Assembly: GCA_000996355.1 (NCBI GenBank)
Contig: LCAH01000007.1
Location: forward strand, 11,089 to 75,088
Direction: 5' to 3'
Length of the DNA: 64,000 nt
Source: Candidatus Uhrbacteria bacterium GW2011_GWC2_41_11
Lineage (GTDB): Bacteria; Patescibacteriota; Patescibacteriia; UBA9934; GWF2-40-263
Shown here: positions 1 through 64,000 of the stretch, piece after piece
How the letters are laid out: each line of letters begins with the position of its first letter
How positions within the stretch are numbered: position 1 is the first letter of the stretch
The notes under the pieces: model-generated
Database searches by the model: none
What the model was told of the DNA's origin: nothing
Seen by the model: only the letters and a program-made list of their open reading frames with translations
Translations under genes and position numbers: made by a program

Positions 1-51
1 ATCAAACGTGCGCTCATGTACGTGCGTATTCACGGAGGAACCGTTTAACCT

Positions 52-822
52 ATGAGATTTGCTTGGCGGCATGACATCCGCGAATTTTTTGTTGGATGGC
101 ATTGTTTTTTTCGGGGAGGATTGCTTCTTGCACATCGACCTGCCTGGTGGCGTGCACTCATTATTCCGATTTTACTTCATGTAGTTCTTTTTACGATTTT
201 TGTTATCGTGGTCGTTGCTTTATTTGATCATTTCTTTCTTTTTTCTTTTCCACGAACTTGGTGGGCACTTTTAGCTGGACTCGTGATCTTGGTCAGTATG
301 ATTTTTTTTGTGGTCATGTTGAGTGTTCCGATACTGGTTGTTTTTGGAACGGTGATTGTTTCGCCTTTTTACGAAGTATTAGGGCGTGTTGTTTCCCAGG
401 CATATGGAGAAGCACTTCCTCAGGTGTTGTGGCGTGAGGAATGGAAACAGAGTATTCGACAGATTTTTTGGATGTTCGGATGGTATCTTGGTATGCAAGG
501 AAGTCTTTTTCTCTTGTTTCTTCTTCCGGTTGTTGGAGGACCTTTTTCAACCGTTTTTTTTGGGTTTCTGTTAACAGCAGGTTTTTTTGGAACACAGTAT
601 TTAGGATTTTCTCCCCAGTTTCGCTGTTGGGAAAGTACACGTCAACGCGCCTGGTGTTTGGAACATAAAGGGCTTATATGCGGATTTGGAATGGCAGTTG
701 GTTTTTGTTTGCTTATCCCGGGAATGAATTTTTTTGTTCCATCAGCTGCTGTTGTGGCTGGGGTGCTTTTAGTGCGTGAACATGGAGGCGATCGTGCGCA
801 TTTTCAAATCGTGAGGAGCTGA
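52..822 (+). CDS. EI24/CysZ-like integral membrane protein
   Basis: 256-aa hydrophobic ORF; VIVSPFYEVL and C-terminal LIPGMNFFVPSAAVVAGVLL resemble the CysZ/EI24 pattern. Confidence 0.65.
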   Translation: MRFAWRHDIREFFVGWHCFFRGGLLLAHRPAWWRALIIPILLHVVLFTIFVIVVVALFDHFFLFSFPRTWWALLAGLVILVSMIFFVVMLSVPILVVFGTVIVSPFYEVLGRVVSQAYGEALPQVLWREEWKQSIRQIFWMFGWYLGMQGSLFLLFLLPVVGGPFSTVFFGFLLTAGFFGTQYLGFSPQFRCWESTRQRAWCLEHKGLICGFGMAVGFCLLIPGMNFFVPSAAVVAGVLLVREHGGDRAHFQIVRS

Positions 823-840
823 TGTTATACTAGCAAACGT

Positions 841-1302
841 ATGAAAGTGATTTTACTTCGCGATGTCAAAGGTCAAGGGAAGGAGGGGGAAGTGATTGAG
901 GTATCAGAAGGATATGCCCGAAATTTTCTTTTTCCTCAAAATGTAGCTGTTCAGGCAACAGAAACTGTGTTGCGAGAGCGAAAAGAGCGTGAAGTAATCG
1001 CAGAAAGGCGTGATAAAAAGGCCTTGGATGCTGCAGCAAAACTTTCCGCAGCTTTAGATGGTTTTGAGGTTGAAATTCCACAAAAAGTGAATGAACAAGG
1101 AGGACTATATGGATCTGTACAGGCACAGGTGATTGCAGATGCATTGAAAAAGCAGAAATTTGCAGTGACTTCTGACATGGTGAGTATGCGTGAACCCATA
1201 AAAGAAGCGGGTGATTATTCTGTGACTATTAACCTTCCACATGGATTTGAAGCTCTTGTTACAATTCATATTGTTTCAAAAGGAAAAGCAGAAAAAGTAT
1301 GA
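841..1302 (+). CDS. rplI: 50S ribosomal protein L9
   Basis: [33 protein letters not shown]-terminus; LYGSV motif. Confidence 0.98.
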
Positions 1303-2930
1303 AAAAATATATTTTTGTTGTGGGTGGTGTTTTGTCTGGTGTGGGAAAGGGGGTGACCTCTGCTTCCCTTGGTGCCATTTTTCAGTCCAAAGGATTTTCT
1401 GTGACGGCTGTAAAAGCAGATCCATATGTGAATGTAGATGCAGGGACTATGAATCCAATTGAACATGGAGAGGTATTCGTCACTTGCGATGGGGATGAGA
1501 CCGATCAAGACATGGGAAATTATGAACGATTTTTGGATGTTGATTTGCGTTCAGAAAATTACATGACGACCGGTCGTGTGTATCAAACCGTGATTCAAAA
1601 CGAGCGTGCCATGAAATATAAAGGTAAGTGTGTTCAGGTCGTTCCTCATATTCCAGAGGAAATGATTCGTCGCATTCAAGGAGCTGCTGTTCAAAATAAA
1701 GCAGATATAACAATTGTAGAAATCGGAGGAACAGTAGGAGAATATGAAAATATTTTGTTTTTGGAAGCCGCTCGCATGATGAAGCTCGAACATCCAGATG
1801 ATGTTGCTTTTGTTCTTGTGAGTTATCTTCCCGTTCCATCACATCTTGGAGAAATGAAAACAAAACCAACACAGCATGCGGCTCGTGCACTTAATAGTGT
1901 GGGAATTCAGGCCAACATGATTATCGCACGCGGACCGCAAGAATTAGATACGCCGCGCAGAGAAAAACTCGCAGTGCATTGTGGGGTTCCAAAAGATCGC
2001 TGTATTGCGGCACCGGACATTGATACGATTTATCGTATTCCTCTTCTTTTGGAAGAACAGGATGTAGGGAACAAACTTTTGCATGACCTGCGTGTCAAAC
2101 CACGTCCATCAGAATTATCTTCTTGGAAGACATTTATCACTCATATTGAACATGCGCGCCAGAATGTGAAGATTGCGGTTGTAGGAAAATATTTTGGCAC
2201 AGGACAATATACACTTGCTGATTCCTACATTTCCGTTATCGAGGCGTTGAAACATGCAGCTTGGTCACATCGGTATCGTCCGGAACTTACATGGGTCAGC
2301 GCAGAAGATTTTGAAAAGGATCCAAAAACCGTTTCGCGTCTTGCAGAGTTTGATGGAGTTCTTGTTCCTGGTGGATTTGGGTCGCGTGGTATTGAAGGAA
2401 TTTTGACAGCGATTCAATTTGCGCGAGAAAAAAAAATTCCGTATTTCGGATTGTGTTATGGTATGCAGCTTGCGTGTGTGGAAGTTGCCCGTCACGTTGC
2501 GAGACTTGAAGGAGCAAATACGATTGAGGTTGATTCAAAAACATCACATCCGATTATTCACATGAATCCGCTTCAAGCCAAAAATATTCTTGAACGAAAA
2601 TATGGAGCCACCATGCGGCTTGGAAGTTATACTTGTACATTGAAAAAAGGATCCAAGGCTCGCAAAGCATACGGAATAGATACGATTCAAGAACGTCATC
2701 GTCATCGATACGAATTTAATAATACCTATCGAGAATCATTAGAGCAGTCTGGATTGGAAATGGTGGGAATAAATCCTGAATCTGACCTTGTGGAAATTGT
2801 TGAACTTAAAGATCATCCATTTTTTGTTGGGGTTCAGTTTCATCCAGAATTTCAGTCCCGTTCCATGCGACCACATCCATTGTTTGCTGCCTTTTTAGCT
2901 GCGGCTGGAAAACAAGCAAAAACAGCTTGA
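1299..2930 (+). CDS. pyrG: CTP synthase
   Basis: [49 protein letters not shown]. Confidence 0.99.
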
Positions 2931-2994
2931 CAAGAAGACCGTGAATCGGTAGAGTCTTTGCATCTTTGGTTTGTATTTTTGTTTTTATTTATTA

Positions 2995-3118
2995 GAAAAC
3001 TTCCGTGTTTGAGCCTAGTTTTAGGAGCAAGCGAGTACCGGAAAAAGCCGTACTTCACAAGTACGGCGTTGAGGAACGGAGCTTGCGACAACAAAAAAAG
3101 CCAAACACGGAATTTTTA
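2995..3118. repeat. ERIC-like imperfect palindromic element (putative MITE) immediately upstream of rpmA
   Basis: Terminal arms AAACTTCCGTGTTTG / CAAACACGGAATTTT+TA; inner arms GCAAGC/GCTTGC; apical hairpin GCCGTAC-ttcacaa-GTACGGC. Confidence 0.6.
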
Positions 3119-3123
3119 CTCAT

Positions 3124-3405
3124 ATGGCACATAAGAAAGCTGCCGGCTCTACCCAGCTCGGCCGCGATTCCCAAGGTCAGCGCCTTGGTGTCAAAATCGC
3201 GGACGGGCAAGTCACACGAGCTGGTCAAATCATTGTCCGCCAACGCGGCACAAAAATTCATCCAGGCGTGAATGTTCGTCGTTCAAGCGATGATACACTT
3301 TATGCCGGAACAGATGGCATCGTCCATTTCAAGAAAAAGAAAGCTTTAAATTTTCATGGTATTTTACAGCTTCGCACATACGTGTCTATTGAAAAAGCTT
3401 TGTAA
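3124..3405 (+). CDS. rpmA: 50S ribosomal protein L27
   Basis: [24 protein letters not shown]...IIVRQRGT. Confidence 0.98.
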
Positions 3406-3409
3406 ATTG

Positions 3410-3564
3410 TAGAACTTTCTCATTTTGCCCATTCTGGGTTTACCATGCATCGGATGGTGCATGGCTTACAGGGATCCCAGTTTTTTCTTGCTGTACCATT
3501 TAGTACAGCTTGATAAAACTTCCACCCCGTGCACCCAAACTGGTCTAAAATGAATAAAGTCCTA
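3410..3564. mobile_element. TA-flanked ~150-bp palindromic MITE-like element, copy 1
   Basis: TA-GAACTTTCTCATTTT ... AAAATGAATAAAGTCC-TA terminal inverted repeats; about 90% identical by manual alignment to the reverse complement of 55723-55875. Confidence 0.8.
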
Positions 3565-3721
3565 AGTCGTGGTTACTTTAAATAGATTTAAAAAATCATT
3601 CAGACAAAAATGTTTGAATGATTTTTTGTTTGTTATCCTTGACATTTTTGGATTTTTTTGATAAGAACTTGTTACGAATAGTTTTTGGACTTTGAAAATC
3701 AACTCGAAAGAAAGGGAAAAA

Positions 3722-4717
3722 ATGAAGCTTCGATTTCGAAAAATGGTTCGACCGGATATGGTTTTGCGGGAAGCACAGGACTTTGTATTGCAACAGAAGA
3801 GGTTGAAACGAAAAAAAGAGCTTGTTCTAAAAAGAAAACAGATATATTCAGACAGGGGTCTTCATGATGGTAACGACTTTTATTGGTGGGAAAGCATTGG
3901 TGGAGCTTGTTTTATGACGAGTGTAATCTGTTTGTTCATCTCCTTTTTTACAGGATGGAATACTTTTTTGTATGGATTTCTCTTGCCGGGTCTCATTGGA
4001 ATTTTTTTCTTGCTTGGAGTTGTTCGATTGATAGCGAGAGTACAAGTTCCATTCAAGTCGCCGAAATCAGATGAATTGCTTCCAACACGGATCGTGCCGA
4101 CCTATCTTTCCTATCAGATCAGTCTTCTCAAAAATGAACTGATTGGTAATGGAAGTCGGTATGTTTCCGTGTACGCGCAAGTGGAGAAAGTGAATCAACG
4201 GGCGCGGGCGGTTTCGGAGCAACTCATGGCACGTATGACTCGAAACAACGAACCCCCTGCTTATCTTCGCTCCAGTTTGGAACAGGCTGAGGAGGTTGTG
4301 GAGCGGACCATTCGAGTTCTTGAAGGACTTCAGAAATTTCGCGCCAAGGTCGATGGATTCCTTGCCGAGTGTGACGGAGCTGTCGGAGCGCTTTCCGGAC
4401 CGCTTCATGATCTTGAACTTGTTCATGAGGTTCAAGAACTGGCCGGTCAGACGAAACGTCTGGAGGATCAGGCACAGCAGGTAGTTTTCGACACGGTGGA
4501 AACGCTTCAAACGCGTATGTTCGCTATTCGTGGAGATGTACATAAGCGTTTTGAGGGTGTCGGTGTCCATCTTGCTTTGGAGACCTCGTCAACAGGTGAT
4601 GCGGCGAGGGATTTTGAAACACTTGAGAGAACCATCGCTGATTTCGTTCCAGCCAACCTGATCCCTGAGGCAAAGGTGCGGGCTCTTCAGAACGAGGTTG
4701 CCGGCCTCGCGATGTAA
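3722..4717 (+). CDS. hypothetical protein, 2 TM helices plus long coiled coil
   Basis: ORF with upstream TTGACA and downstream hairpin+T tract; start chosen at ATG 3722. Confidence 0.75.
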   Translation: MKLRFRKMVRPDMVLREAQDFVLQQKRLKRKKELVLKRKQIYSDRGLHDGNDFYWWESIGGACFMTSVICLFISFFTGWNTFLYGFLLPGLIGIFFLLGVVRLIARVQVPFKSPKSDELLPTRIVPTYLSYQISLLKNELIGNGSRYVSVYAQVEKVNQRARAVSEQLMARMTRNNEPPAYLRSSLEQAEEVVERTIRVLEGLQKFRAKVDGFLAECDGAVGALSGPLHDLELVHEVQELAGQTKRLEDQAQQVVFDTVETLQTRMFAIRGDVHKRFEGVGVHLALETSSTGDAARDFETLERTIADFVPANLIPEAKVRALQNEVAGLAM

Positions 4718-4846
4718 CGCTTTGAATCGATAGGATACTCATAAGAGTCCTGTCGATTTTTTTTGTTTAAAATTTTTTGACTTTTTTTCTTTTCTGATTC
4801 AGTATTTCTTGGAGAAAATTCATGTTCTTTTTGAAAGGAAAAAATC

Positions 4847-5302
4847 ATGGAGAAACGTCTCACAAAACGAATGTACTATCAAAGACTTGATGGGCAAACA
4901 TTCCATGAGTCAAGTACATTGTTTGGTCTTCAGAATGGAAGAATATGTGAATTTGAAAGAGTACTCCACGATGCGCGGTGGTATAACCGTTATGGAGAAA
5001 AACTTGGTTGGGGCGATCTCGTACCAGAAGATTTTGAAAGGATCGCGTCTGGTTTGAAAAGTGATGAACTCTTTATCATTCTCAGAAAAGTTGATATGTA
5101 CAGAGATTCATACGTGAGAGCTGGAAGTGATGAAGATCATCCTCCTCTTGAATACCTCTTGAGAGAGTGTCTCTTCATCATCCGGTCAAAAGAAATTTTT
5201 GAAATTACAGACCGTCAACAGGAAGGAACTGTGCAAGAAATTTATGGAATCTATCCTGTAAAAGTGATCCATCCCCATTCCATTCGAGGTCTTTTTATTT
5301 GA
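4847..5302 (+). CDS. hypothetical protein
   Basis: 151-aa ORF with AAGGA upstream; WYNRYGEKLGWGDL motif. Confidence 0.7.
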   Translation: MEKRLTKRMYYQRLDGQTFHESSTLFGLQNGRICEFERVLHDARWYNRYGEKLGWGDLVPEDFERIASGLKSDELFIILRKVDMYRDSYVRAGSDEDHPPLEYLLRECLFIIRSKEIFEITDRQQEGTVQEIYGIYPVKVIHPHSIRGLFI

Positions 5303-5418
5303 TAACCCGTCTCATACACAACAAATCGACATATCCATCTGTCGATTTTTTTGTTTGTCAAAACGTCCTTTTTTCGCTTATACTGTTTTGGGAGTATGGT
5401 GAACGAAAACAAAAAATT

Positions 5419-5664
5419 ATGTACGAAGATATTGAAACAATTTTGAATCAAATTCGTCCTTCATTGGAAGCGGATGGTGGAGGAATTGATCTCGTGAATG
5501 TTGATAAAGAACAGGGAATCATTCGAGTAAAATTACAGGGGGCTTGTCGTGGGTGTCCTATGGCCATTATGACATTGAAAATGGGAGTGGAGGCAGTGTT
5601 GTGTGAGCAATTTCCATGGGTACGTGAGGTGGTTGCGGTGGATGAAGAAGAAAACTTGGCATGA
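5419..5664 (+). CDS. NifU/NfuA C-terminal domain protein (Fe-S carrier)
   Basis: IRPSLEADGGGIDLV...LQGACRGCP motif; start at MYEDIE. Confidence 0.92.
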   Translation: MYEDIETILNQIRPSLEADGGGIDLVNVDKEQGIIRVKLQGACRGCPMAIMTLKMGVEAVLCEQFPWVREVVAVDEEENLA

Positions 5665-6053
5665 GTATTCGAACACGTCTGACAATGGTGCGAAACATGT
5701 ATGACGGACTGTTTGCCAGTTCACGATTTTATCGTTGGACAACATTTTTCTCTCTTTTTTTATTGGGAGGCATGATTTTTTTACCAATTTCGCGCCTTAT
5801 GCCTGTGATTCAGGGAAATGCATTTATTCCATTACATTATAATATTTTTTTTGGTGTGGATCGTTTTGGTCCTTGGGAAGAAATTTTTATTATCCCTATT
5901 GTTGGTGCATGTCTCCTTGTTGTGAACCTTATTTTTGGAGGTCTTTTTTTTGCCCATGAACGCATCCTTGCTTCATTTTTTGTGGTTGCAACATTCCTTG
6001 CCGAAATGATTCTTTTTGTTTCCATGATTTTCGTGATCTTGCTCAATGTTTAG
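5661..6053 (+). CDS. conserved membrane protein (IPLHYN..FGVD motif)
   Basis: 3 TM helices; overlaps the upstream stop and abuts mraY. Confidence 0.8.
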   Translation: MSIRTRLTMVRNMYDGLFASSRFYRWTTFFSLFLLGGMIFLPISRLMPVIQGNAFIPLHYNIFFGVDRFGPWEEIFIIPIVGACLLVVNLIFGGLFFAHERILASFFVVATFLAEMILFVSMIFVILLNV

Positions 6054-6059
6054 ATTTTT

Positions 6060-7112
6060 ATGACCCTTGAATCGTTTGAAATTATTCGTATCCTCCTTCT
6101 CACAACTGCAGCGTTTGTCATGGCGGTTGTGTGGACACCAGCGCTCACCCACGTTCTCTTTAAATATAAAATGGGAAAACGTATTCGTGATGAAGCATCT
6201 GCTCCTATTTTTTCAAAATTGCATGCAAAAAAAGCTGGAACACCAACCATGGGTGGTGTGCTTATTTGGGTGACCCTTCTTGTATTAGCTCTTGTGCTTT
6301 GGCAAGCGCATACATGGTGGCCTGAGACATGGATTGGTCAGTTAAATTTTCTGTCTCGAACACAAACCTTGCTTCCACTGGGAGCACTTGTGGCATCTGC
6401 ACTTGTGGGGCTTGTGGATGATTATTTTAATGTGCGTGGAATCGGATCCAACAATGGCGGTCTTCGCATGGGACATCGACTTTTGATTTATACAGCCATT
6501 GCTGTTGTCGGTGCTTTGTGGTTTGCGTTTAAACTTCATTGGGATCTTTTGCATGTGCCGTTTATCGGTGATTTCAATATCGGGTGGTGGTACATTCCTT
6601 TTTTTCTTTTAGTGATTGTATCCACTTCTTTTTCTGTGAATGAAACAGATGGTCTTGATGGATTGGCTGGAGGAACACTTCTTACTTCTTTTGGTGCATA
6701 CGCAGTGATCGCATTTTCTCAAGGCCGATATGACCTTGCCGTATTCTGTGGAGTGATTCTTGGTGGATTGCTCGCCTTTCTTTGGTTTAATATTCCGCCA
6801 GCACGATTTATCATGGGAGATACGGGAGCAATGTCATTGGGAGTGACTCTTGGTATTGTGGCATTGCTCACAAATACCGCGTTTCTTCTTCCGGTGATTG
6901 GAAGTATTTTTGTGTTGGAATCGCTTTCTGTAATCATTCAGCTATTTTGGAAAAAAGTGTTTAAACGAAAATGGATTCTCTCATCTCCATTTCATCATCA
7001 TCTGGAAGCCATCGGATGGCCTGAATCGAAAATTGTAATGCGTTCCTGGGTTATCTCTATGATTTCTGCAAGTCTTGGTTTAGCGTTTGTTTTGCTTGAC
7101 GCGCTCAAATAA
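6060..7112 (+). CDS. mraY: phospho-N-acetylmuramoyl-pentapeptide transferase
   Basis: KAGTPTMGG, VNETDGLDGL, FIMGDTG, PFHHHLE. Confidence 0.97.
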   Translation: MTLESFEIIRILLLTTAAFVMAVVWTPALTHVLFKYKMGKRIRDEASAPIFSKLHAKKAGTPTMGGVLIWVTLLVLALVLWQAHTWWPETWIGQLNFLSRTQTLLPLGALVASALVGLVDDYFNVRGIGSNNGGLRMGHRLLIYTAIAVVGALWFAFKLHWDLLHVPFIGDFNIGWWYIPFFLLVIVSTSFSVNETDGLDGLAGGTLLTSFGAYAVIAFSQGRYDLAVFCGVILGGLLAFLWFNIPPARFIMGDTGAMSLGVTLGIVALLTNTAFLLPVIGSIFVLESLSVIIQLFWKKVFKRKWILSSPFHHHLEAIGWPESKIVMRSWVISMISASLGLAFVLLDALK

Positions 7113-7115
7113 TGT

Positions 7116-8249
7116 ATGGCTGATCACAAACCAACGCATGCTATGGATTATACATTTCTCGGAATGGTCGGAGTGATGCTTTTGTTTGGTTTCATGATGC
7201 TCGCATCCGCTTCTGGTCCTATGAGTTATGTTCTTTCTAAAACGAATGACAGTTTGTATCTGGTGAAACATCAATTATTTTTTGGATTAATTCCCGGTCT
7301 TGTCGGTCTTTTTGTTATGAGTCGGATTCCGTATCAGTTTTGGAAAAAACATGCCTGGGGATTTTTATTGGTGAGTGTAGGACTCCTTATCCTTGTTTTT
7401 ATTCCGGGAATTCAGGCGGATTTCGGCACGTCGCATAGCTGGATTTCGATTGGAAATCTTTTTTCTCTTCAGCCGGCTGAGATTGTAAAATTGACGTTTC
7501 TTTTTTATCTTGCCGGTTGGCTCGAATCACGAGGAACACACGGAGTCAAAGATTTCCATGGGGGATTTCTTCCATTTATTTGTATTCTTGGTGTGATTAT
7601 GTTTCTTTTGATTCTTCAGCCGGATATTGGAACAATGTCTATTATTGTTGCCATTTCCATGATTGTTTATTTTACGGCTGGAGCACGTTTTCTACATCTT
7701 TCCGGTTTGGTTGCGGCTGGGATTGGACTTTTAACGTTTCTTATCACCACATCCAAATACCGTCAGGATCGTCTCATGACTTTGCTTCACCCGGAGCTTG
7801 ATCCGTCTGGAGCCGGATATCATATTAACCAAGCCCTCTTAGCTCTTGGTTCTGGCGGATTTTTTGGGTTAGGATACGGACATTCGCGACAAAAATTTCA
7901 ATATTTGCCTGAAGTATCTGGAGATTCCATTTTTGCTGTGATCGGAGAAGAGATGGGATTTTTTATGGCAGTCATTCTCCTTGCTGTATTTCTCTTTTTT
8001 TTCTGGCGAGCGCTTCGAATTGCGCGTAGTGCACCTGATTCATTTGGAAAGTATGTTACGATCGGAGTTGCCTCTTGGATTCTTGTTCAGGCGTTTGTGA
8101 ATATTGGTTCTATGGTTGGACTTCTTCCAATTACAGGAGTAACCCTTCCTTTTATCAGTTATGGAGGTACGTCCCTTGCTGTTTCTTTAGCTGCCATTGG
8201 TGTTGTGTTGAATATTTCAAAATATGCCGGAAAAACAGCCAAATTTTAA
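7116..8249 (+). CDS. ftsW: SEDS family peptidoglycan polymerase FtsW
   Basis: LQPAEIVK, QPDIGT, GLGYGHSRQK, LPFISYGGTS; lies between mraY and murG. Confidence 0.93.
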   Translation: MADHKPTHAMDYTFLGMVGVMLLFGFMMLASASGPMSYVLSKTNDSLYLVKHQLFFGLIPGLVGLFVMSRIPYQFWKKHAWGFLLVSVGLLILVFIPGIQADFGTSHSWISIGNLFSLQPAEIVKLTFLFYLAGWLESRGTHGVKDFHGGFLPFICILGVIMFLLILQPDIGTMSIIVAISMIVYFTAGARFLHLSGLVAAGIGLLTFLITTSKYRQDRLMTLLHPELDPSGAGYHINQALLALGSGGFFGLGYGHSRQKFQYLPEVSGDSIFAVIGEEMGFFMAVILLAVFLFFFWRALRIARSAPDSFGKYVTIGVASWILVQAFVNIGSMVGLLPITGVTLPFISYGGTSLAVSLAAIGVVLNISKYAGKTAKF

Positions 8250-9324
8250 TCGTACAAAAAAAATATTGTTTGCAGGAGGAGGAACCCTTGGACCTGTTAC
8301 ACCTTTATTGGCTGTGGCTGAGGCATGGCGTAAACGTGATGCATTAGTGGATATGGTTTGGGTTGGAACTCCACATGGTCCTGAACAGGAAGTTGTGAAT
8401 AAAGCAGGTATTCGGTTTCTCACCTTACTTGTGGCTCGTGTTCCTCGTTATCCAACATGGGAATGGATATGGCTTCCATTCCGTTTTCTTTTTGTCTTGT
8501 TTCAATCTGTTCAACTATTACGTCGAGAACGGCCGGATGTGATTGGTTCGGCAGGCGGATACACAGCAGTACCAATTGTGATGGCTGGATGGCTCTTGAG
8601 AATTCCTGCATGGATTCATCAACAAGATGTTCCTCCGGCTCTGACAAACAGGATCATGGCTCCATTTGCGCGGTGGATTACCGTTGCATGGAAAATATCC
8701 TTGAAAGATTTTTCTTCTTCTAAAACATGCTGGATAGGAAATCCTGTGCGTTCAAGTATACGGGAAGGGTCAAAAGAAAAGGCAAGAATGTTTTTTGATC
8801 TTGATGCCGCATATCCAACGATTCTTGTTTTGGGTGGTGGGGGAGGATCTGCGTGGTTAAATGAGAAAATGTCAGAAATTGGATCTTCACTTGTGACGCA
8901 TACAAATGTGATTCATATAACTGGAAAAGGAAAAATGCGTGTAAATTTGCAAACGTTTGGGAAGAGATACGTAGCACGTGAATTGCTTACAAACGAAATG
9001 CCTCACGCGTTGGCAATGGCTGATGTGGTTGTGTGTCGTGCTGGAATGGGAACAATCAGTGAACTTGTTGCATGGAAAAAAACAGCCATCATGATTCCGC
9101 TTCCGCATTCGCCGCAAGAGGCAAATATGGAGCAGATTTATGCGAGTCATGCAGCTATTCTTTTGTCTCAAGAACAAACAACCGCAGATAGATTACAAGA
9201 AAAAATTATATGGCTTCTTGGACAAAAAAAAGAACGTGAGCAATTGGGAGAACAGATGGGGAATATATTACCTGTTGATGCGGCAGATCGAATCGTGGAT
9301 CAGTTAATTCAATTGACAGAATAA
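8224..9324 (+). CDS. murG: UDP-GlcNAc:lipid I N-acetylglucosamine transferase
   Basis: AGGGTLGPVTP, GGY, HQQD, GNPVR, RAGMGTISE. Confidence 0.95.
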   Translation: MPEKQPNFNRTKKILFAGGGTLGPVTPLLAVAEAWRKRDALVDMVWVGTPHGPEQEVVNKAGIRFLTLLVARVPRYPTWEWIWLPFRFLFVLFQSVQLLRRERPDVIGSAGGYTAVPIVMAGWLLRIPAWIHQQDVPPALTNRIMAPFARWITVAWKISLKDFSSSKTCWIGNPVRSSIREGSKEKARMFFDLDAAYPTILVLGGGGGSAWLNEKMSEIGSSLVTHTNVIHITGKGKMRVNLQTFGKRYVARELLTNEMPHALAMADVVVCRAGMGTISELVAWKKTAIMIPLPHSPQEANMEQIYASHAAILLSQEQTTADRLQEKIIWLLGQKKEREQLGEQMGNILPVDAADRIVDQLIQLTE

Positions 9325-9357
9325 AAAAAGACCCGGAATAAACCCCAGGTCTTTTTT
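9324..9357. terminator. bidirectional intrinsic terminator
   Basis: AAAAAAGACC...GGTCTTTTT hairpin between convergent murG and a small ORF. Confidence 0.6.
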
Positions 9358-9362
9358 CGAAA

Positions 9363-9515
9363 TTATTCTGCGTCCTCTTCGTTGACATCCATATCTTCTT
9401 CATCGCCCATATCATCTATGTCATCATCTGTGTCCATTTCGGCGCATTCGTCGCATTTGGTTTCGTCATTGATTTCGACGTCTTCGGCGTGGCAGACGGA
9501 ACAAACTCCCATCAT
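9363..9515 (-). CDS. 50-aa acidic protein with two CxxC motifs (not in ORF track)
   Basis: Manual translation: MMGVCSVCHAEDVEINDETKCDECAEMDTDDDIDDMGDEEDMDVNEEDAE*. Confidence 0.7.
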   Translation of the reverse strand: MMGVCSVCHAEDVEINDETKCDECAEMDTDDDIDDMGDEEDMDVNEEDAE

Positions 9516-9688
9516 ACGTGCTTAGATTCATTTACGAATAATGCGAGGTCCACAAAAGAGTGGATCCTAACGGGCATTAGTATAACTGACGTGTTTTTAT
9601 CGTCAATATAGTTGTGGATAACGTTTTTTTTCACCGCATAATCACTTGCTTTTTTTTATTTGGTGGTATACGATTTTCGCACTTTCGC

Positions 9689-9763
9689 GCGCTGGTAGCT
9701 CAGTGGTAGAGCGGGGGCCTTTTAAGCCCAAGGTCGTGGGTCCGATCCCCACCCAGCGCACCA
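9689..9763 (+). tRNA. tRNA-Lys(TTT)
   Basis: GCGCTGG/CCAGCGC acceptor stem, CT-TTT-AA loop, encoded CCA. Confidence 0.93.
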
Positions 9764-9909
9764 AAAAAACACCGCTAAATAAGCGATGTTTTTTTGTAAA
9801 TTGACCAATCGAGTGAGTACTTTAGTTTAAAAAAAAAACGAAACTCTCCGCAAAATTGAGGTTTTTTGATATGCTGTATATATAATGCTTTCGTTTATTT
9901 TGAACATCT

Positions 9910-10887
9910 ATGGATGGAAAAAATGTATTTGGAATAGAAGGAGAAGTGAGAAGTAAGACCATTACTAAATATGAAAAAGATCAAAATCCTGAACGAGTAG
10001 AACAGATCAATGAAGGAGTTGAACATCCAAAATTAGTTTCATTTGATTTAGAAGGAGAAAAAGTTCAAATCGAATACATTGAAGTTCCTGCGAAAAAACA
10101 AGAACAACATGAAGGAGAAAAAGAAAAAGTTATTATTCTTTTTCCTGGTTTTTGTGCTTCCTATATTCCGTATGTGGGTGCGGTAAAAGAATTGGCTGGA
10201 TACATGGGAAATTATCGTATCATTTGTCTATCCCCATTGGACTCAGGAAAAAGTTCGTCTTTGAAAGAAAGTCATCTGCAAAAAATGGGCGAGGTATACC
10301 GTGCGGCATTTCAGAAATTGGGAATTGATTCAGCTCATACGGAAGCAACCGTGATTGGTCATTCACGATCAGATATTATTGCATTGGAACTTGCGCGGTC
10401 TGTGCCAGAACTTGTGAAAAATATTGCGCTTGTGAATGGAATTACCGGGAAAAAAGAAGGTCTTGCAGGACTTACGTATGATTTTACTGAACACACATTT
10501 TTAGATATTACTCCGGAAAGAATGAAAGGACTTTTCAAAGGGGAAGTGGAAGCAGCGAGAAATTATTTGAATCAAACAAGAGACTTTTTGAGAAACATGT
10601 TGAAACCCACTCACATATTGAACCAATTTAGCTCATTGAATGAACGAAAAAAAGTGAATGTAAAGGAATTGCTTTCTCAATTGAAATCTAATGTCCTTAT
10701 TTTGAGCGGAACCGGAGATATTACGGATTATAAAGAAACACGAGAAAATATTTATGAAAATTTGCCAGAGAATATCCAGGCGGAACATCATTTGGAAATA
10801 GGTGGATTGCATGATGAGATCAATGCGCATCCAGAAGGATTTGTATTGAAGTTTCGCAAATGGATGGAGTCAGTGGAGAAGGTATGA
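9910..10887 (+). CDS. alpha/beta hydrolase fold protein
   Basis: FPGF oxyanion region, GHSRS nucleophile elbow, GTGD and GLHD candidate Asp/His. Confidence 0.8.
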   Translation: MDGKNVFGIEGEVRSKTITKYEKDQNPERVEQINEGVEHPKLVSFDLEGEKVQIEYIEVPAKKQEQHEGEKEKVIILFPGFCASYIPYVGAVKELAGYMGNYRIICLSPLDSGKSSSLKESHLQKMGEVYRAAFQKLGIDSAHTEATVIGHSRSDIIALELARSVPELVKNIALVNGITGKKEGLAGLTYDFTEHTFLDITPERMKGLFKGEVEAARNYLNQTRDFLRNMLKPTHILNQFSSLNERKKVNVKELLSQLKSNVLILSGTGDITDYKETRENIYENLPENIQAEHHLEIGGLHDEINAHPEGFVLKFRKWMESVEKV

Positions 10888-11020
10888 TTGAATAGATGTA
10901 GAAAATATTTAATATGTCAAATAAACTTGACATTTTTTTATTTTTTTGATAACATAAGGACATTCATCGTCCTTTTTTGGTAGATATAGCCACAATATGT
11001 GGCTTTCACGAGGAGGAAAA

Positions 11021-11491
11021 ATGAGTTTGAACCGGATGGTCGCAAACGCGCGGCAAAGAGAGCGAAACAACGAACGCCGATCCCGTTGTCGGGAAGCGAT
11101 CGATGAATGTCTACGGGCTGTCCGCGGGGTGGATGGGGCAACCTTCGATGATTTCCACTGGATTCAGAATCGTATCACGGATCCGGTCGTCTCGGCTGCT
11201 CTGAGGGATGAAAATGTTTCCCTTCAGGAGTATGTCCAGTGGGAAGCGGCTTACAAAGCCGATACTCCGAATCGGAATGCACGAGAACTCGCGAGAAAAT
11301 GCGAGGAAGCACAATCCGCTTTGGACGACTTTCGTAAATCCGCGGATTGGTTTGATCAAGAGGATTTGATTTCAATTCTGGAGTATCGTCACTTGGTTGG
11401 TGACGAGGCCTTCTGTATTGAATTTCATATTTCTCAAGACGAACTTGAGAAAATTGATAACTGGGAGAATAAGGATTTGGAAGATTGGTGA
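11021..11491 (+). CDS. hypothetical helical protein
   Basis: AGGAGG RBS, upstream TTGACA, downstream hairpin+T tract. Confidence 0.75.
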   Translation: MSLNRMVANARQRERNNERRSRCREAIDECLRAVRGVDGATFDDFHWIQNRITDPVVSAALRDENVSLQEYVQWEAAYKADTPNRNARELARKCEEAQSALDDFRKSADWFDQEDLISILEYRHLVGDEAFCIEFHISQDELEKIDNWENKDLEDW

Positions 11492-11583
11492 TCTTCCAAA
11501 AAAATTCGCGCACATGCGGGACGGAGAGCGTGTATACGCTCTAAGTCCTGTGTGTGTTTTTTTTGTTTATACGTCTAAAAATC

Positions 11584-11611
11584 TTGACAGGTAGGTTATT
11601 TTTGTTATACT
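11584..11611 (+). promoter_or_regulatory. sigma70-type promoter of the kinase-vWA-PurA-like operon
   Basis: TTGACA-16 nt-TATACT. Confidence 0.6.
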
Positions 11612-11823
11612 TTATGTCTATAATACATTTACTATTTTTTATTTCAAGAAACTTGATGTCATTTTGACTAAAAATGGCTTGACTGACAACAAATTTCATG
11701 ATAGGTTCTTCGGTCTTTCTTTTCGCCCCAAAATTCGTCAATAATTGTTGGCAGTTTTAGGGAGGGAATAAATCTCTCACCAAATGGTGATCTTTCACAA
11801 TTAAAACAAAAAAAGGAGAAATC

Positions 11824-13551
11824 ATGACTCTTGATCCTAAGATGTATCTGTCAATTTCTGTGCCTGAAAATTTGAGGAATGGACTCATTGCTATGATGGT
11901 TCGTCATTTCCTCTTGAAACAGGTCATCGGAAACGAATACGTAGCATCTCAAGCCGCACGTGAAATTATGACCGCTTTGTACGGTTTTCATTCAACGTTC
12001 GCTCAGATTCAAAGCACGTCAAAAGAAGATTTTGAAAAAGCAACTCAAAAAGCCGGTATTTCTGGTATCCCTGTGGCTGGTTTCAAAGAACTCCCGGACG
12101 TGTGGCATCTGGTGAATCCTGAAACTCCGATGTGTTCCCATTGTGGGGATGTACCGCTTTCGAATAATGGATCCTTCATTCAGAATCTGGTTGTTGGGTC
12201 TAAGTGTCCCTTCTGTCATGTGGGAGAGTTTGTTCTCATTCCTATGACTTTGAAAAAGATTACTTGGACTGACGGCAGACTTGTGGATCCGTCTATGAGA
12301 GAAGATTATCAGTTCATCACAGGAGAACAAATTCCTCTGGATGATGACTTGATTATGGATTGGGTCAATGTTCGTATTCAGCCAGATCTTAAACAAGCAT
12401 TGGTAGAAGCACAGGTTTCCATATATGGATTTCTTGCTTATGCCAACTTGGTTCGCAACGCGTTCAGCGGTCGCAAGGAATCCGAGGAAGGATTGTGCAA
12501 GGCTGTTGGTTGGTTGCTTGAGGATCCGGAAGTATGCAACCTGCCGGTTTCTATTATGGCTGAAGAGGCTATGAAAGCCCGGCAGTATGTGGAAGAAAGA
12601 GAAGTGACGAACATGCCACGGATTTTGAAGTCCACGAGCGTTATCCTTCCTGTATCTTCTGTTGTGGCAACTGTTGTGAATCCGTTTGCTCCGATGAATG
12701 AACGAGATCCAACATCCTATATACGGACTCGTCTACTCGCATCTGGAGATATGGCTGATATTTATCTTGGCCATCTCAACGATCCATTCGCGGACAAACA
12801 GGAGACAGTGATCATCAAGGTGTACCGAGATGCAGAAGACACTGGGATGGCTCGTAACGAGGCACAAACTTTGGAGCGTTTATACGGAAGTGCTGAGACT
12901 GAGAAAGCTGAAGGTTTCCTTCATGGATTTCCCAAGGTTCTTGCATACGGACCAGTAACGGATTCTGACGGAGTTGTGCACGAATGTAATGTGTTTTCGT
13001 ACACTCCTGGCTACATGACTTTGGAAGAAGTTTGTCGTGACGATCATCGGGTCGATATTCGAACAGGTGTGTGGATGTTCAACCGTATTCTCGAAATGCT
13101 TGGTTGGATTCACCAGCACGGCATTATTCTTGGATCGGTTCTTCCATCCCATATCCTTGCCCAGCTTGATGAACACTGGATCGTTTTTCTTGGATGGCCC
13201 TATGCAGTTCATGAGCCAGAGAAAACCGGTGCACGCATTCTCGCGGTCAGTCAGGCGTACGAGTCTTTTTATCCGGAAAGTGTGTTTCGAAAGAAACCGC
13301 CGTCTCCGGCAATGGATATCTCGATGGCTGCGCGGTGTGTGATCCAGGTTGTAGGTGGAGATCCGATCACGGGGAAATTGCCTCGTGGAGAAGATCCGCT
13401 ATTTGAGACGATTTTGAAGACAGCTGCCGGTCTTCATGGTTCTGTTCCGTTCAAGAACGCTTGGCAGTTGCATGAGGCGTTCGGAGAAGTTGCGCGTTCC
13501 GTTTTAGGGCCGCGTAAGTTTCATCCATCCCGGGTGTTCAAAAAAACCTGA
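11824..13551 (+). CDS. Ser/Thr kinase-fold protein (likely pseudokinase) with N-terminal Zn ribbon
   Basis: LASGDMADIY glycine loop, VIIK, NEAQTL; catalytic loop LGSVLPSHIL and LGW in place of HRD and DFG; CSHC...CPFC. Confidence 0.85.
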   Translation: MTLDPKMYLSISVPENLRNGLIAMMVRHFLLKQVIGNEYVASQAAREIMTALYGFHSTFAQIQSTSKEDFEKATQKAGISGIPVAGFKELPDVWHLVNPETPMCSHCGDVPLSNNGSFIQNLVVGSKCPFCHVGEFVLIPMTLKKITWTDGRLVDPSMREDYQFITGEQIPLDDDLIMDWVNVRIQPDLKQALVEAQVSIYGFLAYANLVRNAFSGRKESEEGLCKAVGWLLEDPEVCNLPVSIMAEEAMKARQYVEEREVTNMPRILKSTSVILPVSSVVATVVNPFAPMNERDPTSYIRTRLLASGDMADIYLGHLNDPFADKQETVIIKVYRDAEDTGMARNEAQTLERLYGSAETEKAEGFLHGFPKVLAYGPVTDSDGVVHECNVFSYTPGYMTLEEVCRDDHRVDIRTGVWMFNRILEMLGWIHQHGIILGSVLPSHILAQLDEHWIVFLGWPYAVHEPEKTGARILAVSQAYESFYPESVFRKKPPSPAMDISMAARCVIQVVGGDPITGKLPRGEDPLFETILKTAAGLHGSVPFKNAWQLHEAFGEVARSVLGPRKFHPSRVFKKT

Positions 13552-13569
13552 AAAAAAGGAGAGATTGAA

Positions 13570-14580
13570 ATGGCAAAAGGATGGAATACATCGACCCATC
13601 AAGAGGTTGAGAAGAAGATGCAGCAGGTCAAGGAAACAGGCGGAAGTGTGCCAAATGATGGGACAAATCCATACCTGGTTCATCCGCTTATGGATCCTTT
13701 GAAGATCAAGAGTGGCATAAGGGAAAGCTGTGATAGTGCGGAGCAGCTTTTATCGCTTGCCATTATTTTTCTCATGGATGTGAGTGGTTCCATGGGGTTT
13801 GTTCCTGAACAACTCAGAACTCGCTATCTTTGTGAGCTCATGAAGTTTTTGCTTGGCGGGAAACTGGTTGTGGATCCACAGATCATGTTCGCCGCATTTG
13901 CGGACGTTGCAGATCGGTGCTTCTTGCAGGTTGGACAGTTCGAACTCGGAACTGAAATGCACGGGGATCTTTCTCGTTTGCGTATTGGTGGTGGCGGAGG
14001 AAGTGCAATGGCGCACGAAGCGCCGGAATATGCTCTCTATTGGGCAGCGACCCATACCAAGATTGATTGCTTCGAAAAGCGAAGAAAAAAAGGAATTCTC
14101 GTCATAACGACCGATGAAATGCCGAATGATAAACTCAAGAAAGAGTATGTCAGGCGTTTTATTGGAGATGGATTAGAAAACGACTTCACGATCGAACAGG
14201 TCATTGCACTTGTCCGACAGAAGTACGACATTTTCTGTCTGTACACCCATACAGGTTCGTATGGCAGCATGGACAAAGAGATCCGAGCCAGGTGGGTGGA
14301 GATCCTCGGATCCGAATATGTTTTCGACTTTTACCAGTCTGAAGATATTTGTGCTCTGGTCGGATCCATTATTGGATTGCGAGAGGAAATGGTGAATAAT
14401 CTAGATGATCTCCGTAATCGTCTCCGTGGTCTTGAGACTTCGGAGGAAACCATTACTCGGGTGTTGCGGACGGTTTATGGATACGCGACTCTTCTTGGAA
14501 GAGGTCAGGTCAATGGGGTGACCCAGAAGGCTGACGCTCCCGTTGAGAAATCGAAAACAACCGGCAATCGTCGGTTGTGA
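13570..14580 (+). CDS. vWA domain protein
   Basis: MIDAS motif DVSGSM, GGGG loop, ITTDE. Confidence 0.88.
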   Translation: MAKGWNTSTHQEVEKKMQQVKETGGSVPNDGTNPYLVHPLMDPLKIKSGIRESCDSAEQLLSLAIIFLMDVSGSMGFVPEQLRTRYLCELMKFLLGGKLVVDPQIMFAAFADVADRCFLQVGQFELGTEMHGDLSRLRIGGGGGSAMAHEAPEYALYWAATHTKIDCFEKRRKKGILVITTDEMPNDKLKKEYVRRFIGDGLENDFTIEQVIALVRQKYDIFCLYTHTGSYGSMDKEIRARWVEILGSEYVFDFYQSEDICALVGSIIGLREEMVNNLDDLRNRLRGLETSEETITRVLRTVYGYATLLGRGQVNGVTQKADAPVEKSKTTGNRRL

Positions 14581-14653
14581 TTCGCAGGTAAAAACATGAG
14601 GAGGCCTGCATACTCGCAGGTCTCCTTTTTACATCTTTTATATTGGAGGAATC

Positions 14654-16087
14654 ATGAACGATTTAGAGTTTGGTCGAACATCCTACCTGATTCGCGATTT
14701 GATATTTGGAGATAGTGGAAAGGGAACTATCGGAGAGTTTCTCACATGGTGGCTTGATCAATTCGCGCCAATTTGGTCAAAGGTTCATACAGTCATTCGG
14801 ACCGAGGGTGGTCATCAGGCCATACACAACAATATCCTTCCCGATGGACGACATCATGGATTTTCCCAGTTTGGGTCGGGAAGTCTCACGTCTCCGATTT
14901 GGACACACCATGCAAAGGGAATGATGGTCGAGCCACTGCACGCACTTGACGAGGGAAAGGATTTGCAGCATTTGGGCGTGCGGGATATCTTCGGCCGTTT
15001 GACTGTGAGTCGCGATATCCGAATAGTGACGCCGTTTCAACAGGCAGCCAACCGTCTTCGCGAATATGCTCGAGGAGTCGGACGGCACGGAAGTTGCGGA
15101 AAAGGGATTGGTGAAACTGCATCTGATGCACTTGCGATCGGAACCGATGCTCTTTATGCAAGAGATCTGATGGATTCTGCAATCCTTCGGGAAAAGTTGT
15201 CTCAGATTCAGGCATACAAGCTGGCTCAGCTCGCAGATCTGATATATCGATTTGGAGATGACAAAGCAATCTCGGCAGAGATCGACTGGCTCACAAATAC
15301 GGCAGCTTCATCGATTCTCGTCGCGTATCTTGGCGAGTTCGTCGAACGCGTGAAGATCGTGGAGAATGCACACATTGGTGGAATTCTTTCCAGGCCGGGT
15401 TCGGTGATTTTTGAGGGAGCGCAAGGAGTTCTCATTGATGAGTGGCGCGGGTTTCACCCGTACACGACATGGAGTACCTGTACGTTTGACAACGCGCTCG
15501 AACTTCTCCGCGAACACCAGTATGACGGCAGGATTGTCCGGATCGGAGTTGTCCGCGCGTATGCAACACGACACGGTGCCGGACCATTTATGACAGAAGA
15601 TCCATTTCTTACCAATGCACTTCCGGACACATATAACGTGACGGATGTTTGGCAACAGACGTTCCGTGTCGGCTGGTTCGATGCTGTGGCTGCTCGATAC
15701 GCAATTGCAGCATGTGGTCAGGTAGATGCATTGGCTGTCACTTGTCTTGATCGAATGCGTGATTTATCTCAGTGGCTCATCTGCACCGGATATGAATTAT
15801 CTGAAGATGATTCGAATGCGGCAAAGTTTTTTGAACTGGATCCGCAAAATCCGAGGATTGCGCGTAATATTCGGCTTGGACCTCACAAAGATCTCGTTTA
15901 TCAAGAGACCTTGACTGAGCAGTTGAAGCGTGTGAAGCCGATATATGAAGTCTCTGCCAATGCAGCAGACTTTGGCCAGCGTGCAGAGCAGCATCTTGCA
16001 CGAATCGAATCTGAACTCGGCGTGCCGGTCGCTATCACATCCTACGGTCCAACCGTTCTGGACAAGCGAATGGTACGCCCCGTTTAA
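14654..16087 (+). CDS. divergent adenylosuccinate synthetase (PurA)-like protein
   Basis: FGDSGKG, GGHQAIHN, GSCGKGIG, FEGAQG, TTWS, YATRHGAGPF, RVGWFD, TCLD, SYGP. Confidence 0.92.
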   Translation: MNDLEFGRTSYLIRDLIFGDSGKGTIGEFLTWWLDQFAPIWSKVHTVIRTEGGHQAIHNNILPDGRHHGFSQFGSGSLTSPIWTHHAKGMMVEPLHALDEGKDLQHLGVRDIFGRLTVSRDIRIVTPFQQAANRLREYARGVGRHGSCGKGIGETASDALAIGTDALYARDLMDSAILREKLSQIQAYKLAQLADLIYRFGDDKAISAEIDWLTNTAASSILVAYLGEFVERVKIVENAHIGGILSRPGSVIFEGAQGVLIDEWRGFHPYTTWSTCTFDNALELLREHQYDGRIVRIGVVRAYATRHGAGPFMTEDPFLTNALPDTYNVTDVWQQTFRVGWFDAVAARYAIAACGQVDALAVTCLDRMRDLSQWLICTGYELSEDDSNAAKFFELDPQNPRIARNIRLGPHKDLVYQETLTEQLKRVKPIYEVSANAADFGQRAEQHLARIESELGVPVAITSYGPTVLDKRMVRPV

Positions 16088-16177
16088 TAAGGGTTCGAAT
16101 AAAATCTTGAGGAATCGTTAAAAACGGTTCCTTTTTGTATAAAAAAACCGCTGCGGAGAAGCAGCGGAAACGAGTTC

Positions 16178-16936
16178 TTATTTCGGAAAAGGAAGAGCAT
16201 AAACAGCATCTTCCAAATATTGTTTTACTCGATCAATTTCCAAATCACCTTGGAGAGTCCGGAGTTCTGATTCCGTATCGATATTCACTCTTGGAAAGAG
16301 TTTTCCAAAAGGTTTTATACGCTCGATTGTCTTCAATCCGAGTTTACCTGCGATTCCGATGCCGATGTTGGGGAATCGACTCCGGACTTCAGAGATATAT
16401 GGACCAAGTTTTTTGATATCGAGCATTTTTCCCTTTGACCCATCTAGATCAAGGAGAATATCTGTCGGAGCATCGCCGTACTCTCCGACTTTTTGTGCGA
16501 GTTGTACAGGATCACTATGCACCTGTTCAAACGCATGATGTCCGACTTGGAGAATAAGTCGGAAGTGAGGAAATCGATTTCGATAGGCACTGAGAACAGT
16601 TGGGCGTGGCCAAGCAATGTTCATCTGGAAACCTTCGAAGTGTGGTCCAGCCAGAGTCGTGATCCGACACATTTGAAGAAACAAGGTGTCAAGATCTGGT
16701 GTCGTATAATGAACAAGGTTGAGTGTGGCTGGATCGTCAGGAAAAAGTTCGACCAGACGATGAATCAGTGGATACTTTTTTGGGTTTCCCGGTGGTTTCC
16801 CAAACAATGTTTTCATGTTCGCGAGCACTCCGATCATGAGCCGTCGTTTTGTCTCAAGTGTTTTGAAGTGTTTAAGCACTTGGTTTACTTCTGTCCGACT
16901 CATAAAGCCGGTGAAGCCGATGTATGGAGTTTTCAT
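16178..16936 (-). CDS. hypothetical protein, TrpF-like TIM-barrel pattern
   Basis: PYIGFTGF start, ILLDLDGSKG, GIAGKLG, NIDTESELR. Confidence 0.65.
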   Translation of the reverse strand: MKTPYIGFTGFMSRTEVNQVLKHFKTLETKRRLMIGVLANMKTLFGKPPGNPKKYPLIHRLVELFPDDPATLNLVHYTTPDLDTLFLQMCRITTLAGPHFEGFQMNIAWPRPTVLSAYRNRFPHFRLILQVGHHAFEQVHSDPVQLAQKVGEYGDAPTDILLDLDGSKGKMLDIKKLGPYISEVRSRFPNIGIGIAGKLGLKTIERIKPFGKLFPRVNIDTESELRTLQGDLEIDRVKQYLEDAVYALPFPK

Positions 16937-17057
16937 TGATACCTCCTTTTATGGTTGAAGTTTCTAGAATGATCCTAACTTGTTTAAAAAGGATGTCAAC
17001 AATTTTTGCTTGTCGGATGCGTTTGTTTTGCTTATGATGGGGTATGTTCACATTTTT

Positions 17058-17630
17058 ATGAAACTTCCTTTGATTTTTCGAAACATGCAAAAACAGTTTG
17101 TGAATGCTCAACAAGGGCGTTCAGCTGTGATACATGCATCAAATGATGCACTTAATCGTTCAAAACGTGCGATTTTTGCATTACATCGCGGAAACGCACA
17201 AACAGCGACAACACTGTTAGAAGAGGCTAAAATCTGTTTTCAAGATGCAGAACGACGATTTCGCACTAGTCCGGAATTAAAACATGAAGGTTCTTATCAG
17301 GCAGCACGTGAAGAGTATACGGAAGCAATGATATTTGCGGATTATCTTCGTGGTGGACGCTTTTCCATATCAGAGCCACGGATTGCAGATCCGCAGGTGT
17401 TTCTTGCAGGTCTTTCTGATGCCACAGGTGAGATTGTTCGGTATGCTATTCGTCAAGCAACGCATGGAAATCGAGAAGAAGTCACACGTGCTCACGAGAC
17501 CATTGAAATGATTATCCATTTTCTTTTGGAACTTGATTTGACCGGATACCTTCGTCAGAAGTTTGATCAAGGAAAAAAGAATTTGCGTACCATAGAAGAT
17601 ATCCTTTACGACTTAAGTCTCAAATCCTAA
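17058..17630 (+). CDS. translin/TRAX (C3PO-like) family protein
   Basis: SKRAIFALH, EEYTEA, LAGLSDATGEIVR, LRQKFD. Confidence 0.88.
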   Translation: MKLPLIFRNMQKQFVNAQQGRSAVIHASNDALNRSKRAIFALHRGNAQTATTLLEEAKICFQDAERRFRTSPELKHEGSYQAAREEYTEAMIFADYLRGGRFSISEPRIADPQVFLAGLSDATGEIVRYAIRQATHGNREEVTRAHETIEMIIHFLLELDLTGYLRQKFDQGKKNLRTIEDILYDLSLKS

Positions 17631-17635
17631 TTGTT

Positions 17636-18289
17636 ATGCCATTTACTCCGTCATCCTGGTATTTTTTCCGGGACGAATTCGACCTGTTGGAGGAGGAGAT
17701 GGACGCGATTCTTTATAAGCATGAACGAACACGTGATACATCCATTCGTGCCATGGAAGAAGAAATTATTGAGGAGCAGACACGTGTGGAAGGTCGTTAC
17801 GAAGAGGAGATTGCCCGATTTTTTGTCCACAACAAAGAGGATGGAGCGGAAGAGGATCATGTGCTGGAAGATGATCGTCCTCTGCGGGAAATGCTTAGAG
17901 AACATTGCGTTCGTGATCCATTATATCAACGGGCATTTTTTTGGGCGACAAATCTTTTTCAATGGGCAGGTCGGGAATATGGGAAACAGACATCAAAAAA
18001 TCGCGACTTGTTTGAGATTTATTTGAATGTTTGTTTGGTTCCGGTAAAGATTGCTTGTGCGCGTGCGGATGAAGCATGGGAAGATCCAAAAACATTGCCT
18101 GTTGTTGCAAAGGAATACGAATCCGCTCTTTTTTATCTTGTAAGAATGATTGATGCCTTGGCCCGACTCGAACGAAAAATAAAATCTCTTTCTCCATCTT
18201 TTATTCAGGAAGCGCGTTTTCTTCAACGTGAACTCGGACGGTTGCATGCACAATGTGTTCGGCAACAAAAAGATCGTTGGAATATTTGA
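17636..18289 (+). CDS. hypothetical helical protein
   Basis: 217-aa ORF tightly packed between translin and GT2 genes. Confidence 0.75.
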   Translation: MPFTPSSWYFFRDEFDLLEEEMDAILYKHERTRDTSIRAMEEEIIEEQTRVEGRYEEEIARFFVHNKEDGAEEDHVLEDDRPLREMLREHCVRDPLYQRAFFWATNLFQWAGREYGKQTSKNRDLFEIYLNVCLVPVKIACARADEAWEDPKTLPVVAKEYESALFYLVRMIDALARLERKIKSLSPSFIQEARFLQRELGRLHAQCVRQQKDRWNI

Positions 18290-18290
18290 C

Positions 18291-18965
18291 ATGGGTGTTT
18301 TACATCGGCCAAAAATAACGGCCATCATTCCTGCTTTTAATGAAGAAGCGACTATTGCTCATGTCGTAGAAGTTGTCATTTCTTCTCCACTTATCGATGA
18401 ATGTTTCGTGGTCTCAGACGGATCAACGGATCACACAGCTGAGATAGCGCGTCGAGCAAGAGCCACACAGGTTTTTGAACGATCTACTTGCGGAGGAAAA
18501 GGGGCAGCGATGTTGTATGCGGTTGCACAAACAGATGCGGCTATCCTTGTTTTTTTTGATGCAGATTTGCGTGGATTGACCACGGATCATATCGAACGAT
18601 TGGTTTTGCCAGTGATTTCCGGTGCGAAGGCTATGAATGTTGGTTTGCGTGATCGTGGAATGTTTTGGACGAATTTTTCTCGTTATTTGCCATTGATTAG
18701 CGGAGAACGCGCATTGATTCGTCGGATTGTTGATGAGATTCCTCCAGAGTATGTCCAGGGATTTATGGTTGAAGTCGCATTGAATTATTTTTGTAAATAT
18801 CACAAGCTGCGGTACGGATCCGTGTTTCTTCCAGGACTTTCCATCCGGCGAAAGTATGAAAAAGTGGGAATCAAAAAAGCGGCAGGTCAATATATTCATA
18901 TGTTTTTTCAAATTTTAACCGCCATGTTTATTCTTCGCATGGCAAGAATATTTAAACAATTTTGA
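18291..18965 (+). CDS. glycosyltransferase family 2
   Basis: IIPAFNEE, SDGSTD, GKGAA, FFDADL. Confidence 0.92.
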   Translation: MGVLHRPKITAIIPAFNEEATIAHVVEVVISSPLIDECFVVSDGSTDHTAEIARRARATQVFERSTCGGKGAAMLYAVAQTDAAILVFFDADLRGLTTDHIERLVLPVISGAKAMNVGLRDRGMFWTNFSRYLPLISGERALIRRIVDEIPPEYVQGFMVEVALNYFCKYHKLRYGSVFLPGLSIRRKYEKVGIKKAAGQYIHMFFQILTAMFILRMARIFKQF

Positions 18966-18966
18966 T

Positions 18967-20421
18967 ATGTCTATACATCTTGCAGATGTTCAATCTTTTA
19001 AAGATGCTGTTGTAACGGTCATGGGTCTTGGTCGGTATAAACAAGGAAGCGGTATTGGAGCGGCAAAATGGCTTTTACGTCATGGTGCCCAAATGGTGAT
19101 TACGGATTTGAAAACAGAGGAAGAACTTCAAGAGTCTGTCAAAGAAATCACATCTTGGTACGAACGTTATAAAGAGATGTATCCAGATCGCAATATTTAT
19201 AGCCCTGTTTTTGTTTTAGGTGAACATCGAGCTGATAATTTTACAGATGTGGATCTTGTGGTACAAAATCCAGGTGTTCCAAAAGAATCGGAGTTTGTGC
19301 AACTTGCCAAACAACATGGCGTATCTGTGGAAAGTGATGTGAGTTTATTTTTTCGCTTCTGTCCGTTTCCAATTTATGCGGTTACAGGCACACGAGGAAA
19401 ATCAACAACAACCGCATTGATCGGAGAAATTTTGAAAGCATTGAATCCAAAAGCGATTGTTGCGGGAAATATGGCCGTGTCTCCATTGGAATATCTGGAT
19501 GAGCTTTTGGAAGAAAAAGAATCTATTCCGATTGTTCTCGAACTTTCTTCTTGGCTTATTGATAGTTTGGAAACCGTTCCTCGTGGTCCGGAAATTAGTG
19601 TTCTTACGAATGTATTTGAGGATCATCTGAATCGATACGGTTCATTTGCAGATTATATTCGCTCAAAAGAAGCAATGTTTCACCATCAGACTGCAAAGCA
19701 AAAGGCTGTGTTAAATTTTGATCATGAAATCGTGCGAGAGATCGGTTCTCGAGTCCATGCGCAGAAATTTTGGTTTTCTCATGAGCAACTTGCTGAAGAA
19801 ATGGACGGAGCATACGTAGAAAATGGAACGATTTTTTTTCGGGAAAAAGGAAAGTCTGAATCCATTTTGCCTGTTGCGGAAATGAGACTTCAAGGAGAGC
19901 ATAATGTGCAAAATGCATTAGCGGCTGTGGCGACTGGACGTATAGCTGGTGCAAGTTTGGAGATTATTGCACAGGTACTCCGTACATTTGTGGGTTTGCC
20001 GGGACGTCAGGAACTTGTTCGAGAAGTGAACGGAGTAGTCTATATAAATGACACCACTGCCACATCTCCGGATGGGACCATTGCTGCTTTAGAACATTTT
20101 GGAAAGAAAGCAAATATTATTCTTCTTGCAGGAGGTTCATCCAAGAATTTATCTTTGGAAAAATTGGGAAACGTTATTCGTGCCACTTGTAAATTTGTCG
20201 TGCTCTTGGAAGGAGATGCCACAGCGATGTTTGCAGCCGCGATTGGAGATTCTGTTCCGACGGTCCAGGTTGTTTCTATGGCAGATGCGGTGATGACCGC
20301 AGCGCGAATGGCTCAAACAGATGATGTCATTCTTCTTTCTCCAGGGACAGCCAGTTTTGGTATGTTCAAAAATGAATACGACCGCGGTGGTCAATTTGTG
20401 GATGCAGTGAAGAGATTGTAA
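18967..20421 (+). CDS. murD: UDP-MurNAc-L-Ala:D-Glu ligase
   Basis: VTGTRGKSTT, ELSSW, DHLNRY, NDTTAT, LLSPGTASF. Confidence 0.95.
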   Translation: MSIHLADVQSFKDAVVTVMGLGRYKQGSGIGAAKWLLRHGAQMVITDLKTEEELQESVKEITSWYERYKEMYPDRNIYSPVFVLGEHRADNFTDVDLVVQNPGVPKESEFVQLAKQHGVSVESDVSLFFRFCPFPIYAVTGTRGKSTTTALIGEILKALNPKAIVAGNMAVSPLEYLDELLEEKESIPIVLELSSWLIDSLETVPRGPEISVLTNVFEDHLNRYGSFADYIRSKEAMFHHQTAKQKAVLNFDHEIVREIGSRVHAQKFWFSHEQLAEEMDGAYVENGTIFFREKGKSESILPVAEMRLQGEHNVQNALAAVATGRIAGASLEIIAQVLRTFVGLPGRQELVREVNGVVYINDTTATSPDGTIAALEHFGKKANIILLAGGSSKNLSLEKLGNVIRATCKFVVLLEGDATAMFAAAIGDSVPTVQVVSMADAVMTAARMAQTDDVILLSPGTASFGMFKNEYDRGGQFVDAVKRL

Positions 20422-20484
20422 GAATGGAATAGTCTCTAAAAGGTGGGGAACAGAAAAATATGTTATTCTGTATGTACTTCTTTT

Positions 20485-21027
20485 ATGATCTGGAATCGTC
20501 TTCTTTCACCTGAGTCAAATGAACAATTGTTGACCGTGGCTCATACAACTGCGGTTTCGCATTTACCTTGGATATTTTTTCTTTTGGTGTGGATTTGTGC
20601 GCCGTTCTTTTTTTTGTTTTCTCTTTGGGAATTTGGATGGATGGGTCGACTGGTGTTTGGAGGGTTATTTTTGTCCGGACTTTTCCTTGCTTGGCGTACG
20701 TGGTTTTCCTGGCAACACACCTGTCTTATTATGACAGATCGACGTGTGGCTGTGGTAACACAGCGTGGTTTTTTTGATCGCACTATTTCCGAATCTTCTT
20801 ATACGGATATTCAAGATGCAACGGTCCGGGTGAAGGGAATTTTTTCCACATTATTTCGGTACGGAACGATTCGTCTGGAACGGAAGGGGACGACTGCATC
20901 TCCACTTGAGATGCGGCGTCTTCGACATCCGGCGCGTATCCAAGCATTGGTTCATGAAATTCGAGAAGATATCAAATCTCCCGAATATACCGCTCATGCA
21001 AGTGCTCAATCACAGATTTCTTCGTAG
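20485..21027 (+). CDS. membrane protein with bacterial PH domain
   Basis: 2 TM helices then IMTDRRV...QRGFFDR...IQD...YGTI. Confidence 0.8.
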   Translation: MIWNRLLSPESNEQLLTVAHTTAVSHLPWIFFLLVWICAPFFFLFSLWEFGWMGRLVFGGLFLSGLFLAWRTWFSWQHTCLIMTDRRVAVVTQRGFFDRTISESSYTDIQDATVRVKGIFSTLFRYGTIRLERKGTTASPLEMRRLRHPARIQALVHEIREDIKSPEYTAHASAQSQISS

Positions 21028-21032
21028 TCGTT

Positions 21033-21497
21033 ATGTCGCGTGTTTCTCGACCATATTTGTTTCGTCGTTTGTTGGATGTCCGATGGTTTTTTATATTGAA
21101 CCTCGTCGTCTTAGGTTTTCTTTTATTGTCTTTTGGAAAAGAGTTTGCGCGTCATTATACCATTCAACAGGAAATTCATCGTTTACAAGTACAGGCTGAG
21201 GAATTAGGTGCGCACAAACTCGAAATTGAACAATTGGCTCAAGCCATGCAGACGGAAGCATTTATTGAACGCGAAGCCCGGTTAAAACTCGGTCTTCGCA
21301 AGCCTGGAGAGGAGGTTGTTGTGATTGAAGAAAAAAAAGAAACTTCGACTCCAGGATCTATTGAATCTCCTTTGATACGGGATGGAACAACTCCATCCAC
21401 TTCCACCGTTCTTGCGAATCTGAAAAAATGGTGGTACTACTTTTTTGATCATCAAACGTTTGAATCTATTCACGCCTATGGGTCTCTTTCCTCTTAA
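21033..21497 (+). CDS. septum formation initiator (DivIC/FtsB family)
   Basis: TM, coiled coil, IEREARLKLGLRKPGEEV. Confidence 0.88.
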   Translation: MSRVSRPYLFRRLLDVRWFFILNLVVLGFLLLSFGKEFARHYTIQQEIHRLQVQAEELGAHKLEIEQLAQAMQTEAFIEREARLKLGLRKPGEEVVVIEEKKETSTPGSIESPLIRDGTTPSTSTVLANLKKWWYYFFDHQTFESIHAYGSLSS

Positions 21498-22485
21498 GAA
21501 AAAAAATCTTCAAGAAATTTCACATTCTCCGTCAGAAGTCATGTCTGTTCCAACAGATTCTTCTTTACCTCCATCTCATGTTCCGTCTGTTCGTCGATGG
21601 TTCCGTTGGCTTATTGGATCCATGATCGTTGTTTTTATTCTTGGGAGTATCGGAGCGGTGACGGTTGTTGTGTATATTCTCCCTCCGAGTGATCCTCTGG
21701 TCCGTAAAGTGACATCTGTGATTCCGTATCCGATAGCTCTTGTGAATCGTCAATGGATTACGTTTAAAGAATTTTATGCGGAACAAGATGCATTAAAACG
21801 TTTTTTTGAACAATCGCAGGAAGATGGTCAAACAGCTCCATCTGTTGACGAACTTCAATCAGATATTCTGGATACATTGATTGATAAAGCGGCGGTGCAA
21901 CAATTGGCAGACCGTTATGCAGTTTCGATTGATCAAAAACAAGTGGATGATCTTCTTGCATCCACGTATGCACAAAGCGGTTCGGAACAGGCATTTCTTG
22001 ATGAAGTACACAAAGTGTTTGGGTGGAATAAAGAGCAATTTACCGTTCGTGTTATTGAACCGATTGTCCTTGCTTCTCAGGTACGTGAAGCATTGCAAAA
22101 AGATACAACCATGCAAAGTGTGCCGCGAGCAAAAGTCGACGAAGCATTGGAACGTTTGAAAAAGAATGAATCCTTTGCAGATGTTGCAAAAGATGTAAGT
22201 GAAGATGCTTCTGCAGCAGAAGGCGGAGATATTGGATCGCTTCATCTTTCAGAAATGCCAGAGTCATTAGCAGCCATAATTCCAAGTTTAGAACCAAATG
22301 TTCCAAGTGATGTTCTTGAACTTTCTGAGGTGTATGCCATTGTGATGATTGGAGAACGTCCAGCAGAAGGAGAAGAAGATCCTTCTTATAAAATTTCTCT
22401 TATTATTGTAAACAAACGTCCTTTGGATGAAATAGTGACTGAATTTTTAGCTTCATCTCAAGTGACGCGATTTCTTAAAGGGTAA
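21478..22485 (+). CDS. SurA/PrsA-like parvulin peptidyl-prolyl isomerase
   Basis: TM anchor, IALVN, FADVAKDVSED...GGDIG. Confidence 0.88.
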   Translation: MGLFPLKKKNLQEISHSPSEVMSVPTDSSLPPSHVPSVRRWFRWLIGSMIVVFILGSIGAVTVVVYILPPSDPLVRKVTSVIPYPIALVNRQWITFKEFYAEQDALKRFFEQSQEDGQTAPSVDELQSDILDTLIDKAAVQQLADRYAVSIDQKQVDDLLASTYAQSGSEQAFLDEVHKVFGWNKEQFTVRVIEPIVLASQVREALQKDTTMQSVPRAKVDEALERLKKNESFADVAKDVSEDASAAEGGDIGSLHLSEMPESLAAIIPSLEPNVPSDVLELSEVYAIVMIGERPAEGEEDPSYKISLIIVNKRPLDEIVTEFLASSQVTRFLKG

Positions 22486-22550
22486 AAGACGAGACAAATC
22501 TGCTTGATCTCCAGTCTTCATTTTGATACGATCGCGGTCGTCCGTCTCTT

Positions 22551-22626
22551 GCCACTTTAGCTCAGTCGGTAGAGCAATGCTTTCGTAAAGCAGAGGTCCC
22601 GGGTTCGAATCCCGGAAGTGGCTCCA
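22551..22626 (+). tRNA. tRNA-Thr(CGT)
   Basis: GCCACTT/AAGTGGC acceptor stem, TT-CGT-AA loop, TTCGAAT T-loop, CCA. Confidence 0.93.
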
Positions 22627-22761
22627 ATAAAACAGCATAATATTACGTGCTGTTTTATTGTTGTTTTTTGACAAAAAGAATTAAGAATCATAGGATGTCT
22701 GATCTCTCCAGATTCTTTGGAGAGATGTCGGTGTCCTTTGAAATAAAAAATGGAGTAACAA

Positions 22762-23625
22762 ATGAGTGTTTTAAACGGATATTGTGATTTGATTGTAACA
22801 CCGGAACGGCGGAGTGCGGAACGATTGTTGGAAGATCAGGAAAGCAGTCGTCCTAATCGTCGAGTCATACCGCGATATATTCTTTCTTCGAACAATCCGT
22901 ATGGTTTTTTTGGACTGGATGATCCGGATCTTTCGACGTTTGCCGATCTCATTTGTACTTTTCAAAACGGGAGTCGAGAAACACATCCTGAACACGCAAA
23001 AGACATGGCTTTTCTTCCCATTGATCGGGCGCGACGGATTATTTTTGAGGGTGGAGCCCATGTATTCGTCCATGAAAAAGGAATGTGTATTGCCTGTTTC
23101 CTGATCGAGTGTCTCGGATCCTTCGGTTCGCATCTGGTTGTAAAAGGCGGATATCTCGCTACAAGGTCTCGGCTCGAGGTATTCGAGTTTCTCGACACGC
23201 TCCTTTTGCATCCGTATCAGGGTTGCTGGGTCGTGATACGAACATGGGATGGTCTGCGTTCCCTTTTTTCACGATTACTCAATGGAAAACATTTGTACGG
23301 ACCGTGGCTTGAGTACGGATATGAGGAATTTTCACACAAACTTCCTGCGATTTGGAATGACTATACATATGGAGGGAAGAAAGGAGACAATGGGAATCCT
23401 TTTCTCGTTCGTCCCCCTGTTGGTTTGGATCTTTCAGACGACATCCTGCCTGATTCTTTGTCTCCGGAAGATACGGAGTGGCTAAAGAAGCGGATGCAAC
23501 AACAATTATTTTCGACTGAGATTGCAGCGTTGATCCGTTATTATGCAACTATTGAACGAGCTGGGCGGCTTGGAAAATATTCTGTGCCGGATGTACGTTC
23601 TCTTGAATACGGAGATCGGATATGA
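22762..23625 (+). CDS. hypothetical protein
   Basis: 287-aa ORF, GGAG RBS, 4-nt overlap with the next gene. Confidence 0.75.
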   Translation: MSVLNGYCDLIVTPERRSAERLLEDQESSRPNRRVIPRYILSSNNPYGFFGLDDPDLSTFADLICTFQNGSRETHPEHAKDMAFLPIDRARRIIFEGGAHVFVHEKGMCIACFLIECLGSFGSHLVVKGGYLATRSRLEVFEFLDTLLLHPYQGCWVVIRTWDGLRSLFSRLLNGKHLYGPWLEYGYEEFSHKLPAIWNDYTYGGKKGDNGNPFLVRPPVGLDLSDDILPDSLSPEDTEWLKKRMQQQLFSTEIAALIRYYATIERAGRLGKYSVPDVRSLEYGDRI

Positions 23626-24452
23626 GCAAGTATTTGATGGATCAAGGCGGACACGACGAAGCAGCGCGTATGGCGAGAAATCATACTGCTGTGGAAATAT
23701 TCCGCTGGTTGCAAGAGGCTGGAATCAAGGAAGGAATGCGAACGCTTTCTGTCGGTCCTTGCAATCCGACGGAACTGTATGTGATTCACGAATTTACGCA
23801 TCAGCCTGTTGTTGGACTCGAACTTTCTCTTGATAGGGTACGTCAAGGGAATGAATCCGTAGTTTCCAAGTGGAATGAAGAACGGAAGAAAGGTTTATGT
23901 CCTATTGTTTTTGTCCCGGGAAATGTGCAGGATGTCCTTCCGTTTCAAGGAGAAACGTTTGATGCGGTCGTGTCTTTCCGTGTTTTTGAATACCTTTCCG
24001 ATCCAATCACGGCTCTGACGAATATGTTCCGATGTCTTCGTCCGGGTGGTTTGTGTGTGGTTGGGGACATTGACGGATACGGCTCGAATCATGAGGGAAT
24101 GCCTCCGGATCTGGAATGGACGCTTGCGTTGATTTTCCAGACGTTGGAAGAGCGCGGACAATTTCATCCGCGTATCGGGCGTCGATTGTATCGTCTATTT
24201 CATGAGTGCAAATTTACGGATTTGTGTGTGGCAGCAGAACCGTATCATTTGGTTGCAGGAACCATTTCCCCGCACGAAGAACAGAATTGGATGCAAAAGT
24301 TCGAAGCCATCCGTCCCGTTGGAGAAGAAATACTCGGGACACGGACCGCATATGACGAATTCGTGGAGGATATGATTCGTTTTTTACGGGATGAACGTAC
24401 GTTTGGCTATTCCATGTTCTTTCTTGTTACAGGTCATCGTCCAACTGAATAA
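23622..24452 (+). CDS. class I SAM-dependent methyltransferase-like protein
   Basis: LPFQGETFDAV, LRPGG; motif I degenerate (LSVGPCNP). Confidence 0.82.
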   Translation: MSKYLMDQGGHDEAARMARNHTAVEIFRWLQEAGIKEGMRTLSVGPCNPTELYVIHEFTHQPVVGLELSLDRVRQGNESVVSKWNEERKKGLCPIVFVPGNVQDVLPFQGETFDAVVSFRVFEYLSDPITALTNMFRCLRPGGLCVVGDIDGYGSNHEGMPPDLEWTLALIFQTLEERGQFHPRIGRRLYRLFHECKFTDLCVAAEPYHLVAGTISPHEEQNWMQKFEAIRPVGEEILGTRTAYDEFVEDMIRFLRDERTFGYSMFFLVTGHRPTE

Positions 24453-24496
24453 CACGATCCAAGGATTTCTTTCCTTGGTTTTTTGTTTGAATTTTA

Positions 24497-24525
24497 TTGA
24501 CAAATTTTTTTTCTTTATCTAGGGT
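24497..24525 (+). promoter_or_regulatory. sigma70-type promoter of the MVP-like gene
   Basis: TTGACA-17 nt-TAGGGT. Confidence 0.5.
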
Positions 24526-24620
24526 TTGAATCTCTGAAAGATGGTTATTTTCTTTATAATAAAGAGATGCCATTTTGCAGAGGTTCCATTTATGAGCTCT
24601 TTTTCAGAAAGGAATTGGAA

Positions 24621-27185
24621 ATGCCAAATTACGAAGCAACGCAGGGAAGGGATGGTAGGGAGAGTAGGGAACTCGTTCTTACTCATAACGAGTTTGTTTA
24701 TGTTCAGGATGACACAAAAGGGCAAGTCACGACCTTGGTCGGACCGTCTACAAAGCAGCTGGCACAGTCGGAAAAACTTGTCATGTTCAATGAGCAAACA
24801 GGAAGGTTCGAGCGCGTGGATAATATTACCCGTGCGGTCTCTATTTTCCCGTTTGCTCCGGAAGGATCCTACATTGTCCTGACAAATCCGGCGCACGATG
24901 GTGGCAAGGCGCATCCTGAAGCAGGTGTGTGCTATTTGCCCGACGTCGATTGGGGTCGTAAGATCAATCTTCCAGGACCGGTCACATTTGCTTTGTGGCC
25001 AGGTCAGACCGCTCAGGTACTCGAAGGTCATCACCTTCGTTCCAACCAGTATCTGATCGTGCGGGTTTACAACGAAGAACATGCTCTCTCCAACTGGTCC
25101 AAGTCCGTTGTCCGTCGCGTGGAAGGTGGAACAGATAAGAAAAGGTCGACTGTTGAAGAGTCTGCGGCAACGAAGCAGTCAGCGCCCACGGATCTGACAA
25201 TGGGCAAGCTCTATATCATAAAGGGCACGGAAGTCTCTTTCTACATTCCGCCTACCGGTGTGGAAGTCGTGCCTGATCAGGACAACCAGTATGTCCGTGA
25301 CGCAGTCACGCTGGAAACGCTGGAGTATTCGATTCTCAAGGATGAGAACGGAAAAAAGCGTTATGAGCGTGGTCCACAGGTCGTTTTTCCAGCAGCCACT
25401 GAAACCTTCATTGAGGATGGAAATGAGCGCAAGTTCCGTGCCATTGAGCTGAATCCGGATATGGGCATTCATATCAAGGTCATTCAGTCTTATGAGGAAG
25501 GGGAGGGTGACAACAAGAAGACTGTGAAGGTCGGTGAGGAACTTTTCGTCACTGGCAAGCAGACCTCTATTTACTTTCCGCGTCCCGAGCATGCCATCAT
25601 CAAGTATGGTGATCGCGATCGGCATTATGGAGTAGTCATCCCTGAAGGGGATGCTCGGTATGTTCTCAACAAGACGACAGAAGCTATCGAGCTTGTGCGT
25701 GGCCCCCAGATCTTTCTGGCTGATCCGCGTTCTCAGATCATTGTGAAACGCGTTCTCGATCTGCAAACAGTAAACCTGTGGTATCCCAGCAATCGGGAAG
25801 CTCAGGCGTACAACGAGCGGCTTCGCAGTATGAATGAAGGCAGTCGTCAGTTTGTGACTGATGAAACCGTTCGTGGTGCACAACGGGGAACAGAATCCAA
25901 GGGTTCTGCGACCTCTGATACCATGCAGCGCGGGACGGCTTTTACTCCGCCGCGCTTCATTACGTTGGACAACAAATATGACGGCGCCGTCCAGGTTTCA
26001 CCCTGGTCCGGCTATGCCATTCAGGTGGTGTCCAAGACCGGCGAACGCAAGGTCATCATGGGTCCGGCAACCGCGACTCTGAAATTCGACGAAACGCTCG
26101 AGATTCTCGAGCTTTCGACCGGCACCCCGAAGGGTGACGAGCGGCCGATTCGGACCGTTTATCTCAATGTCTCAAACAATAAGGTGTCGGATCGTGTGAA
26201 TGCCGAGACCAAGGACCTGGTGCCTGTTCAGGTGACGCTGTCATATCGCGTTAATTTTGAAGGCAATTCGTCCAAATGGTTCTCCGTGTCAAACTACATC
26301 AAGCTTCTCACCGAACATCTGCGCAGCGTCATCCGCGGCGTGGTCAAACAGTTTGGCATCGAGAGGTTCTATGATGAAGCGACTCCTATTCTTCGTGATG
26401 CCATTTTGGGCGAACATCCTGATCAGGGTAAGCGTCCGGGTAAGATGTTTGAGGAGAATGGGATGAACATCTACGATGTCGAGGTTCTCGACGTTAAGAT
26501 AGATGATGAGGAGATTTCAACACTCATCGAACGCGCCCGCAGAGCGGCGGTGCAATCCAATCTCAGTGTGGTCGAAAGGGAGCGTCAGCTCGAAACTACT
26601 CGGAGGTTGGAAATCATTAATCAGGGGATCAAGGCCGCGCAGACGGAAACGATCCTCAAGAACGCCGAACAGGATGCCAAGGCGGAACAAACCAAGGCAG
26701 CGTTCGTCTCTGAAACAGCGATGAAGAGGTTGGCACTCGAAGTAGTGCTGATGGTTGAAGATCTGAAACTTGGATTGACCAAGATTGATGCGGAAGCCCA
26801 ACAGGTTGCAGAACGCAACAAGTCAGCATTGGTCAATCAGAGAGCAACCGATGAGTTGATTCAAATCCGTCTGAAGACCGAGAAAGTTCAGGCAGACCAG
26901 AGGCAGGAAATTGAGGAGCGTGATCAGCAGCTCAAAATCCAACTCCTTGAGACGGAAGCCAAGGCATTCGTTGAACGTATGAAGGCTCTTGGACCCGAGT
27001 TTGCGGCCGCACTGGAGAAATTCGGCGATCATCAGTTTGCGGCAGAACTCGCCAAGGCTCTGAGTCCGCTTGCCATTGCCGAACAGCAGGGAGTTTCCCA
27101 CATTATGGATCGTTTGTTCGGTCAGGACTCTGCAGTCAGTAAGATGTTGACGACTGCGTTGACTACAGGCGATAAGCGTAAGTAA
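24621..27185 (+). CDS. major vault protein (MVP) homolog, 854 aa
   Basis: Vault-type repeats (LTHNEFVYVQD..G....LVGP; LETLEYSILKDENG....RGP), AIQVVSKTGERKVIMGP...LELSTGTPK, SPFH-like shoulder DRVNAETKDLVPVQVTLSYRVNF, long C-terminal helix. Confidence 0.85.
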   Translation: MPNYEATQGRDGRESRELVLTHNEFVYVQDDTKGQVTTLVGPSTKQLAQSEKLVMFNEQTGRFERVDNITRAVSIFPFAPEGSYIVLTNPAHDGGKAHPEAGVCYLPDVDWGRKINLPGPVTFALWPGQTAQVLEGHHLRSNQYLIVRVYNEEHALSNWSKSVVRRVEGGTDKKRSTVEESAATKQSAPTDLTMGKLYIIKGTEVSFYIPPTGVEVVPDQDNQYVRDAVTLETLEYSILKDENGKKRYERGPQVVFPAATETFIEDGNERKFRAIELNPDMGIHIKVIQSYEEGEGDNKKTVKVGEELFVTGKQTSIYFPRPEHAIIKYGDRDRHYGVVIPEGDARYVLNKTTEAIELVRGPQIFLADPRSQIIVKRVLDLQTVNLWYPSNREAQAYNERLRSMNEGSRQFVTDETVRGAQRGTESKGSATSDTMQRGTAFTPPRFITLDNKYDGAVQVSPWSGYAIQVVSKTGERKVIMGPATATLKFDETLEILELSTGTPKGDERPIRTVYLNVSNNKVSDRVNAETKDLVPVQVTLSYRVNFEGNSSKWFSVSNYIKLLTEHLRSVIRGVVKQFGIERFYDEATPILRDAILGEHPDQGKRPGKMFEENGMNIYDVEVLDVKIDDEEISTLIERARRAAVQSNLSVVERERQLETTRRLEIINQGIKAAQTETILKNAEQDAKAEQTKAAFVSETAMKRLALEVVLMVEDLKLGLTKIDAEAQQVAERNKSALVNQRATDELIQIRLKTEKVQADQRQEIEERDQQLKIQLLETEAKAFVERMKALGPEFAAALEKFGDHQFAAELAKALSPLAIAEQQGVSHIMDRLFGQDSAVSKMLTTALTTGDKRK

Positions 27186-27203
27186 GTAACCCATCAAATA
27201 TTT

Positions 27204-27239
27204 CCGCGTCAGATGTTTATTCGTCTGGCGCGTTTTTTT
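27204..27239 (+). terminator. intrinsic terminator
   Basis: CGCGTCAGATG...CGTCTGGCGCG followed by T tract. Confidence 0.7.
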
Positions 27240-27279
27240 GTGTAAACAAAAAAACCTTGAGAATGTATCAAGGTTTTTT

Positions 27280-27353
27280 TGGAGCGGGTAACGGGAATCG
27301 AACCCGTGACTACTGCTTGGGAAGCAGTCATTTGACCACTAAACTATACCCGC
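27280..27353 (-). tRNA. tRNA-Gly(CCC)
   Basis: Reverse complement reads GCGGGTA...ACTGC-TTCCCAA-GCAGT...GGTTCGATT...TACCCGCTCCA. Confidence 0.93.
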
Positions 27354-27399
27354 GCTTGTCAGAGCTTTTCCATCAGGATTATAATGAAACATATCTTCT

Positions 27400-28185
27400 A
27401 TGACAAGATTATATTTTTCGATCTTTTGTTTCTTTTTTCTTTTTTCTTCCTTTCCTCTTTTTGCACAAGCTACAGAAGAAACATCCACCGAAACCGTTCT
27501 TTCCACGTTTTTTGATGCGGAAACCATTGTGAAAGGGTATACCCTTTCCTCGGATGATGGTCGTATGCGTTTAGGAATTCGTCCAGGTACACTTGCAGAG
27601 GCGACACGTGTTGATATCAAGACACTTGCTCCGTCTGTGATGAATGGAACATATCCAACCGATGCAACACTACTTGGAAATGTTTATCTTTTCGATATTA
27701 CAAATAAAACAAGTTATACAGGTGAAGATTTCTTTTTTTTGGAAATAAAATATTTAGAAGAGATTTCATATTCTTCCACACTTTTCGGTCGTCGATTTCT
27801 TGCTTTTTACAATGGAGTGACAGAAAAATGGGAAGAACTTCCGTCTTCAGATAATCCTGATAAACAACTTGTTCAGGCATTGATTTATTTGCCTTATGCT
27901 CGTCTTGCGGTGTTTCAGGAATCTGTGCCTGAATTTGGAAAAGCAAGTTGGTACGCATATAAAGAATGCGATTGTGCAGCGTCTCCGGATTATGCAAAAG
28001 GGACATATCTTGTTGTGAGTCGTACAGAAGATCCGACAAAAGCGGTGACGGTTCGTGTCAACGATTATGGTCCAGATCGAAGTGTACATCCTGATCGTAT
28101 TATTGATCTTGATCGTATTGCTTTTCAAAAACTTGCTTCGCTTGGTGCGGGTGTCATCAATGTTCAAGTAAAATTTTTGCAATAA
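27400..28185 (+). CDS. secreted protein with C-terminal RlpA-like (DPBB) lytic transglycosylase domain
   Basis: Signal peptide; GKASWY, VRVNDYGP, RIIDL. Confidence 0.85.
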   Translation: MTRLYFSIFCFFFLFSSFPLFAQATEETSTETVLSTFFDAETIVKGYTLSSDDGRMRLGIRPGTLAEATRVDIKTLAPSVMNGTYPTDATLLGNVYLFDITNKTSYTGEDFFFLEIKYLEEISYSSTLFGRRFLAFYNGVTEKWEELPSSDNPDKQLVQALIYLPYARLAVFQESVPEFGKASWYAYKECDCAASPDYAKGTYLVVSRTEDPTKAVTVRVNDYGPDRSVHPDRIIDLDRIAFQKLASLGAGVINVQVKFLQ

Positions 28186-28186
28186 G

Positions 28187-28317
28187 TAAAACTTCTTAAA
28201 ATGGTGTCTTTTCGGCTCATGGGCCACCCGTTGACCCCGCTCTCCCTACCTGTAAGTAGGGTTCGCGGGGATCAACAGCCCATTCACCAAAAATCCATCC
28301 ATTTTTCAGAAGTTTCA
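28187..28317. repeat. ERIC-like 127-bp imperfect palindrome upstream of ftsE
   Basis: TA-AAACTTCT...AGAAGTTT-CA ends; arms ATGGGC/GCCCAT, GTTGA/TCAAC, CCCCGC/GCGGGG; apical CCCTAC-ctgtaa-GTAGGG. Confidence 0.65.
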
Positions 28318-28386
28318 CAACAAAAGATCTTCTTCACGATTTCGACGTTCTCCATTTTTTCTCTCTCCCTTTTTGATCCCCCTTTC

Positions 28387-29067
28387 ATGATTCGCTTAAA
28401 AAATGTTTCAAAAGTCTATCATCCGCAGACCGTCGCTCTGCAACATGTGAACCTGCATATTAAGCCAGGTGAGTTTGTTTCGGTTGTGGGACAGAGTGGA
28501 ACAGGAAAAAGTACGTTTGCTAAACTTTTGTATGCAGAAGAACGTCCAACGGATGGAAATGTGATTATTGGGGGCTGGGATATCAGTCGCATTCGCGATG
28601 CGGAAGTGCCGCTTTTGCGTCGGCAGATCGGAGTGGTTTTCCAGGATTTTAAATTGCTTTCAAAAAAAACCGTTTCGGAAAACGTTGCCTTTGCTCTCCA
28701 GGTTGCCGGCGCACGTCACGGACATATTCGCGATCTTGTCCCACATGTGCTTCATATTGTGAATTTGCAAGAGAAAGCGAATCGGTATCCACGACAGCTT
28801 TCCGGTGGGGAACAGCAGCGAGTCGCAATTGCGCGCGCTCTTGTGCATCGACCGAAGATTATTGTTGCAGATGAACCAACAGGCAATCTCGATGCGGTTC
28901 ATACACATGACATCATCAATCTTTTAAAAAAAATCAACGAGTTTGGAACCACAATTATTCTTGTGACGCATAATCGCGAAATTGTGAACAGCCTGCGCAA
29001 ACGAGTGATCACACTTGATCATGGAGAAATTGTTTCTGATCAAGAAGAAGGAAGATATCGCTTATGA
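28387..29067 (+). CDS. ftsE: cell division ATP-binding protein FtsE
   Basis: [36 protein letters not shown]. Confidence 0.95.
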
Positions 29068-29975
29068 TGACATTGCTTCGTATTATTCGATTTACCTTCC
29101 AACATTTTTGGAGAAATTTTTGGCTGTCACTTATCACGGTCAGCATGCTTTTTTTGACATTGCTTACGGTAAATATTTTACTTGGACTGAATGTCCTTAC
29201 CGATACAGTCGTTCGTGTGATTGAAGAGCGAGTCGATGTTTCTGTCTATTTTAAGACAACGAGTTCTGAAGAGACAGTGCGTAATGCCGCTGGATATTTG
29301 CGTGGCTTGTCGCAGGTTCGTGATGTCGAGATTATTGCTCCTGATGAAGCTTTGGAACGTTTCCGTGTCCGTCATGAAAAAAATACGTTTATTCTTTCTT
29401 CGCTTGAAGAAGTTGGAGGAAATCCATTTGGATATACATTGGTTGTTCGCGCACAATCGGCAAATGATTTTTCATTTATTTTAGAAGCGCTTGATCATCC
29501 ACAGTTTCGTGATGAAATTCGTGATAGAGATTTTTCCAATTATGCTTCTCTTGTAGATCGTTTGATGGAAACGATGGGAAAGGTTCGTGTATTTGGATTT
29601 GTTCTTTCCGGTGTCTTTCTTTTGATCGCCATTTTGATCATTGTAAACATGGTGCGTGTGACCGTGTTTGTACATCGGGAAGAAATCGGAATTATGAAAC
29701 TCGTTGGTGCGACAAATACATTTATTCGTGCGCCCTATATTCTCGAAGCATTTTTGTATGGTTTACTTGCAACCATTGGTGTTGTAGTTGTTATTTTTCC
29801 TATTGTCGCTATTCTTGAACCTTGGTTCGATGCTTATTTCCAAACCGTGCATTCCAATCTTTTTGACTATTTTGTCCAAAATGGTCTGTTTATTTTTGGG
29901 GTTGAATTTGTCGGTATTTCGTTTATTACTTTGATTTTTACTTTGTTTGCCATGCGAAAGTATTTGAGGGTTTAG
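29064..29975 (+). CDS. ftsX: cell division permease FtsX
   Basis: EEIGIMKLVGA...FIRAPY; overlaps ftsE stop. Confidence 0.93.
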   Translation: MMTLLRIIRFTFQHFWRNFWLSLITVSMLFLTLLTVNILLGLNVLTDTVVRVIEERVDVSVYFKTTSSEETVRNAAGYLRGLSQVRDVEIIAPDEALERFRVRHEKNTFILSSLEEVGGNPFGYTLVVRAQSANDFSFILEALDHPQFRDEIRDRDFSNYASLVDRLMETMGKVRVFGFVLSGVFLLIAILIIVNMVRVTVFVHREEIGIMKLVGATNTFIRAPYILEAFLYGLLATIGVVVVIFPIVAILEPWFDAYFQTVHSNLFDYFVQNGLFIFGVEFVGISFITLIFTLFAMRKYLRV

Positions 29976-30063
29976 ATTTTGTTTTAAAATCTTGACAAAA
30001 CATTATTTTTGTGGTAAAAAAATAAAGGTTTTTTCACAATAAACAAAGAGGTAGAGGTATTCG

Positions 30064-31206
30064 ATGAAAAATCAGACTCCGGTGTGCCGTTCAGTCTCTG
30101 TCCAGATCCAGAATAAGGATGAATGGACAAAAAGACAAAACCCATTCGTCCAGGTGAAATCTGTCCCTGGAGACAGGGAAGTCCCAGTCAGTCGATTTGT
30201 GGAAGCTGTCCTTCCTGGTAAGGCGATCGAGTTTCTCGGTCGTGAGACCATGAAGGGAGTTTCTTCGTATAAAAATATGACGCCTTCCAGCTTGTTTTTT
30301 CAAGCGGTACATGAGGCATTCGCGAAGCATTATCCTCTGGCTCTTCGGCCTGAGGTTCTCATGTATCTGATCTGTCATGAGGTGGCAACGGCCGTGAAAC
30401 TTCATCCGGAAGATTATCGGTCGCTCTTCACCACGACCGAAGGCAAGGAGACAATCGAAATTCGGCACGACAGTCTCCGCCGTGGAGATCCGATGAGTCC
30501 ATGGTCCGAGGCTTTGGCTTTGTTTGATCCGGCTCTGCGCGAGCGAGTTCCGGCCGGGATCATGAAGCAGATGCTTCCAGTATTTTCGACAGCGACGCCG
30601 GAGACTACGGCGGCTTCGATGATCGTGTTTATGGACGCGGCGAGTCCATTTTACGATTACCGCGTCGACACCTTGTGTGGCTTGCCCGAGATTCGCCTGC
30701 TCGGTACTGCGAAGGATTATCAGAAGATCCTTGCGGCCGCGCGGGAGCTTGCCAAGCTGTTTGGTAAGCATCTCGGGCTGTATTTTCAACACCTCCTGCC
30801 CGTGCTCGAGACATTGGCTGAGCAGGCCGCTGGAGCTCCAATCGACGACCTCTTTTGGAAGTCGATTTACAAATTCAACTCCCGGTCGGGAGGAAGCAGA
30901 TTCAACGGTTGGATCACGGCTTTTCTGAATTACATTCAGACGCCGGAGTTCGATAACGGATTTGATTCTTCCAAAGGCGGGCTCGTTCAGAAGGACGAAC
31001 GTCTTTTCGATTGGAATCCGGAAGAAAGGATTTCTATGCCAGGTCTCTCAATAGGATCCGTCCCCTCTCACGTTTCGGCTGTGCCGTTCGTGTGGAACTA
31101 TTTCGAGACCGAGATTCCGATGACGTTCATCGGTGGTGTGCTCGGTATCGATGTTGAGGACGGATATCTGACCCCGGTACTTTCATTCGGGGTTCTGGAG
31201 CAGTAA
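30064..31206 (+). CDS. DUF4419-like protein
   Basis: AFAKHYPLALRP, FSTAT, CGLPEIRLLGT, FWKSIYK, GWITAF. Confidence 0.75.
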   Translation: MKNQTPVCRSVSVQIQNKDEWTKRQNPFVQVKSVPGDREVPVSRFVEAVLPGKAIEFLGRETMKGVSSYKNMTPSSLFFQAVHEAFAKHYPLALRPEVLMYLICHEVATAVKLHPEDYRSLFTTTEGKETIEIRHDSLRRGDPMSPWSEALALFDPALRERVPAGIMKQMLPVFSTATPETTAASMIVFMDAASPFYDYRVDTLCGLPEIRLLGTAKDYQKILAAARELAKLFGKHLGLYFQHLLPVLETLAEQAAGAPIDDLFWKSIYKFNSRSGGSRFNGWITAFLNYIQTPEFDNGFDSSKGGLVQKDERLFDWNPEERISMPGLSIGSVPSHVSAVPFVWNYFETEIPMTFIGGVLGIDVEDGYLTPVLSFGVLEQ

Positions 31207-31303
31207 CAACAGACGGAAGCAATACACGCTTCCGTTTTTTTTTTTTTTTGTTTCCTTCCTCTTGTGTAGTTTGAAAAAATTCGGTACGCTCTTGCCGGAA
31301 CAT

Positions 31304-31377
31304 TCCGGGATCGTCTAATGGCAGGACAGCGGCCTTTGAAGCCGTGAATCGTGGTTCGAATCCACGTCCCGGAGCCA
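31304..31377 (+). tRNA. tRNA-Gln(TTG)
   Basis: TCCGGGA/TCCCGGA acceptor stem, CT-TTG-AA loop, CCA. Confidence 0.94.
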
Positions 31378-31525
31378 TGCACCGTATGGTGCATGGCGGA
31401 GCCATCAAAAGATGTGTTCTGTCATGCATTGAGTGCTCCAACAAACCTCCACTTTTGTGGTGGTTAAATTGTGTTGAACTCTGCACCGTATGGTGCATGG
31501 CGGAGCCATCAAAAGATGTGTTCTG
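31378..31525. repeat. two exact 44-bp direct repeats (31378-31421, 31482-31525) with a 60-bp spacer
   Basis: TGCACCGTATGGTGCATGGCGGAGCCATCAAAAGATGTGTTCTG occurs twice. Confidence 0.9.
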
Positions 31526-31596
31526 CTTCATTATAAAAAAGTAGACTGAATAAAATCACCCTCTTTTCTAGATGTTTTTTGGTATACTAAAATTAT

Positions 31597-31854
31597 ATGT
31601 TTTATGTTTACGTTTTATGGTGTGCAGATAAAAAGTTTTATATAGGATATACAGAAGATTTAAAGAAACGTATTGTTCTCCATAAAAAAGGACTTGTGAT
31701 TTCAACACATCCACGTTTGCCAGTTCGTCTTATTTTTTATGAGGTATATTTGAATAAATACGATGCATTACGACGAGAAATTTATTTGAAAACCAGCAAA
31801 GGAAAGACGACTTTAAAGAGTATGTTGCGTGAATTTTTATCGAATTTATTATAG
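31597..31854 (+). CDS. stand-alone GIY-YIG nuclease
   Basis: FYVYVL...FYIGYTEDLKKR...ALRREIYLK. Confidence 0.93.
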   Translation: MFYVYVLWCADKKFYIGYTEDLKKRIVLHKKGLVISTHPRLPVRLIFYEVYLNKYDALRREIYLKTSKGKTTLKSMLREFLSNLL

Positions 31855-31884
31855 GACTTTCGTCATAAAACATTTTAAAACAAT

Positions 31885-32526
31885 ATGATAAAAGCAATCT
31901 TTTTTGATGTGGACGGCGTTCTTATCCCGAATAAATTTCTTTTTACAGATGAACTCAAAAAAGATTATGGCATTGATGTTCAGGTCATGCTTCCATTTTT
32001 TCTTGGAATCTTTCATGAATGCGTGATTGGAAAAGCAGATGTCAAGGAAGAACTTGCTCATGTCATACAGGATTGGGGTTGGAAGGGAACTGTTGATGAT
32101 CTCATGGACTATTGGTTTTCAAAAGGATCAAAAATCGATGAAAAAATGATTGAGATTGTTCATATACTTTCGAAGAATGGGATACGATGTTTTGTTGCAA
32201 CGGACCAGGAAAAATATCGTGGAGACCATTTTGAAAAAACACTTGGCCATGGTCAGGTGTTTGAACAAGTCTTTTTTTCTGCACAGGCTGGAGCAGTAAA
32301 GAGAGAACAGATGTATTGGGATTATGTGTTTTCTATCTTGAATAAGGATGCCTCTTATCCTATTCTGCCTCATGAAACAATGTTTATTGATGATGATGAA
32401 GGAAAAGTTGCTGCGGTGGCGAGATATGGCATTCCATCTTATCTTTTTAAAGATATTGAGCAGTTCAAAATTAAATTAAAAGAAGAACAATATTTCGATG
32501 AAAAAGTAAAGAGGAGTATCATATAA
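31885..32526 (+). CDS. HAD-superfamily hydrolase
   Basis: FFDVDGVL, FIDD. Confidence 0.9.
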   Translation: MIKAIFFDVDGVLIPNKFLFTDELKKDYGIDVQVMLPFFLGIFHECVIGKADVKEELAHVIQDWGWKGTVDDLMDYWFSKGSKIDEKMIEIVHILSKNGIRCFVATDQEKYRGDHFEKTLGHGQVFEQVFFSAQAGAVKREQMYWDYVFSILNKDASYPILPHETMFIDDDEGKVAAVARYGIPSYLFKDIEQFKIKLKEEQYFDEKVKRSII

Positions 32527-32542
32527 TCGATGAAAAGATTAT

Positions 32543-33640
32543 ATGAAAAAAAAGAAGACATATTTTAGATTTTGTGCAATCAGCATTTGTTTTTTGTTTT
32601 TGATTTGTGGAGCAGGCTGTAAAAAACAAAAACCACAGGAAGAAGTTTTATTTTCTGAATCTCCTGTAGAGAAATCAAACGTTCAAGAAAAAATAGATCC
32701 GCTTAAATTAGTATACGAATTAAAAAATTTCGGTCCAAGTGGTTCCAACGGAGTATCGCATATGACCCTTTGGATCGAAGGAAAACAGGACTGTGGTGGG
32801 CGTGAAGCTTATGTGGGACTCATGCAAATGGAAAGTGGTGGACAAAATCCATCACCTGTTTTTTCCAAGATAACGATTTTTTCTGATAATGGCGAAATGG
32901 CGGTGAGTCGATTTGAGGATGAGGATAAACTTGTATTTGATGATATGCCTTCAGAATACAATCAGATAAATATTCCTTTGACATTGAATTCCGTGTTCGA
33001 GTATGCCGGAAAGAATTTTCAAGATTCTGATGTTTGGAATGCGACAACGCCGATTCTCCTCAAAAAAGTGGATAGTGGAATGTCGATAACGGATTATTCC
33101 ATTATTCGTGAAAAAGAACAGACAACAGGTATTTTACCTTGTCAAAATTTCAAGATCGTCGCCAAAGGAACGAATATGGATGGAACCATGCATACTTGTG
33201 TGGCAAAAGAAATGAATGACATAAAATTACCTTTTGTTGTTTCGTTTGCTTTTGGAGATTCTGATCAACAAGGTCCTCGTTGGCAACTCACCGATTTTTC
33301 CAAAGAGACATCTGGAATTGTTTTTGTTCCGCAATGTATGGAATCGGTTGTGTGTACATATCTGAAAGAACCGGATGAATCAGAAAGAAATGCTTGTGCA
33401 ATTCAAGGAGGAGAAATTCAGCAACAAAGAACAGAACAGGGATGTGTGATGGAATATAAATGCTTAACGCAAGAAGGAATGATTCGTGAATCAGTCGCAC
33501 ATATGCAGCGTCCAGGATGTTCTGTTGATCAAGCTGTTGAAGATAAGTTGTTGAGTTGTCGAAAAAACAATCAACCGAATTTTGATGTGACAAATTATGA
33601 TCAGAATGGCTGTGCAACAGATGTCTCTTGTCGGCCGTAG
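32543..33640 (+). CDS. Cys-rich putative lipoprotein
   Basis: Lipobox-like GAGC after a hydrophobic stretch; many Cys in the C-terminal third. Confidence 0.75.
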   Translation: MKKKKTYFRFCAISICFLFLICGAGCKKQKPQEEVLFSESPVEKSNVQEKIDPLKLVYELKNFGPSGSNGVSHMTLWIEGKQDCGGREAYVGLMQMESGGQNPSPVFSKITIFSDNGEMAVSRFEDEDKLVFDDMPSEYNQINIPLTLNSVFEYAGKNFQDSDVWNATTPILLKKVDSGMSITDYSIIREKEQTTGILPCQNFKIVAKGTNMDGTMHTCVAKEMNDIKLPFVVSFAFGDSDQQGPRWQLTDFSKETSGIVFVPQCMESVVCTYLKEPDESERNACAIQGGEIQQQRTEQGCVMEYKCLTQEGMIRESVAHMQRPGCSVDQAVEDKLLSCRKNNQPNFDVTNYDQNGCATDVSCRP

Positions 33641-33714
33641 GTTCTCCGGGAAAAATAAATGAGAAGATTTTAAAAATAAAAACCTCGCATCTGTTACTGA
33701 TACGAGGTCTCTGT

Positions 33715-34668
33715 TTATCGATTGTGACGACGAATCGCATGTAGAATCGGATCGAGATTTCTGCCTTTCTGGCAGTTTTCGAGAACATCTACATTGTGAA
33801 AGTCATCCATGGTTCCGCCGGTGTTCCCCAATAAATATGCGGTTGGAAAATGATTCCTGAGATAGGGAACCAGTTTTGGTCCGGTGAGTCGTACAGCTTC
33901 AGTTTCCCAGGAATCCGACAGGTCTTTATCAATTAGAATAATGTCTGGTTGATGGGAAATGATACGTTCACACAATGCTTGGGCACGAGCTTCTATGTCA
34001 ACGCCATATTGAGTTTTCCATTTTTGTTCCTGATAATGGATAGGCACAAAAGTAACGTTTGGCCATCCGATCATTTGGAACATAGTATTCAAAATTTCAT
34101 CAAGCCGATCGTCTATAATCACGACTTGAATTTTCTTGAATGAATTTAGATGCTCTCTCATCTTTGGAAGACAAGAGTCATCATAACCTTGTCGAAGCGG
34201 TTGTTCTCCCATGCCGATGAGCTCCATATTGAGAACGGCGAGAATAACTTTAGACTTCAATTGCTCATTTTTTTCTTCCAAGATCATGGAAGGGAAGAGA
34301 GAAAGAAAACGACGCAAGATTTCAACCTTGGCATTCTTTTTATTTTTTCCTCTCCCTTTTTTTTCTAACTGACCAAAACGTTGTTTGATCAATTCATCCG
34401 GTTTATCATCAGATGGTTTGGGTAGATAAAATCGATAATAAGCCTCCTCAACATCGGGAAGTGGTACCACAGCCTTGAGACAGATAGCACAAAAGGCATT
34501 GAATACCTTTTGTCTTCCTTCGATGAGTTCGGATCCAGTCCAATAATCCGTAATCCCTTCATGTGAAAAGATCGGGTTATCGAGAATAGTTGCAAGGTCT
34601 ACGGCCATCTTTTTTATTCCATACGAATCAAATTTTTTACCATAACTCTCAACAATCTGACTGTACAT
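33715..34668 (-). CDS. hypothetical protein with C-terminal receiver-like domain
   Basis: AAGGAG RBS; VVIIDDR...PDIILIDKDL. Confidence 0.65.
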   Translation of the reverse strand: MYSQIVESYGKKFDSYGIKKMAVDLATILDNPIFSHEGITDYWTGSELIEGRQKVFNAFCAICLKAVVPLPDVEEAYYRFYLPKPSDDKPDELIKQRFGQLEKKGRGKNKKNAKVEILRRFLSLFPSMILEEKNEQLKSKVILAVLNMELIGMGEQPLRQGYDDSCLPKMREHLNSFKKIQVVIIDDRLDEILNTMFQMIGWPNVTFVPIHYQEQKWKTQYGVDIEARAQALCERIISHQPDIILIDKDLSDSWETEAVRLTGPKLVPYLRNHFPTAYLLGNTGGTMDDFHNVDVLENCQKGRNLDPILHAIRRHNR

Positions 34669-34812
34669 TTATAACTCCTTTTTTAGGTGAAAGATCATGT
34701 AACTTTTGAGAGAATGGCATAAAAAACCATTTTTGTCAATTGACACATATTATTTTTTTCGTTATTGTTCACAAACTATTATTGTTCCTTTTTGCAAACA
34801 AGGAGGATAACA

Positions 34813-35148
34813 ATGTCATATGACGAAAAAGAAGTTCATTTTCATTGTCTTGGACGAGGACACTCAGCGAGTGAATATCCGTTGAAGAGTCCGGTTGAGG
34901 CAGAAGCAAGACTTCATCACTCTCCGGGATCCGGAATATTTTCCTGTAATGTGAATTGCATTCATAATACAGGCGGTCATGGTGATCGATGTAAAGCGTC
35001 ACATCCGGACAAGGATAAATTCGGAAAACGAATCTGGTGTCCGTACAGTTTCGATTTTCCATATGTGCTTGAATCTAACCAAGATTGGCAGGCACCGGAA
35101 GAACTTAAGGTGGCGGTCGAAGAAATGATTGCCTCCATGTCAAAGTGA
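34813..35148 (+). CDS. hypothetical Cys/His-rich protein
   Basis: AGGAGG RBS; HC..GH, CNVNCIH, GGHGDRC, WCPY. Confidence 0.75.
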   Translation: MSYDEKEVHFHCLGRGHSASEYPLKSPVEAEARLHHSPGSGIFSCNVNCIHNTGGHGDRCKASHPDKDKFGKRIWCPYSFDFPYVLESNQDWQAPEELKVAVEEMIASMSK

Positions 35149-35151
35149 TAC

Positions 35152-35194
35152 ACAACCCGTCTCCGCGCTCGGAGAATTGAACGGGTTGTTTTTT
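35152..35194 (+). terminator. repeated terminator-like hairpin, copy A
   Basis: ACAACCCGT-CTCC-N6-GGAG-AATTGA-ACGGGTTGT + T tract. Confidence 0.7.
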
Positions 35195-35293
35195 ATTTAA
35201 TCCGATTTACAACGAATCTATTGACATTTTTATTTTTTTTTGATATATTTCTTTGTCCATTTGTCCATTTTTTTTGAATACAGGAGGTTTCAA

Positions 35294-35908
35294 ATGAAGG
35301 TTTTTGGACAAAAGATTTCAATCGTCACTTTTTTGGATGTTTGTTTCGTGGCGGTGGGAAAGGCACTCCCTAAAGAAATTCGTGACTTGAAAGAGAAGGT
35401 GGAGAACTACCCTTCTTCTGAATTGTTGAATATTCTGAAGAAAAATGGTTGGATTGAGGAAAAATATTCGATCTGGTTTGAAACAAAAATTTCTCCAATT
35501 CACACCTTTAGCGTTGTTATCTATCCAGGTATGGGATGGTCAGCCTATATCAATCTGGAAGTGGATTGGTCGAAGAATTGGACAACGGAAAAAAAGGTTG
35601 GCTATCTTCTCGGGGCAAACATTCCGTATTTCGATACTGACGAGGAGAATATCAAGGAGACTCTGGAACAAGGTCGCGGTAGGCCTATTTGTGTTCTTCG
35701 CTGTTCGGATGGATTTACCGAGGCACTTTACTGGCGTCCTGATCTTCTGAACATTCCATTTTTGACTGATGAAACAAGGTGGACTTTTTTAAATCTTCGG
35801 TCATGTGTGGGACGGCTCGCACGGACGGTTCTTTGCAAAGGAAGATCTGGATTTCTTGGGGTTGATCTTTTGACGGATTTGCAGATTCCAATCCCGATTG
35901 AAGAATAA
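35294..35908 (+). CDS. hypothetical protein
   Basis: AGGAGG RBS, upstream TTGACA. Confidence 0.7.
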   Translation: MKVFGQKISIVTFLDVCFVAVGKALPKEIRDLKEKVENYPSSELLNILKKNGWIEEKYSIWFETKISPIHTFSVVIYPGMGWSAYINLEVDWSKNWTTEKKVGYLLGANIPYFDTDEENIKETLEQGRGRPICVLRCSDGFTEALYWRPDLLNIPFLTDETRWTFLNLRSCVGRLARTVLCKGRSGFLGVDLLTDLQIPIPIEE

Positions 35909-35913
35909 TAAAA

Positions 35914-35957
35914 ACAACCCGTCTCCATACTTGGAGAACTGAACGGGTTGTTTTTTT
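35914..35957 (+). terminator. repeated terminator-like hairpin, copy B
   Basis: 33/38 nt identical to 35152-35189. Confidence 0.7.
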
Positions 35958-36138
35958 GCTATTGACAATAGAATGAAAAAAATGTTTAATCTTTCGTTCT
36001 TTAAAATTTTATTGAAAATCGCGTTTTGTTTCTCTGGGCTTATGAAGGAATCAAGGCACGATTTTCAATGAATGGTAGTTTTCAACCGCAGATTTGCGAT
36101 TGGGGACGAAATCAAAAACAAAAGAAGGAGAGTTAACC

Positions 36139-36678
36139 ATGTCAAAAACAAGCGTGACGAATGAGAACATTTCGACTGAAGAGATATCGTCGCCGGTTTT
36201 AACCTTTCCGACTTGGCGCAAAATCAAGCTAGGCATCCATAAGATGCCCGAGGACTATATAAAGGCATTGGAGAGGAAGGGTTTTAGATTCAACAGATGG
36301 GCTCGCTTTTTTCTTCTTACAAAGACCAGTTGCGCTCAGCAGGAGATTGAGATAGAACTCGTGAAGGTCTCTGGTCGCATGCTTGGACTCACAAAATCAG
36401 CAACCCAGAGGGAGTTCTATGAGCGGGCGAATACTTTTGGCTTGATTCCTTGTGTCAAAGAGGTTGGTCCGGCTCTGTGTGAGCAGTATGCCGATCAGCC
36501 GTCGGAAACGAAGATTGTTATCGCGACGGAACCATTCGTAGATGATGTCGGTCTCCTCTTTCTGTTTTGTGTTGTACATGACACCGGTGGTCGGTCACTC
36601 AGTATATATCATGGTCGTTCAGTGGACATATTGTCTCCAGACGACATGTTCGTGTTCTGCCACAGGAGGGTGAGTTGA
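36139..36678 (+). CDS. hypothetical protein (WRKIKLG...EVGPAL...FVF family)
   Basis: AAGGAG RBS; downstream hairpin GTCCCGCACAGAAT/ATTCTGTGCGGGAC. Confidence 0.75.
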   Translation: MSKTSVTNENISTEEISSPVLTFPTWRKIKLGIHKMPEDYIKALERKGFRFNRWARFFLLTKTSCAQQEIEIELVKVSGRMLGLTKSATQREFYERANTFGLIPCVKEVGPALCEQYADQPSETKIVIATEPFVDDVGLLFLFCVVHDTGGRSLSIYHGRSVDILSPDDMFVFCHRRVS

Positions 36679-36858
36679 GTTCTTTGTTCCATGTTTCATT
36701 TTTTTGAAAATACGTCTTGTCCCGCACAGAATGAAGATTCTGTGCGGGACATTTTGTTTGTTGTCACCTGGCCGTGAGATTGTTAGAGAATGACAAGGTC
36801 GTTTGATTTTAAAGAAGATGAAACATTGGTATAATAGAGATGTTGAAAACAAAAAATC

Positions 36859-38079
36859 ATGTTCCCATTTTTTTCAAAAAAAAATATTCAAAAAAAGGAT
36901 AAGCAATCGTTTATTCTTGTTTTGGATGCGGGAACAACAGGGATCAAAGCATTTGTATTTGATTCATCTTTACACATGCTTGCAAAGACGTACGAGCGAT
37001 CGCAAAAGACGCATCCAAAAAAAGGATGGGTTGAACAAGATCCTTTTCAAATGATTGAAACGTGTAAAAAAGTTCTTCGTGAGGTCGTTAAAAAAGCCAA
37101 AGTCAAACCAAGTGCCTGTTTGGGTTTGGGAATCACCAATCAAAGGGAAACAACCATTGTCTGGAATAAAAAGACCGGAGTTCCTGTGTATCCGGCGATT
37201 GTGTGGGAAGATACTCGCACAAAACGTGAGTGCATAGAGATTCAAAAGCGTGTAGGAGATGCTGTGATTCAAAGAACAGGTCTTCCGGTAGACAGTTATT
37301 TTTCCGCTTCAAAAATTCGATGGATTCTCGATAGGGCTGCACATGCAGGAATCACACGAGAGACATTGATTTGCGGAACAGTTGATACATGGCTTTTATG
37401 GAATTTATGCGAAGGACACCCGCATCTTACGGATGAAACAAATGCCGCACGTACCCTTCTTTTTCATATTCGAACACGAAAATGGGATTCCTTTCTTTTG
37501 AATTTGTTTGGTATTCCAAAAGAGATACTCCCAAAAGTTTTTCCTTCACGCCATACATTTGGTGTGTTAAAAAAATCCGTTCTCGGTTTTCCTATTCCTG
37601 TAAAAGCCGTTTGCGGAGATCAACAGGCAAGTATGTATGCCGCCATGTATTTTTCAGACATCTCTCATCCAGTCACAAAAGTAACATATGGAACAGGAGT
37701 TTTTGTCACACAACTTCTTGGTTCGCAATACATGACACATCCATCGTTTTTTACAACACTTGTTCCGGGATTTCATGGTTCTCTCTATGCGTTTGAAGCA
37801 AAAATTGAAGGTTCAGCAAAACAAGTTGATGCATTGCTTATACATCCAAAACGATTGCGACAGTATTTTGTTGAACTTGCAGGAAAGGTAAATCATTTGG
37901 TCGGTCTTCTACCTATTCAACCACAGACACTTGTTCTTGATGGTGGAATTGTTCGTGATGGACTTATGGCTATTGTTCAAGCAGAAATTTCAAGTATGCC
38001 AACAACATTGCTTCCAACATACGATGGAACAGCGCTTGGAATAGCCCTTCTTGTATTAGATAAAAAAAGTCGAATGTAA
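36859..38079 (+). CDS. FGGY family carbohydrate kinase (glycerol kinase-like, short)
   Basis: LDAGTTG, GWVEQDP, GITNQRETT, GDQQA, KVTYGTG. Confidence 0.9.
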   Translation: MFPFFSKKNIQKKDKQSFILVLDAGTTGIKAFVFDSSLHMLAKTYERSQKTHPKKGWVEQDPFQMIETCKKVLREVVKKAKVKPSACLGLGITNQRETTIVWNKKTGVPVYPAIVWEDTRTKRECIEIQKRVGDAVIQRTGLPVDSYFSASKIRWILDRAAHAGITRETLICGTVDTWLLWNLCEGHPHLTDETNAARTLLFHIRTRKWDSFLLNLFGIPKEILPKVFPSRHTFGVLKKSVLGFPIPVKAVCGDQQASMYAAMYFSDISHPVTKVTYGTGVFVTQLLGSQYMTHPSFFTTLVPGFHGSLYAFEAKIEGSAKQVDALLIHPKRLRQYFVELAGKVNHLVGLLPIQPQTLVLDGGIVRDGLMAIVQAEISSMPTTLLPTYDGTALGIALLVLDKKSRM

Positions 38080-38137
38080 TTTTTTGAAATAATGGTCGTT
38101 TTTATCATGTAACCTTTTTATCCCGTTTATTTATTTT

Positions 38138-38902
38138 ATGAGATTTATGCATAAAAAATTTATTGCCTCGAGCATGTTTTTTGGAATCGTGCTTTTGACC
38201 GGAGCTGGATGTGCAAATACAGAGATTCCTTCTCCAAAAACAAATACACTTTCGACCATCCCTTCTCAACCAAAAACAGAACCAGTGGTTTGTTCACAAA
38301 CCGGAGTTGTTTCTGCAGCGTCTTCTCAAGATCTTTTAATGCACGACATTCTTTTGGATGGACAAAAAATTTCAACAGTTCAAACAGAAGGACCAATGGA
38401 TGTAGATGCGGCGATGATGTTTCCAGGAATCGGAGTTCTTGCATTTCAATATAATGGCATTGGTGGATTCATTCCATTTCGTTCCTATCCATTTTTTTAT
38501 GCCGTTGATTTGTGTACAAAAACTGGACACAAGATTACAGCTCCACAAGGAACCCTTGGAATGGTTCATACGGTTTCTCCAGACGGTTCTATGGTTGCGT
38601 ATGCAGACAATAGTGGTCATGTTGGTATTCTCGCTACAGGATTAAAATCAATTGCATATGAATCACCTTCTCAATGGTCTTTGGTAAATGATAGCAACGA
38701 ACCTCTTCTTGGAGATATGAAGTTTTCTCCAGATGGAACAAAGATTGCGTTCGCAACCGCTGCTGGACCAGAAAAAGAACATGGATCGATTTATGTTCTT
38801 GATCTCAAAACAGGAACATTTACCAAGATTGCCTCCAACCCTTCCGTTCTTATGCATGTGAAAGGATGGAGAGAAGATGGGAATGGAGTGGACTACGAAT
38901 AA
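38138..38902 (+). CDS. lipoprotein with PD40/WD40-like repeats
   Basis: GAGC lipobox; SPDGSMVAY, FSPDGTKIAF. Confidence 0.8.
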   Translation: MRFMHKKFIASSMFFGIVLLTGAGCANTEIPSPKTNTLSTIPSQPKTEPVVCSQTGVVSAASSQDLLMHDILLDGQKISTVQTEGPMDVDAAMMFPGIGVLAFQYNGIGGFIPFRSYPFFYAVDLCTKTGHKITAPQGTLGMVHTVSPDGSMVAYADNSGHVGILATGLKSIAYESPSQWSLVNDSNEPLLGDMKFSPDGTKIAFATAAGPEKEHGSIYVLDLKTGTFTKIASNPSVLMHVKGWREDGNGVDYE

Positions 38903-38950
38903 AAATGCAAAAGATTTAACAGAAAAATATCGCCTTTACAGGCGATATTT

Positions 38951-39466
38951 TTATATGATGCGAATGATGCGATAAGTAGTTTCGTTTTTTTCTGTGCCAA
39001 GAATCGTGATTTCTTCACCTTGTTTTCGACCAAGGATTGCGGAACCAAGCGGGGAGACATGAGAGATACGGCCGCGAAGTGGATCGGTTTCTTGCGGTCC
39101 GACAATTTCGTAGGTTTTTTGCTGTCCATCTTTTTCAAGAATAACTGTTGAACCAAGCTGAACTTGCCCTTTTTTATTTTTATCCTGCTGAATAACAACC
39201 GCATGTTTGATGCGTTCTTTGAGAGAAAAAATACGACTGTGTAAACGGCGCATGCGAGATTTTGCTTCTTGATATTCAGCGTTTTCTGAAAAGTCTCCGA
39301 ATTCACCTGTCCGTCGGACATCTTGAACCGCTTGAGGAAGCTGAATATCTTCAAGGTCATGAAGCACTTTCTTTAATCGTTCAAGACCGTCAGCTGTGAG
39401 AAAGGCTGTATTTTCATCGTATGCTTTTTGTTTGAGTTGTTCGGATTTTCTGATAGGAAGTCGCAT
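38951..39466 (-). CDS. GreA/GreB family transcription elongation factor
   Basis: GDFSENAEY, ISHVSPLGSAILG. Confidence 0.95.
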   Translation of the reverse strand: MRLPIRKSEQLKQKAYDENTAFLTADGLERLKKVLHDLEDIQLPQAVQDVRRTGEFGDFSENAEYQEAKSRMRRLHSRIFSLKERIKHAVVIQQDKNKKGQVQLGSTVILEKDGQQKTYEIVGPQETDPLRGRISHVSPLGSAILGRKQGEEITILGTEKNETTYRIIRII

Positions 39467-39602
39467 AGAAATCGTTTCTATCGTACTGGGATCAATAAGG
39501 AAACGCAATCTTTGGTTGACACTTATGGCTTTTTTTGATGATCTATCATTGTTCTGTCAATAAAGGCGGAGCAGATTTGTTCCTTATTATTTGGAGAAAA
39601 AA

Positions 39603-40994
39603 ATGGAAATCCAATGTTCGGATTTGCCGACGATGACAGATGGAAAATTGCGTGCGATACAGAATCTTCTTGAAGAATGGTTAATCGCGGCAAATATTTC
39701 TCAGGAAATCATCGATGGCTGTCAGATGCATGTAGTGACGCAAGAGAAAGGAACGTCAACAACGAGACCTGTCGCTGTTCGTTCACAGATGCCGACCGGA
39801 ATTGGTCTTGTGGTGAAGATACGACTTCCCGGGAAAGGAAATGATTCTTGTTTTGCAGGGAATTTCCTTTTTCCGCATGGGACGAATTTGAACGAGATTG
39901 AGGCTTTGCTACGTGGAAAAGAAGAGCAAATGTCCGTGACCTTCCGAGGCGGAAAGAAAGGTATGAAAACAGCTTTTTTGTCTCTAGAAGCCGGGAAGAT
40001 GACCATAGAAGAAAAGGCACGCATTTTTTGTGAACGTTTGAAACAAAAACTGCATGGCGGAGCAGATTTTTCCACAAAAGATCTGACGGAAGAAGATGCT
40101 GCTGTTATCGAGTACGGTTCTCGAGATATTTTGATCGCGTGTTTAATAAATTTTGTAAGACTTGGTGTCATTGAACACAGAAATGGTAAGGGAATGTACC
40201 GATTAAGTCAGGCTGTTTTGAATTCGGATACACCAATACCAATAACCTTGGAAGATTTTTATCTTGCCTTGAACGATCAACAACAGGCTGCTCTTCCACT
40301 TTTGCGTAGTCCTGAATGTCAGGAAGCGGTGACGGGGAGGTCTGAGTTTCGTTTTCCCGGAACATTTCCGTTGGAGGAAGAAGACCGACGAAGTTTTGTT
40401 GAACTTGCCTACCAGGTCGGACTTTTCAGTAAGCGCGGAAAAAATGGAAATGGAGTCGAAGGAGAGGTCTGGTGTCTCAATGTTTCGGTCTATGATGAGG
40501 TGATTGCCCTTCATAAGCACATGACCACTGTCGAACCTTCGGCTGATATTCCTCCTTCTGTTCTTTCTGGTTTATCTGTTCCAATGAAAGAAGTTTCGGA
40601 ACGTAAACCAACAGAACAGGAATTGCTCCACACACTTCGGCAACAAAAAGCCGATTTGCATACTCAATGGGAACAAACACGTCAAGAATATTTCCGTTTG
40701 GAAGATCTTTTTCAGGATAAAAAAACACATCTGGATTCTATCCGAGAGCAGATTGCAAGACTTCAACAAGAAGAAACTCGTCAAGCATTGGAGTTGTTGC
40801 AAATCGAGGAACAGCGACAGACTGCCAAGAGTTTCGTAGACGCATGCAGTGACAAACAGATTGAATGCGAGCGAAATATCGAAGCGATTATTCGTCCGCA
40901 TCAGGATGTAATTCGAGATTTGATTCTTGAAGCAGCCACAACGCTTGGTGTGGATCCAAGGTTGTTGCTTGGAAAAATCAACGAGTCGATTTGA
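39603..40994 (+). CDS. hypothetical protein with C-terminal coiled coil
   Basis: Long ORF, GGAG RBS, upstream TTGACA. Confidence 0.75.
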   Translation: MEIQCSDLPTMTDGKLRAIQNLLEEWLIAANISQEIIDGCQMHVVTQEKGTSTTRPVAVRSQMPTGIGLVVKIRLPGKGNDSCFAGNFLFPHGTNLNEIEALLRGKEEQMSVTFRGGKKGMKTAFLSLEAGKMTIEEKARIFCERLKQKLHGGADFSTKDLTEEDAAVIEYGSRDILIACLINFVRLGVIEHRNGKGMYRLSQAVLNSDTPIPITLEDFYLALNDQQQAALPLLRSPECQEAVTGRSEFRFPGTFPLEEEDRRSFVELAYQVGLFSKRGKNGNGVEGEVWCLNVSVYDEVIALHKHMTTVEPSADIPPSVLSGLSVPMKEVSERKPTEQELLHTLRQQKADLHTQWEQTRQEYFRLEDLFQDKKTHLDSIREQIARLQQEETRQALELLQIEEQRQTAKSFVDACSDKQIECERNIEAIIRPHQDVIRDLILEAATTLGVDPRLLLGKINESI

Positions 40995-41243
40995 ATCTTT
41001 TCCGGTTGTGTTGTAAAAATACGATCGGATTTTTTTTATTGAGAACAAGATCTGTTTGATCAAAAGAAAAAAAATCGGTACTATTTTTGTGTCGCTTCTA
41101 AACGGATCAGTCGTGATTTATCTTGTTGATTTACGTCAAAGACAGAAGGATTGATTTTTTCATCCTTGAATCAGAAAGAGAAGCATTGTATATTGCGCGC
41201 GTATTTTTCATTTACTATTCCTATCCATAATATTTGTTCATCT

Positions 41244-41708
41244 ATGATGACCTTAAAACAGCTTCTCGAAACAACACAACCCGGACAAACTCTTCTTGCG
41301 CACAATGATCCATTTGATTATCAGGGTAAAGCCGAGATTACCTTGGAAGGTGGAGACGTTATTTATTGGCTTTTTAATGAAAAAGATTCTTTTATTTCTG
41401 TCAATCCGGAAACAGATGAAATGGTCGACTTTCGAGGGGTGGAAGATGAAGTAGAACGTGAGGAAGATGACCCAGGAACCGTTGGATACGAAGGAGATAA
41501 TTATGAACTTTCTTACGAAGATCGTGGAACACTTACAAAAATAGAGGGTGATATTCCTCTCGAAGAAGGTCATATTTTTGTTTTTAAAGATTATGAAAAG
41601 GAGGATGGTGGTCTTGTGCGAATTTTGGAAAATGAAATGACCGGGGAAGAACAAATTTATGCCGGGTCTATATTAGTAGAAGAAGAAGTGACCTTGGTCG
41701 AAGATTAA
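41244..41708 (+). CDS. hypothetical acidic protein (DUF4178-like)
   Basis: Beta-rich acidic ORF; family guess is weak. Confidence 0.6.
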   Translation: MMTLKQLLETTQPGQTLLAHNDPFDYQGKAEITLEGGDVIYWLFNEKDSFISVNPETDEMVDFRGVEDEVEREEDDPGTVGYEGDNYELSYEDRGTLTKIEGDIPLEEGHIFVFKDYEKEDGGLVRILENEMTGEEQIYAGSILVEEEVTLVED

Positions 41709-41730
41709 ATTTTTTCTTAGGAGGAGAAAC

Positions 41731-42921
41731 ATGAAACGTGCGCTCATAGGGATAACAATCGGAGCGTTGGTCGCTGTTGCATTAGCACTGGCCACGGTTG
41801 TTGTATTGCGTCGTTTAAATCCTTCGAATGAATTGCGTCGGATGTTTTTTGCCATGTCTCGTGTGACCGCATTTGAAACATCCCTTGCCTTCAGTTGGAC
41901 AAAGGAAGATGCTCCAAAGAATCGAGTTACAACAACGATGTATACGAAAGGCAATGGGGAAATGAAACAGGGAAAAATGGGAGATTACGACATGATGTTT
42001 CGTGCAGTAGAGGTACATGAAACAGGTTCGGATAAAGATATCTCCGGAGAAATTCGAAAACAAGGAGACAGATTTTATCTGACATATACCCCACCTGGTC
42101 CGGAAGGATTTCCTGTTTTTTCTTTAAAAGAAACATGGATTTCTTTTTCCCCTGACGAGCGGAAAAAATGGGGGCCTCTTATTCCGGGAGTCGAAATTCC
42201 TTTTTTTGTTCCATTCTTGTGGAATGAAGGTTCGCAAGACATAACCCAACAACTTGGTTTGTTGAGTCGTCTTGATCTTTTTCGTGTATTGCATGCAGAG
42301 GCAAGAGAATTGATTGGAAAGGTCGAAACACGTGTATTTGATGTTCGTTTAGAGCCAGATATTTTTCGTGCTTTTTTACTTGAGATAATTCGGATGCGTG
42401 ACGGACATGAACCAACAGATGAAGAACGTCTGCTTGTAGAAGACCAAACAATTCTTTTTCAGAGATTATCTATTCGTTTGTGGATTGGTGTTCAAGACCA
42501 TTTGGTGTATCGTTTGCAGACATCAGGTGATGGAGGAGATATGTTGGCAACGTTTGTTTATAAGGATTATTTTTCTCCTAGACATATTTCCGGATCTTTT
42601 CTTCCATTTTCTTCTTTGACAATAAAGCCTGTGCTTCCGCATTCCCAAAATATTTCTTCTGATTTTTCAGACACATCATTTTCTTTGAAAGAAGATATAC
42701 ACCTTCCAGTTGGAGAGGATCGAACAGAAACAACAGAAATTTCGAATATACATGATAAAGATCAGGACGGTTTAACAGATTTGCTTGAGGTATTTTACGG
42801 AACCAACGCGGAAAATTCAGATACGGACGGAGATGGGCAAACAGACGGAGAAGAAGTTCTTCAAGGAACAAATCCTCGGGGAAAAGGGTCACTGTTTGGT
42901 TTCGGACTTGAATCATTATGA
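41731..42921 (+). CDS. membrane-anchored protein with C-terminal TSP3-like Ca-binding repeats
   Basis: DKDQDGLTD...DTDGDGQTDGEE. Confidence 0.8.
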   Translation: MKRALIGITIGALVAVALALATVVVLRRLNPSNELRRMFFAMSRVTAFETSLAFSWTKEDAPKNRVTTTMYTKGNGEMKQGKMGDYDMMFRAVEVHETGSDKDISGEIRKQGDRFYLTYTPPGPEGFPVFSLKETWISFSPDERKKWGPLIPGVEIPFFVPFLWNEGSQDITQQLGLLSRLDLFRVLHAEARELIGKVETRVFDVRLEPDIFRAFLLEIIRMRDGHEPTDEERLLVEDQTILFQRLSIRLWIGVQDHLVYRLQTSGDGGDMLATFVYKDYFSPRHISGSFLPFSSLTIKPVLPHSQNISSDFSDTSFSLKEDIHLPVGEDRTETTEISNIHDKDQDGLTDLLEVFYGTNAENSDTDGDGQTDGEEVLQGTNPRGKGSLFGFGLESL

Positions 42922-44714
42922 GACATTCAGTCGCTGACGCACGCAAACCATTTCGACGTTGGAAAACATTAGGTTCTCCTTCCGGTGGATCGGATATACG
43001 CATACGAATTTTGTATGCGGGAGCTGTTTTTTTTGCTCTGTGCATCATGGCAAAACTCGTGTTTGTTCAGTTGATTGATCATGCGTTTTATGAAGCATTG
43101 GCTTCGGGACAACATCAATTGTTTCAAGAACTTATTCCTGAACGCGGAGATATTTTTGTTCATGATACAAAGGATGGCACACTCGTCGCTGTAGCCACAA
43201 ATGAATTAAAAGCATTTCTTTATGCAGATCCTCGACAAGTGAAAGATTCTCAAATGATCGCGAAGACTCTTGGGCAAATTTTGGAATGGGATGAAGAGAA
43301 AACCATGGAACTTGCCGGACGTCTTTCAAATGAGAAAGATCCATATGAACCTATTGCCAGAGAAGTGAATGAGAATCGGTTACAGCAGGTGATTGCGGCA
43401 GGTTTGGAAGGAATTGGATATGTGCGTGAACCTGCACGTATCTATCCGGAATCTGGTTTGGGAGGTCATGTATTCGGTTTTGTTGGATTTGATCATGAAG
43501 GTTATCGATCCGGCAAATATGGTATTGAAGGCTATTTTGATAAAGATTTAACAGGAATTCCAGGCTTTTTACGGTCTGAACGTGATTTGGCAGGGCGATT
43601 GATTGCCATTGGAGAACGTTCGTATGAACCAGCCGTGGATGGTGCGGATATTATCTTGACCTTGGATCGAACCGTTCAATTTACGGTTTGTTCCAAACTT
43701 GTGGAAACAGTTCGAAAACATGATGCAGATGGAGGTTCGATTGTTATTCTTGAACCATCCACCGGACGCATTTTAGCTATGTGCGGAGTTCCGGATTTTG
43801 ATTCAAATCAATATAACAAAGTTCCAGACATCACGGCATATAACAATCCGGCAATTTTTGATTCATACGAACCAGGATCTATTTTTAAGTCCATGACCAT
43901 GGCTGCGGCTATTGATACAGGATCTGTGAACCCAATGACGTTGTTTGAAGATACAGGTTCCGTTCTTGTCGATGGTTGGCCAAAACCGATTGCGAATGCG
44001 GAAAATAAAAAATATGGCGTTGTGACCATGACGGATGTTTTAGATAATTCAATCAATACCGGAGTTATTTTTGCCATGCGTCAAATGGGTATGGATCCAT
44101 TTGTCTCTGCTGTAAAAGATTTTGGATTTGGAAAAAAAACAGGGGTGGAGATGGAAACAGAAGCGGCAGGAAATATTTCCTCCCTTGATATTGGAGAAGA
44201 AATTTATGCAGCAACAGCATCCTTTGGTCAGGGAATTACCGTGACCCCTTTGCAAATGGCTGCCGCTTATGCCGCTATTGCGAATGGAGGGGTGTTACTT
44301 GAGCCGCACATTGTGGATGAAATTCGTTATACAGACGGACGTGTAGATAAAAAAGCGGTGAAAGAAGTTCGTCGTGTCATTCAAGAAAAGACTGCACGTC
44401 TGGTCGGTGCCATGCTTGTTTCGGTTGTGGAAAACGGTCATGGAAAGCGAGCGGGTGTGCCTGGGTATTATATCGGGGGAAAAACAGGGACCGCTCAGGT
44501 GCCAAAAAAAGACGGGGGCGGATATGATTCAGACATCACCATTGGTTCATTTGCAGGTTTTGGACCGATCAATGATCCGCGATTTGTTATGGTAGTACGT
44601 ATTGATAATCCCAAAGATATTCGTTGGGCTGAATCCACAGCTGCTCCTCTTTTTGGTGAAATTGCGGATTTTTTGTTACGCTATTATGAGATTCCTCCAG
44701 AACGTCCTCTTTGA
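42918..44714 (+). CDS. ftsI: class B penicillin-binding protein
   Basis: EPGSIFK, SIN, GKTGTAQ; upstream of murF. Confidence 0.9.
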   Translation: MRHSVADARKPFRRWKTLGSPSGGSDIRIRILYAGAVFFALCIMAKLVFVQLIDHAFYEALASGQHQLFQELIPERGDIFVHDTKDGTLVAVATNELKAFLYADPRQVKDSQMIAKTLGQILEWDEEKTMELAGRLSNEKDPYEPIAREVNENRLQQVIAAGLEGIGYVREPARIYPESGLGGHVFGFVGFDHEGYRSGKYGIEGYFDKDLTGIPGFLRSERDLAGRLIAIGERSYEPAVDGADIILTLDRTVQFTVCSKLVETVRKHDADGGSIVILEPSTGRILAMCGVPDFDSNQYNKVPDITAYNNPAIFDSYEPGSIFKSMTMAAAIDTGSVNPMTLFEDTGSVLVDGWPKPIANAENKKYGVVTMTDVLDNSINTGVIFAMRQMGMDPFVSAVKDFGFGKKTGVEMETEAAGNISSLDIGEEIYAATASFGQGITVTPLQMAAAYAAIANGGVLLEPHIVDEIRYTDGRVDKKAVKEVRRVIQEKTARLVGAMLVSVVENGHGKRAGVPGYYIGGKTGTAQVPKKDGGGYDSDITIGSFAGFGPINDPRFVMVVRIDNPKDIRWAESTAAPLFGEIADFLLRYYEIPPERPL

Positions 44715-44732
44715 ATAGATAAAGAGAAATGT

Positions 44733-46013
44733 ATGAAAAAAATGATTCAACGTCTTTTGTCTCGGAAAGTGCAAGCTCTTATTCACAAACATCAACCGCG
44801 CGTGATTGCGGTTACAGGATCGGTTGGAAAGACATCAACAAAAGGAGCTATTGCTGCTGTGCTCGGAAAAAAATTTCATGTGCGGACATCTCCAGAAAAT
44901 TATAACAATGAGTTTGGGGTTCCACTTGCGATTTTGGGTTTGAAAAGTCCCGGTCGTTCTGTATTTGGTTGGTTAAAGGTTCTTTTTTATACAGAAAAAG
45001 ATTTTCCGGATATTCTTATTCTTGAATTTGGAGCAGATCGTCCGGGTGATATTCGGTCTCTTTGTGATCTTGTGTTGCCTGAAGTGGGAGTTGTGACAGC
45101 GATCTCTCCGGTCCATGTAGAATTTTTTGGAACGATTGAAGCATTAGCAGATGAAAAAGCTGAGCTTGTCCGTCGCATTCCAGGAGGAGGATTGGTTGTC
45201 CTGAACGCAGATGATGATCGTGTGATTGTGATGCGTGATCAGACAAAAACGAATGTCCTCACATATGGAACACGTCCAGCTGATATTCGGGGAAGTGAAT
45301 ATACACTCACAACTCGTGAAGATTTTTCCTTTGAACCAGAAGAGATATTTTCTTCAATTGCGTTTTGTGTTCATGTCGATGAAGAAGAACGGAAAATCGT
45401 GATGAAAGATATGCTTGGTCGTCAACAAATGAGTGCGATCCTTGCAGCAATTACGGTTGGAAAATATTTTGGTCTGTCATTAGAAGAAATAGAGGAAAAC
45501 CTCAAAGATTATCAATTACCTCCCGGTCGCCTCAAACCAATTCCTGGAATAAAAGGGTGTCTTATTTTGGATGATTCCTATAATGCGGCTCCAGCGTCTA
45601 TGGCTGCTGCATTGACAGTTCTTCAAGATTTTCATCCAGTTGAACATGCGCGTCGAATTGCGGTTTTGAGTGATATGGCTGAGCTTGGAAATTATTCACA
45701 GGATGAACATCGTAGATTGGGATTTCAGGTTGCAGCGGCAAATGTTGATCTGTTGATTTGTGTGGGAGAAAAAGCAAGGGATATTTGTCGCGGGGCAGCG
45801 GAGGCAGGAATAGAAGCGGAAAAATTGTTTGAATTTTCAAACATTGAAGAAGCTGGTCGTTGGCTTGACCGAAATGTTCACAAAGGCGATATTGTTTTGG
45901 TTAAAGGATCACAAGGGATGCGCATGGAAAAAATCGTGAAGGAAATCATGGCCGAACCATTACGTGCGTCCGAGCTGTTGGTTCGTCAATACGGAAAATG
46001 GTTGGAAACATAG
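44733..46013 (+). CDS. murF: UDP-MurNAc-tripeptide:D-Ala-D-Ala ligase
   Basis: VTGSVGKTSTK, DDSYNA, DMAELG, LVKGSQG. Confidence 0.95.
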   Translation: MKKMIQRLLSRKVQALIHKHQPRVIAVTGSVGKTSTKGAIAAVLGKKFHVRTSPENYNNEFGVPLAILGLKSPGRSVFGWLKVLFYTEKDFPDILILEFGADRPGDIRSLCDLVLPEVGVVTAISPVHVEFFGTIEALADEKAELVRRIPGGGLVVLNADDDRVIVMRDQTKTNVLTYGTRPADIRGSEYTLTTREDFSFEPEEIFSSIAFCVHVDEEERKIVMKDMLGRQQMSAILAAITVGKYFGLSLEEIEENLKDYQLPPGRLKPIPGIKGCLILDDSYNAAPASMAAALTVLQDFHPVEHARRIAVLSDMAELGNYSQDEHRRLGFQVAAANVDLLICVGEKARDICRGAAEAGIEAEKLFEFSNIEEAGRWLDRNVHKGDIVLVKGSQGMRMEKIVKEIMAEPLRASELLVRQYGKWLET

Positions 46014-46071
46014 ATTATTATTTCTTTTCTCGACAATTGATTTTATGCGTGTTATCCTCGTGCACGCTTAA

Positions 46072-46146
46072 GGCCCTATCGTCTAATGGTTAGGACGCAA
46101 GGTTCTCATCCTTGTAATCCGGGTTCGATCCCCGGTGGGGTCACCA
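46072..46146 (+). tRNA. tRNA-Glu(CTC)
   Basis: CAAGG-TTCTCAT-CCTTG anticodon arm, TTCGATC T-loop, CCA. Confidence 0.94.
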
Positions 46147-46209
46147 ACAAAAATACCCAGTATATGTTTTGGGTATTTTTGTTATCATCGAATTTTTTGG
46201 ACGAAAATT

Positions 46210-46419
46210 TTATTTTCCGCCGCAACACTTACACACACCCCCAAACATTTTTTGAAGTCCGATCAATATGAGGAAAAGAGGCCAGAGAATATTTGTTGTG
46301 GCAGCACTTATGACATTCATGGTTTGGAGAAGGAAAACAAGACCAATAAGAAAAATGAAAAATGGAACCATTCGATGATGTGGACATTTGCATCCCCCGC
46401 TTTTGCAACATTCTTGCAT
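46210..46419 (-). CDS. small 2-TM protein with Cys/His-rich ends
   Basis: CCKSGGCKCPHH...CKCC. Confidence 0.75.
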   Translation of the reverse strand: MQECCKSGGCKCPHHRMVPFFIFLIGLVFLLQTMNVISAATTNILWPLFLILIGLQKMFGGVCKCCGGK

Positions 46420-46544
46420 ATGAATTTATAAGTGTTTTTTAGATTTAGTAAAAGATTTCTTTTATTTTCTCATAAAAGAAATTTTTGTGAAAGGAATTTT
46501 TTTGCCCATTCATCCCTTTTCCTTTAAACTAACTATACATATAA

Positions 46545-47525
46545 ATGAAACTTATGCTTCAAACATCAGAAACGGTCGCGATTCGTTTAAAGAAACAAAC
46601 ATTATTTACTCTGGTGGGGGTTGGTTTTCTTTTTCTCATTTTTTTCATGAAAAATCCTTCGTATGTGATTTCGGACAGTTGGTTTATTGTGGAGATTCTT
46701 TTTCTCACATTTTTAACACGTACAGTCAGTATACGATATGGATTCGGTGTTTTTTCTCAAGGGGTGGTGTTAAGTGGATTGGCTGCAATTGTGCTTTGGC
46801 GTCTGTTGGGCACAGCAGGACTTCAGGATACAAGGTTTGGAGAGATGATTGCAGTCACTGCAGAAGAAATTTTGAAATTTGTTCCTGTTGCCCTTGCTCT
46901 CTTTTTTGTTTCCAGAAAAAAAGATTTTCGTTTTAATGCATCAGATGTGGTTTTTCTTTCGGTGATGGCTGGGGCAGGATTTGGATTTTTTGAAAAATCT
47001 TTTTGGGAAGGGGTTTCCTTTCCGTTTATTTATGGACCACACTTAAGTTCGTTGTATTTTTTCCCAGATGCATTGGGAATCTATGTAAGTGGAGAACCAT
47101 TCGGATATATCGGACATGCGGCTGCAACCGGACTTATTGGGATGGGAGTTGCAATTGGTTGCATCCTCAAGGCACGTCGAAATCTTTTTTGGTGGGTCGT
47201 TCCGCTCTGTACATTTGTCTGGGTCACAGCGGAGCATATTCTTTCAAATCTTTACTATGTTGACGGAACAGAGACGTTGTTGAAATTAGGCGGTGGGATG
47301 CTTACACCTTGGATTTTTCTTATATTTTTTATTGGAATTCTTGGATGGGAAGTCTCTGTGTTAAAACAATTCTTGATAAAACATCCGGAAGAAAAAGCAT
47401 CGCTTTATCGAGAGAAAAAAACGTTTATTCATGCATTGAAAATGAAACGATTTGATTCTCAGAGCGGATGTGCTTTTGTACGCAAACTTCGAGCAGTAAA
47501 TTCATTAGCACAATCAGAACAATAA
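46545..47525 (+). CDS. PrsW family intramembrane metalloprotease
   Basis: AEEILK, GAGFGFFE, GHAAATG, H..SN. Confidence 0.85.
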   Translation: MKLMLQTSETVAIRLKKQTLFTLVGVGFLFLIFFMKNPSYVISDSWFIVEILFLTFLTRTVSIRYGFGVFSQGVVLSGLAAIVLWRLLGTAGLQDTRFGEMIAVTAEEILKFVPVALALFFVSRKKDFRFNASDVVFLSVMAGAGFGFFEKSFWEGVSFPFIYGPHLSSLYFFPDALGIYVSGEPFGYIGHAAATGLIGMGVAIGCILKARRNLFWWVVPLCTFVWVTAEHILSNLYYVDGTETLLKLGGGMLTPWIFLIFFIGILGWEVSVLKQFLIKHPEEKASLYREKKTFIHALKMKRFDSQSGCAFVRKLRAVNSLAQSEQ

Positions 47526-47534
47526 TATTTTTTT

Positions 47535-47756
47535 ATGATACACATTCCTGATTTATTGAATTTTCTTCATAATATCGGTTCCGCAGCAGAAGAGTCCGGA
47601 ACGCAAGGATGGCTTCCGAGTGCCATTGGAGGTGCTTTTGGCGGATTGGGAAATATAATGAATTCTGCCGTTCATACCAAAATTCAGGAAAATGCACAAA
47701 AAGCCGGAACGAGCGGAGATCAAAATCTTGAAGATCGCGCAAACAAACTTTGGTGA
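47535..47756 (+). CDS. small hypothetical protein
   Basis: 73-aa ORF filling the gap after the PrsW-like gene. Confidence 0.5.
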   Translation: MIHIPDLLNFLHNIGSAAEESGTQGWLPSAIGGAFGGLGNIMNSAVHTKIQENAQKAGTSGDQNLEDRANKLW

Positions 47757-47813
47757 GGCAATTTTCTAATTTTTTTGATATACGAGACCGATCATATTTA
47801 TTTGTTTATTCCT

Positions 47814-48773
47814 ATGTTTGATTTGAAATGGAAGAGAATACTCGCATGTGCTCTTTTCCTTCTTTTAGGTTTTTCTATAAGTTTTTCAGCGATGGCTGCC
47901 CGTGGAGGCGGTCGTGGATCCGGCGGCGGTTCAGGGTCCGGAGGAAGTTCAGGTTCTGGATCAGGTCTCGGGTCTTTGGGTTTGGGAAATGGGTTTACAC
48001 TGCCTGAAGTCGGGTCATCCACGGAAGAAACAAGGGATGGAACTATTGCATCACGGCTTGATTATGAAACCTTGCAAACAAAACTGCTTGCACGCATCGA
48101 TACTGTGATCACCAAACTGGAAAATGCAATCGCTGCTATTGATGATTCTTTGCTCGTACAAGGAACAAAGGATGTTTTGACCGCGGGTCTTGAGGATACA
48201 ATCTCTTTGCTTGAGATATATCGAAGTCAAGCGGAAACTGCGACCACATTTGAGGCATTGCAACAGATTAATGAGGAAGCCGTTACATATCTTGCGTCTC
48301 AAAAGGACGTGATCAGGACGAGTGTTCAGGCAGGTATGGAAGAGATTGCAGCAAACACGATCGATCGGATGCAGGACGTGTCTGAGAAAACAACGGAATC
48401 ATTGTGCAAATTATGGGTTTCTTGTCCAGAAAATCGCGAGGAGATCGAACGGCTTCTTTCGGATGTTTCTGTTGTAAGCGAGACGTTGAATACTGTCGAA
48501 GAGGAATCGTTGAGTGCGCTTGAAAGCCAACTGCTTGTTGATCTCAAAGCAAAGGATATGGAAGCGATTCAGGCGGATGTTGAGACGTATGCTGCGCTTG
48601 CAAAGCGGATCGTGGGCGATATCCAGGTCGTGTACAACACCTGCATGACGGACAATACGGAAGGAGAAACAGAAGATCAAGCGGAAAATAATCGTCTAAC
48701 TTCCGCTGCATTCGGATCCTCTGTTCCGCGACCGGAAGAGAATCCTGTACCTGAACAATGTCAGGTGCTTTAA
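47814..48773 (+). CDS. secreted helical protein with Gly/Ser-rich N-terminal linker
   Basis: Signal peptide ending AMA; RGGGRGSGGGSGSGG. Confidence 0.75.
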   Translation: MFDLKWKRILACALFLLLGFSISFSAMAARGGGRGSGGGSGSGGSSGSGSGLGSLGLGNGFTLPEVGSSTEETRDGTIASRLDYETLQTKLLARIDTVITKLENAIAAIDDSLLVQGTKDVLTAGLEDTISLLEIYRSQAETATTFEALQQINEEAVTYLASQKDVIRTSVQAGMEEIAANTIDRMQDVSEKTTESLCKLWVSCPENREEIERLLSDVSVVSETLNTVEEESLSALESQLLVDLKAKDMEAIQADVETYAALAKRIVGDIQVVYNTCMTDNTEGETEDQAENNRLTSAAFGSSVPRPEENPVPEQCQVL

Positions 48774-48803
48774 AACAAGAGGTTTTTCTTAAATGAATGG
48801 TCT

Positions 48804-49772
48804 ATGTTTTTTTCAAAAAAGTTTTTTGTTCTTTTTTCGATTATGGTCGGTTTTCAGGCTGTCAGTGTTCTTCCAGTGCTTGCTGGAACGGCAGGAGTCG
48901 GAGACATCATCAAGTGTTCAGATTTTTCCTCGGTTTATTATCTTGCGGAAGATGGAAATCGCTATGCATTTCCAAATGAGAACATTTATCGAAGCTGGTA
49001 CACAGATTTCAGCGAAGTAAAAACTGTTTCTTGTTCCGATCTCGCATCTTTGCGTCTGGTTGGTCTTGTACCATATCGCGAAGGATTGCGACTTATAAAA
49101 ATAACGAGCGCGCCAACCGTGTATGCGGTTGAACCGGAAGGATATCTTCGTGCTCTCAAGGATGAGACACAAGCCGCTCTTCTTTACGGAGAGGATTGGA
49201 ACGCATTGGTGGACGATCTTCCAGATGTTTTTTTTGGAACGTATGAAGTGGGCAAACCATTGTCAGATGGAGAAATTCCAGAAGGATTTCTCGTTTCCGA
49301 TGCAGAGGAAAATATTTTTCGTATAGGAACGGATGGTAAAGCTCTTGAAATTGATTCCTTGTTTACGTTCGGACAAGGAGAAACACTGCAAGGTGCGGCA
49401 CAGTCCCTTGATGTTTTGGAAGCGCGATTGGAAAAAACTTTGGAACTTATTCGAGTTGTAGGAATGCCTGATGGAGACACGCAAACTGAGCTTGATGCAC
49501 TTATTGAAGTGATCCCTTTTGACGAAAAGGAGGGAGAAAATGTGGTACCCACATCTTTTGATGAAATAGAAACAGAAGAGGAAGAGAATGAACCGGCAGA
49601 GGAAGACACGCAAAATAAAGATGAGGAAAGCGTCACTTCATCTAATGATGAGGTAGAAGATCTTCTTTCCGATCTGGATGAACTTGTGAAAGAGGCCGAG
49701 GATTCCGTGAATGATCTGGAGCAGTTGTCAGAACAAAATCAAACACTGGAGGAGGAAGAAACCTCCGTATAA
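48804..49772 (+). CDS. secreted protein with VYY...GNRYAFPNE domain and acidic tail
   Basis: Signal peptide; I recall this motif from Parcubacteria-type surface proteins (unverified). Confidence 0.75.
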   Translation: MFFSKKFFVLFSIMVGFQAVSVLPVLAGTAGVGDIIKCSDFSSVYYLAEDGNRYAFPNENIYRSWYTDFSEVKTVSCSDLASLRLVGLVPYREGLRLIKITSAPTVYAVEPEGYLRALKDETQAALLYGEDWNALVDDLPDVFFGTYEVGKPLSDGEIPEGFLVSDAEENIFRIGTDGKALEIDSLFTFGQGETLQGAAQSLDVLEARLEKTLELIRVVGMPDGDTQTELDALIEVIPFDEKEGENVVPTSFDEIETEEEENEPAEEDTQNKDEESVTSSNDEVEDLLSDLDELVKEAEDSVNDLEQLSEQNQTLEEEETSV

Positions 49773-49796
49773 AAAAACTCCGTTTGTTTGACGGAG

Positions 49797-51014
49797 TCAC
49801 GAATCGAGTTTTTTGAGGAGCTTTTCTATTTGCTCCCTTTTGTATTCGATGCGCGTTTTACCATGGGATGCATCCGGTGCTGGAACGGACGCAAGAGCCT
49901 TTACGAGTATTTTTTTAGCCTCTTCGATTTTTCCCATGTCAACGAGAATATTTGCTCGTTTGAGTGCCACGGAAAGCGTTTGGGCTCCGTAGGCTTTGGA
50001 GGCTGCTAGTTCTCCCCATGCCAGCGACTTTTGTTGAGATTCTTCCAAGCTCAGATCTACTGTTTTTGAGAACTCATGCCAGAGTTCCATAAGTTCGACG
50101 TAAAATGTGCATTCATTCGGAAATATGTTTACGAGTTTCCGCCATGTCATGTCCGCAGAGAAAAGATCACCTTGCACGAAATAAAGAGCGGCAAGGAGTT
50201 CGCATTCGGACCGCTGGTCCGCGCAGTGATCTGCCGATTCGGCAAGGATGTTGATTCCCTTGTCAAAAAGGAACGTTGCGTCTTTGTCGTGTTTCAATTC
50301 TTTTGCCTTCGAACCCATGGTGTAAAGAAACAGGGCTTTTCGGATGGGCGGCAAGGTTGAGAAGCGTGCTTCTGAATCGAGTTTCCGATAGCCTTTCGGA
50401 TAAAGGGAAAGTGCGGTCCAAATCCAGTCGTCTGCTTCGGCATGACGTAGCATCCATTTGGCGCGGGAGCAGGCTTTTTTCGTTTTTCCTTTTTGATCGA
50501 ACACAATCATCTTGGCCCATGTACGCGCCGCTCCTTTTTTCGCGCGCCGGAGATACGGTTCGATTTGGTCAGAGGAAGACCCGATACTTGCGAGCCAACG
50601 CGCGATTTCCGCGGATTGGGAAGGTGATGCCTGTTCAGGCGACAATAAGGTAGAGCTCAAGGTTTCAAACCAGATGAGTGCATCTTCCGGATCGCCATAT
50701 CCCATCATGCGAGAAAGTTCTGTTCCGTTCGCATCGATTGCGATGAACATCGGGTAATTTTCGATCTGATACTTAGCCGCGATCAGCTGATTTTCTTCCT
50801 TGTCAACGTCGATATAGATCACTCGGAACGGCCGTAGATATGATTCATACTCCGGATTGTGCAGAACCTCGACTTTGAATCGTTCGCACGGACTGCACCA
50901 GACAGCTCCGAAATACAGAATTTTGTCCGGAATACCCGCGTACGCGCGAAAACTGCTCAGAAGACAAAAGAAAAGAAAGAACATCACGAAAAGGGGTTTG
51001 TTGAAAAAACGCAT
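49797..51014 (-). CDS. exported thioredoxin-domain protein with TPR-like helical region
   Basis: Signal peptide, FGAVWCSPC, YPMF. Confidence 0.85.
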   Translation of the reverse strand: MRFFNKPLFVMFFLFFCLLSSFRAYAGIPDKILYFGAVWCSPCERFKVEVLHNPEYESYLRPFRVIYIDVDKEENQLIAAKYQIENYPMFIAIDANGTELSRMMGYGDPEDALIWFETLSSTLLSPEQASPSQSAEIARWLASIGSSSDQIEPYLRRAKKGAARTWAKMIVFDQKGKTKKACSRAKWMLRHAEADDWIWTALSLYPKGYRKLDSEARFSTLPPIRKALFLYTMGSKAKELKHDKDATFLFDKGINILAESADHCADQRSECELLAALYFVQGDLFSADMTWRKLVNIFPNECTFYVELMELWHEFSKTVDLSLEESQQKSLAWGELAASKAYGAQTLSVALKRANILVDMGKIEEAKKILVKALASVPAPDASHGKTRIEYKREQIEKLLKKLDS

Positions 51015-51122
51015 GTTTTTCCTCCTTCTTTTTGGTAAAACCCAAGTCGCCCGACCATGGAATCAGAAAAAATGGAAAAAAGCAATTTTTTTCTTTATAC
51101 TGAAGACAGTATTTTGTATTAT

Positions 51123-54100
51123 ATGGGCATATTTGGCAGGGAAAAAGGACCGCTTTCCGAACCGTCTGAGCCGCGAGAATCCGAACCAAAGAAATACGAA
51201 AATCACACAACTGAGCGGAGCGGCGGGCATTCTCATGAACAACACACGGCAGAACCGGTTCTCGAAAAGGATCGCGCGCATTTTGATGCAGAAGAACAGC
51301 ATCTGCGAAATTTGATTGACACATTGCAGGACCGGACGGAAAAATTGCAGGATGTCGAATTGGAAAAGAGAGTAGAATCTGTTCCTGTGCGCAGAACATT
51401 CGTGCAAACCATAGAGACCGTTAAAAAAAAGATTGCGGAATGGTTTGCCGCGCGCAAGGAAAGAGTGTTGGATAAAAAAATTAAAACCGTTTTAAAATTT
51501 TATTCCTTTGCGAAAGACGGAATTCGTCTTGATGCGAAAGAATTAGTCGAGCTTGTTCGTGGACTTTCAGAGACACAGGTGGAAAGACATCCTGATCTTA
51601 TTGAATCCGCAAGAAAACAGTTTGTTGACTCTCTGGAAAGATTAACAAAATATCGTTTTTATTCCCCGTCAAACGACTATGACTTTCAGAGTATTCAACA
51701 TGTCACGGACCTTTTTTATTCGCAGCCAGTTATTTTCGAATCTTTTTTTCAGGATGAGCACGTGCAGACGTTACAGGACAAAATTTTTACTTCCGCTCTT
51801 TACACGGGTCAGTTGCTCGCTTCTGATATAGGAAAGAGAATAAGGATGCGTCCGGAACGCATGAAGGAACTTGCTGCGCAGGCTTTGTGTGATACAGTCA
51901 AAAATTTATCCGTGCGCGATGCGGATCTCGTGTATGATGTGAAAATATTGATCAAGGATTTTCATGTCGATCAGGAAACCGTCGATGCGGTTGCCTTTCA
52001 ATACGTCTTGGACAATCTTACATCCGATTATCCGTATAAATCCGCGGAAGATGTCCAGGAGTTTTTCGGTCTTTCGGAAGAATCCTTTCAAACGCTGATG
52101 CAACATCACAAGGAAACGTTGAAACCTCTCTGTTACAAAGCTGCGGCAAACGCCTTGATACATTCCGGGAATCCGATCCATTCGGTTGGAAAAATTCTCA
52201 CTGCTTTTAAAATTCCGGAAGTCGACATAAACGGATTCAGAGAATTTTTGTCCGCTTGTCCGGAAAAGGTCGAGGAAACGGTTTTAACGCGGCTTACGCG
52301 CGCGGATTTTTCCGAAAAGATGGAATCCTTTTTTACAACGCTTATTCCTGTCCATGAACTCATCCGCGAAGAGAAAGGGCAAGCGGCCGTGCGCAAAGGA
52401 CTCCATCACCTCATCAGTGAACATCCATCATTTCTTCACACGCTTCGCGCCTACATGGAACGATTTGGATTGAATCCCGAGACTCTTCGATCGGATCCGG
52501 AAACATTCCAGAGTGTGAGACACGGAGTCGCCAAGGAACTTGTCGCTGAAACTTTTGTCTGGCCTTCTCGGGAATTTTTTGATTTTTTTGGCATTTCCGA
52601 GGAGCAGTTGCGAATCTACATTGAGATTAGTCGAAAGATCACGGATTCGCCTTCCCAAGAGGTTCAAAAGCTACGTGATGCCCTGATTGTCCAATTGCTC
52701 GATTCGGAACGTCCGGTCGAGGACTACGAAAAGATCGAATCCATTTTTTTAAAAAACAACATTCCGACCGTGGGGAAATGTTACGGCGTTTTTGAGGTTC
52801 TTTATCCACCGAAACGGTTGATCGAGAAAATCGGAACTCACTCAAGTCCCGTGTTGCAACAGGCTGGTTCTCGGAAAAGATACGCGATCTTGTATCAGGA
52901 TCTGCTGAGAATTCATATAGAGTCAGGAAACCGTTCCTTGAAGGAATATGCCGAAGTTTTGCAGGAAGGATCGGATCTCCTTGTCAAATATGAACGCGAC
53001 GGGTTGACCGGGTTAGACACAAAGGAACGTGAACGACTGTGTGTATTTGTTGGAAAATTAGAAACATTGCTTGCGAAGTCCGCGTTGGATACGGCGCCGG
53101 AAGCGTTTCAGGTCGCACGTCTCGCCGATCTGGAAAAACGGATCGTGCACGTACGCAAAGGGCTCAAAGTGCGGGTGGAACAGAGTGTACTTGAGCGTAT
53201 TTCCGAAATGTTCCTGCGTCCGGCCGGTGTCTCAAGCATGGAAGAATTGCTGGAACGTATGCGCTCGACCAGACAGGCGGCGGATGAACGGAATCGAAGA
53301 TCTGTCGCGAACAAAAGAGAAAAACGAAACACAGAGGAACCTATTTTTGACTTGCAGGTCGGAGATTTTCTCAAAGGTGTTGATATCCAGTACATTTCCA
53401 ACATTCTCCAAAACGGCTCGGTGGCAAAGGAATTCCTTGGTGCGAGTTCGGATTCTGACAGCACGCCTCTGGATACGGATGTAAGCATGGTTTCCGCGGA
53501 AGACGCGCAGGGTGGATTCGAGCATGCGGTTTACAAATCATTGGCAAAAGATTATGGAGATTTGTTATTTTGTCTGAGAGACCGCGGACAATACCAACAT
53601 ACGGAATCATCAACACCAGTCGAGAGAGATCGAGATAAATGGGAACTGTTTAAAACTGGTGTCGTTAGTGAATACCATTACGGTATCCGAACCGGATTTC
53701 CCTCGACGCAAATTGATTTCATGATTGTGAAGACTGGATTGAGCGTTGATACAAAAGCGCTTGAGCGTCTGTTTTTTGAAATCGCAAAAAATGGGTTTTA
53801 CATTCCCGTGGTTGATTTCAGTGGAAAAATAATTTTGTCACCAGAAGCGTACGACGGTTACCGCGCTTGTTTTGCTGGGTTGGAATCGTTCGATGGTCCT
53901 CCGCTTGCATTCCAACCGGTCGTGTCGGGAGATCGTTCATATGAAAAGATCATGAAACTTATGGTTTCTGTTGCAGAAGATCGTGAAAGAGTTCAAGAAA
54001 CAACTGTTGGGATTCATCGTGAATTGGAACAGATCTTGGCTGGATTAGGAGTAAGACTTAGGTCAGAATTCGACACAAGCATTCTTGGTGCGGAGTTATC

Positions 54101-54770
54101 TGATATTGGATCAACAGGACGACATACGAATATGCCTGGAGATTTTGATTTTGACTTCAGTTTAAAATTGGACGCGAAGGATTTTTCGCGTGCGCAGGAA
54201 TTGGCTGAAACGATCAAAGGAGCCATGTTGATGAAAACGGATGATTCGCATAGGGAAGAAGAAGGATATTATCAACTTCGGGTAAAGGGAGTGACAAGGT
54301 TAGGTTCTCTTCATTTGAAACAACCGCTGGATATTGATATTGGTTTTTCTCGAAAAGCGGATATGAACGTTTATGGATCCCATGATGCCTTGCGTGACAA
54401 ACTTCACATGATCGAAAAGACATACGGAGAGCAAGCTCGCGACCAAGTGCTTGCGAATATTGTGTTTACCAAACAAATCTTAAAACAGGGAAATGCATAC
54501 AAAAAACAAGAACACGGCGGAATGGGCGGGGTGGGAGTGGAACATTGGATTCTGGCAAATGGAGGAAATATGGAAACAGCTTTTCGTCGTTTTCTTGAAG
54601 CAGCTTATGAAGAGAAAAAACGAATTCCATATGAAAAATTTAGAGAAAAATATCACGTGATGGATGCGGGGATAAATGTAAAATTTATGGTCCACGATGA
54701 TTTTATTCGTGTGCTCAAACCATCTGGGTATGCGGCTATGTTGGATGTGATTGAAAAGTATTTTAAGTAG
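51123..54770 (+). CDS. large protein: helical N-terminus, putative ART-like domain, C-terminal Pol-beta-superfamily nucleotidyltransferase
   Basis: IGSTGRHTNMPGDFDFDF and DIDIGF (NTase); FLKGVDIQYISNILQNG...HYGIRTGFPSTQIDF (ART-like); start chosen at MGIFG. Confidence 0.75.
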   Translation: MGIFGREKGPLSEPSEPRESEPKKYENHTTERSGGHSHEQHTAEPVLEKDRAHFDAEEQHLRNLIDTLQDRTEKLQDVELEKRVESVPVRRTFVQTIETVKKKIAEWFAARKERVLDKKIKTVLKFYSFAKDGIRLDAKELVELVRGLSETQVERHPDLIESARKQFVDSLERLTKYRFYSPSNDYDFQSIQHVTDLFYSQPVIFESFFQDEHVQTLQDKIFTSALYTGQLLASDIGKRIRMRPERMKELAAQALCDTVKNLSVRDADLVYDVKILIKDFHVDQETVDAVAFQYVLDNLTSDYPYKSAEDVQEFFGLSEESFQTLMQHHKETLKPLCYKAAANALIHSGNPIHSVGKILTAFKIPEVDINGFREFLSACPEKVEETVLTRLTRADFSEKMESFFTTLIPVHELIREEKGQAAVRKGLHHLISEHPSFLHTLRAYMERFGLNPETLRSDPETFQSVRHGVAKELVAETFVWPSREFFDFFGISEEQLRIYIEISRKITDSPSQEVQKLRDALIVQLLDSERPVEDYEKIESIFLKNNIPTVGKCYGVFEVLYPPKRLIEKIGTHSSPVLQQAGSRKRYAILYQDLLRIHIESGNRSLKEYAEVLQEGSDLLVKYERDGLTGLDTKERERLCVFVGKLETLLAKSALDTAPEAFQVARLADLEKRIVHVRKGLKVRVEQSVLERISEMFLRPAGVSSMEELLERMRSTRQAADERNRRSVANKREKRNTEEPIFDLQVGDFLKGVDIQYISNILQNGSVAKEFLGASSDSDSTPLDTDVSMVSAEDAQGGFEHAVYKSLAKDYGDLLFCLRDRGQYQHTESSTPVERDRDKWELFKTGVVSEYHYGIRTGFPSTQIDFMIVKTGLSVDTKALERLFFEIAKNGFYIPVVDFSGKIILSPEAYDGYRACFAGLESFDGPPLAFQPVVSGDRSYEKIMKLMVSVAEDRERVQETTVGIHRELEQILAGLGVRLRSEFDTSILGAELSDIGSTGRHTNMPGDFDFDFSLKLDAKDFSRAQELAETIKGAMLMKTDDSHREEEGYYQLRVKGVTRLGSLHLKQPLDIDIGFSRKADMNVYGSHDALRDKLHMIEKTYGEQARDQVLANIVFTKQILKQGNAYKKQEHGGMGGVGVEHWILANGGNMETAFRRFLEAAYEEKKRIPYEKFREKYHVMDAGINVKFMVHDDFIRVLKPSGYAAMLDVIEKYFK

Positions 54771-54794
54771 AGGGTAGAAAGTGTAGAAAACGAA

Positions 54795-54840
54795 ATACAC
54801 CCCTGTTCTGAGAACCAGAACAGGGGTGTACGGTTTTTTT
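54795..54840. terminator. terminator hairpin between convergent genes
   Basis: TACACCCCTGTTCTG/CAGAACAGGGGTGTA + T tract. Confidence 0.75.
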
Positions 54841-54849
54841 GGGTTTGGA

Positions 54850-55575
54850 TCAGAAGACCGCGAGCTCGGGTTCGGGGCGACACTGGATCCCGATCGATCC
54901 AGAGTGCCGAGCCCACTGGCGACCGCGGTATGACCGCTCAGCCCCTTGTTGCGTATCGTGCCAGACCTGCATTTTAGGTTCCGGCACGTCGAACTTCTCG
55001 ACCAGGTCGAGGTGCTCGACCGCTTCCTGGGCGTGAACCTCGAACATATTCTCAATTCGGGCTTGACGCTGGCGAATACGAGAAAAGTACGAGTCATCGG
55101 CCGGAACCCCCCAATCGAGGTTTTCCTCGAAATGAGGACCCGACGATAAGTAACCATCTGAGTCCGAAGCCTGATAATCCTCACTCGGATCATAGGCCTC
55201 GTCCCATTCGTCCTCGATTTCTTCGCCATCAAAAGTGGCAAAGGTTTCGAACGAGTCCGCGTAGGTATCCTCTCCATCTTCGAGGTTCTCGAGGACATAC
55301 CCATCCTGTTCGGCTTCGTCCCATTGCTCGTCCCACTCGTCTTCTTCGAGTGGACCCCAACCGAGAGGTCGAGCATTGAGATGATCCTCAGACACCTCAG
55401 AGATGTCGAACCAATCACGGTTCGAATCTTTCCGAGAGGCAGGGCTGTCCCAGCCCAGATTTTCGAAGGCAATATCCTCAAAATCCGGAGAGTTTGCGTC
55501 TCCGATGGCAATGGTGCCATCATCATTGAAACGCAATTCCTTGACCGCTGACTCAGTCGACTGACGTCGCGCCAT
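54850..55575 (-). CDS. highly acidic hypothetical protein, paralog A
   Basis: AAGGAG RBS, TTGACA promoter on minus strand; shares motifs with 55931-57166. Confidence 0.8.
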   Translation of the reverse strand: MARRQSTESAVKELRFNDDGTIAIGDANSPDFEDIAFENLGWDSPASRKDSNRDWFDISEVSEDHLNARPLGWGPLEEDEWDEQWDEAEQDGYVLENLEDGEDTYADSFETFATFDGEEIEDEWDEAYDPSEDYQASDSDGYLSSGPHFEENLDWGVPADDSYFSRIRQRQARIENMFEVHAQEAVEHLDLVEKFDVPEPKMQVWHDTQQGAERSYRGRQWARHSGSIGIQCRPEPELAVF

Positions 55576-55722
55576 GAAGACCTCCTTGAAATGTTGGATG
55601 GCCGGAAATCGGCCTAAAAACGAACTAAATCAAAAAATTATCGATATGTATAGATTATCAGAAAATATAGATTTTGTCAATGGTGTTTGACAATAATTTG
55701 GAGTTCCACCGCGTAATACAAA

Positions 55723-55875
55723 TAAGACTTTCTCAGTTTCGACCAGTTTGTGTGCACGGGGTGCAAGTTTTATCGAGCTGTACTAAATAGTACAGCGAGA
55801 AAAACTTGGGTCCCCGTAAGCCATGCACCATCCGATGCATGGTAAACCCAAAATGGGCAAAATGAGAAAGTCCTA
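55723..55875. mobile_element. TA-flanked ~150-bp palindromic MITE-like element, copy 2 (inverted relative to copy 1)
   Basis: TA-AGACTTTCTCAGTTT ... AAAATGAGAAAGTCC-TA. Confidence 0.8.
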
Positions 55876-55930
55876 ACAAAAAACAAAATCCCCGCGTTTG
55901 ATGAAACAAACACGGGGAAGGGTTTTGGGT

Positions 55931-57166
55931 TTACGCCGCGACTTGGGTGTTTACCCGGGTCAGTAGGCGGCGGTTTCGGTTTCGACGAAGACGACGATTT
56001 CGATCGTCAAAGACATCCGTGAGGTCGAACACCTTCATTCCTTTTTGGAGTTCGTCTTCATGCTCGCCCCAGCCATCGTCGATCTGAACCTTTTGAACCG
56101 TTCGATACCACCAGAGGTTCCACTCATGGTAAATATCTTCCAATTCCAAGGTTCGAATGTCTTTCGGAATTGAGGCGTACTCGGGCCAGGCTTTTTTTAT
56201 CCACTGATCCCAAAGTTCTTCCTCAATCCGTTCTTCTCGATACAACTCTATCTCAGTCATCCGAATGCGACGATCTTCCTCGTCGTTGGCTGAGTATTCG
56301 TCATCGTAGTACTCATCGTAGTACTCATCGTAGTAATCGTCGTAGTACTGGTTGTGATTCCAGTCCCAGTAATCCGACGGGCTCAAGTAATCTCTACGTG
56401 GTTCCCCCTCGGGAATATACCACCAATCATTCGTCGACTTGGTGGTTGACAGGTGCCGATATTCCGTCCACCAGGTCGGAGGAGGATAGAAACAGGCATC
56501 ATTGCTGGTGGCATTCACCCACCAATCTGGAAGAGAATCGAGATAGTATGCCTCTTCCTCCTCGAAAATCCACGGATTGTCCCAATCGCCATCAGACAAC
56601 CCGAACCACATGGTTCGAGCCTCTGTTACATGGTCGCGACCGATCCACTGTTCGATTTGATCGATTCGCGAAGGAGAAGGAAGAAAGCGTTTGGTCTCCT
56701 GGAGTTGAACCTCGCAGGACCAAGCCTCATACTCAGCCCGGAAGTCTTCCACGTCGCGCACATTCTCGCGCGCCCACTGCGGACCGCGATAATTGCGATG
56801 ACCGACAATGTAATCGCGACCGTCGCGTTCTTTTCGCTCTCGACACCACGGAGCAGTAAAACGATGCTTGCCGTGTGTGCTATGCTCGGCGAACCGCTTT
56901 ATGAATAGCGGTCGCGGTTTGTCAGCGATTCGGTCGAACTTCTCGACGAGATCGGTGTATTCAACCGCGTCCTGAGCACGAGCCAGAATGAGATCCTCAT
57001 TGCGCTGTTGACGCCTGAGGGTTTTTTCATTTGGCTGTTGCGGATAAAACGCCCAATCGGAATATTCGTCATATTCCGGATCCTCATCATCCCGTCTATC
57101 GAAATCTTCCTCGATTCCAAATTCGGAATCTTCGAAAAAGCGATCGAAATCTGCAGATGCTGCCAT
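55931..57166 (-). CDS. acidic Trp/Tyr-rich hypothetical protein, paralog B
   Basis: GAGGAG RBS; AQDAVEYTDLVEKFD and RNYRGPQWAR shared with paralog A; Arg-rich C-terminus. Confidence 0.8.
   Translation of the reverse strand: MAASADFDRFFEDSEFGIEEDFDRRDDEDPEYDEYSDWAFYPQQPNEKTLRRQQRNEDLILARAQDAVEYTDLVEKFDRIADKPRPLFIKRFAEHSTHGKHRFTAPWCRERKERDGRDYIVGHRNYRGPQWARENVRDVEDFRAEYEAWSCEVQLQETKRFLPSPSRIDQIEQWIGRDHVTEARTMWFGLSDGDWDNPWIFEEEEAYYLDSLPDWWVNATSNDACFYPPPTWWTEYRHLSTTKSTNDWWYIPEGEPRRDYLSPSDYWDWNHNQYYDDYYDEYYDEYYDDEYSANDEEDRRIRMTEIELYREERIEEELWDQWIKKAWPEYASIPKDIRTLELEDIYHEWNLWWYRTVQKVQIDDGWGEHEDELQKGMKVFDLTDVFDDRNRRLRRNRNRRLLTRVNTQVAA
56301..56348. repeat. 12-bp tandem repeat x4 (encodes YYD[DE])
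   Basis: TCATCGTAGTAC units. Confidence 0.85.
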
Positions 57167-57287
57167 TCGTTTCTCCTCGGTGTTTTTTTGTTAAAGAGAG
57201 CAGTAAGAGAGTATCTGAAAATGAAGGTTTTGTCAAGTTTATATAACAAAAATCCCTCCAGAAAGATCTGGAAGGGAAATAGATTCT

Positions 57288-58397
57288 TTAAAAAATCGCG
57301 GAAAGAAGTGCTGCAGTTACAAACACATCAACCGGATTCCACGGATCGTAGTAACCAATGGGTGAATAACCATAGTATTCATACCCATAGCCCCATACAG
57401 GTGTCTCGACCGCCTCGGTCACGGTTTTGTAGACTGTATTCTCTTGTACCGTTCCTTTAAACAGACCGAAGTTCAAGTATGCGCCGCAACCGCGACATTT
57501 CCGCTGATTGCGGGAAACGCCACTGCCACAGTTCGGACACTCGTATTCAGTCGACGGAACAGGCGGCGGTTCAAACGATGCCTCGCAGTTCGGGTTCGGA
57601 CAATATGTGAGCTCTCCACCATTTTTTCTTGCTTCCTGTTCGAAAATAGCAAGGGTAATTCCACAGTGCGAACACTGTGTCCCGTCCCTCTTTTGCTGTT
57701 CGATCATGCCGGCTGTGTACAAGTCTTGCATGATGAGTGTCGCGGCGTCCTGGTTGAGATTCATTGGCGGATGCAGTAGATCCTCGATTCGGTACGCACT
57801 CTGGACGATCTCCTCGATCTGTTTGAAGAACGTTCCAACCCGGAGCTTGAACCAGAAGTCGTTTCCACGGAACTCGCGGTCCACGAGTTTTTGAATAAAG
57901 ACCACCAGGTTCGGATCGATTTCAACTGCGCCGTCAGGATGCATCATCCCCATGAATTCAATCATGGCAATGCGCATATCCGTGGCGGTCGGATCGTTTT
58001 CTCCATGCTTCACGAATCTTGGGTCGTATATGTCGTCATACACGAAATTCGGATTGTCTCCGTGTTCGTGATTTTCGAGTCTTCTTTGCATGCGCACGCC
58101 GTTGAAGATCTCAAATGGCAAAAGCCTGTCTGTGAGCTCCACCATCTTTTTCAGGAACTCCCGGCCTTGCGTGGTGATTGTCCAGTGTAGGCCGTCTGAA
58201 GCGAGATCGAGGAGTGCATCCCGATTCATCTGCATGAGAATCGGTTCCACGAACTGGCCGTCCTCATGATTCAGATGGATGATCTCCATCTTTTCTCCGA
58301 ATTCCGCAATTCGATAGAGAATGGCGAGGTACACGCACTTGCGCCACCATTCCGGTTTCTTCGAAAAGGTATCAGAAGTCATTGGTGATAAGGTCAT
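57288..58397 (-). CDS. hypothetical protein with C-terminal Zn ribbons
   Basis: CSHC, CPNPNC, CPNC, CRGC; Tyr/Gly-rich tail; N-terminal wHTH-like ITTQGREFL. Confidence 0.8.
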   Translation of the reverse strand: MTLSPMTSDTFSKKPEWWRKCVYLAILYRIAEFGEKMEIIHLNHEDGQFVEPILMQMNRDALLDLASDGLHWTITTQGREFLKKMVELTDRLLPFEIFNGVRMQRRLENHEHGDNPNFVYDDIYDPRFVKHGENDPTATDMRIAMIEFMGMMHPDGAVEIDPNLVVFIQKLVDREFRGNDFWFKLRVGTFFKQIEEIVQSAYRIEDLLHPPMNLNQDAATLIMQDLYTAGMIEQQKRDGTQCSHCGITLAIFEQEARKNGGELTYCPNPNCEASFEPPPVPSTEYECPNCGSGVSRNQRKCRGCGAYLNFGLFKGTVQENTVYKTVTEAVETPVWGYGYEYYGYSPIGYYDPWNPVDVFVTAALLSAIF

Positions 58398-58486
58398 ATT
58401 TTTTTCCTTCCTTTTCTGAACCCTCAAGAAAATGACCCCGCGCAGGACAATTGCATACGGGGTCAAAGATCTGGTTCTTGTGCCAC

Positions 58487-59554
58487 CTACCGTCGGCGAC
58501 TCGATGAGCTTTTGGATTTGGATGAGCCGCTACTCTTCGAGGAACTCGAGGATGAGCTGCTGCCCCACCATGAGCTGCTGGATCCCGAGCTCGATGTCGG
58601 TTTGGACGTCGTGCTCGAGGAACTTCCCCACGAACTCGAGGTCGAGGTCGCGGGTTTGGTCGCTGCCGCCGTGGTCTTCGCCGCAGTCGAGGTCGTTGTG
58701 GTCGGAGTCGAGGAGAAGGCCGAGACGGTCTGGCTCTTCTTGGATGGATCTGTGACACTGTAGCTTGTCATGGATCCAGAATAGCCTGACATTGTCGTCG
58801 ACGTTGTCTTGTTCGAACTCGACGAGCTCGACTTCGAGGCATACGTCGTGTTGTTCGACCCAACATTTACGGTCGTGGACCGCGAAACCGGCGACACGGT
58901 GGTCACTTTGTTCGTCGTAGTGTACGACGTCCGGGTCGTGGAGAGTGTGGTCGGCGGAACTACGTATCGCGGAGTGTAGTAGTACGGGTTGTAGTGATAG
59001 GCATAAACCGGATGCGGCCTGAGCAAGGAAGCGATGAGATATGCCTCACCAAAGCTCAAACCGGTATCGTGGTAGTAGTACCGATCATACCCGGACACGT
59101 ACTCCGGATAGCCACCCGAGATGGTTACCTGGTTCGTGATTATATCCTTTTCAACCGTTACTGATGCAACCTTCACGGCCGCATTCACGTCGCCTGTCGA
59201 GCTTGGGACTGCAAGAAGATTCAACACCACCTTGCTGCCATCGCTCCCTTCTTGAACGCCGATGAAGTCGATCTTGCCGTCATTGTCGACGTCCACGTTA
59301 TTGATTCCTGTGGACGGATCATTGACGGTTTTCTCGAGTGCGGCCGTGTCCGAGATCTGCCCGGACTTGACCAATCCGACCACGGTGTCGAGTGCAAACG
59401 CGCTGGCATCGAGGGTGTAGCTCGTTGCCGCAACGCTCGTCTGAGTTGTGGTCGGACCATCGACAACGCGAGGGTTGTGGTTGTTGCCACAGCCGATCAG
59501 ACCTACGAGGAGGAGAGAAAAACCAACAAACATTGAACGGTTTGGTCGCATCAT
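58487..59554 (-). CDS. lipoprotein with DxDxDG motif and long Ser/Thr-rich tail
   Basis: LIGC lipobox, INNVDVDNDGKIDFI, AAGGAG RBS. Confidence 0.82.
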   Translation of the reverse strand: MMRPNRSMFVGFSLLLVGLIGCGNNHNPRVVDGPTTTQTSVAATSYTLDASAFALDTVVGLVKSGQISDTAALEKTVNDPSTGINNVDVDNDGKIDFIGVQEGSDGSKVVLNLLAVPSSTGDVNAAVKVASVTVEKDIITNQVTISGGYPEYVSGYDRYYYHDTGLSFGEAYLIASLLRPHPVYAYHYNPYYYTPRYVVPPTTLSTTRTSYTTTNKVTTVSPVSRSTTVNVGSNNTTYASKSSSSSSNKTTSTTMSGYSGSMTSYSVTDPSKKSQTVSAFSSTPTTTTSTAAKTTAAATKPATSTSSSWGSSSSTTSKPTSSSGSSSSWWGSSSSSSSSKSSGSSKSKSSSSRRR

Positions 59555-59736
59555 GGCGACTCCTTTCTTTTGTTGTCAATGGACATTCGCTACCAGCATT
59601 TACTGGCACGAAGCGGTCGTATAGTAGCAAGTTTTATTTATTTGTCAATAGTTTGACAAAATAGTTGATCTAAGATAGATTCTTTGGTCCGAATAGATCT
59701 TTTTCAATTGTGAGAAATTCAAAAAAGGAGACGTTC

Positions 59737-60840
59737 ATGTACGGGTCAGCACTTGGTCGATTTGTCATGTTTGTTCTTTTTGCCATGCTTTTTTGTGTGC
59801 CTCTATTGGCACATGGTCAGACCTGTCCGGTCGGGGATGGAAAACCGCTCAAAGTAGGGGTTTCTATCTTCGAACCTATGGTTATAAAGGTAGCTGATGG
59901 AGCATTTTCAGGTTTCGAAATCGAACTTTTCGAAAAGGTAGCCAAGGAACTTGGTTGTACGTTCATATATCAGGAGTTCAAGTTTTCAGAGATGCTACAA
60001 GAACTCGAAGCGAATCGGATCGACGTCGCACTCGGCGGCATCAGTATCACTGCAAATCGTGAGCTCGGAGGCGTGGATTTTTCCCAGCCATTCTATGACT
60101 CCGGTATTGCCGTCATGGCAAGAAAGGAAATCAACGGATCAAATTTTCTTGAAACCATGATCCGACTGTGGCACTCGCCGCTTCCGAGACACTGTTCGTG
60201 GTTGCTTATCTACATTTTTCTCCTTTCGCATTTTGTGTGGTGGATGGACAAAGGTCATGAGAATATCAATGACAATTATTTGCCAGGGATATTCGAAGCG
60301 ATCTTTTTCGTGTGCACGACTATCACGACCGTCGGATACGGGGATTTCACGGCCAAGAAGTGGGCCACGCGTGCCGCAACTATTCTCGTGATGTTCACAG
60401 GAATCGGTATCGCGGGCATCATTTTTTCGGACGTTGCCGCGCTTACGATGAGCGAGGCTGAACAACAATACAGTATTGGATCCGTGAAGGATTTAGAAGG
60501 GAAGACGGTCGCCACAGTCGCCGGAACGACAAGTGCTTATGCACTCCGTCGATATGCCACAACTGTTCAAACGGTTTCGGATGTCGCGAAGGCGTATGAC
60601 ATGCTCGTAAACGGTCAGGTGGATGGCGTGGTTTTTGATCTTCCACCACTCAAGTTCCATGAGGTTCGACAGGGTGCAGGAAGATTGGTGGTTCTTCCGG
60701 ATTTTCTCGTAAAAGAGAAATATGGAATTGCGTTTCCATTCGGGAGTCCGTTGCGTGAATCTGTGAGCGGTCTCATTCTCACCTTTCAGGAGGACGGAAG
60801 GTATAGATACATCTGCCGCCGTTACTTTGATGGACAGTAG
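59737..60840 (+). CDS. GluR0-like ligand-gated K+ channel (split solute-binding domain flanking a K+ pore)
   Basis: SGFEIEL, ISITANRE..VDFSQPFY, TTVGYGD filter, EKYGIAFP. Confidence 0.9.
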   Translation: MYGSALGRFVMFVLFAMLFCVPLLAHGQTCPVGDGKPLKVGVSIFEPMVIKVADGAFSGFEIELFEKVAKELGCTFIYQEFKFSEMLQELEANRIDVALGGISITANRELGGVDFSQPFYDSGIAVMARKEINGSNFLETMIRLWHSPLPRHCSWLLIYIFLLSHFVWWMDKGHENINDNYLPGIFEAIFFVCTTITTVGYGDFTAKKWATRAATILVMFTGIGIAGIIFSDVAALTMSEAEQQYSIGSVKDLEGKTVATVAGTTSAYALRRYATTVQTVSDVAKAYDMLVNGQVDGVVFDLPPLKFHEVRQGAGRLVVLPDFLVKEKYGIAFPFGSPLRESVSGLILTFQEDGRYRYICRRYFDGQ

Positions 60841-60956
60841 GAGGCAGTTCAATTTTTGCCCCGTGTCAGTGTTTGACGCGGGGTTTTATATTTTGGCGGG
60901 ATGAAATCAAAAACAAAAAAAGACCTCCTGAATGGAAGTCCGTCTGCGAGTTTGTT

Positions 60957-62159
60957 CTACTTTTGTGCACCAGGCCCAGGCTGCATCCGTATGTTCAACG
61001 CGAGGTCCTGGGCCGTTTTTACCTTCAAGAAGTCCATGATGTCCGGACCTGTGTTTCCACTGCCCTGACCCATCTGCACTTCGGGAACCCAGCGCTGCTT
61101 GCCGAGCTCGGCCGCATATGCCTTGTTGACCTCGACCCATGCCGTCAGCTTTTTGTCGAGCGCACCATCCGCATCCATGACCGCACGTTTGCGGGCTGCC
61201 TCACCTTCGCCGAGAAGAATCTGTTCTTTCTTGGTGAACTCCGCGGCGTTCATATTGAGTTCGGCAACCGCCTTCTTCTGCTCGGCCTCGGTCACGGCTT
61301 TTGCCTTGAGAACTTCCTGTTCCCATTTGGCCTTGGCAGCCGCAGCTTGACCTTCCTTCTCCGCAGTGATGGCACTTTGTTCGGCTTTGCGCGCTTCGGC
61401 CATGGCGGTCTGGACCTGCATCAAAGCTTCCTGCTGTTGCGTGATTTGCTTTTCAACAACCTCATCATACGTCACTTCGTTGATGGTGAAGTTGCTGGCC
61501 TTGATGTTGAGTGCCTCGAGCGGTGAAGCTTCCTGACGCAAAACCGTTCCGTCCGCTCCTTTCATGAGTTTGACAATCGAGACCGTCTTCTCTTTCCCGG
61601 AAAGCGGATCGGTTTCTCGAACTTCTTCCGTTTCGGTTTTATAAACACCATGAGATACTTGATCCCCGATGTCCTGAATCATATCGCTACGTTTTTCCGC
61701 GTAGCTTTCCTTCGAACTCATGAGCGGACCGGTCATATAGACTGCCTTGCTGACCACGGTTCGAATCAAATCTTGTTCTATTGCCGCTTGCGAACCATAC
61801 CGCGTGTGAATGGTTCGCAAATGAACATCATCCAGCGGAAGATCAAATCGAAGACTTCCCGAGACATTCGCGTGACCGCCATCATTGAATCGGACACGAA
61901 TAGACTGATCTTTGGTTTCGCCTTCATCGGTTTTGGCAGAGAACCAGTATTGAGATGACTTTTTGTATTTTGTCACCCGACCGAAATTCTGGAAGTACGT
62001 ACCTGGATCCTTCCAGAAATGCAGTTCTCCGTCGAATGGATCCTGCATGATGGCAATCTCGTCCGCGCCGACTGTTTCAACGACGCTCCCAAGCATGGTC
62101 GCGCCGACAAATGCCAAAATAATCGTAACGATGATGCCAAAAATTGCACGTGGACTCAT
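60957..62159 (-). CDS. SPFH/band 7 domain protein with coiled coil
   Basis: TM, VRFNDGGHANVSG, AEA/AEK-rich coil; AAGGAGG RBS. Confidence 0.85.
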   Translation of the reverse strand: MSPRAIFGIIVTIILAFVGATMLGSVVETVGADEIAIMQDPFDGELHFWKDPGTYFQNFGRVTKYKKSSQYWFSAKTDEGETKDQSIRVRFNDGGHANVSGSLRFDLPLDDVHLRTIHTRYGSQAAIEQDLIRTVVSKAVYMTGPLMSSKESYAEKRSDMIQDIGDQVSHGVYKTETEEVRETDPLSGKEKTVSIVKLMKGADGTVLRQEASPLEALNIKASNFTINEVTYDEVVEKQITQQQEALMQVQTAMAEARKAEQSAITAEKEGQAAAAKAKWEQEVLKAKAVTEAEQKKAVAELNMNAAEFTKKEQILLGEGEAARKRAVMDADGALDKKLTAWVEVNKAYAAELGKQRWVPEVQMGQGSGNTGPDIMDFLKVKTAQDLALNIRMQPGPGAQK

Positions 62160-62178
62160 GATAGTCCTTCCTCCTTTT

Positions 62179-62553
62179 TCAGGTTCGTTCCTTCCCAACC
62201 GTCAATCCATTTTGGCGACTGGATTCTGCCATTCCATCTTTTTTATGTTCGTCTGGAAACAGGGTAGAAAGAGAGGTTTCAAACGCCTTTTGTTCGAGGC
62301 GAGCTGTTTCTCCTTTCAGTTGAGCTATTTCCACCTTTTTTGCGGCTGCTGTTCTTTTTGCCTCAGCGGTTTTGAGTTGTTCCTCTGTTTCCCGAAGTTC
62401 TTCCTCTGCCGTCTTCTGTCCATTTTTTGATTTTTTTCCGAAGAAAAGAGGGAAGATTACTTTTCCTTTGACCAGCGGAACAAAGATTTGAGAGATCCAA
62501 AAGAGAAGGAACAACGCCATGATAGCGTATTCCATCACGCGTACGATGATCAT
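62179..62553 (-). CDS. single-TM coiled-coil protein upstream of the SPFH gene
   Basis: AGGAGG RBS; QIFVPL...IFPLF. Confidence 0.75.
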   Translation of the reverse strand: MIIVRVMEYAIMALFLLFWISQIFVPLVKGKVIFPLFFGKKSKNGQKTAEEELRETEEQLKTAEAKRTAAAKKVEIAQLKGETARLEQKAFETSLSTLFPDEHKKDGMAESSRQNGLTVGKERT

Positions 62554-62701
62554 AACGCCTCCTGTAAAAGAACGTGCCATAAAACAACCAATTTGTTTCG
62601 TGACAGACTGAAAAATCTATCATAATGAATTTTGTTTTGTCAAATATTTGTTCTTTGTTTAAAACAAAAATCCCAACCAAGAAATGGTCGGGAAATGTTT
62701 G

Positions 62702-63202
62702 TCAGAGAGTTTTTTCTATCCATGGAATGACTCCTATGACACACAACATACTCGTGATCAATCCGAAGCCCGCAAAGAGCATATTGAATGGGAAAATAGC
62801 TATTCCTTGTGGAATAGTCACTTTGATTCCATTTTCACTTGTATCAAGCAAAGTTTCCCGAAGCTTCATGAGTATGTTGGTTTTTTCCAACTGTGAGGCT
62901 TCCGGACTCACCTTTTCGAGTTCTGTGAATGACGCTTTGAGATTCTGATACCAGAATCCAATATCTTCATTCGGAGTGTTATAGATGATTGATGTATAAC
63001 CTTTTGTGAGGTTATTTGCCTCAAGATATTTGAGACTGGTTTCAAGTTCGGTTTTGGCCATCTCGATTGTACTGGCATCTGCTGCTCGTTTCAGATGACC
63101 GCCACATTCCTGATTGAATTGGATCGAAACAATGACTCGTAAACCAATCCATACCAAGAAGGAGAGAACGAATAAAACTGTCATGCCTTTTGTTACACGC
63201 AT
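62702..63202 (-). CDS. hypothetical membrane protein
   Basis: TM - CGGHLKRAADA...GYTSIIY..P.EDIGFWYQNL - TM. Confidence 0.75.
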   Translation of the reverse strand: MRVTKGMTVLFVLSFLVWIGLRVIVSIQFNQECGGHLKRAADASTIEMAKTELETSLKYLEANNLTKGYTSIIYNTPNEDIGFWYQNLKASFTELEKVSPEASQLEKTNILMKLRETLLDTSENGIKVTIPQGIAIFPFNMLFAGFGLITSMLCVIGVIPWIEKTL

Positions 63203-63292
63203 GTTTTTCTCCAACCGATTGTTTTTGTCCGGTCTTTGAAAGAGATTTAAAAAGAACGGACAGAGATTTATAGCAGACAAAAGTGACTTTTG

Positions 63293-64000
63293 TCAAACCA
63301 CAGCCTCTTTCCAACATGTTTTTATTTCTCGATTTGTTTTTAAAAGTTCTTGAAATCGTTCAGCACTGAGAACACTTGGAACAATGACATAAGTTGCACC
63401 TGTAGCATAACAAATGTCCGCATCCTCACTTTGTTTGACAGTAACAATCACAACGCCTTTGTATTTGTGTGTGTGAAGATAATCCAAAAGGGATGTGCTG
63501 ATGGAAACATCTGGAATGGTCGAGATAATAAGTTTTGCATGTTCCACACGCAGGTCTTCAAGAAAATGTTCGTCTCCTGCATCTCCATACACGAACGGAA
63601 TATCTTGTTCAGCAAGTGTTTGTACAGCCTGCGGATCAAAATCAACCACCAAAATTTTTTTATACAATTTTTGGAGTTGCGGAAGAAGAATGGTGCCCAT
63701 ACGATGATAACCGAAAAGGATTGCTTGCGGACCAGTTGCGTGTCTTCGTGCATGTTCTTCATGTTTGATACGTCCTTTTTCCAACCACCGCAAAAGAGGA
63801 CGGAAGTGTTCGTACAGTTGTTCATTGTACTTGATGAGATAGGTGGAAACACCAATGGTTAAAAGTCCGACGAAGGTGGCCAAAGGAAGAATTGTGACGG
63901 GAATATATCCTGCGACAATGCCTGCTCCAAGCATAATAAAAGAAAATTCAGAAATTTGACCAACGGTTGTCCCGGCAAGAAATCCTGTTTGTGGATGGTA
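63293..64000 (-). CDS. Kef-type (CPA2) cation:proton antiporter with TrkA-N domain, 5' truncated by the window edge
   Basis: Frame stays open to the edge with GQISEFSF; GYHRMG, VVDFDP, YGDA. Confidence 0.9.
   Translation of the reverse strand, partial: YHPQTGFLAGTTVGQISEFSFIMLGAGIVAGYIPVTILPLATFVGLLTIGVSTYLIKYNEQLYEHFRPLLRWLEKGRIKHEEHARRHATGPQAILFGYHRMGTILLPQLQKLYKKILVVDFDPQAVQTLAEQDIPFVYGDAGDEHFLEDLRVEHAKLIISTIPDVSISTSLLDYLHTHKYKGVVIVTVKQSEDADICYATGATYVIVPSVLSAERFQELLKTNREIKTCWKEAVV

What the first reader, a model, noticed from the sequence alone, without database searches (positions are those of the whole stretch)
24621..27185. Full-length major vault protein homolog in a probable CPR bacterium
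Seen: 854 aa with N-terminal vault-like repeats, the MVP-like segment AIQV...KVIMGP...LELSTGTPK, an SPFH-like shoulder and a ~200-aa C-terminal helix. This matches the size and domain order of eukaryotic MVP. It is a stand-alone unit with promoter, SD and terminator. Established: eukaryotic vaults are 78-mer barrels about 70 nm long, and bacterial MVP-like sequences are known but their assembly and function are largely unresolved. Inference: a vault-like compartment would occupy a large part of an ultra-small cell and could serve storage, membrane-stress or defence roles.
Basis: partly seen in the sequence, partly recalled or inferred. Interest (0 to 1): 0.78.

Follow-up and report, generated by a model that had tools for sequence, protein, structure and literature searches.

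The report
Seven-repeat vault protein in small-genome bacterium
A small-genome Patescibacteria (CPR) bacterium carries an intact gene for a relative of the protein that builds the giant eukaryotic vault cage; it belongs to an already reported group also found in other bacteria and many very large phages, is predicted to have seven repeats instead of nine, and likely forms a shorter hollow cage that nobody has yet been shown to see.

Summary
The 854-aa ORF is real and is a major vault protein (MVP) homologue along its whole length. Pfam, profile and fold searches rank vault structures first, and the N-terminal model superposes on vault repeats (Z 17, 3.6 A over 285 residues). The host is a 1.07-Mb Patescibacterium. 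It is not unique: it belongs to the divergent bacterial/phage MVP clade already in print, with over 2,000 relatives. It sits in a tRNA-flanked, GC3-high patch, is full-length in 0 of 60 relatives, and groups with large-phage copies, so it was likely acquired sideways. No partner gene is conserved; TROVE and DUF4062 were not found in the genome. The lysine that binds NAD+ in the human vault is kept in 144 of 144 relatives. Most likely a stand-alone, shorter, vault-like cage with a nucleotide pocket; assembly is untested. This scan noted similar genes in other CPR genomes before.

The parts
24621..27185 (+). Gene for the 854-aa MVP homologue (96 kDa, pI 5.7)
24497..24525 (+). Probable promoter, TTGACA-17-TAGGGT (inferred; below the scan's threshold)
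   Evidence: sequence; not listed; pattern enriched genome-wide
24610..24613 (+). Shine-Dalgarno-like AGGA, 7 nt before the ATG
   Evidence: sequence
24459..24478 (+). Terminator-like hairpin closing the upstream methyltransferase gene
24657..24794 (+). Repeat a (aa 13-58), R1-like, type A; followed by an extra hairpin and short helix
   Evidence: (weak)
24834..25025 (+). Repeat b (aa 72-135), R2-like
   Evidence: weak sequence bridge via L150 (E 0.025)
25020..25274 (+). Repeat c (aa 134-218), type B; the single counterpart of eukaryotic R3-R5; carries a variable insertion at aa 164-190
   Evidence: c vs e E 4e-4; insertion conservation 0.30
25296..25436 (+). Repeat d (aa 226-272), R6 equivalent, type A
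25434..25604 (+). Repeat e (aa 272-328), R7 equivalent, type B
25623..25982 (+). Repeat f (R8 equivalent, from aa 335) with helices, a variable insertion (aa 401-430) and a conserved loop holding invariant R437
25983..26174 (+). Repeat g (aa 455-518), R9 equivalent, with the keyhole loop S499-x-G-x-P503-K504
26175..26504 (+). MVP shoulder (SPFH-fold) domain, aa 519-628
26508..26987 (+). Cap helix, aa 630-789, low confidence kink at 683-695
26988..27167 (+). Conserved C-terminal helices (cap-ring region), aa 790-849; start aligns with the rat segment near residue 803-814
   Evidence: conservation 0.76
27205..27232 (+). Intrinsic terminator-like hairpin
22551..22626 (+). tRNA-Thr(CGT), left edge of the variable patch
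27280..27353 (-). tRNA-Gly(CCC), right edge of the variable patch
22762..24452 (+). Two other patch genes (287-aa unknown; 276-aa SAM methyltransferase); no evidence of a functional link

Best explanation
The gene encodes a major vault protein homologue, predicted to have seven repeats, that likely self-assembles with no partner into a hollow vault-like cage somewhat shorter than the eukaryotic one, likely binds a nucleotide such as NAD+, ADP-ribose or ADP in a pocket between neighbouring subunits, and was likely acquired sideways from a large phage or a phage-linked source. Shown here: homology of repeats, shoulder and cap helix; stand-alone gene; patchy distribution; conservation of the keyhole lysine. 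Predicted: seven repeats in the order A-A'-B-A-B-A-A against A-A'-B-B-B-A-B-A-A in mammals. Inferred from the eukaryotic vault: subunits pack side by side through repeats, shoulder and cap helices into a ring or dome (about 70%); two domes join at repeat 1 into a closed barrel (about 50%); the pocket binds a diphosphate nucleotide (about 45%). Inferred from distribution: the cage most likely acts in phage-host conflict or stress by enclosing or buffering molecules (about 30%); which side it serves in this host is open.
For: Foldseek: the 12 best rows are full-length vault chains, E 5e-30 to 4e-24, against 2e-8 for the best non-MVP SPFH protein. VIA: Z 18-21 for 10 vault entries against 12.2 for the best SPFH entry (rmsd 37-85 A because domain orientation in the full model is poor, pTM 0.44). 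N-terminal model, pLDDT 84.7, pTM 0.77: residues 15-377 superpose on vault residues 5-319, Z 16-17, rmsd 3.6 A, 285 aligned; best unrelated chain Z 3.5. Profiles map the later repeats to human 275-410, 377-422 and 457-656, leaving three repeats opposite human 1-274, which holds five (MVP3-5 = 102-274, PMC12280208). Cap helix of 160 aa and a conserved C-terminal segment; about half of the lateral contacts in the human vault are in the cap helix (PMC13347060). No membrane anchor: highest 19-residue hydropathy 1.27. Keyhole S499, P503, K504 and D524 in 144 of 144 aligned relatives (80 bacterial, 64 of 67 viral loci); K504 aligns with human K506, which salt-bridges the NAD+ diphosphate (PMC12280208). 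No neighbour family recurs in more than 9 of 80 bacterial loci and none sits next to the gene in most. Sideways origin: GC3 0.564 against 0.326 +/- 0.087 (97th percentile of 427 genes); tRNA flanks; full-length gene in 0 of 60 relatives while murD is matched in 60 of 60; tree puts it, with two unnamed proteins, sister to 7 viral contigs, SH-aLRT 98 (FastTree 0.989).
Against: No assembly has been observed for this clade in the papers I could search. Identity to mammalian MVP is low (15-22% in structural alignments), and the first three repeats give no sequence match to MVP on their own. The human waist residues (I36, Q38, D39, N40, R42) are not kept in the weak R1 alignment. Of the human pocket, R504, R507, H509, R511, W545, P565 and K573 align with other residues here (T502, G505, E507 or a gap, I510, V544, S557, E565); the match of invariant R437 to human R437 is by spacing only, since no profile aligned that loop. 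The tree is a short search without bootstrap, its root is arbitrary, and the two nearest proteins are unnamed, so direction of transfer is not established. Large-terminase PF03237 was not found in 5 of 5 sister viral records; their viral status rests on IMG/VR and on phage-type neighbours.
Confidence: 0.55

Rival explanations
1. It works like a classical SPFH protein (flotillin, HflK/C, prohibitin): an open dome that sits on the inner membrane and fences off a patch of lipids and proteins, with the repeats as an extension rather than the wall of a closed barrel.
For: The shoulder has the SPFH fold (Z 10-12). A minority of Dictyostelium vaults (14 of 999) bind membranes (PMC13100048). A Band_7 gene lies directly downstream in 5 of 67 viral loci and an FtsH gene in 1 of 80 bacterial loci (L061). 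Human waist residues are not kept.
Against: No transmembrane or strongly hydrophobic segment; the position where SPFH proteins carry their anchor is taken by repeats; vault entries score far above SPFH entries; the Band_7 neighbours are 64-82% identical to one of them, so largely kin; the genome has three other Band_7 genes; repeat a is among the most conserved parts (0.84), as expected of an interface.
Confidence: 0.2
2. It is a phage accessory gene that landed between two tRNA genes and does nothing useful for this host; its real job is in infected cells.
For: 67 viral loci carry it; all 50 records tested scale to at least 100 kb and 39 of 50 to at least 200 kb; nearest ESM Atlas clusters are 46-62% viral; only 3 of 401 phylum genomes, the host included, pass the Pfam cut-off; viral sister group.
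Against: Intact frame, own Shine-Dalgarno and terminator, and most family-invariant residues kept; long terminal branch (0.34) without decay; the patch holds only a methyltransferase and an unknown ORF, with no phage-type Pfam or NCBIfam match; the stretch is held at half its words or more in five studies besides the two that include possible source runs.
Confidence: 0.15
3. It is a storage body: the particle itself is a reserve of amino acids or nucleotides for an auxotrophic cell (the hypothesis of Shaik as relayed by Sokolskyi 2019 and Santos 2023).
For: CPR bacteria lack many biosynthetic pathways (own knowledge); many carriers are predatory or gliding bacteria (22 of 201 genomes in the Enhygromyxa phylum); a nucleotide pocket could buffer NAD+ or ADP.
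Against: About 1% of Patescibacteria sampled carry it, although most share the auxotrophy; invariant basic residues around one pocket suggest a specific ligand rather than bulk storage; does not explain carriage by very large phages.
Confidence: 0.1

Closest known systems
Divergent bacterial MVP homologues of Plesiocystis pacifica, Enhygromyxa salina, Microscilla marina, Saprospira grandis (Daly et al. 2013, PMC3762200, passages read; Sokolskyi 2019, bioRxiv 10.1101/872010, parts 1-2 of 3 read)
   Same: Same clade: 44-47% identical over nearly the whole length to Enhygromyxa and Plesiocystis proteins; about 25% to eukaryotic MVP in Daly et al.; assembly only modelled.
   Different: Host is a non-gliding-type, 1-Mb Patescibacterium; groups with viral copies rather than with the Myxococcota/Bacteroidota set. 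The passages I read do not count repeats or mention a keyhole loop.
Phage MVPs of ctOa11 and ct2Ri15 (Santos et al. 2023, bioRxiv 10.1101/2023.11.10.566534, parts 1-3 of 4 read)
   Same: About 22.8% to human MVP, about 43% to bacterial hits, about 810-820 aa, no TEP1 or vPARP: by these figures probably the same clade (their sequences were not compared here).
   Different: That paper reports two gut phages; here 67 viral loci, mostly very large genomes including 462-kb and 735-kb records.
Eukaryotic major vault protein and vault (rat 4V60/4HL8, human 9BW5/9MXJ, rabbit 9Z4W; Lodwick et al. 2025, PMC12280208, passages read)
   Same: Repeat fold, shoulder, cap helix, C-terminal segment, keyhole S-x-G-x-P-K.
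   Different: Seven repeats against nine; only one of the R3-R5 type that binds PARP4; two variable insertions; waist residues differ; most other NAD+ contacts replaced; no TROVE, DUF4062 or vault RNA found.
Five-repeat MVP homologues of Asgard archaea (PMC12962969, passages read) and Borg vault-like proteins (bioRxiv 10.1101/2024.11.05.622173, passages read)
   Same: Prokaryotic or mobile-element MVP with fewer repeats (Asgard); ring or cup assembly predicted only.
   Different: The five-repeat type, also present in 2 of 36 same-family genomes (L150, L204), is closer to eukaryotic MVP (E 1e-67) and only 24% identical to this clade.
SPFH cages (flotillin, HflK/C, prohibitin, stomatin, QmcA)
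   Same: SPFH domain followed by a long helix (Z 10-12).
   Different: They have a membrane anchor and no vault repeats; this protein has the reverse.

Membership tests
MVP family (homology) | N-terminal tandem MVP repeat domains | tested here: met
   Z 17.2, rmsd 3.6 A, 285 residues; Foldseek E 9e-14; profile E 7e-6
MVP family (homology) | MVP shoulder domain after the last repeat | tested here: met
   PF11978 E 6e-26 and PF17795 E 4e-8, both over cut-off
MVP family (homology) | Long cap helix and C-terminal cap segment | tested here: met
   helix 630-789 predicted; aligns with rat 650-814
Divergent bacterial/phage MVP clade (Enhygromyxa/Plesiocystis type) | Full-length similarity above about 40% to named members, about 20-25% to eukaryotic MVP | tested here: met
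   44-47% over about 820 aa; 15-22% to vault chains
Eukaryotic-type vault shell | Nine repeats R1-R9 | tested here: not met
   six repeats in aa 15-377 plus one at 455-518; three repeats opposite human 1-274
Eukaryotic-type vault shell | R3-R5 surface that docks the PARP4 MINT domain | tested here: not met
   one type-B repeat in that position; site defined in PMC12280208
Eukaryotic-type vault shell | R1-R1 waist contacts (F6, I7, I36, Q38, D39, N40, R42) | tested here: inconclusive
   residues differ but the R1 alignment is below significance; the clade conserves its own set, e.g. D51 in 133 of 144
Eukaryotic-type vault shell | Keyhole nucleotide pocket (R437, R504, K506, R507, H509, R511, D521, W545, K573) | tested here: inconclusive
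   K506 equivalent 144 of 144; R504 equivalent is K in 45 of 64 viral but T here and in 73 of 80 bacterial; most others replaced
Eukaryotic-type vault shell | Self-assembly into a 78-mer closed barrel | not testable with these tools
Eukaryotic vault ribonucleoprotein | Minor components TEP1 (TROVE, DUF4062), PARP4, vault RNA | tested here: not met
   TROVE and DUF4062 not found in the 99%-complete genome, controls positive; PARP search had no positive control; no vault RNA in 22400-27400 (rest of genome not scanned)
Membrane-anchored SPFH proteins | Membrane anchor N-terminal to the SPFH domain | tested here: not met
   highest 19-residue hydropathy 1.27, in the cap helix; repeats occupy that position; lipid anchors not tested

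The most novel reading that the evidence does not exclude
Seven-repeat vaults are a real prokaryotic organelle spread largely by jumbo phages, and their conserved keyhole pocket binds NAD+ or ADP-ribose-type molecules, so the vault began as a tool of phage-host conflict that shelters cargo or buffers NAD+-based immune signals; repeat number (5, 7, 9) sets cage height, and eukaryotes added two repeats that became the PARP4 dock.
Probability: 0.2. Interest if true: 0.85.

Novelty: new member of a known kind. Interest (0 to 1): 0.45.

Why it matters
What vaults do has been open for about 40 years, and no bacterial or phage vault has been imaged in the papers I could search. This gene is a minimal test case: one ORF, no PARP4, TEP1 or vault RNA found, expressible in E. 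coli. The added value from this work is a set of sharp, testable points for the whole clade: seven repeats, loss of the PARP4-docking repeats, an invariant keyhole lysine, and strong presence in very large phages. The gene itself is not special among its roughly 2,000 relatives, which caps the score.

Tried and rejected
Conserved partner gene: all-against-all comparison of 1,951 ORFs from 150 loci and the window found none; the top recurring cluster included antisense frames, the next was Ser/Thr kinases in 9 Myxococcota-type loci. Link to phage tRNA arrays: tRNAs lie within about 6 kb in 23 of 67 viral loci, but in a paired test 8 of 20 against 4 of 20 control stretches from the same genomes, p 0.29: rejected. 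General link to TROVE/Ro60: 9 of 50 viral records, 41 without: not a required partner. Circular permutation, suggested by the hit of aa 14-53 to rat R8: rejected, repeats a, d, f and g are simply the same type. Sequence-only match of the first three repeats to PDB: none to MVP among 18 weak hits. Alignment of the R437 loop to human: not obtained. NCBIfam and PHROGs have no family for the protein. No RNA holder listed among sequencing runs, so expression is unchecked. Not obtained: the deep representative search, cluster membership of the two nearest proteins, a homologue search with the five-repeat protein, and read support across the patch and its empty site in other strains, which stayed unchecked. 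Literature searches with no paper: 'bacterial vault', 'major vault protein' + 'Patescibacteria'; searches listed no experimental study of a prokaryotic vault. The library lacks most subscription papers, and preprint supplements were closed; the Santos and Sokolskyi supplements may list CPR members or repeat counts.
Full report
Observation. The ORF at 24621-27185 translates to 854 aa without a stop. Pfam gives MVP_shoulder (519-628, E 6e-26) and Vault_3 (471-515, E 4e-8) over cut-off, and all 7 PDB sequence hits are MVP. A Shine-Dalgarno-like AGGA precedes the ATG; a strong terminator follows and another hairpin closes the upstream gene. The promoter was not picked up by the consensus scan, but TTGACA-17-TAGGGT is present, and this pattern is about 2.7 times commoner in the genome than in shuffles (126 against 38-52). 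The genome is 1.07 Mb in 27 contigs, 99% complete, and shares a class with a genome whose MVP is at zero tree distance from a protein named Ca. Magasanikbacteria, so Patescibacteria is well supported. murD on the same contig is 68-69% identical to genus and family relatives, so the contig is native.

Anatomy. The full-length model (pLDDT 76.8, pTM 0.44) ranks vault chains first by Foldseek (E 5e-30) and VIA (Z 21 against 12 for SPFH proteins), though its domain orientations are poor. A model of residues 12-462 from 129 relatives is much better (pLDDT 84.7, pTM 0.77) and superposes residues 15-377 on vault residues 5-319 (Z 16-17, 3.6 A, 285 residues; best unrelated chain Z 3.5). That is six repeats; the Vault_3 repeat makes seven. 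Profiles tie the last four to human R6, R7, R8 and R9 (275-410; 377-422 and 457-656), so three repeats stand opposite human 1-274, which holds five (repeat numbering partly recalled; MVP3-5 = 102-274 from PMC12280208). Profile comparison sorts the seven into type A (a, d, f, g; pairwise E 3e-4 to 5e-3), type B (c, e; E 4e-4) and an outlier b; type-B profile segments hit human 118-161, about 211-262 and R7. So the missing units are two of the R3-R5 type, the PARP4 dock. The first three repeats have no significant sequence match to MVP by themselves; their assignment rests on the fold. Length is made up by variable insertions at 164-190 and 401-430 (conservation 0.30 and 0.34 against 0.73-0.87 for repeats). 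The cap helix runs 630-789 and is followed by conserved short helices. There is no membrane anchor.

Repeat number varies in nature. Two of 36 same-family genomes carry a different, about 600-aa five-repeat type, closer to eukaryotic MVP, and two Myxococcota-phylum proteins of this clade skip one further block (L185, L186).

Pocket. In the human vault NAD+ and ADP bind between neighbouring SPFH domains behind a keyhole loop, with K506 and R511 at the diphosphate (PMC12280208, passages); ADP-ribose was seen there too (bioRxiv 10.64898/2026.05.01.722283, passages). Here S499, P503, K504 (= human K506) and D524 are kept in 144 of 144 aligned relatives (80 of 80 bacterial and 64 of 67 viral loci with a long ORF). 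The R504 position is K in 45 of 64 viral copies but T in this protein and 73 of 80 bacterial ones. Most other human contacts are replaced, while other basic residues are near-invariant (R437, R568 144 of 144). Ligand binding is therefore plausible, not shown.

Distribution and origin. 2,146 of 8,000 scored candidates are relatives, the best 120 at 45-53% identity; 334 of 350 pattern hits in species genomes encode one, the best 80 mostly Myxococcota, Bacteroidota, Riflebacteria and Vulcanimicrobiota; 22 of 201 genomes of the Enhygromyxa phylum have the shoulder family against 3 of 401 over cut-off in the host's phylum, host included. 67 viral loci carry it; of 50 tested, all scale to at least 100 kb and 39 to at least 200 kb by CheckV completeness, a rough figure for fragments; 462-kb and 735-kb phage records carry it, 3 of 50,697 GenBank phage records; the three nearest ESM Atlas clusters are 46-62% viral. 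In the host the gene has GC3 at the 97th percentile, lies with two other genes between tRNA-Thr and tRNA-Gly, and is full-length in 0 of 60 relatives; the first patch gene is matched in 2 of 60. On a 59-row tree chosen from a 150-row one, it groups with two unnamed proteins, sister to seven viral contigs (SH-aLRT 98), apart from the Myxococcota/Bacteroidota set. Sideways gain is likely; a phage donor is plausible, but the root is arbitrary and PF03237 terminase was not found in 5 of 5 sister records, whose neighbours are nonetheless phage-type.

Partners. None is conserved. TROVE and DUF4062 were not found in the host genome with working controls; the PARP search had no positive control; no vault RNA near the gene. 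In viral records a Band_7 gene follows directly in 5 of 67 loci, largely kin, and TROVE/Ro60 occurs in 9 of 50 records, close by in three; tRNA adjacency failed a paired control.

Mechanism. The best reading is a self-assembling, soluble, vault-like cage, shorter by two repeats, with an inter-subunit nucleotide pocket, probably acting in phage-host conflict or stress. Homology and distribution are shown; repeat count is predicted; assembly, closure, ligand and role are inferred. Rivals are an open SPFH-like dome on the membrane, a passenger phage gene, and a storage body.

Known or new. The clade is in print: Daly 2013 (PMC3762200, passages), Sokolskyi 2019 (parts 1-2 of 3) and Santos 2023 (parts 1-3 of 4); Borgs also encode vault-like proteins (passages). 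PMC13100048 and PMC13347060 were read as passages. Searches found no paper joining MVP and Patescibacteria and no experimental prokaryotic vault, within a library that lacks most subscription papers. Earlier scan notes report similar genes in other CPR genomes. Verdict: new member of a known kind, interest 0.45; the seven-repeat architecture, the invariant keyhole lysine and the jumbo-phage spread are the parts worth following.

Noticed in passing
L150 739-2556; L149 547-2427 (= L204 2261-4141): Two genomes of the host's own family carry a five-repeat, about 600-aa MVP much closer to eukaryotic MVP (E 1e-67 to human), each beside a gene that reads like an MTA/SAH nucleosidase (by eye; not scanned).
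   Followed up: partly
L101 2586-4310; L142 3075-4709; L125 10604-12271: A TROVE/Ro60 gene lies within about 3 kb of the vault gene in three viral records (the L125 match is below cut-off), echoing the TROVE domain of TEP1 in eukaryotic vaults; 9 of 50 records have one anywhere; no matched control.
   Followed up: partly
L101, L118, L120, L124, L134, directly downstream of the vault gene: A 600-640 aa Band_7 (SPFH) gene with an N-terminal hydrophobic segment follows the vault gene in 5 of 67 viral loci.
   Followed up: partly
L205 7971-10409 (LR756501.1): A 735-kb phage record encodes a full-length member (46% over the matched part); the record has no annotation.
   Followed up: partly
L185 1627-3741; L186 1737-3758; L187, L192, L193, L195-L197: Myxococcota-phylum variants of this clade: a shortened 674-705 aa form lacking a repeat block, and 890-970 aa forms with an 80-140 aa insertion between repeats c and d; some genomes have two copies.
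   Followed up: partly
L096, L099, L103, L104, L109, L115, L123: A 213-267 aa protein with no Pfam match lies next to or near the vault gene in 7 related viral loci.
   Followed up: no
window 54850-62198: A second GC-rich patch: acidic Asp/Glu/Trp-rich ORFs (54850-55575, 55931-57166), a zinc-ribbon protein (57288-58466), a Ser/Thr-tailed lipoprotein-like ORF (58487-59554), a binding-protein/channel-like ORF (59710-60840) and a Band_7 gene (60957-62198); labels by eye except Band_7.
   Followed up: no
window 30064-31206: DUF4419 gene with GC3 at the 98th percentile, next to tRNA-Gln (31304-31377) and a short ORF that reads like a GIY-YIG protein (31597-31854, by eye): another tRNA-linked insertion.
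   Followed up: no
window 51057-54770: 1,237-aa protein with a long helical N-terminal part and a C-terminal part that reads like a nucleotidyltransferase (by eye; not scanned).
   Followed up: no
L136 4742-11588: The viral vault gene sits among QueC-like, GTP cyclohydrolase and TGT-like genes, a 7-deazaguanine modification cluster, with a GIY-YIG homing endonuclease directly downstream.
   Followed up: no
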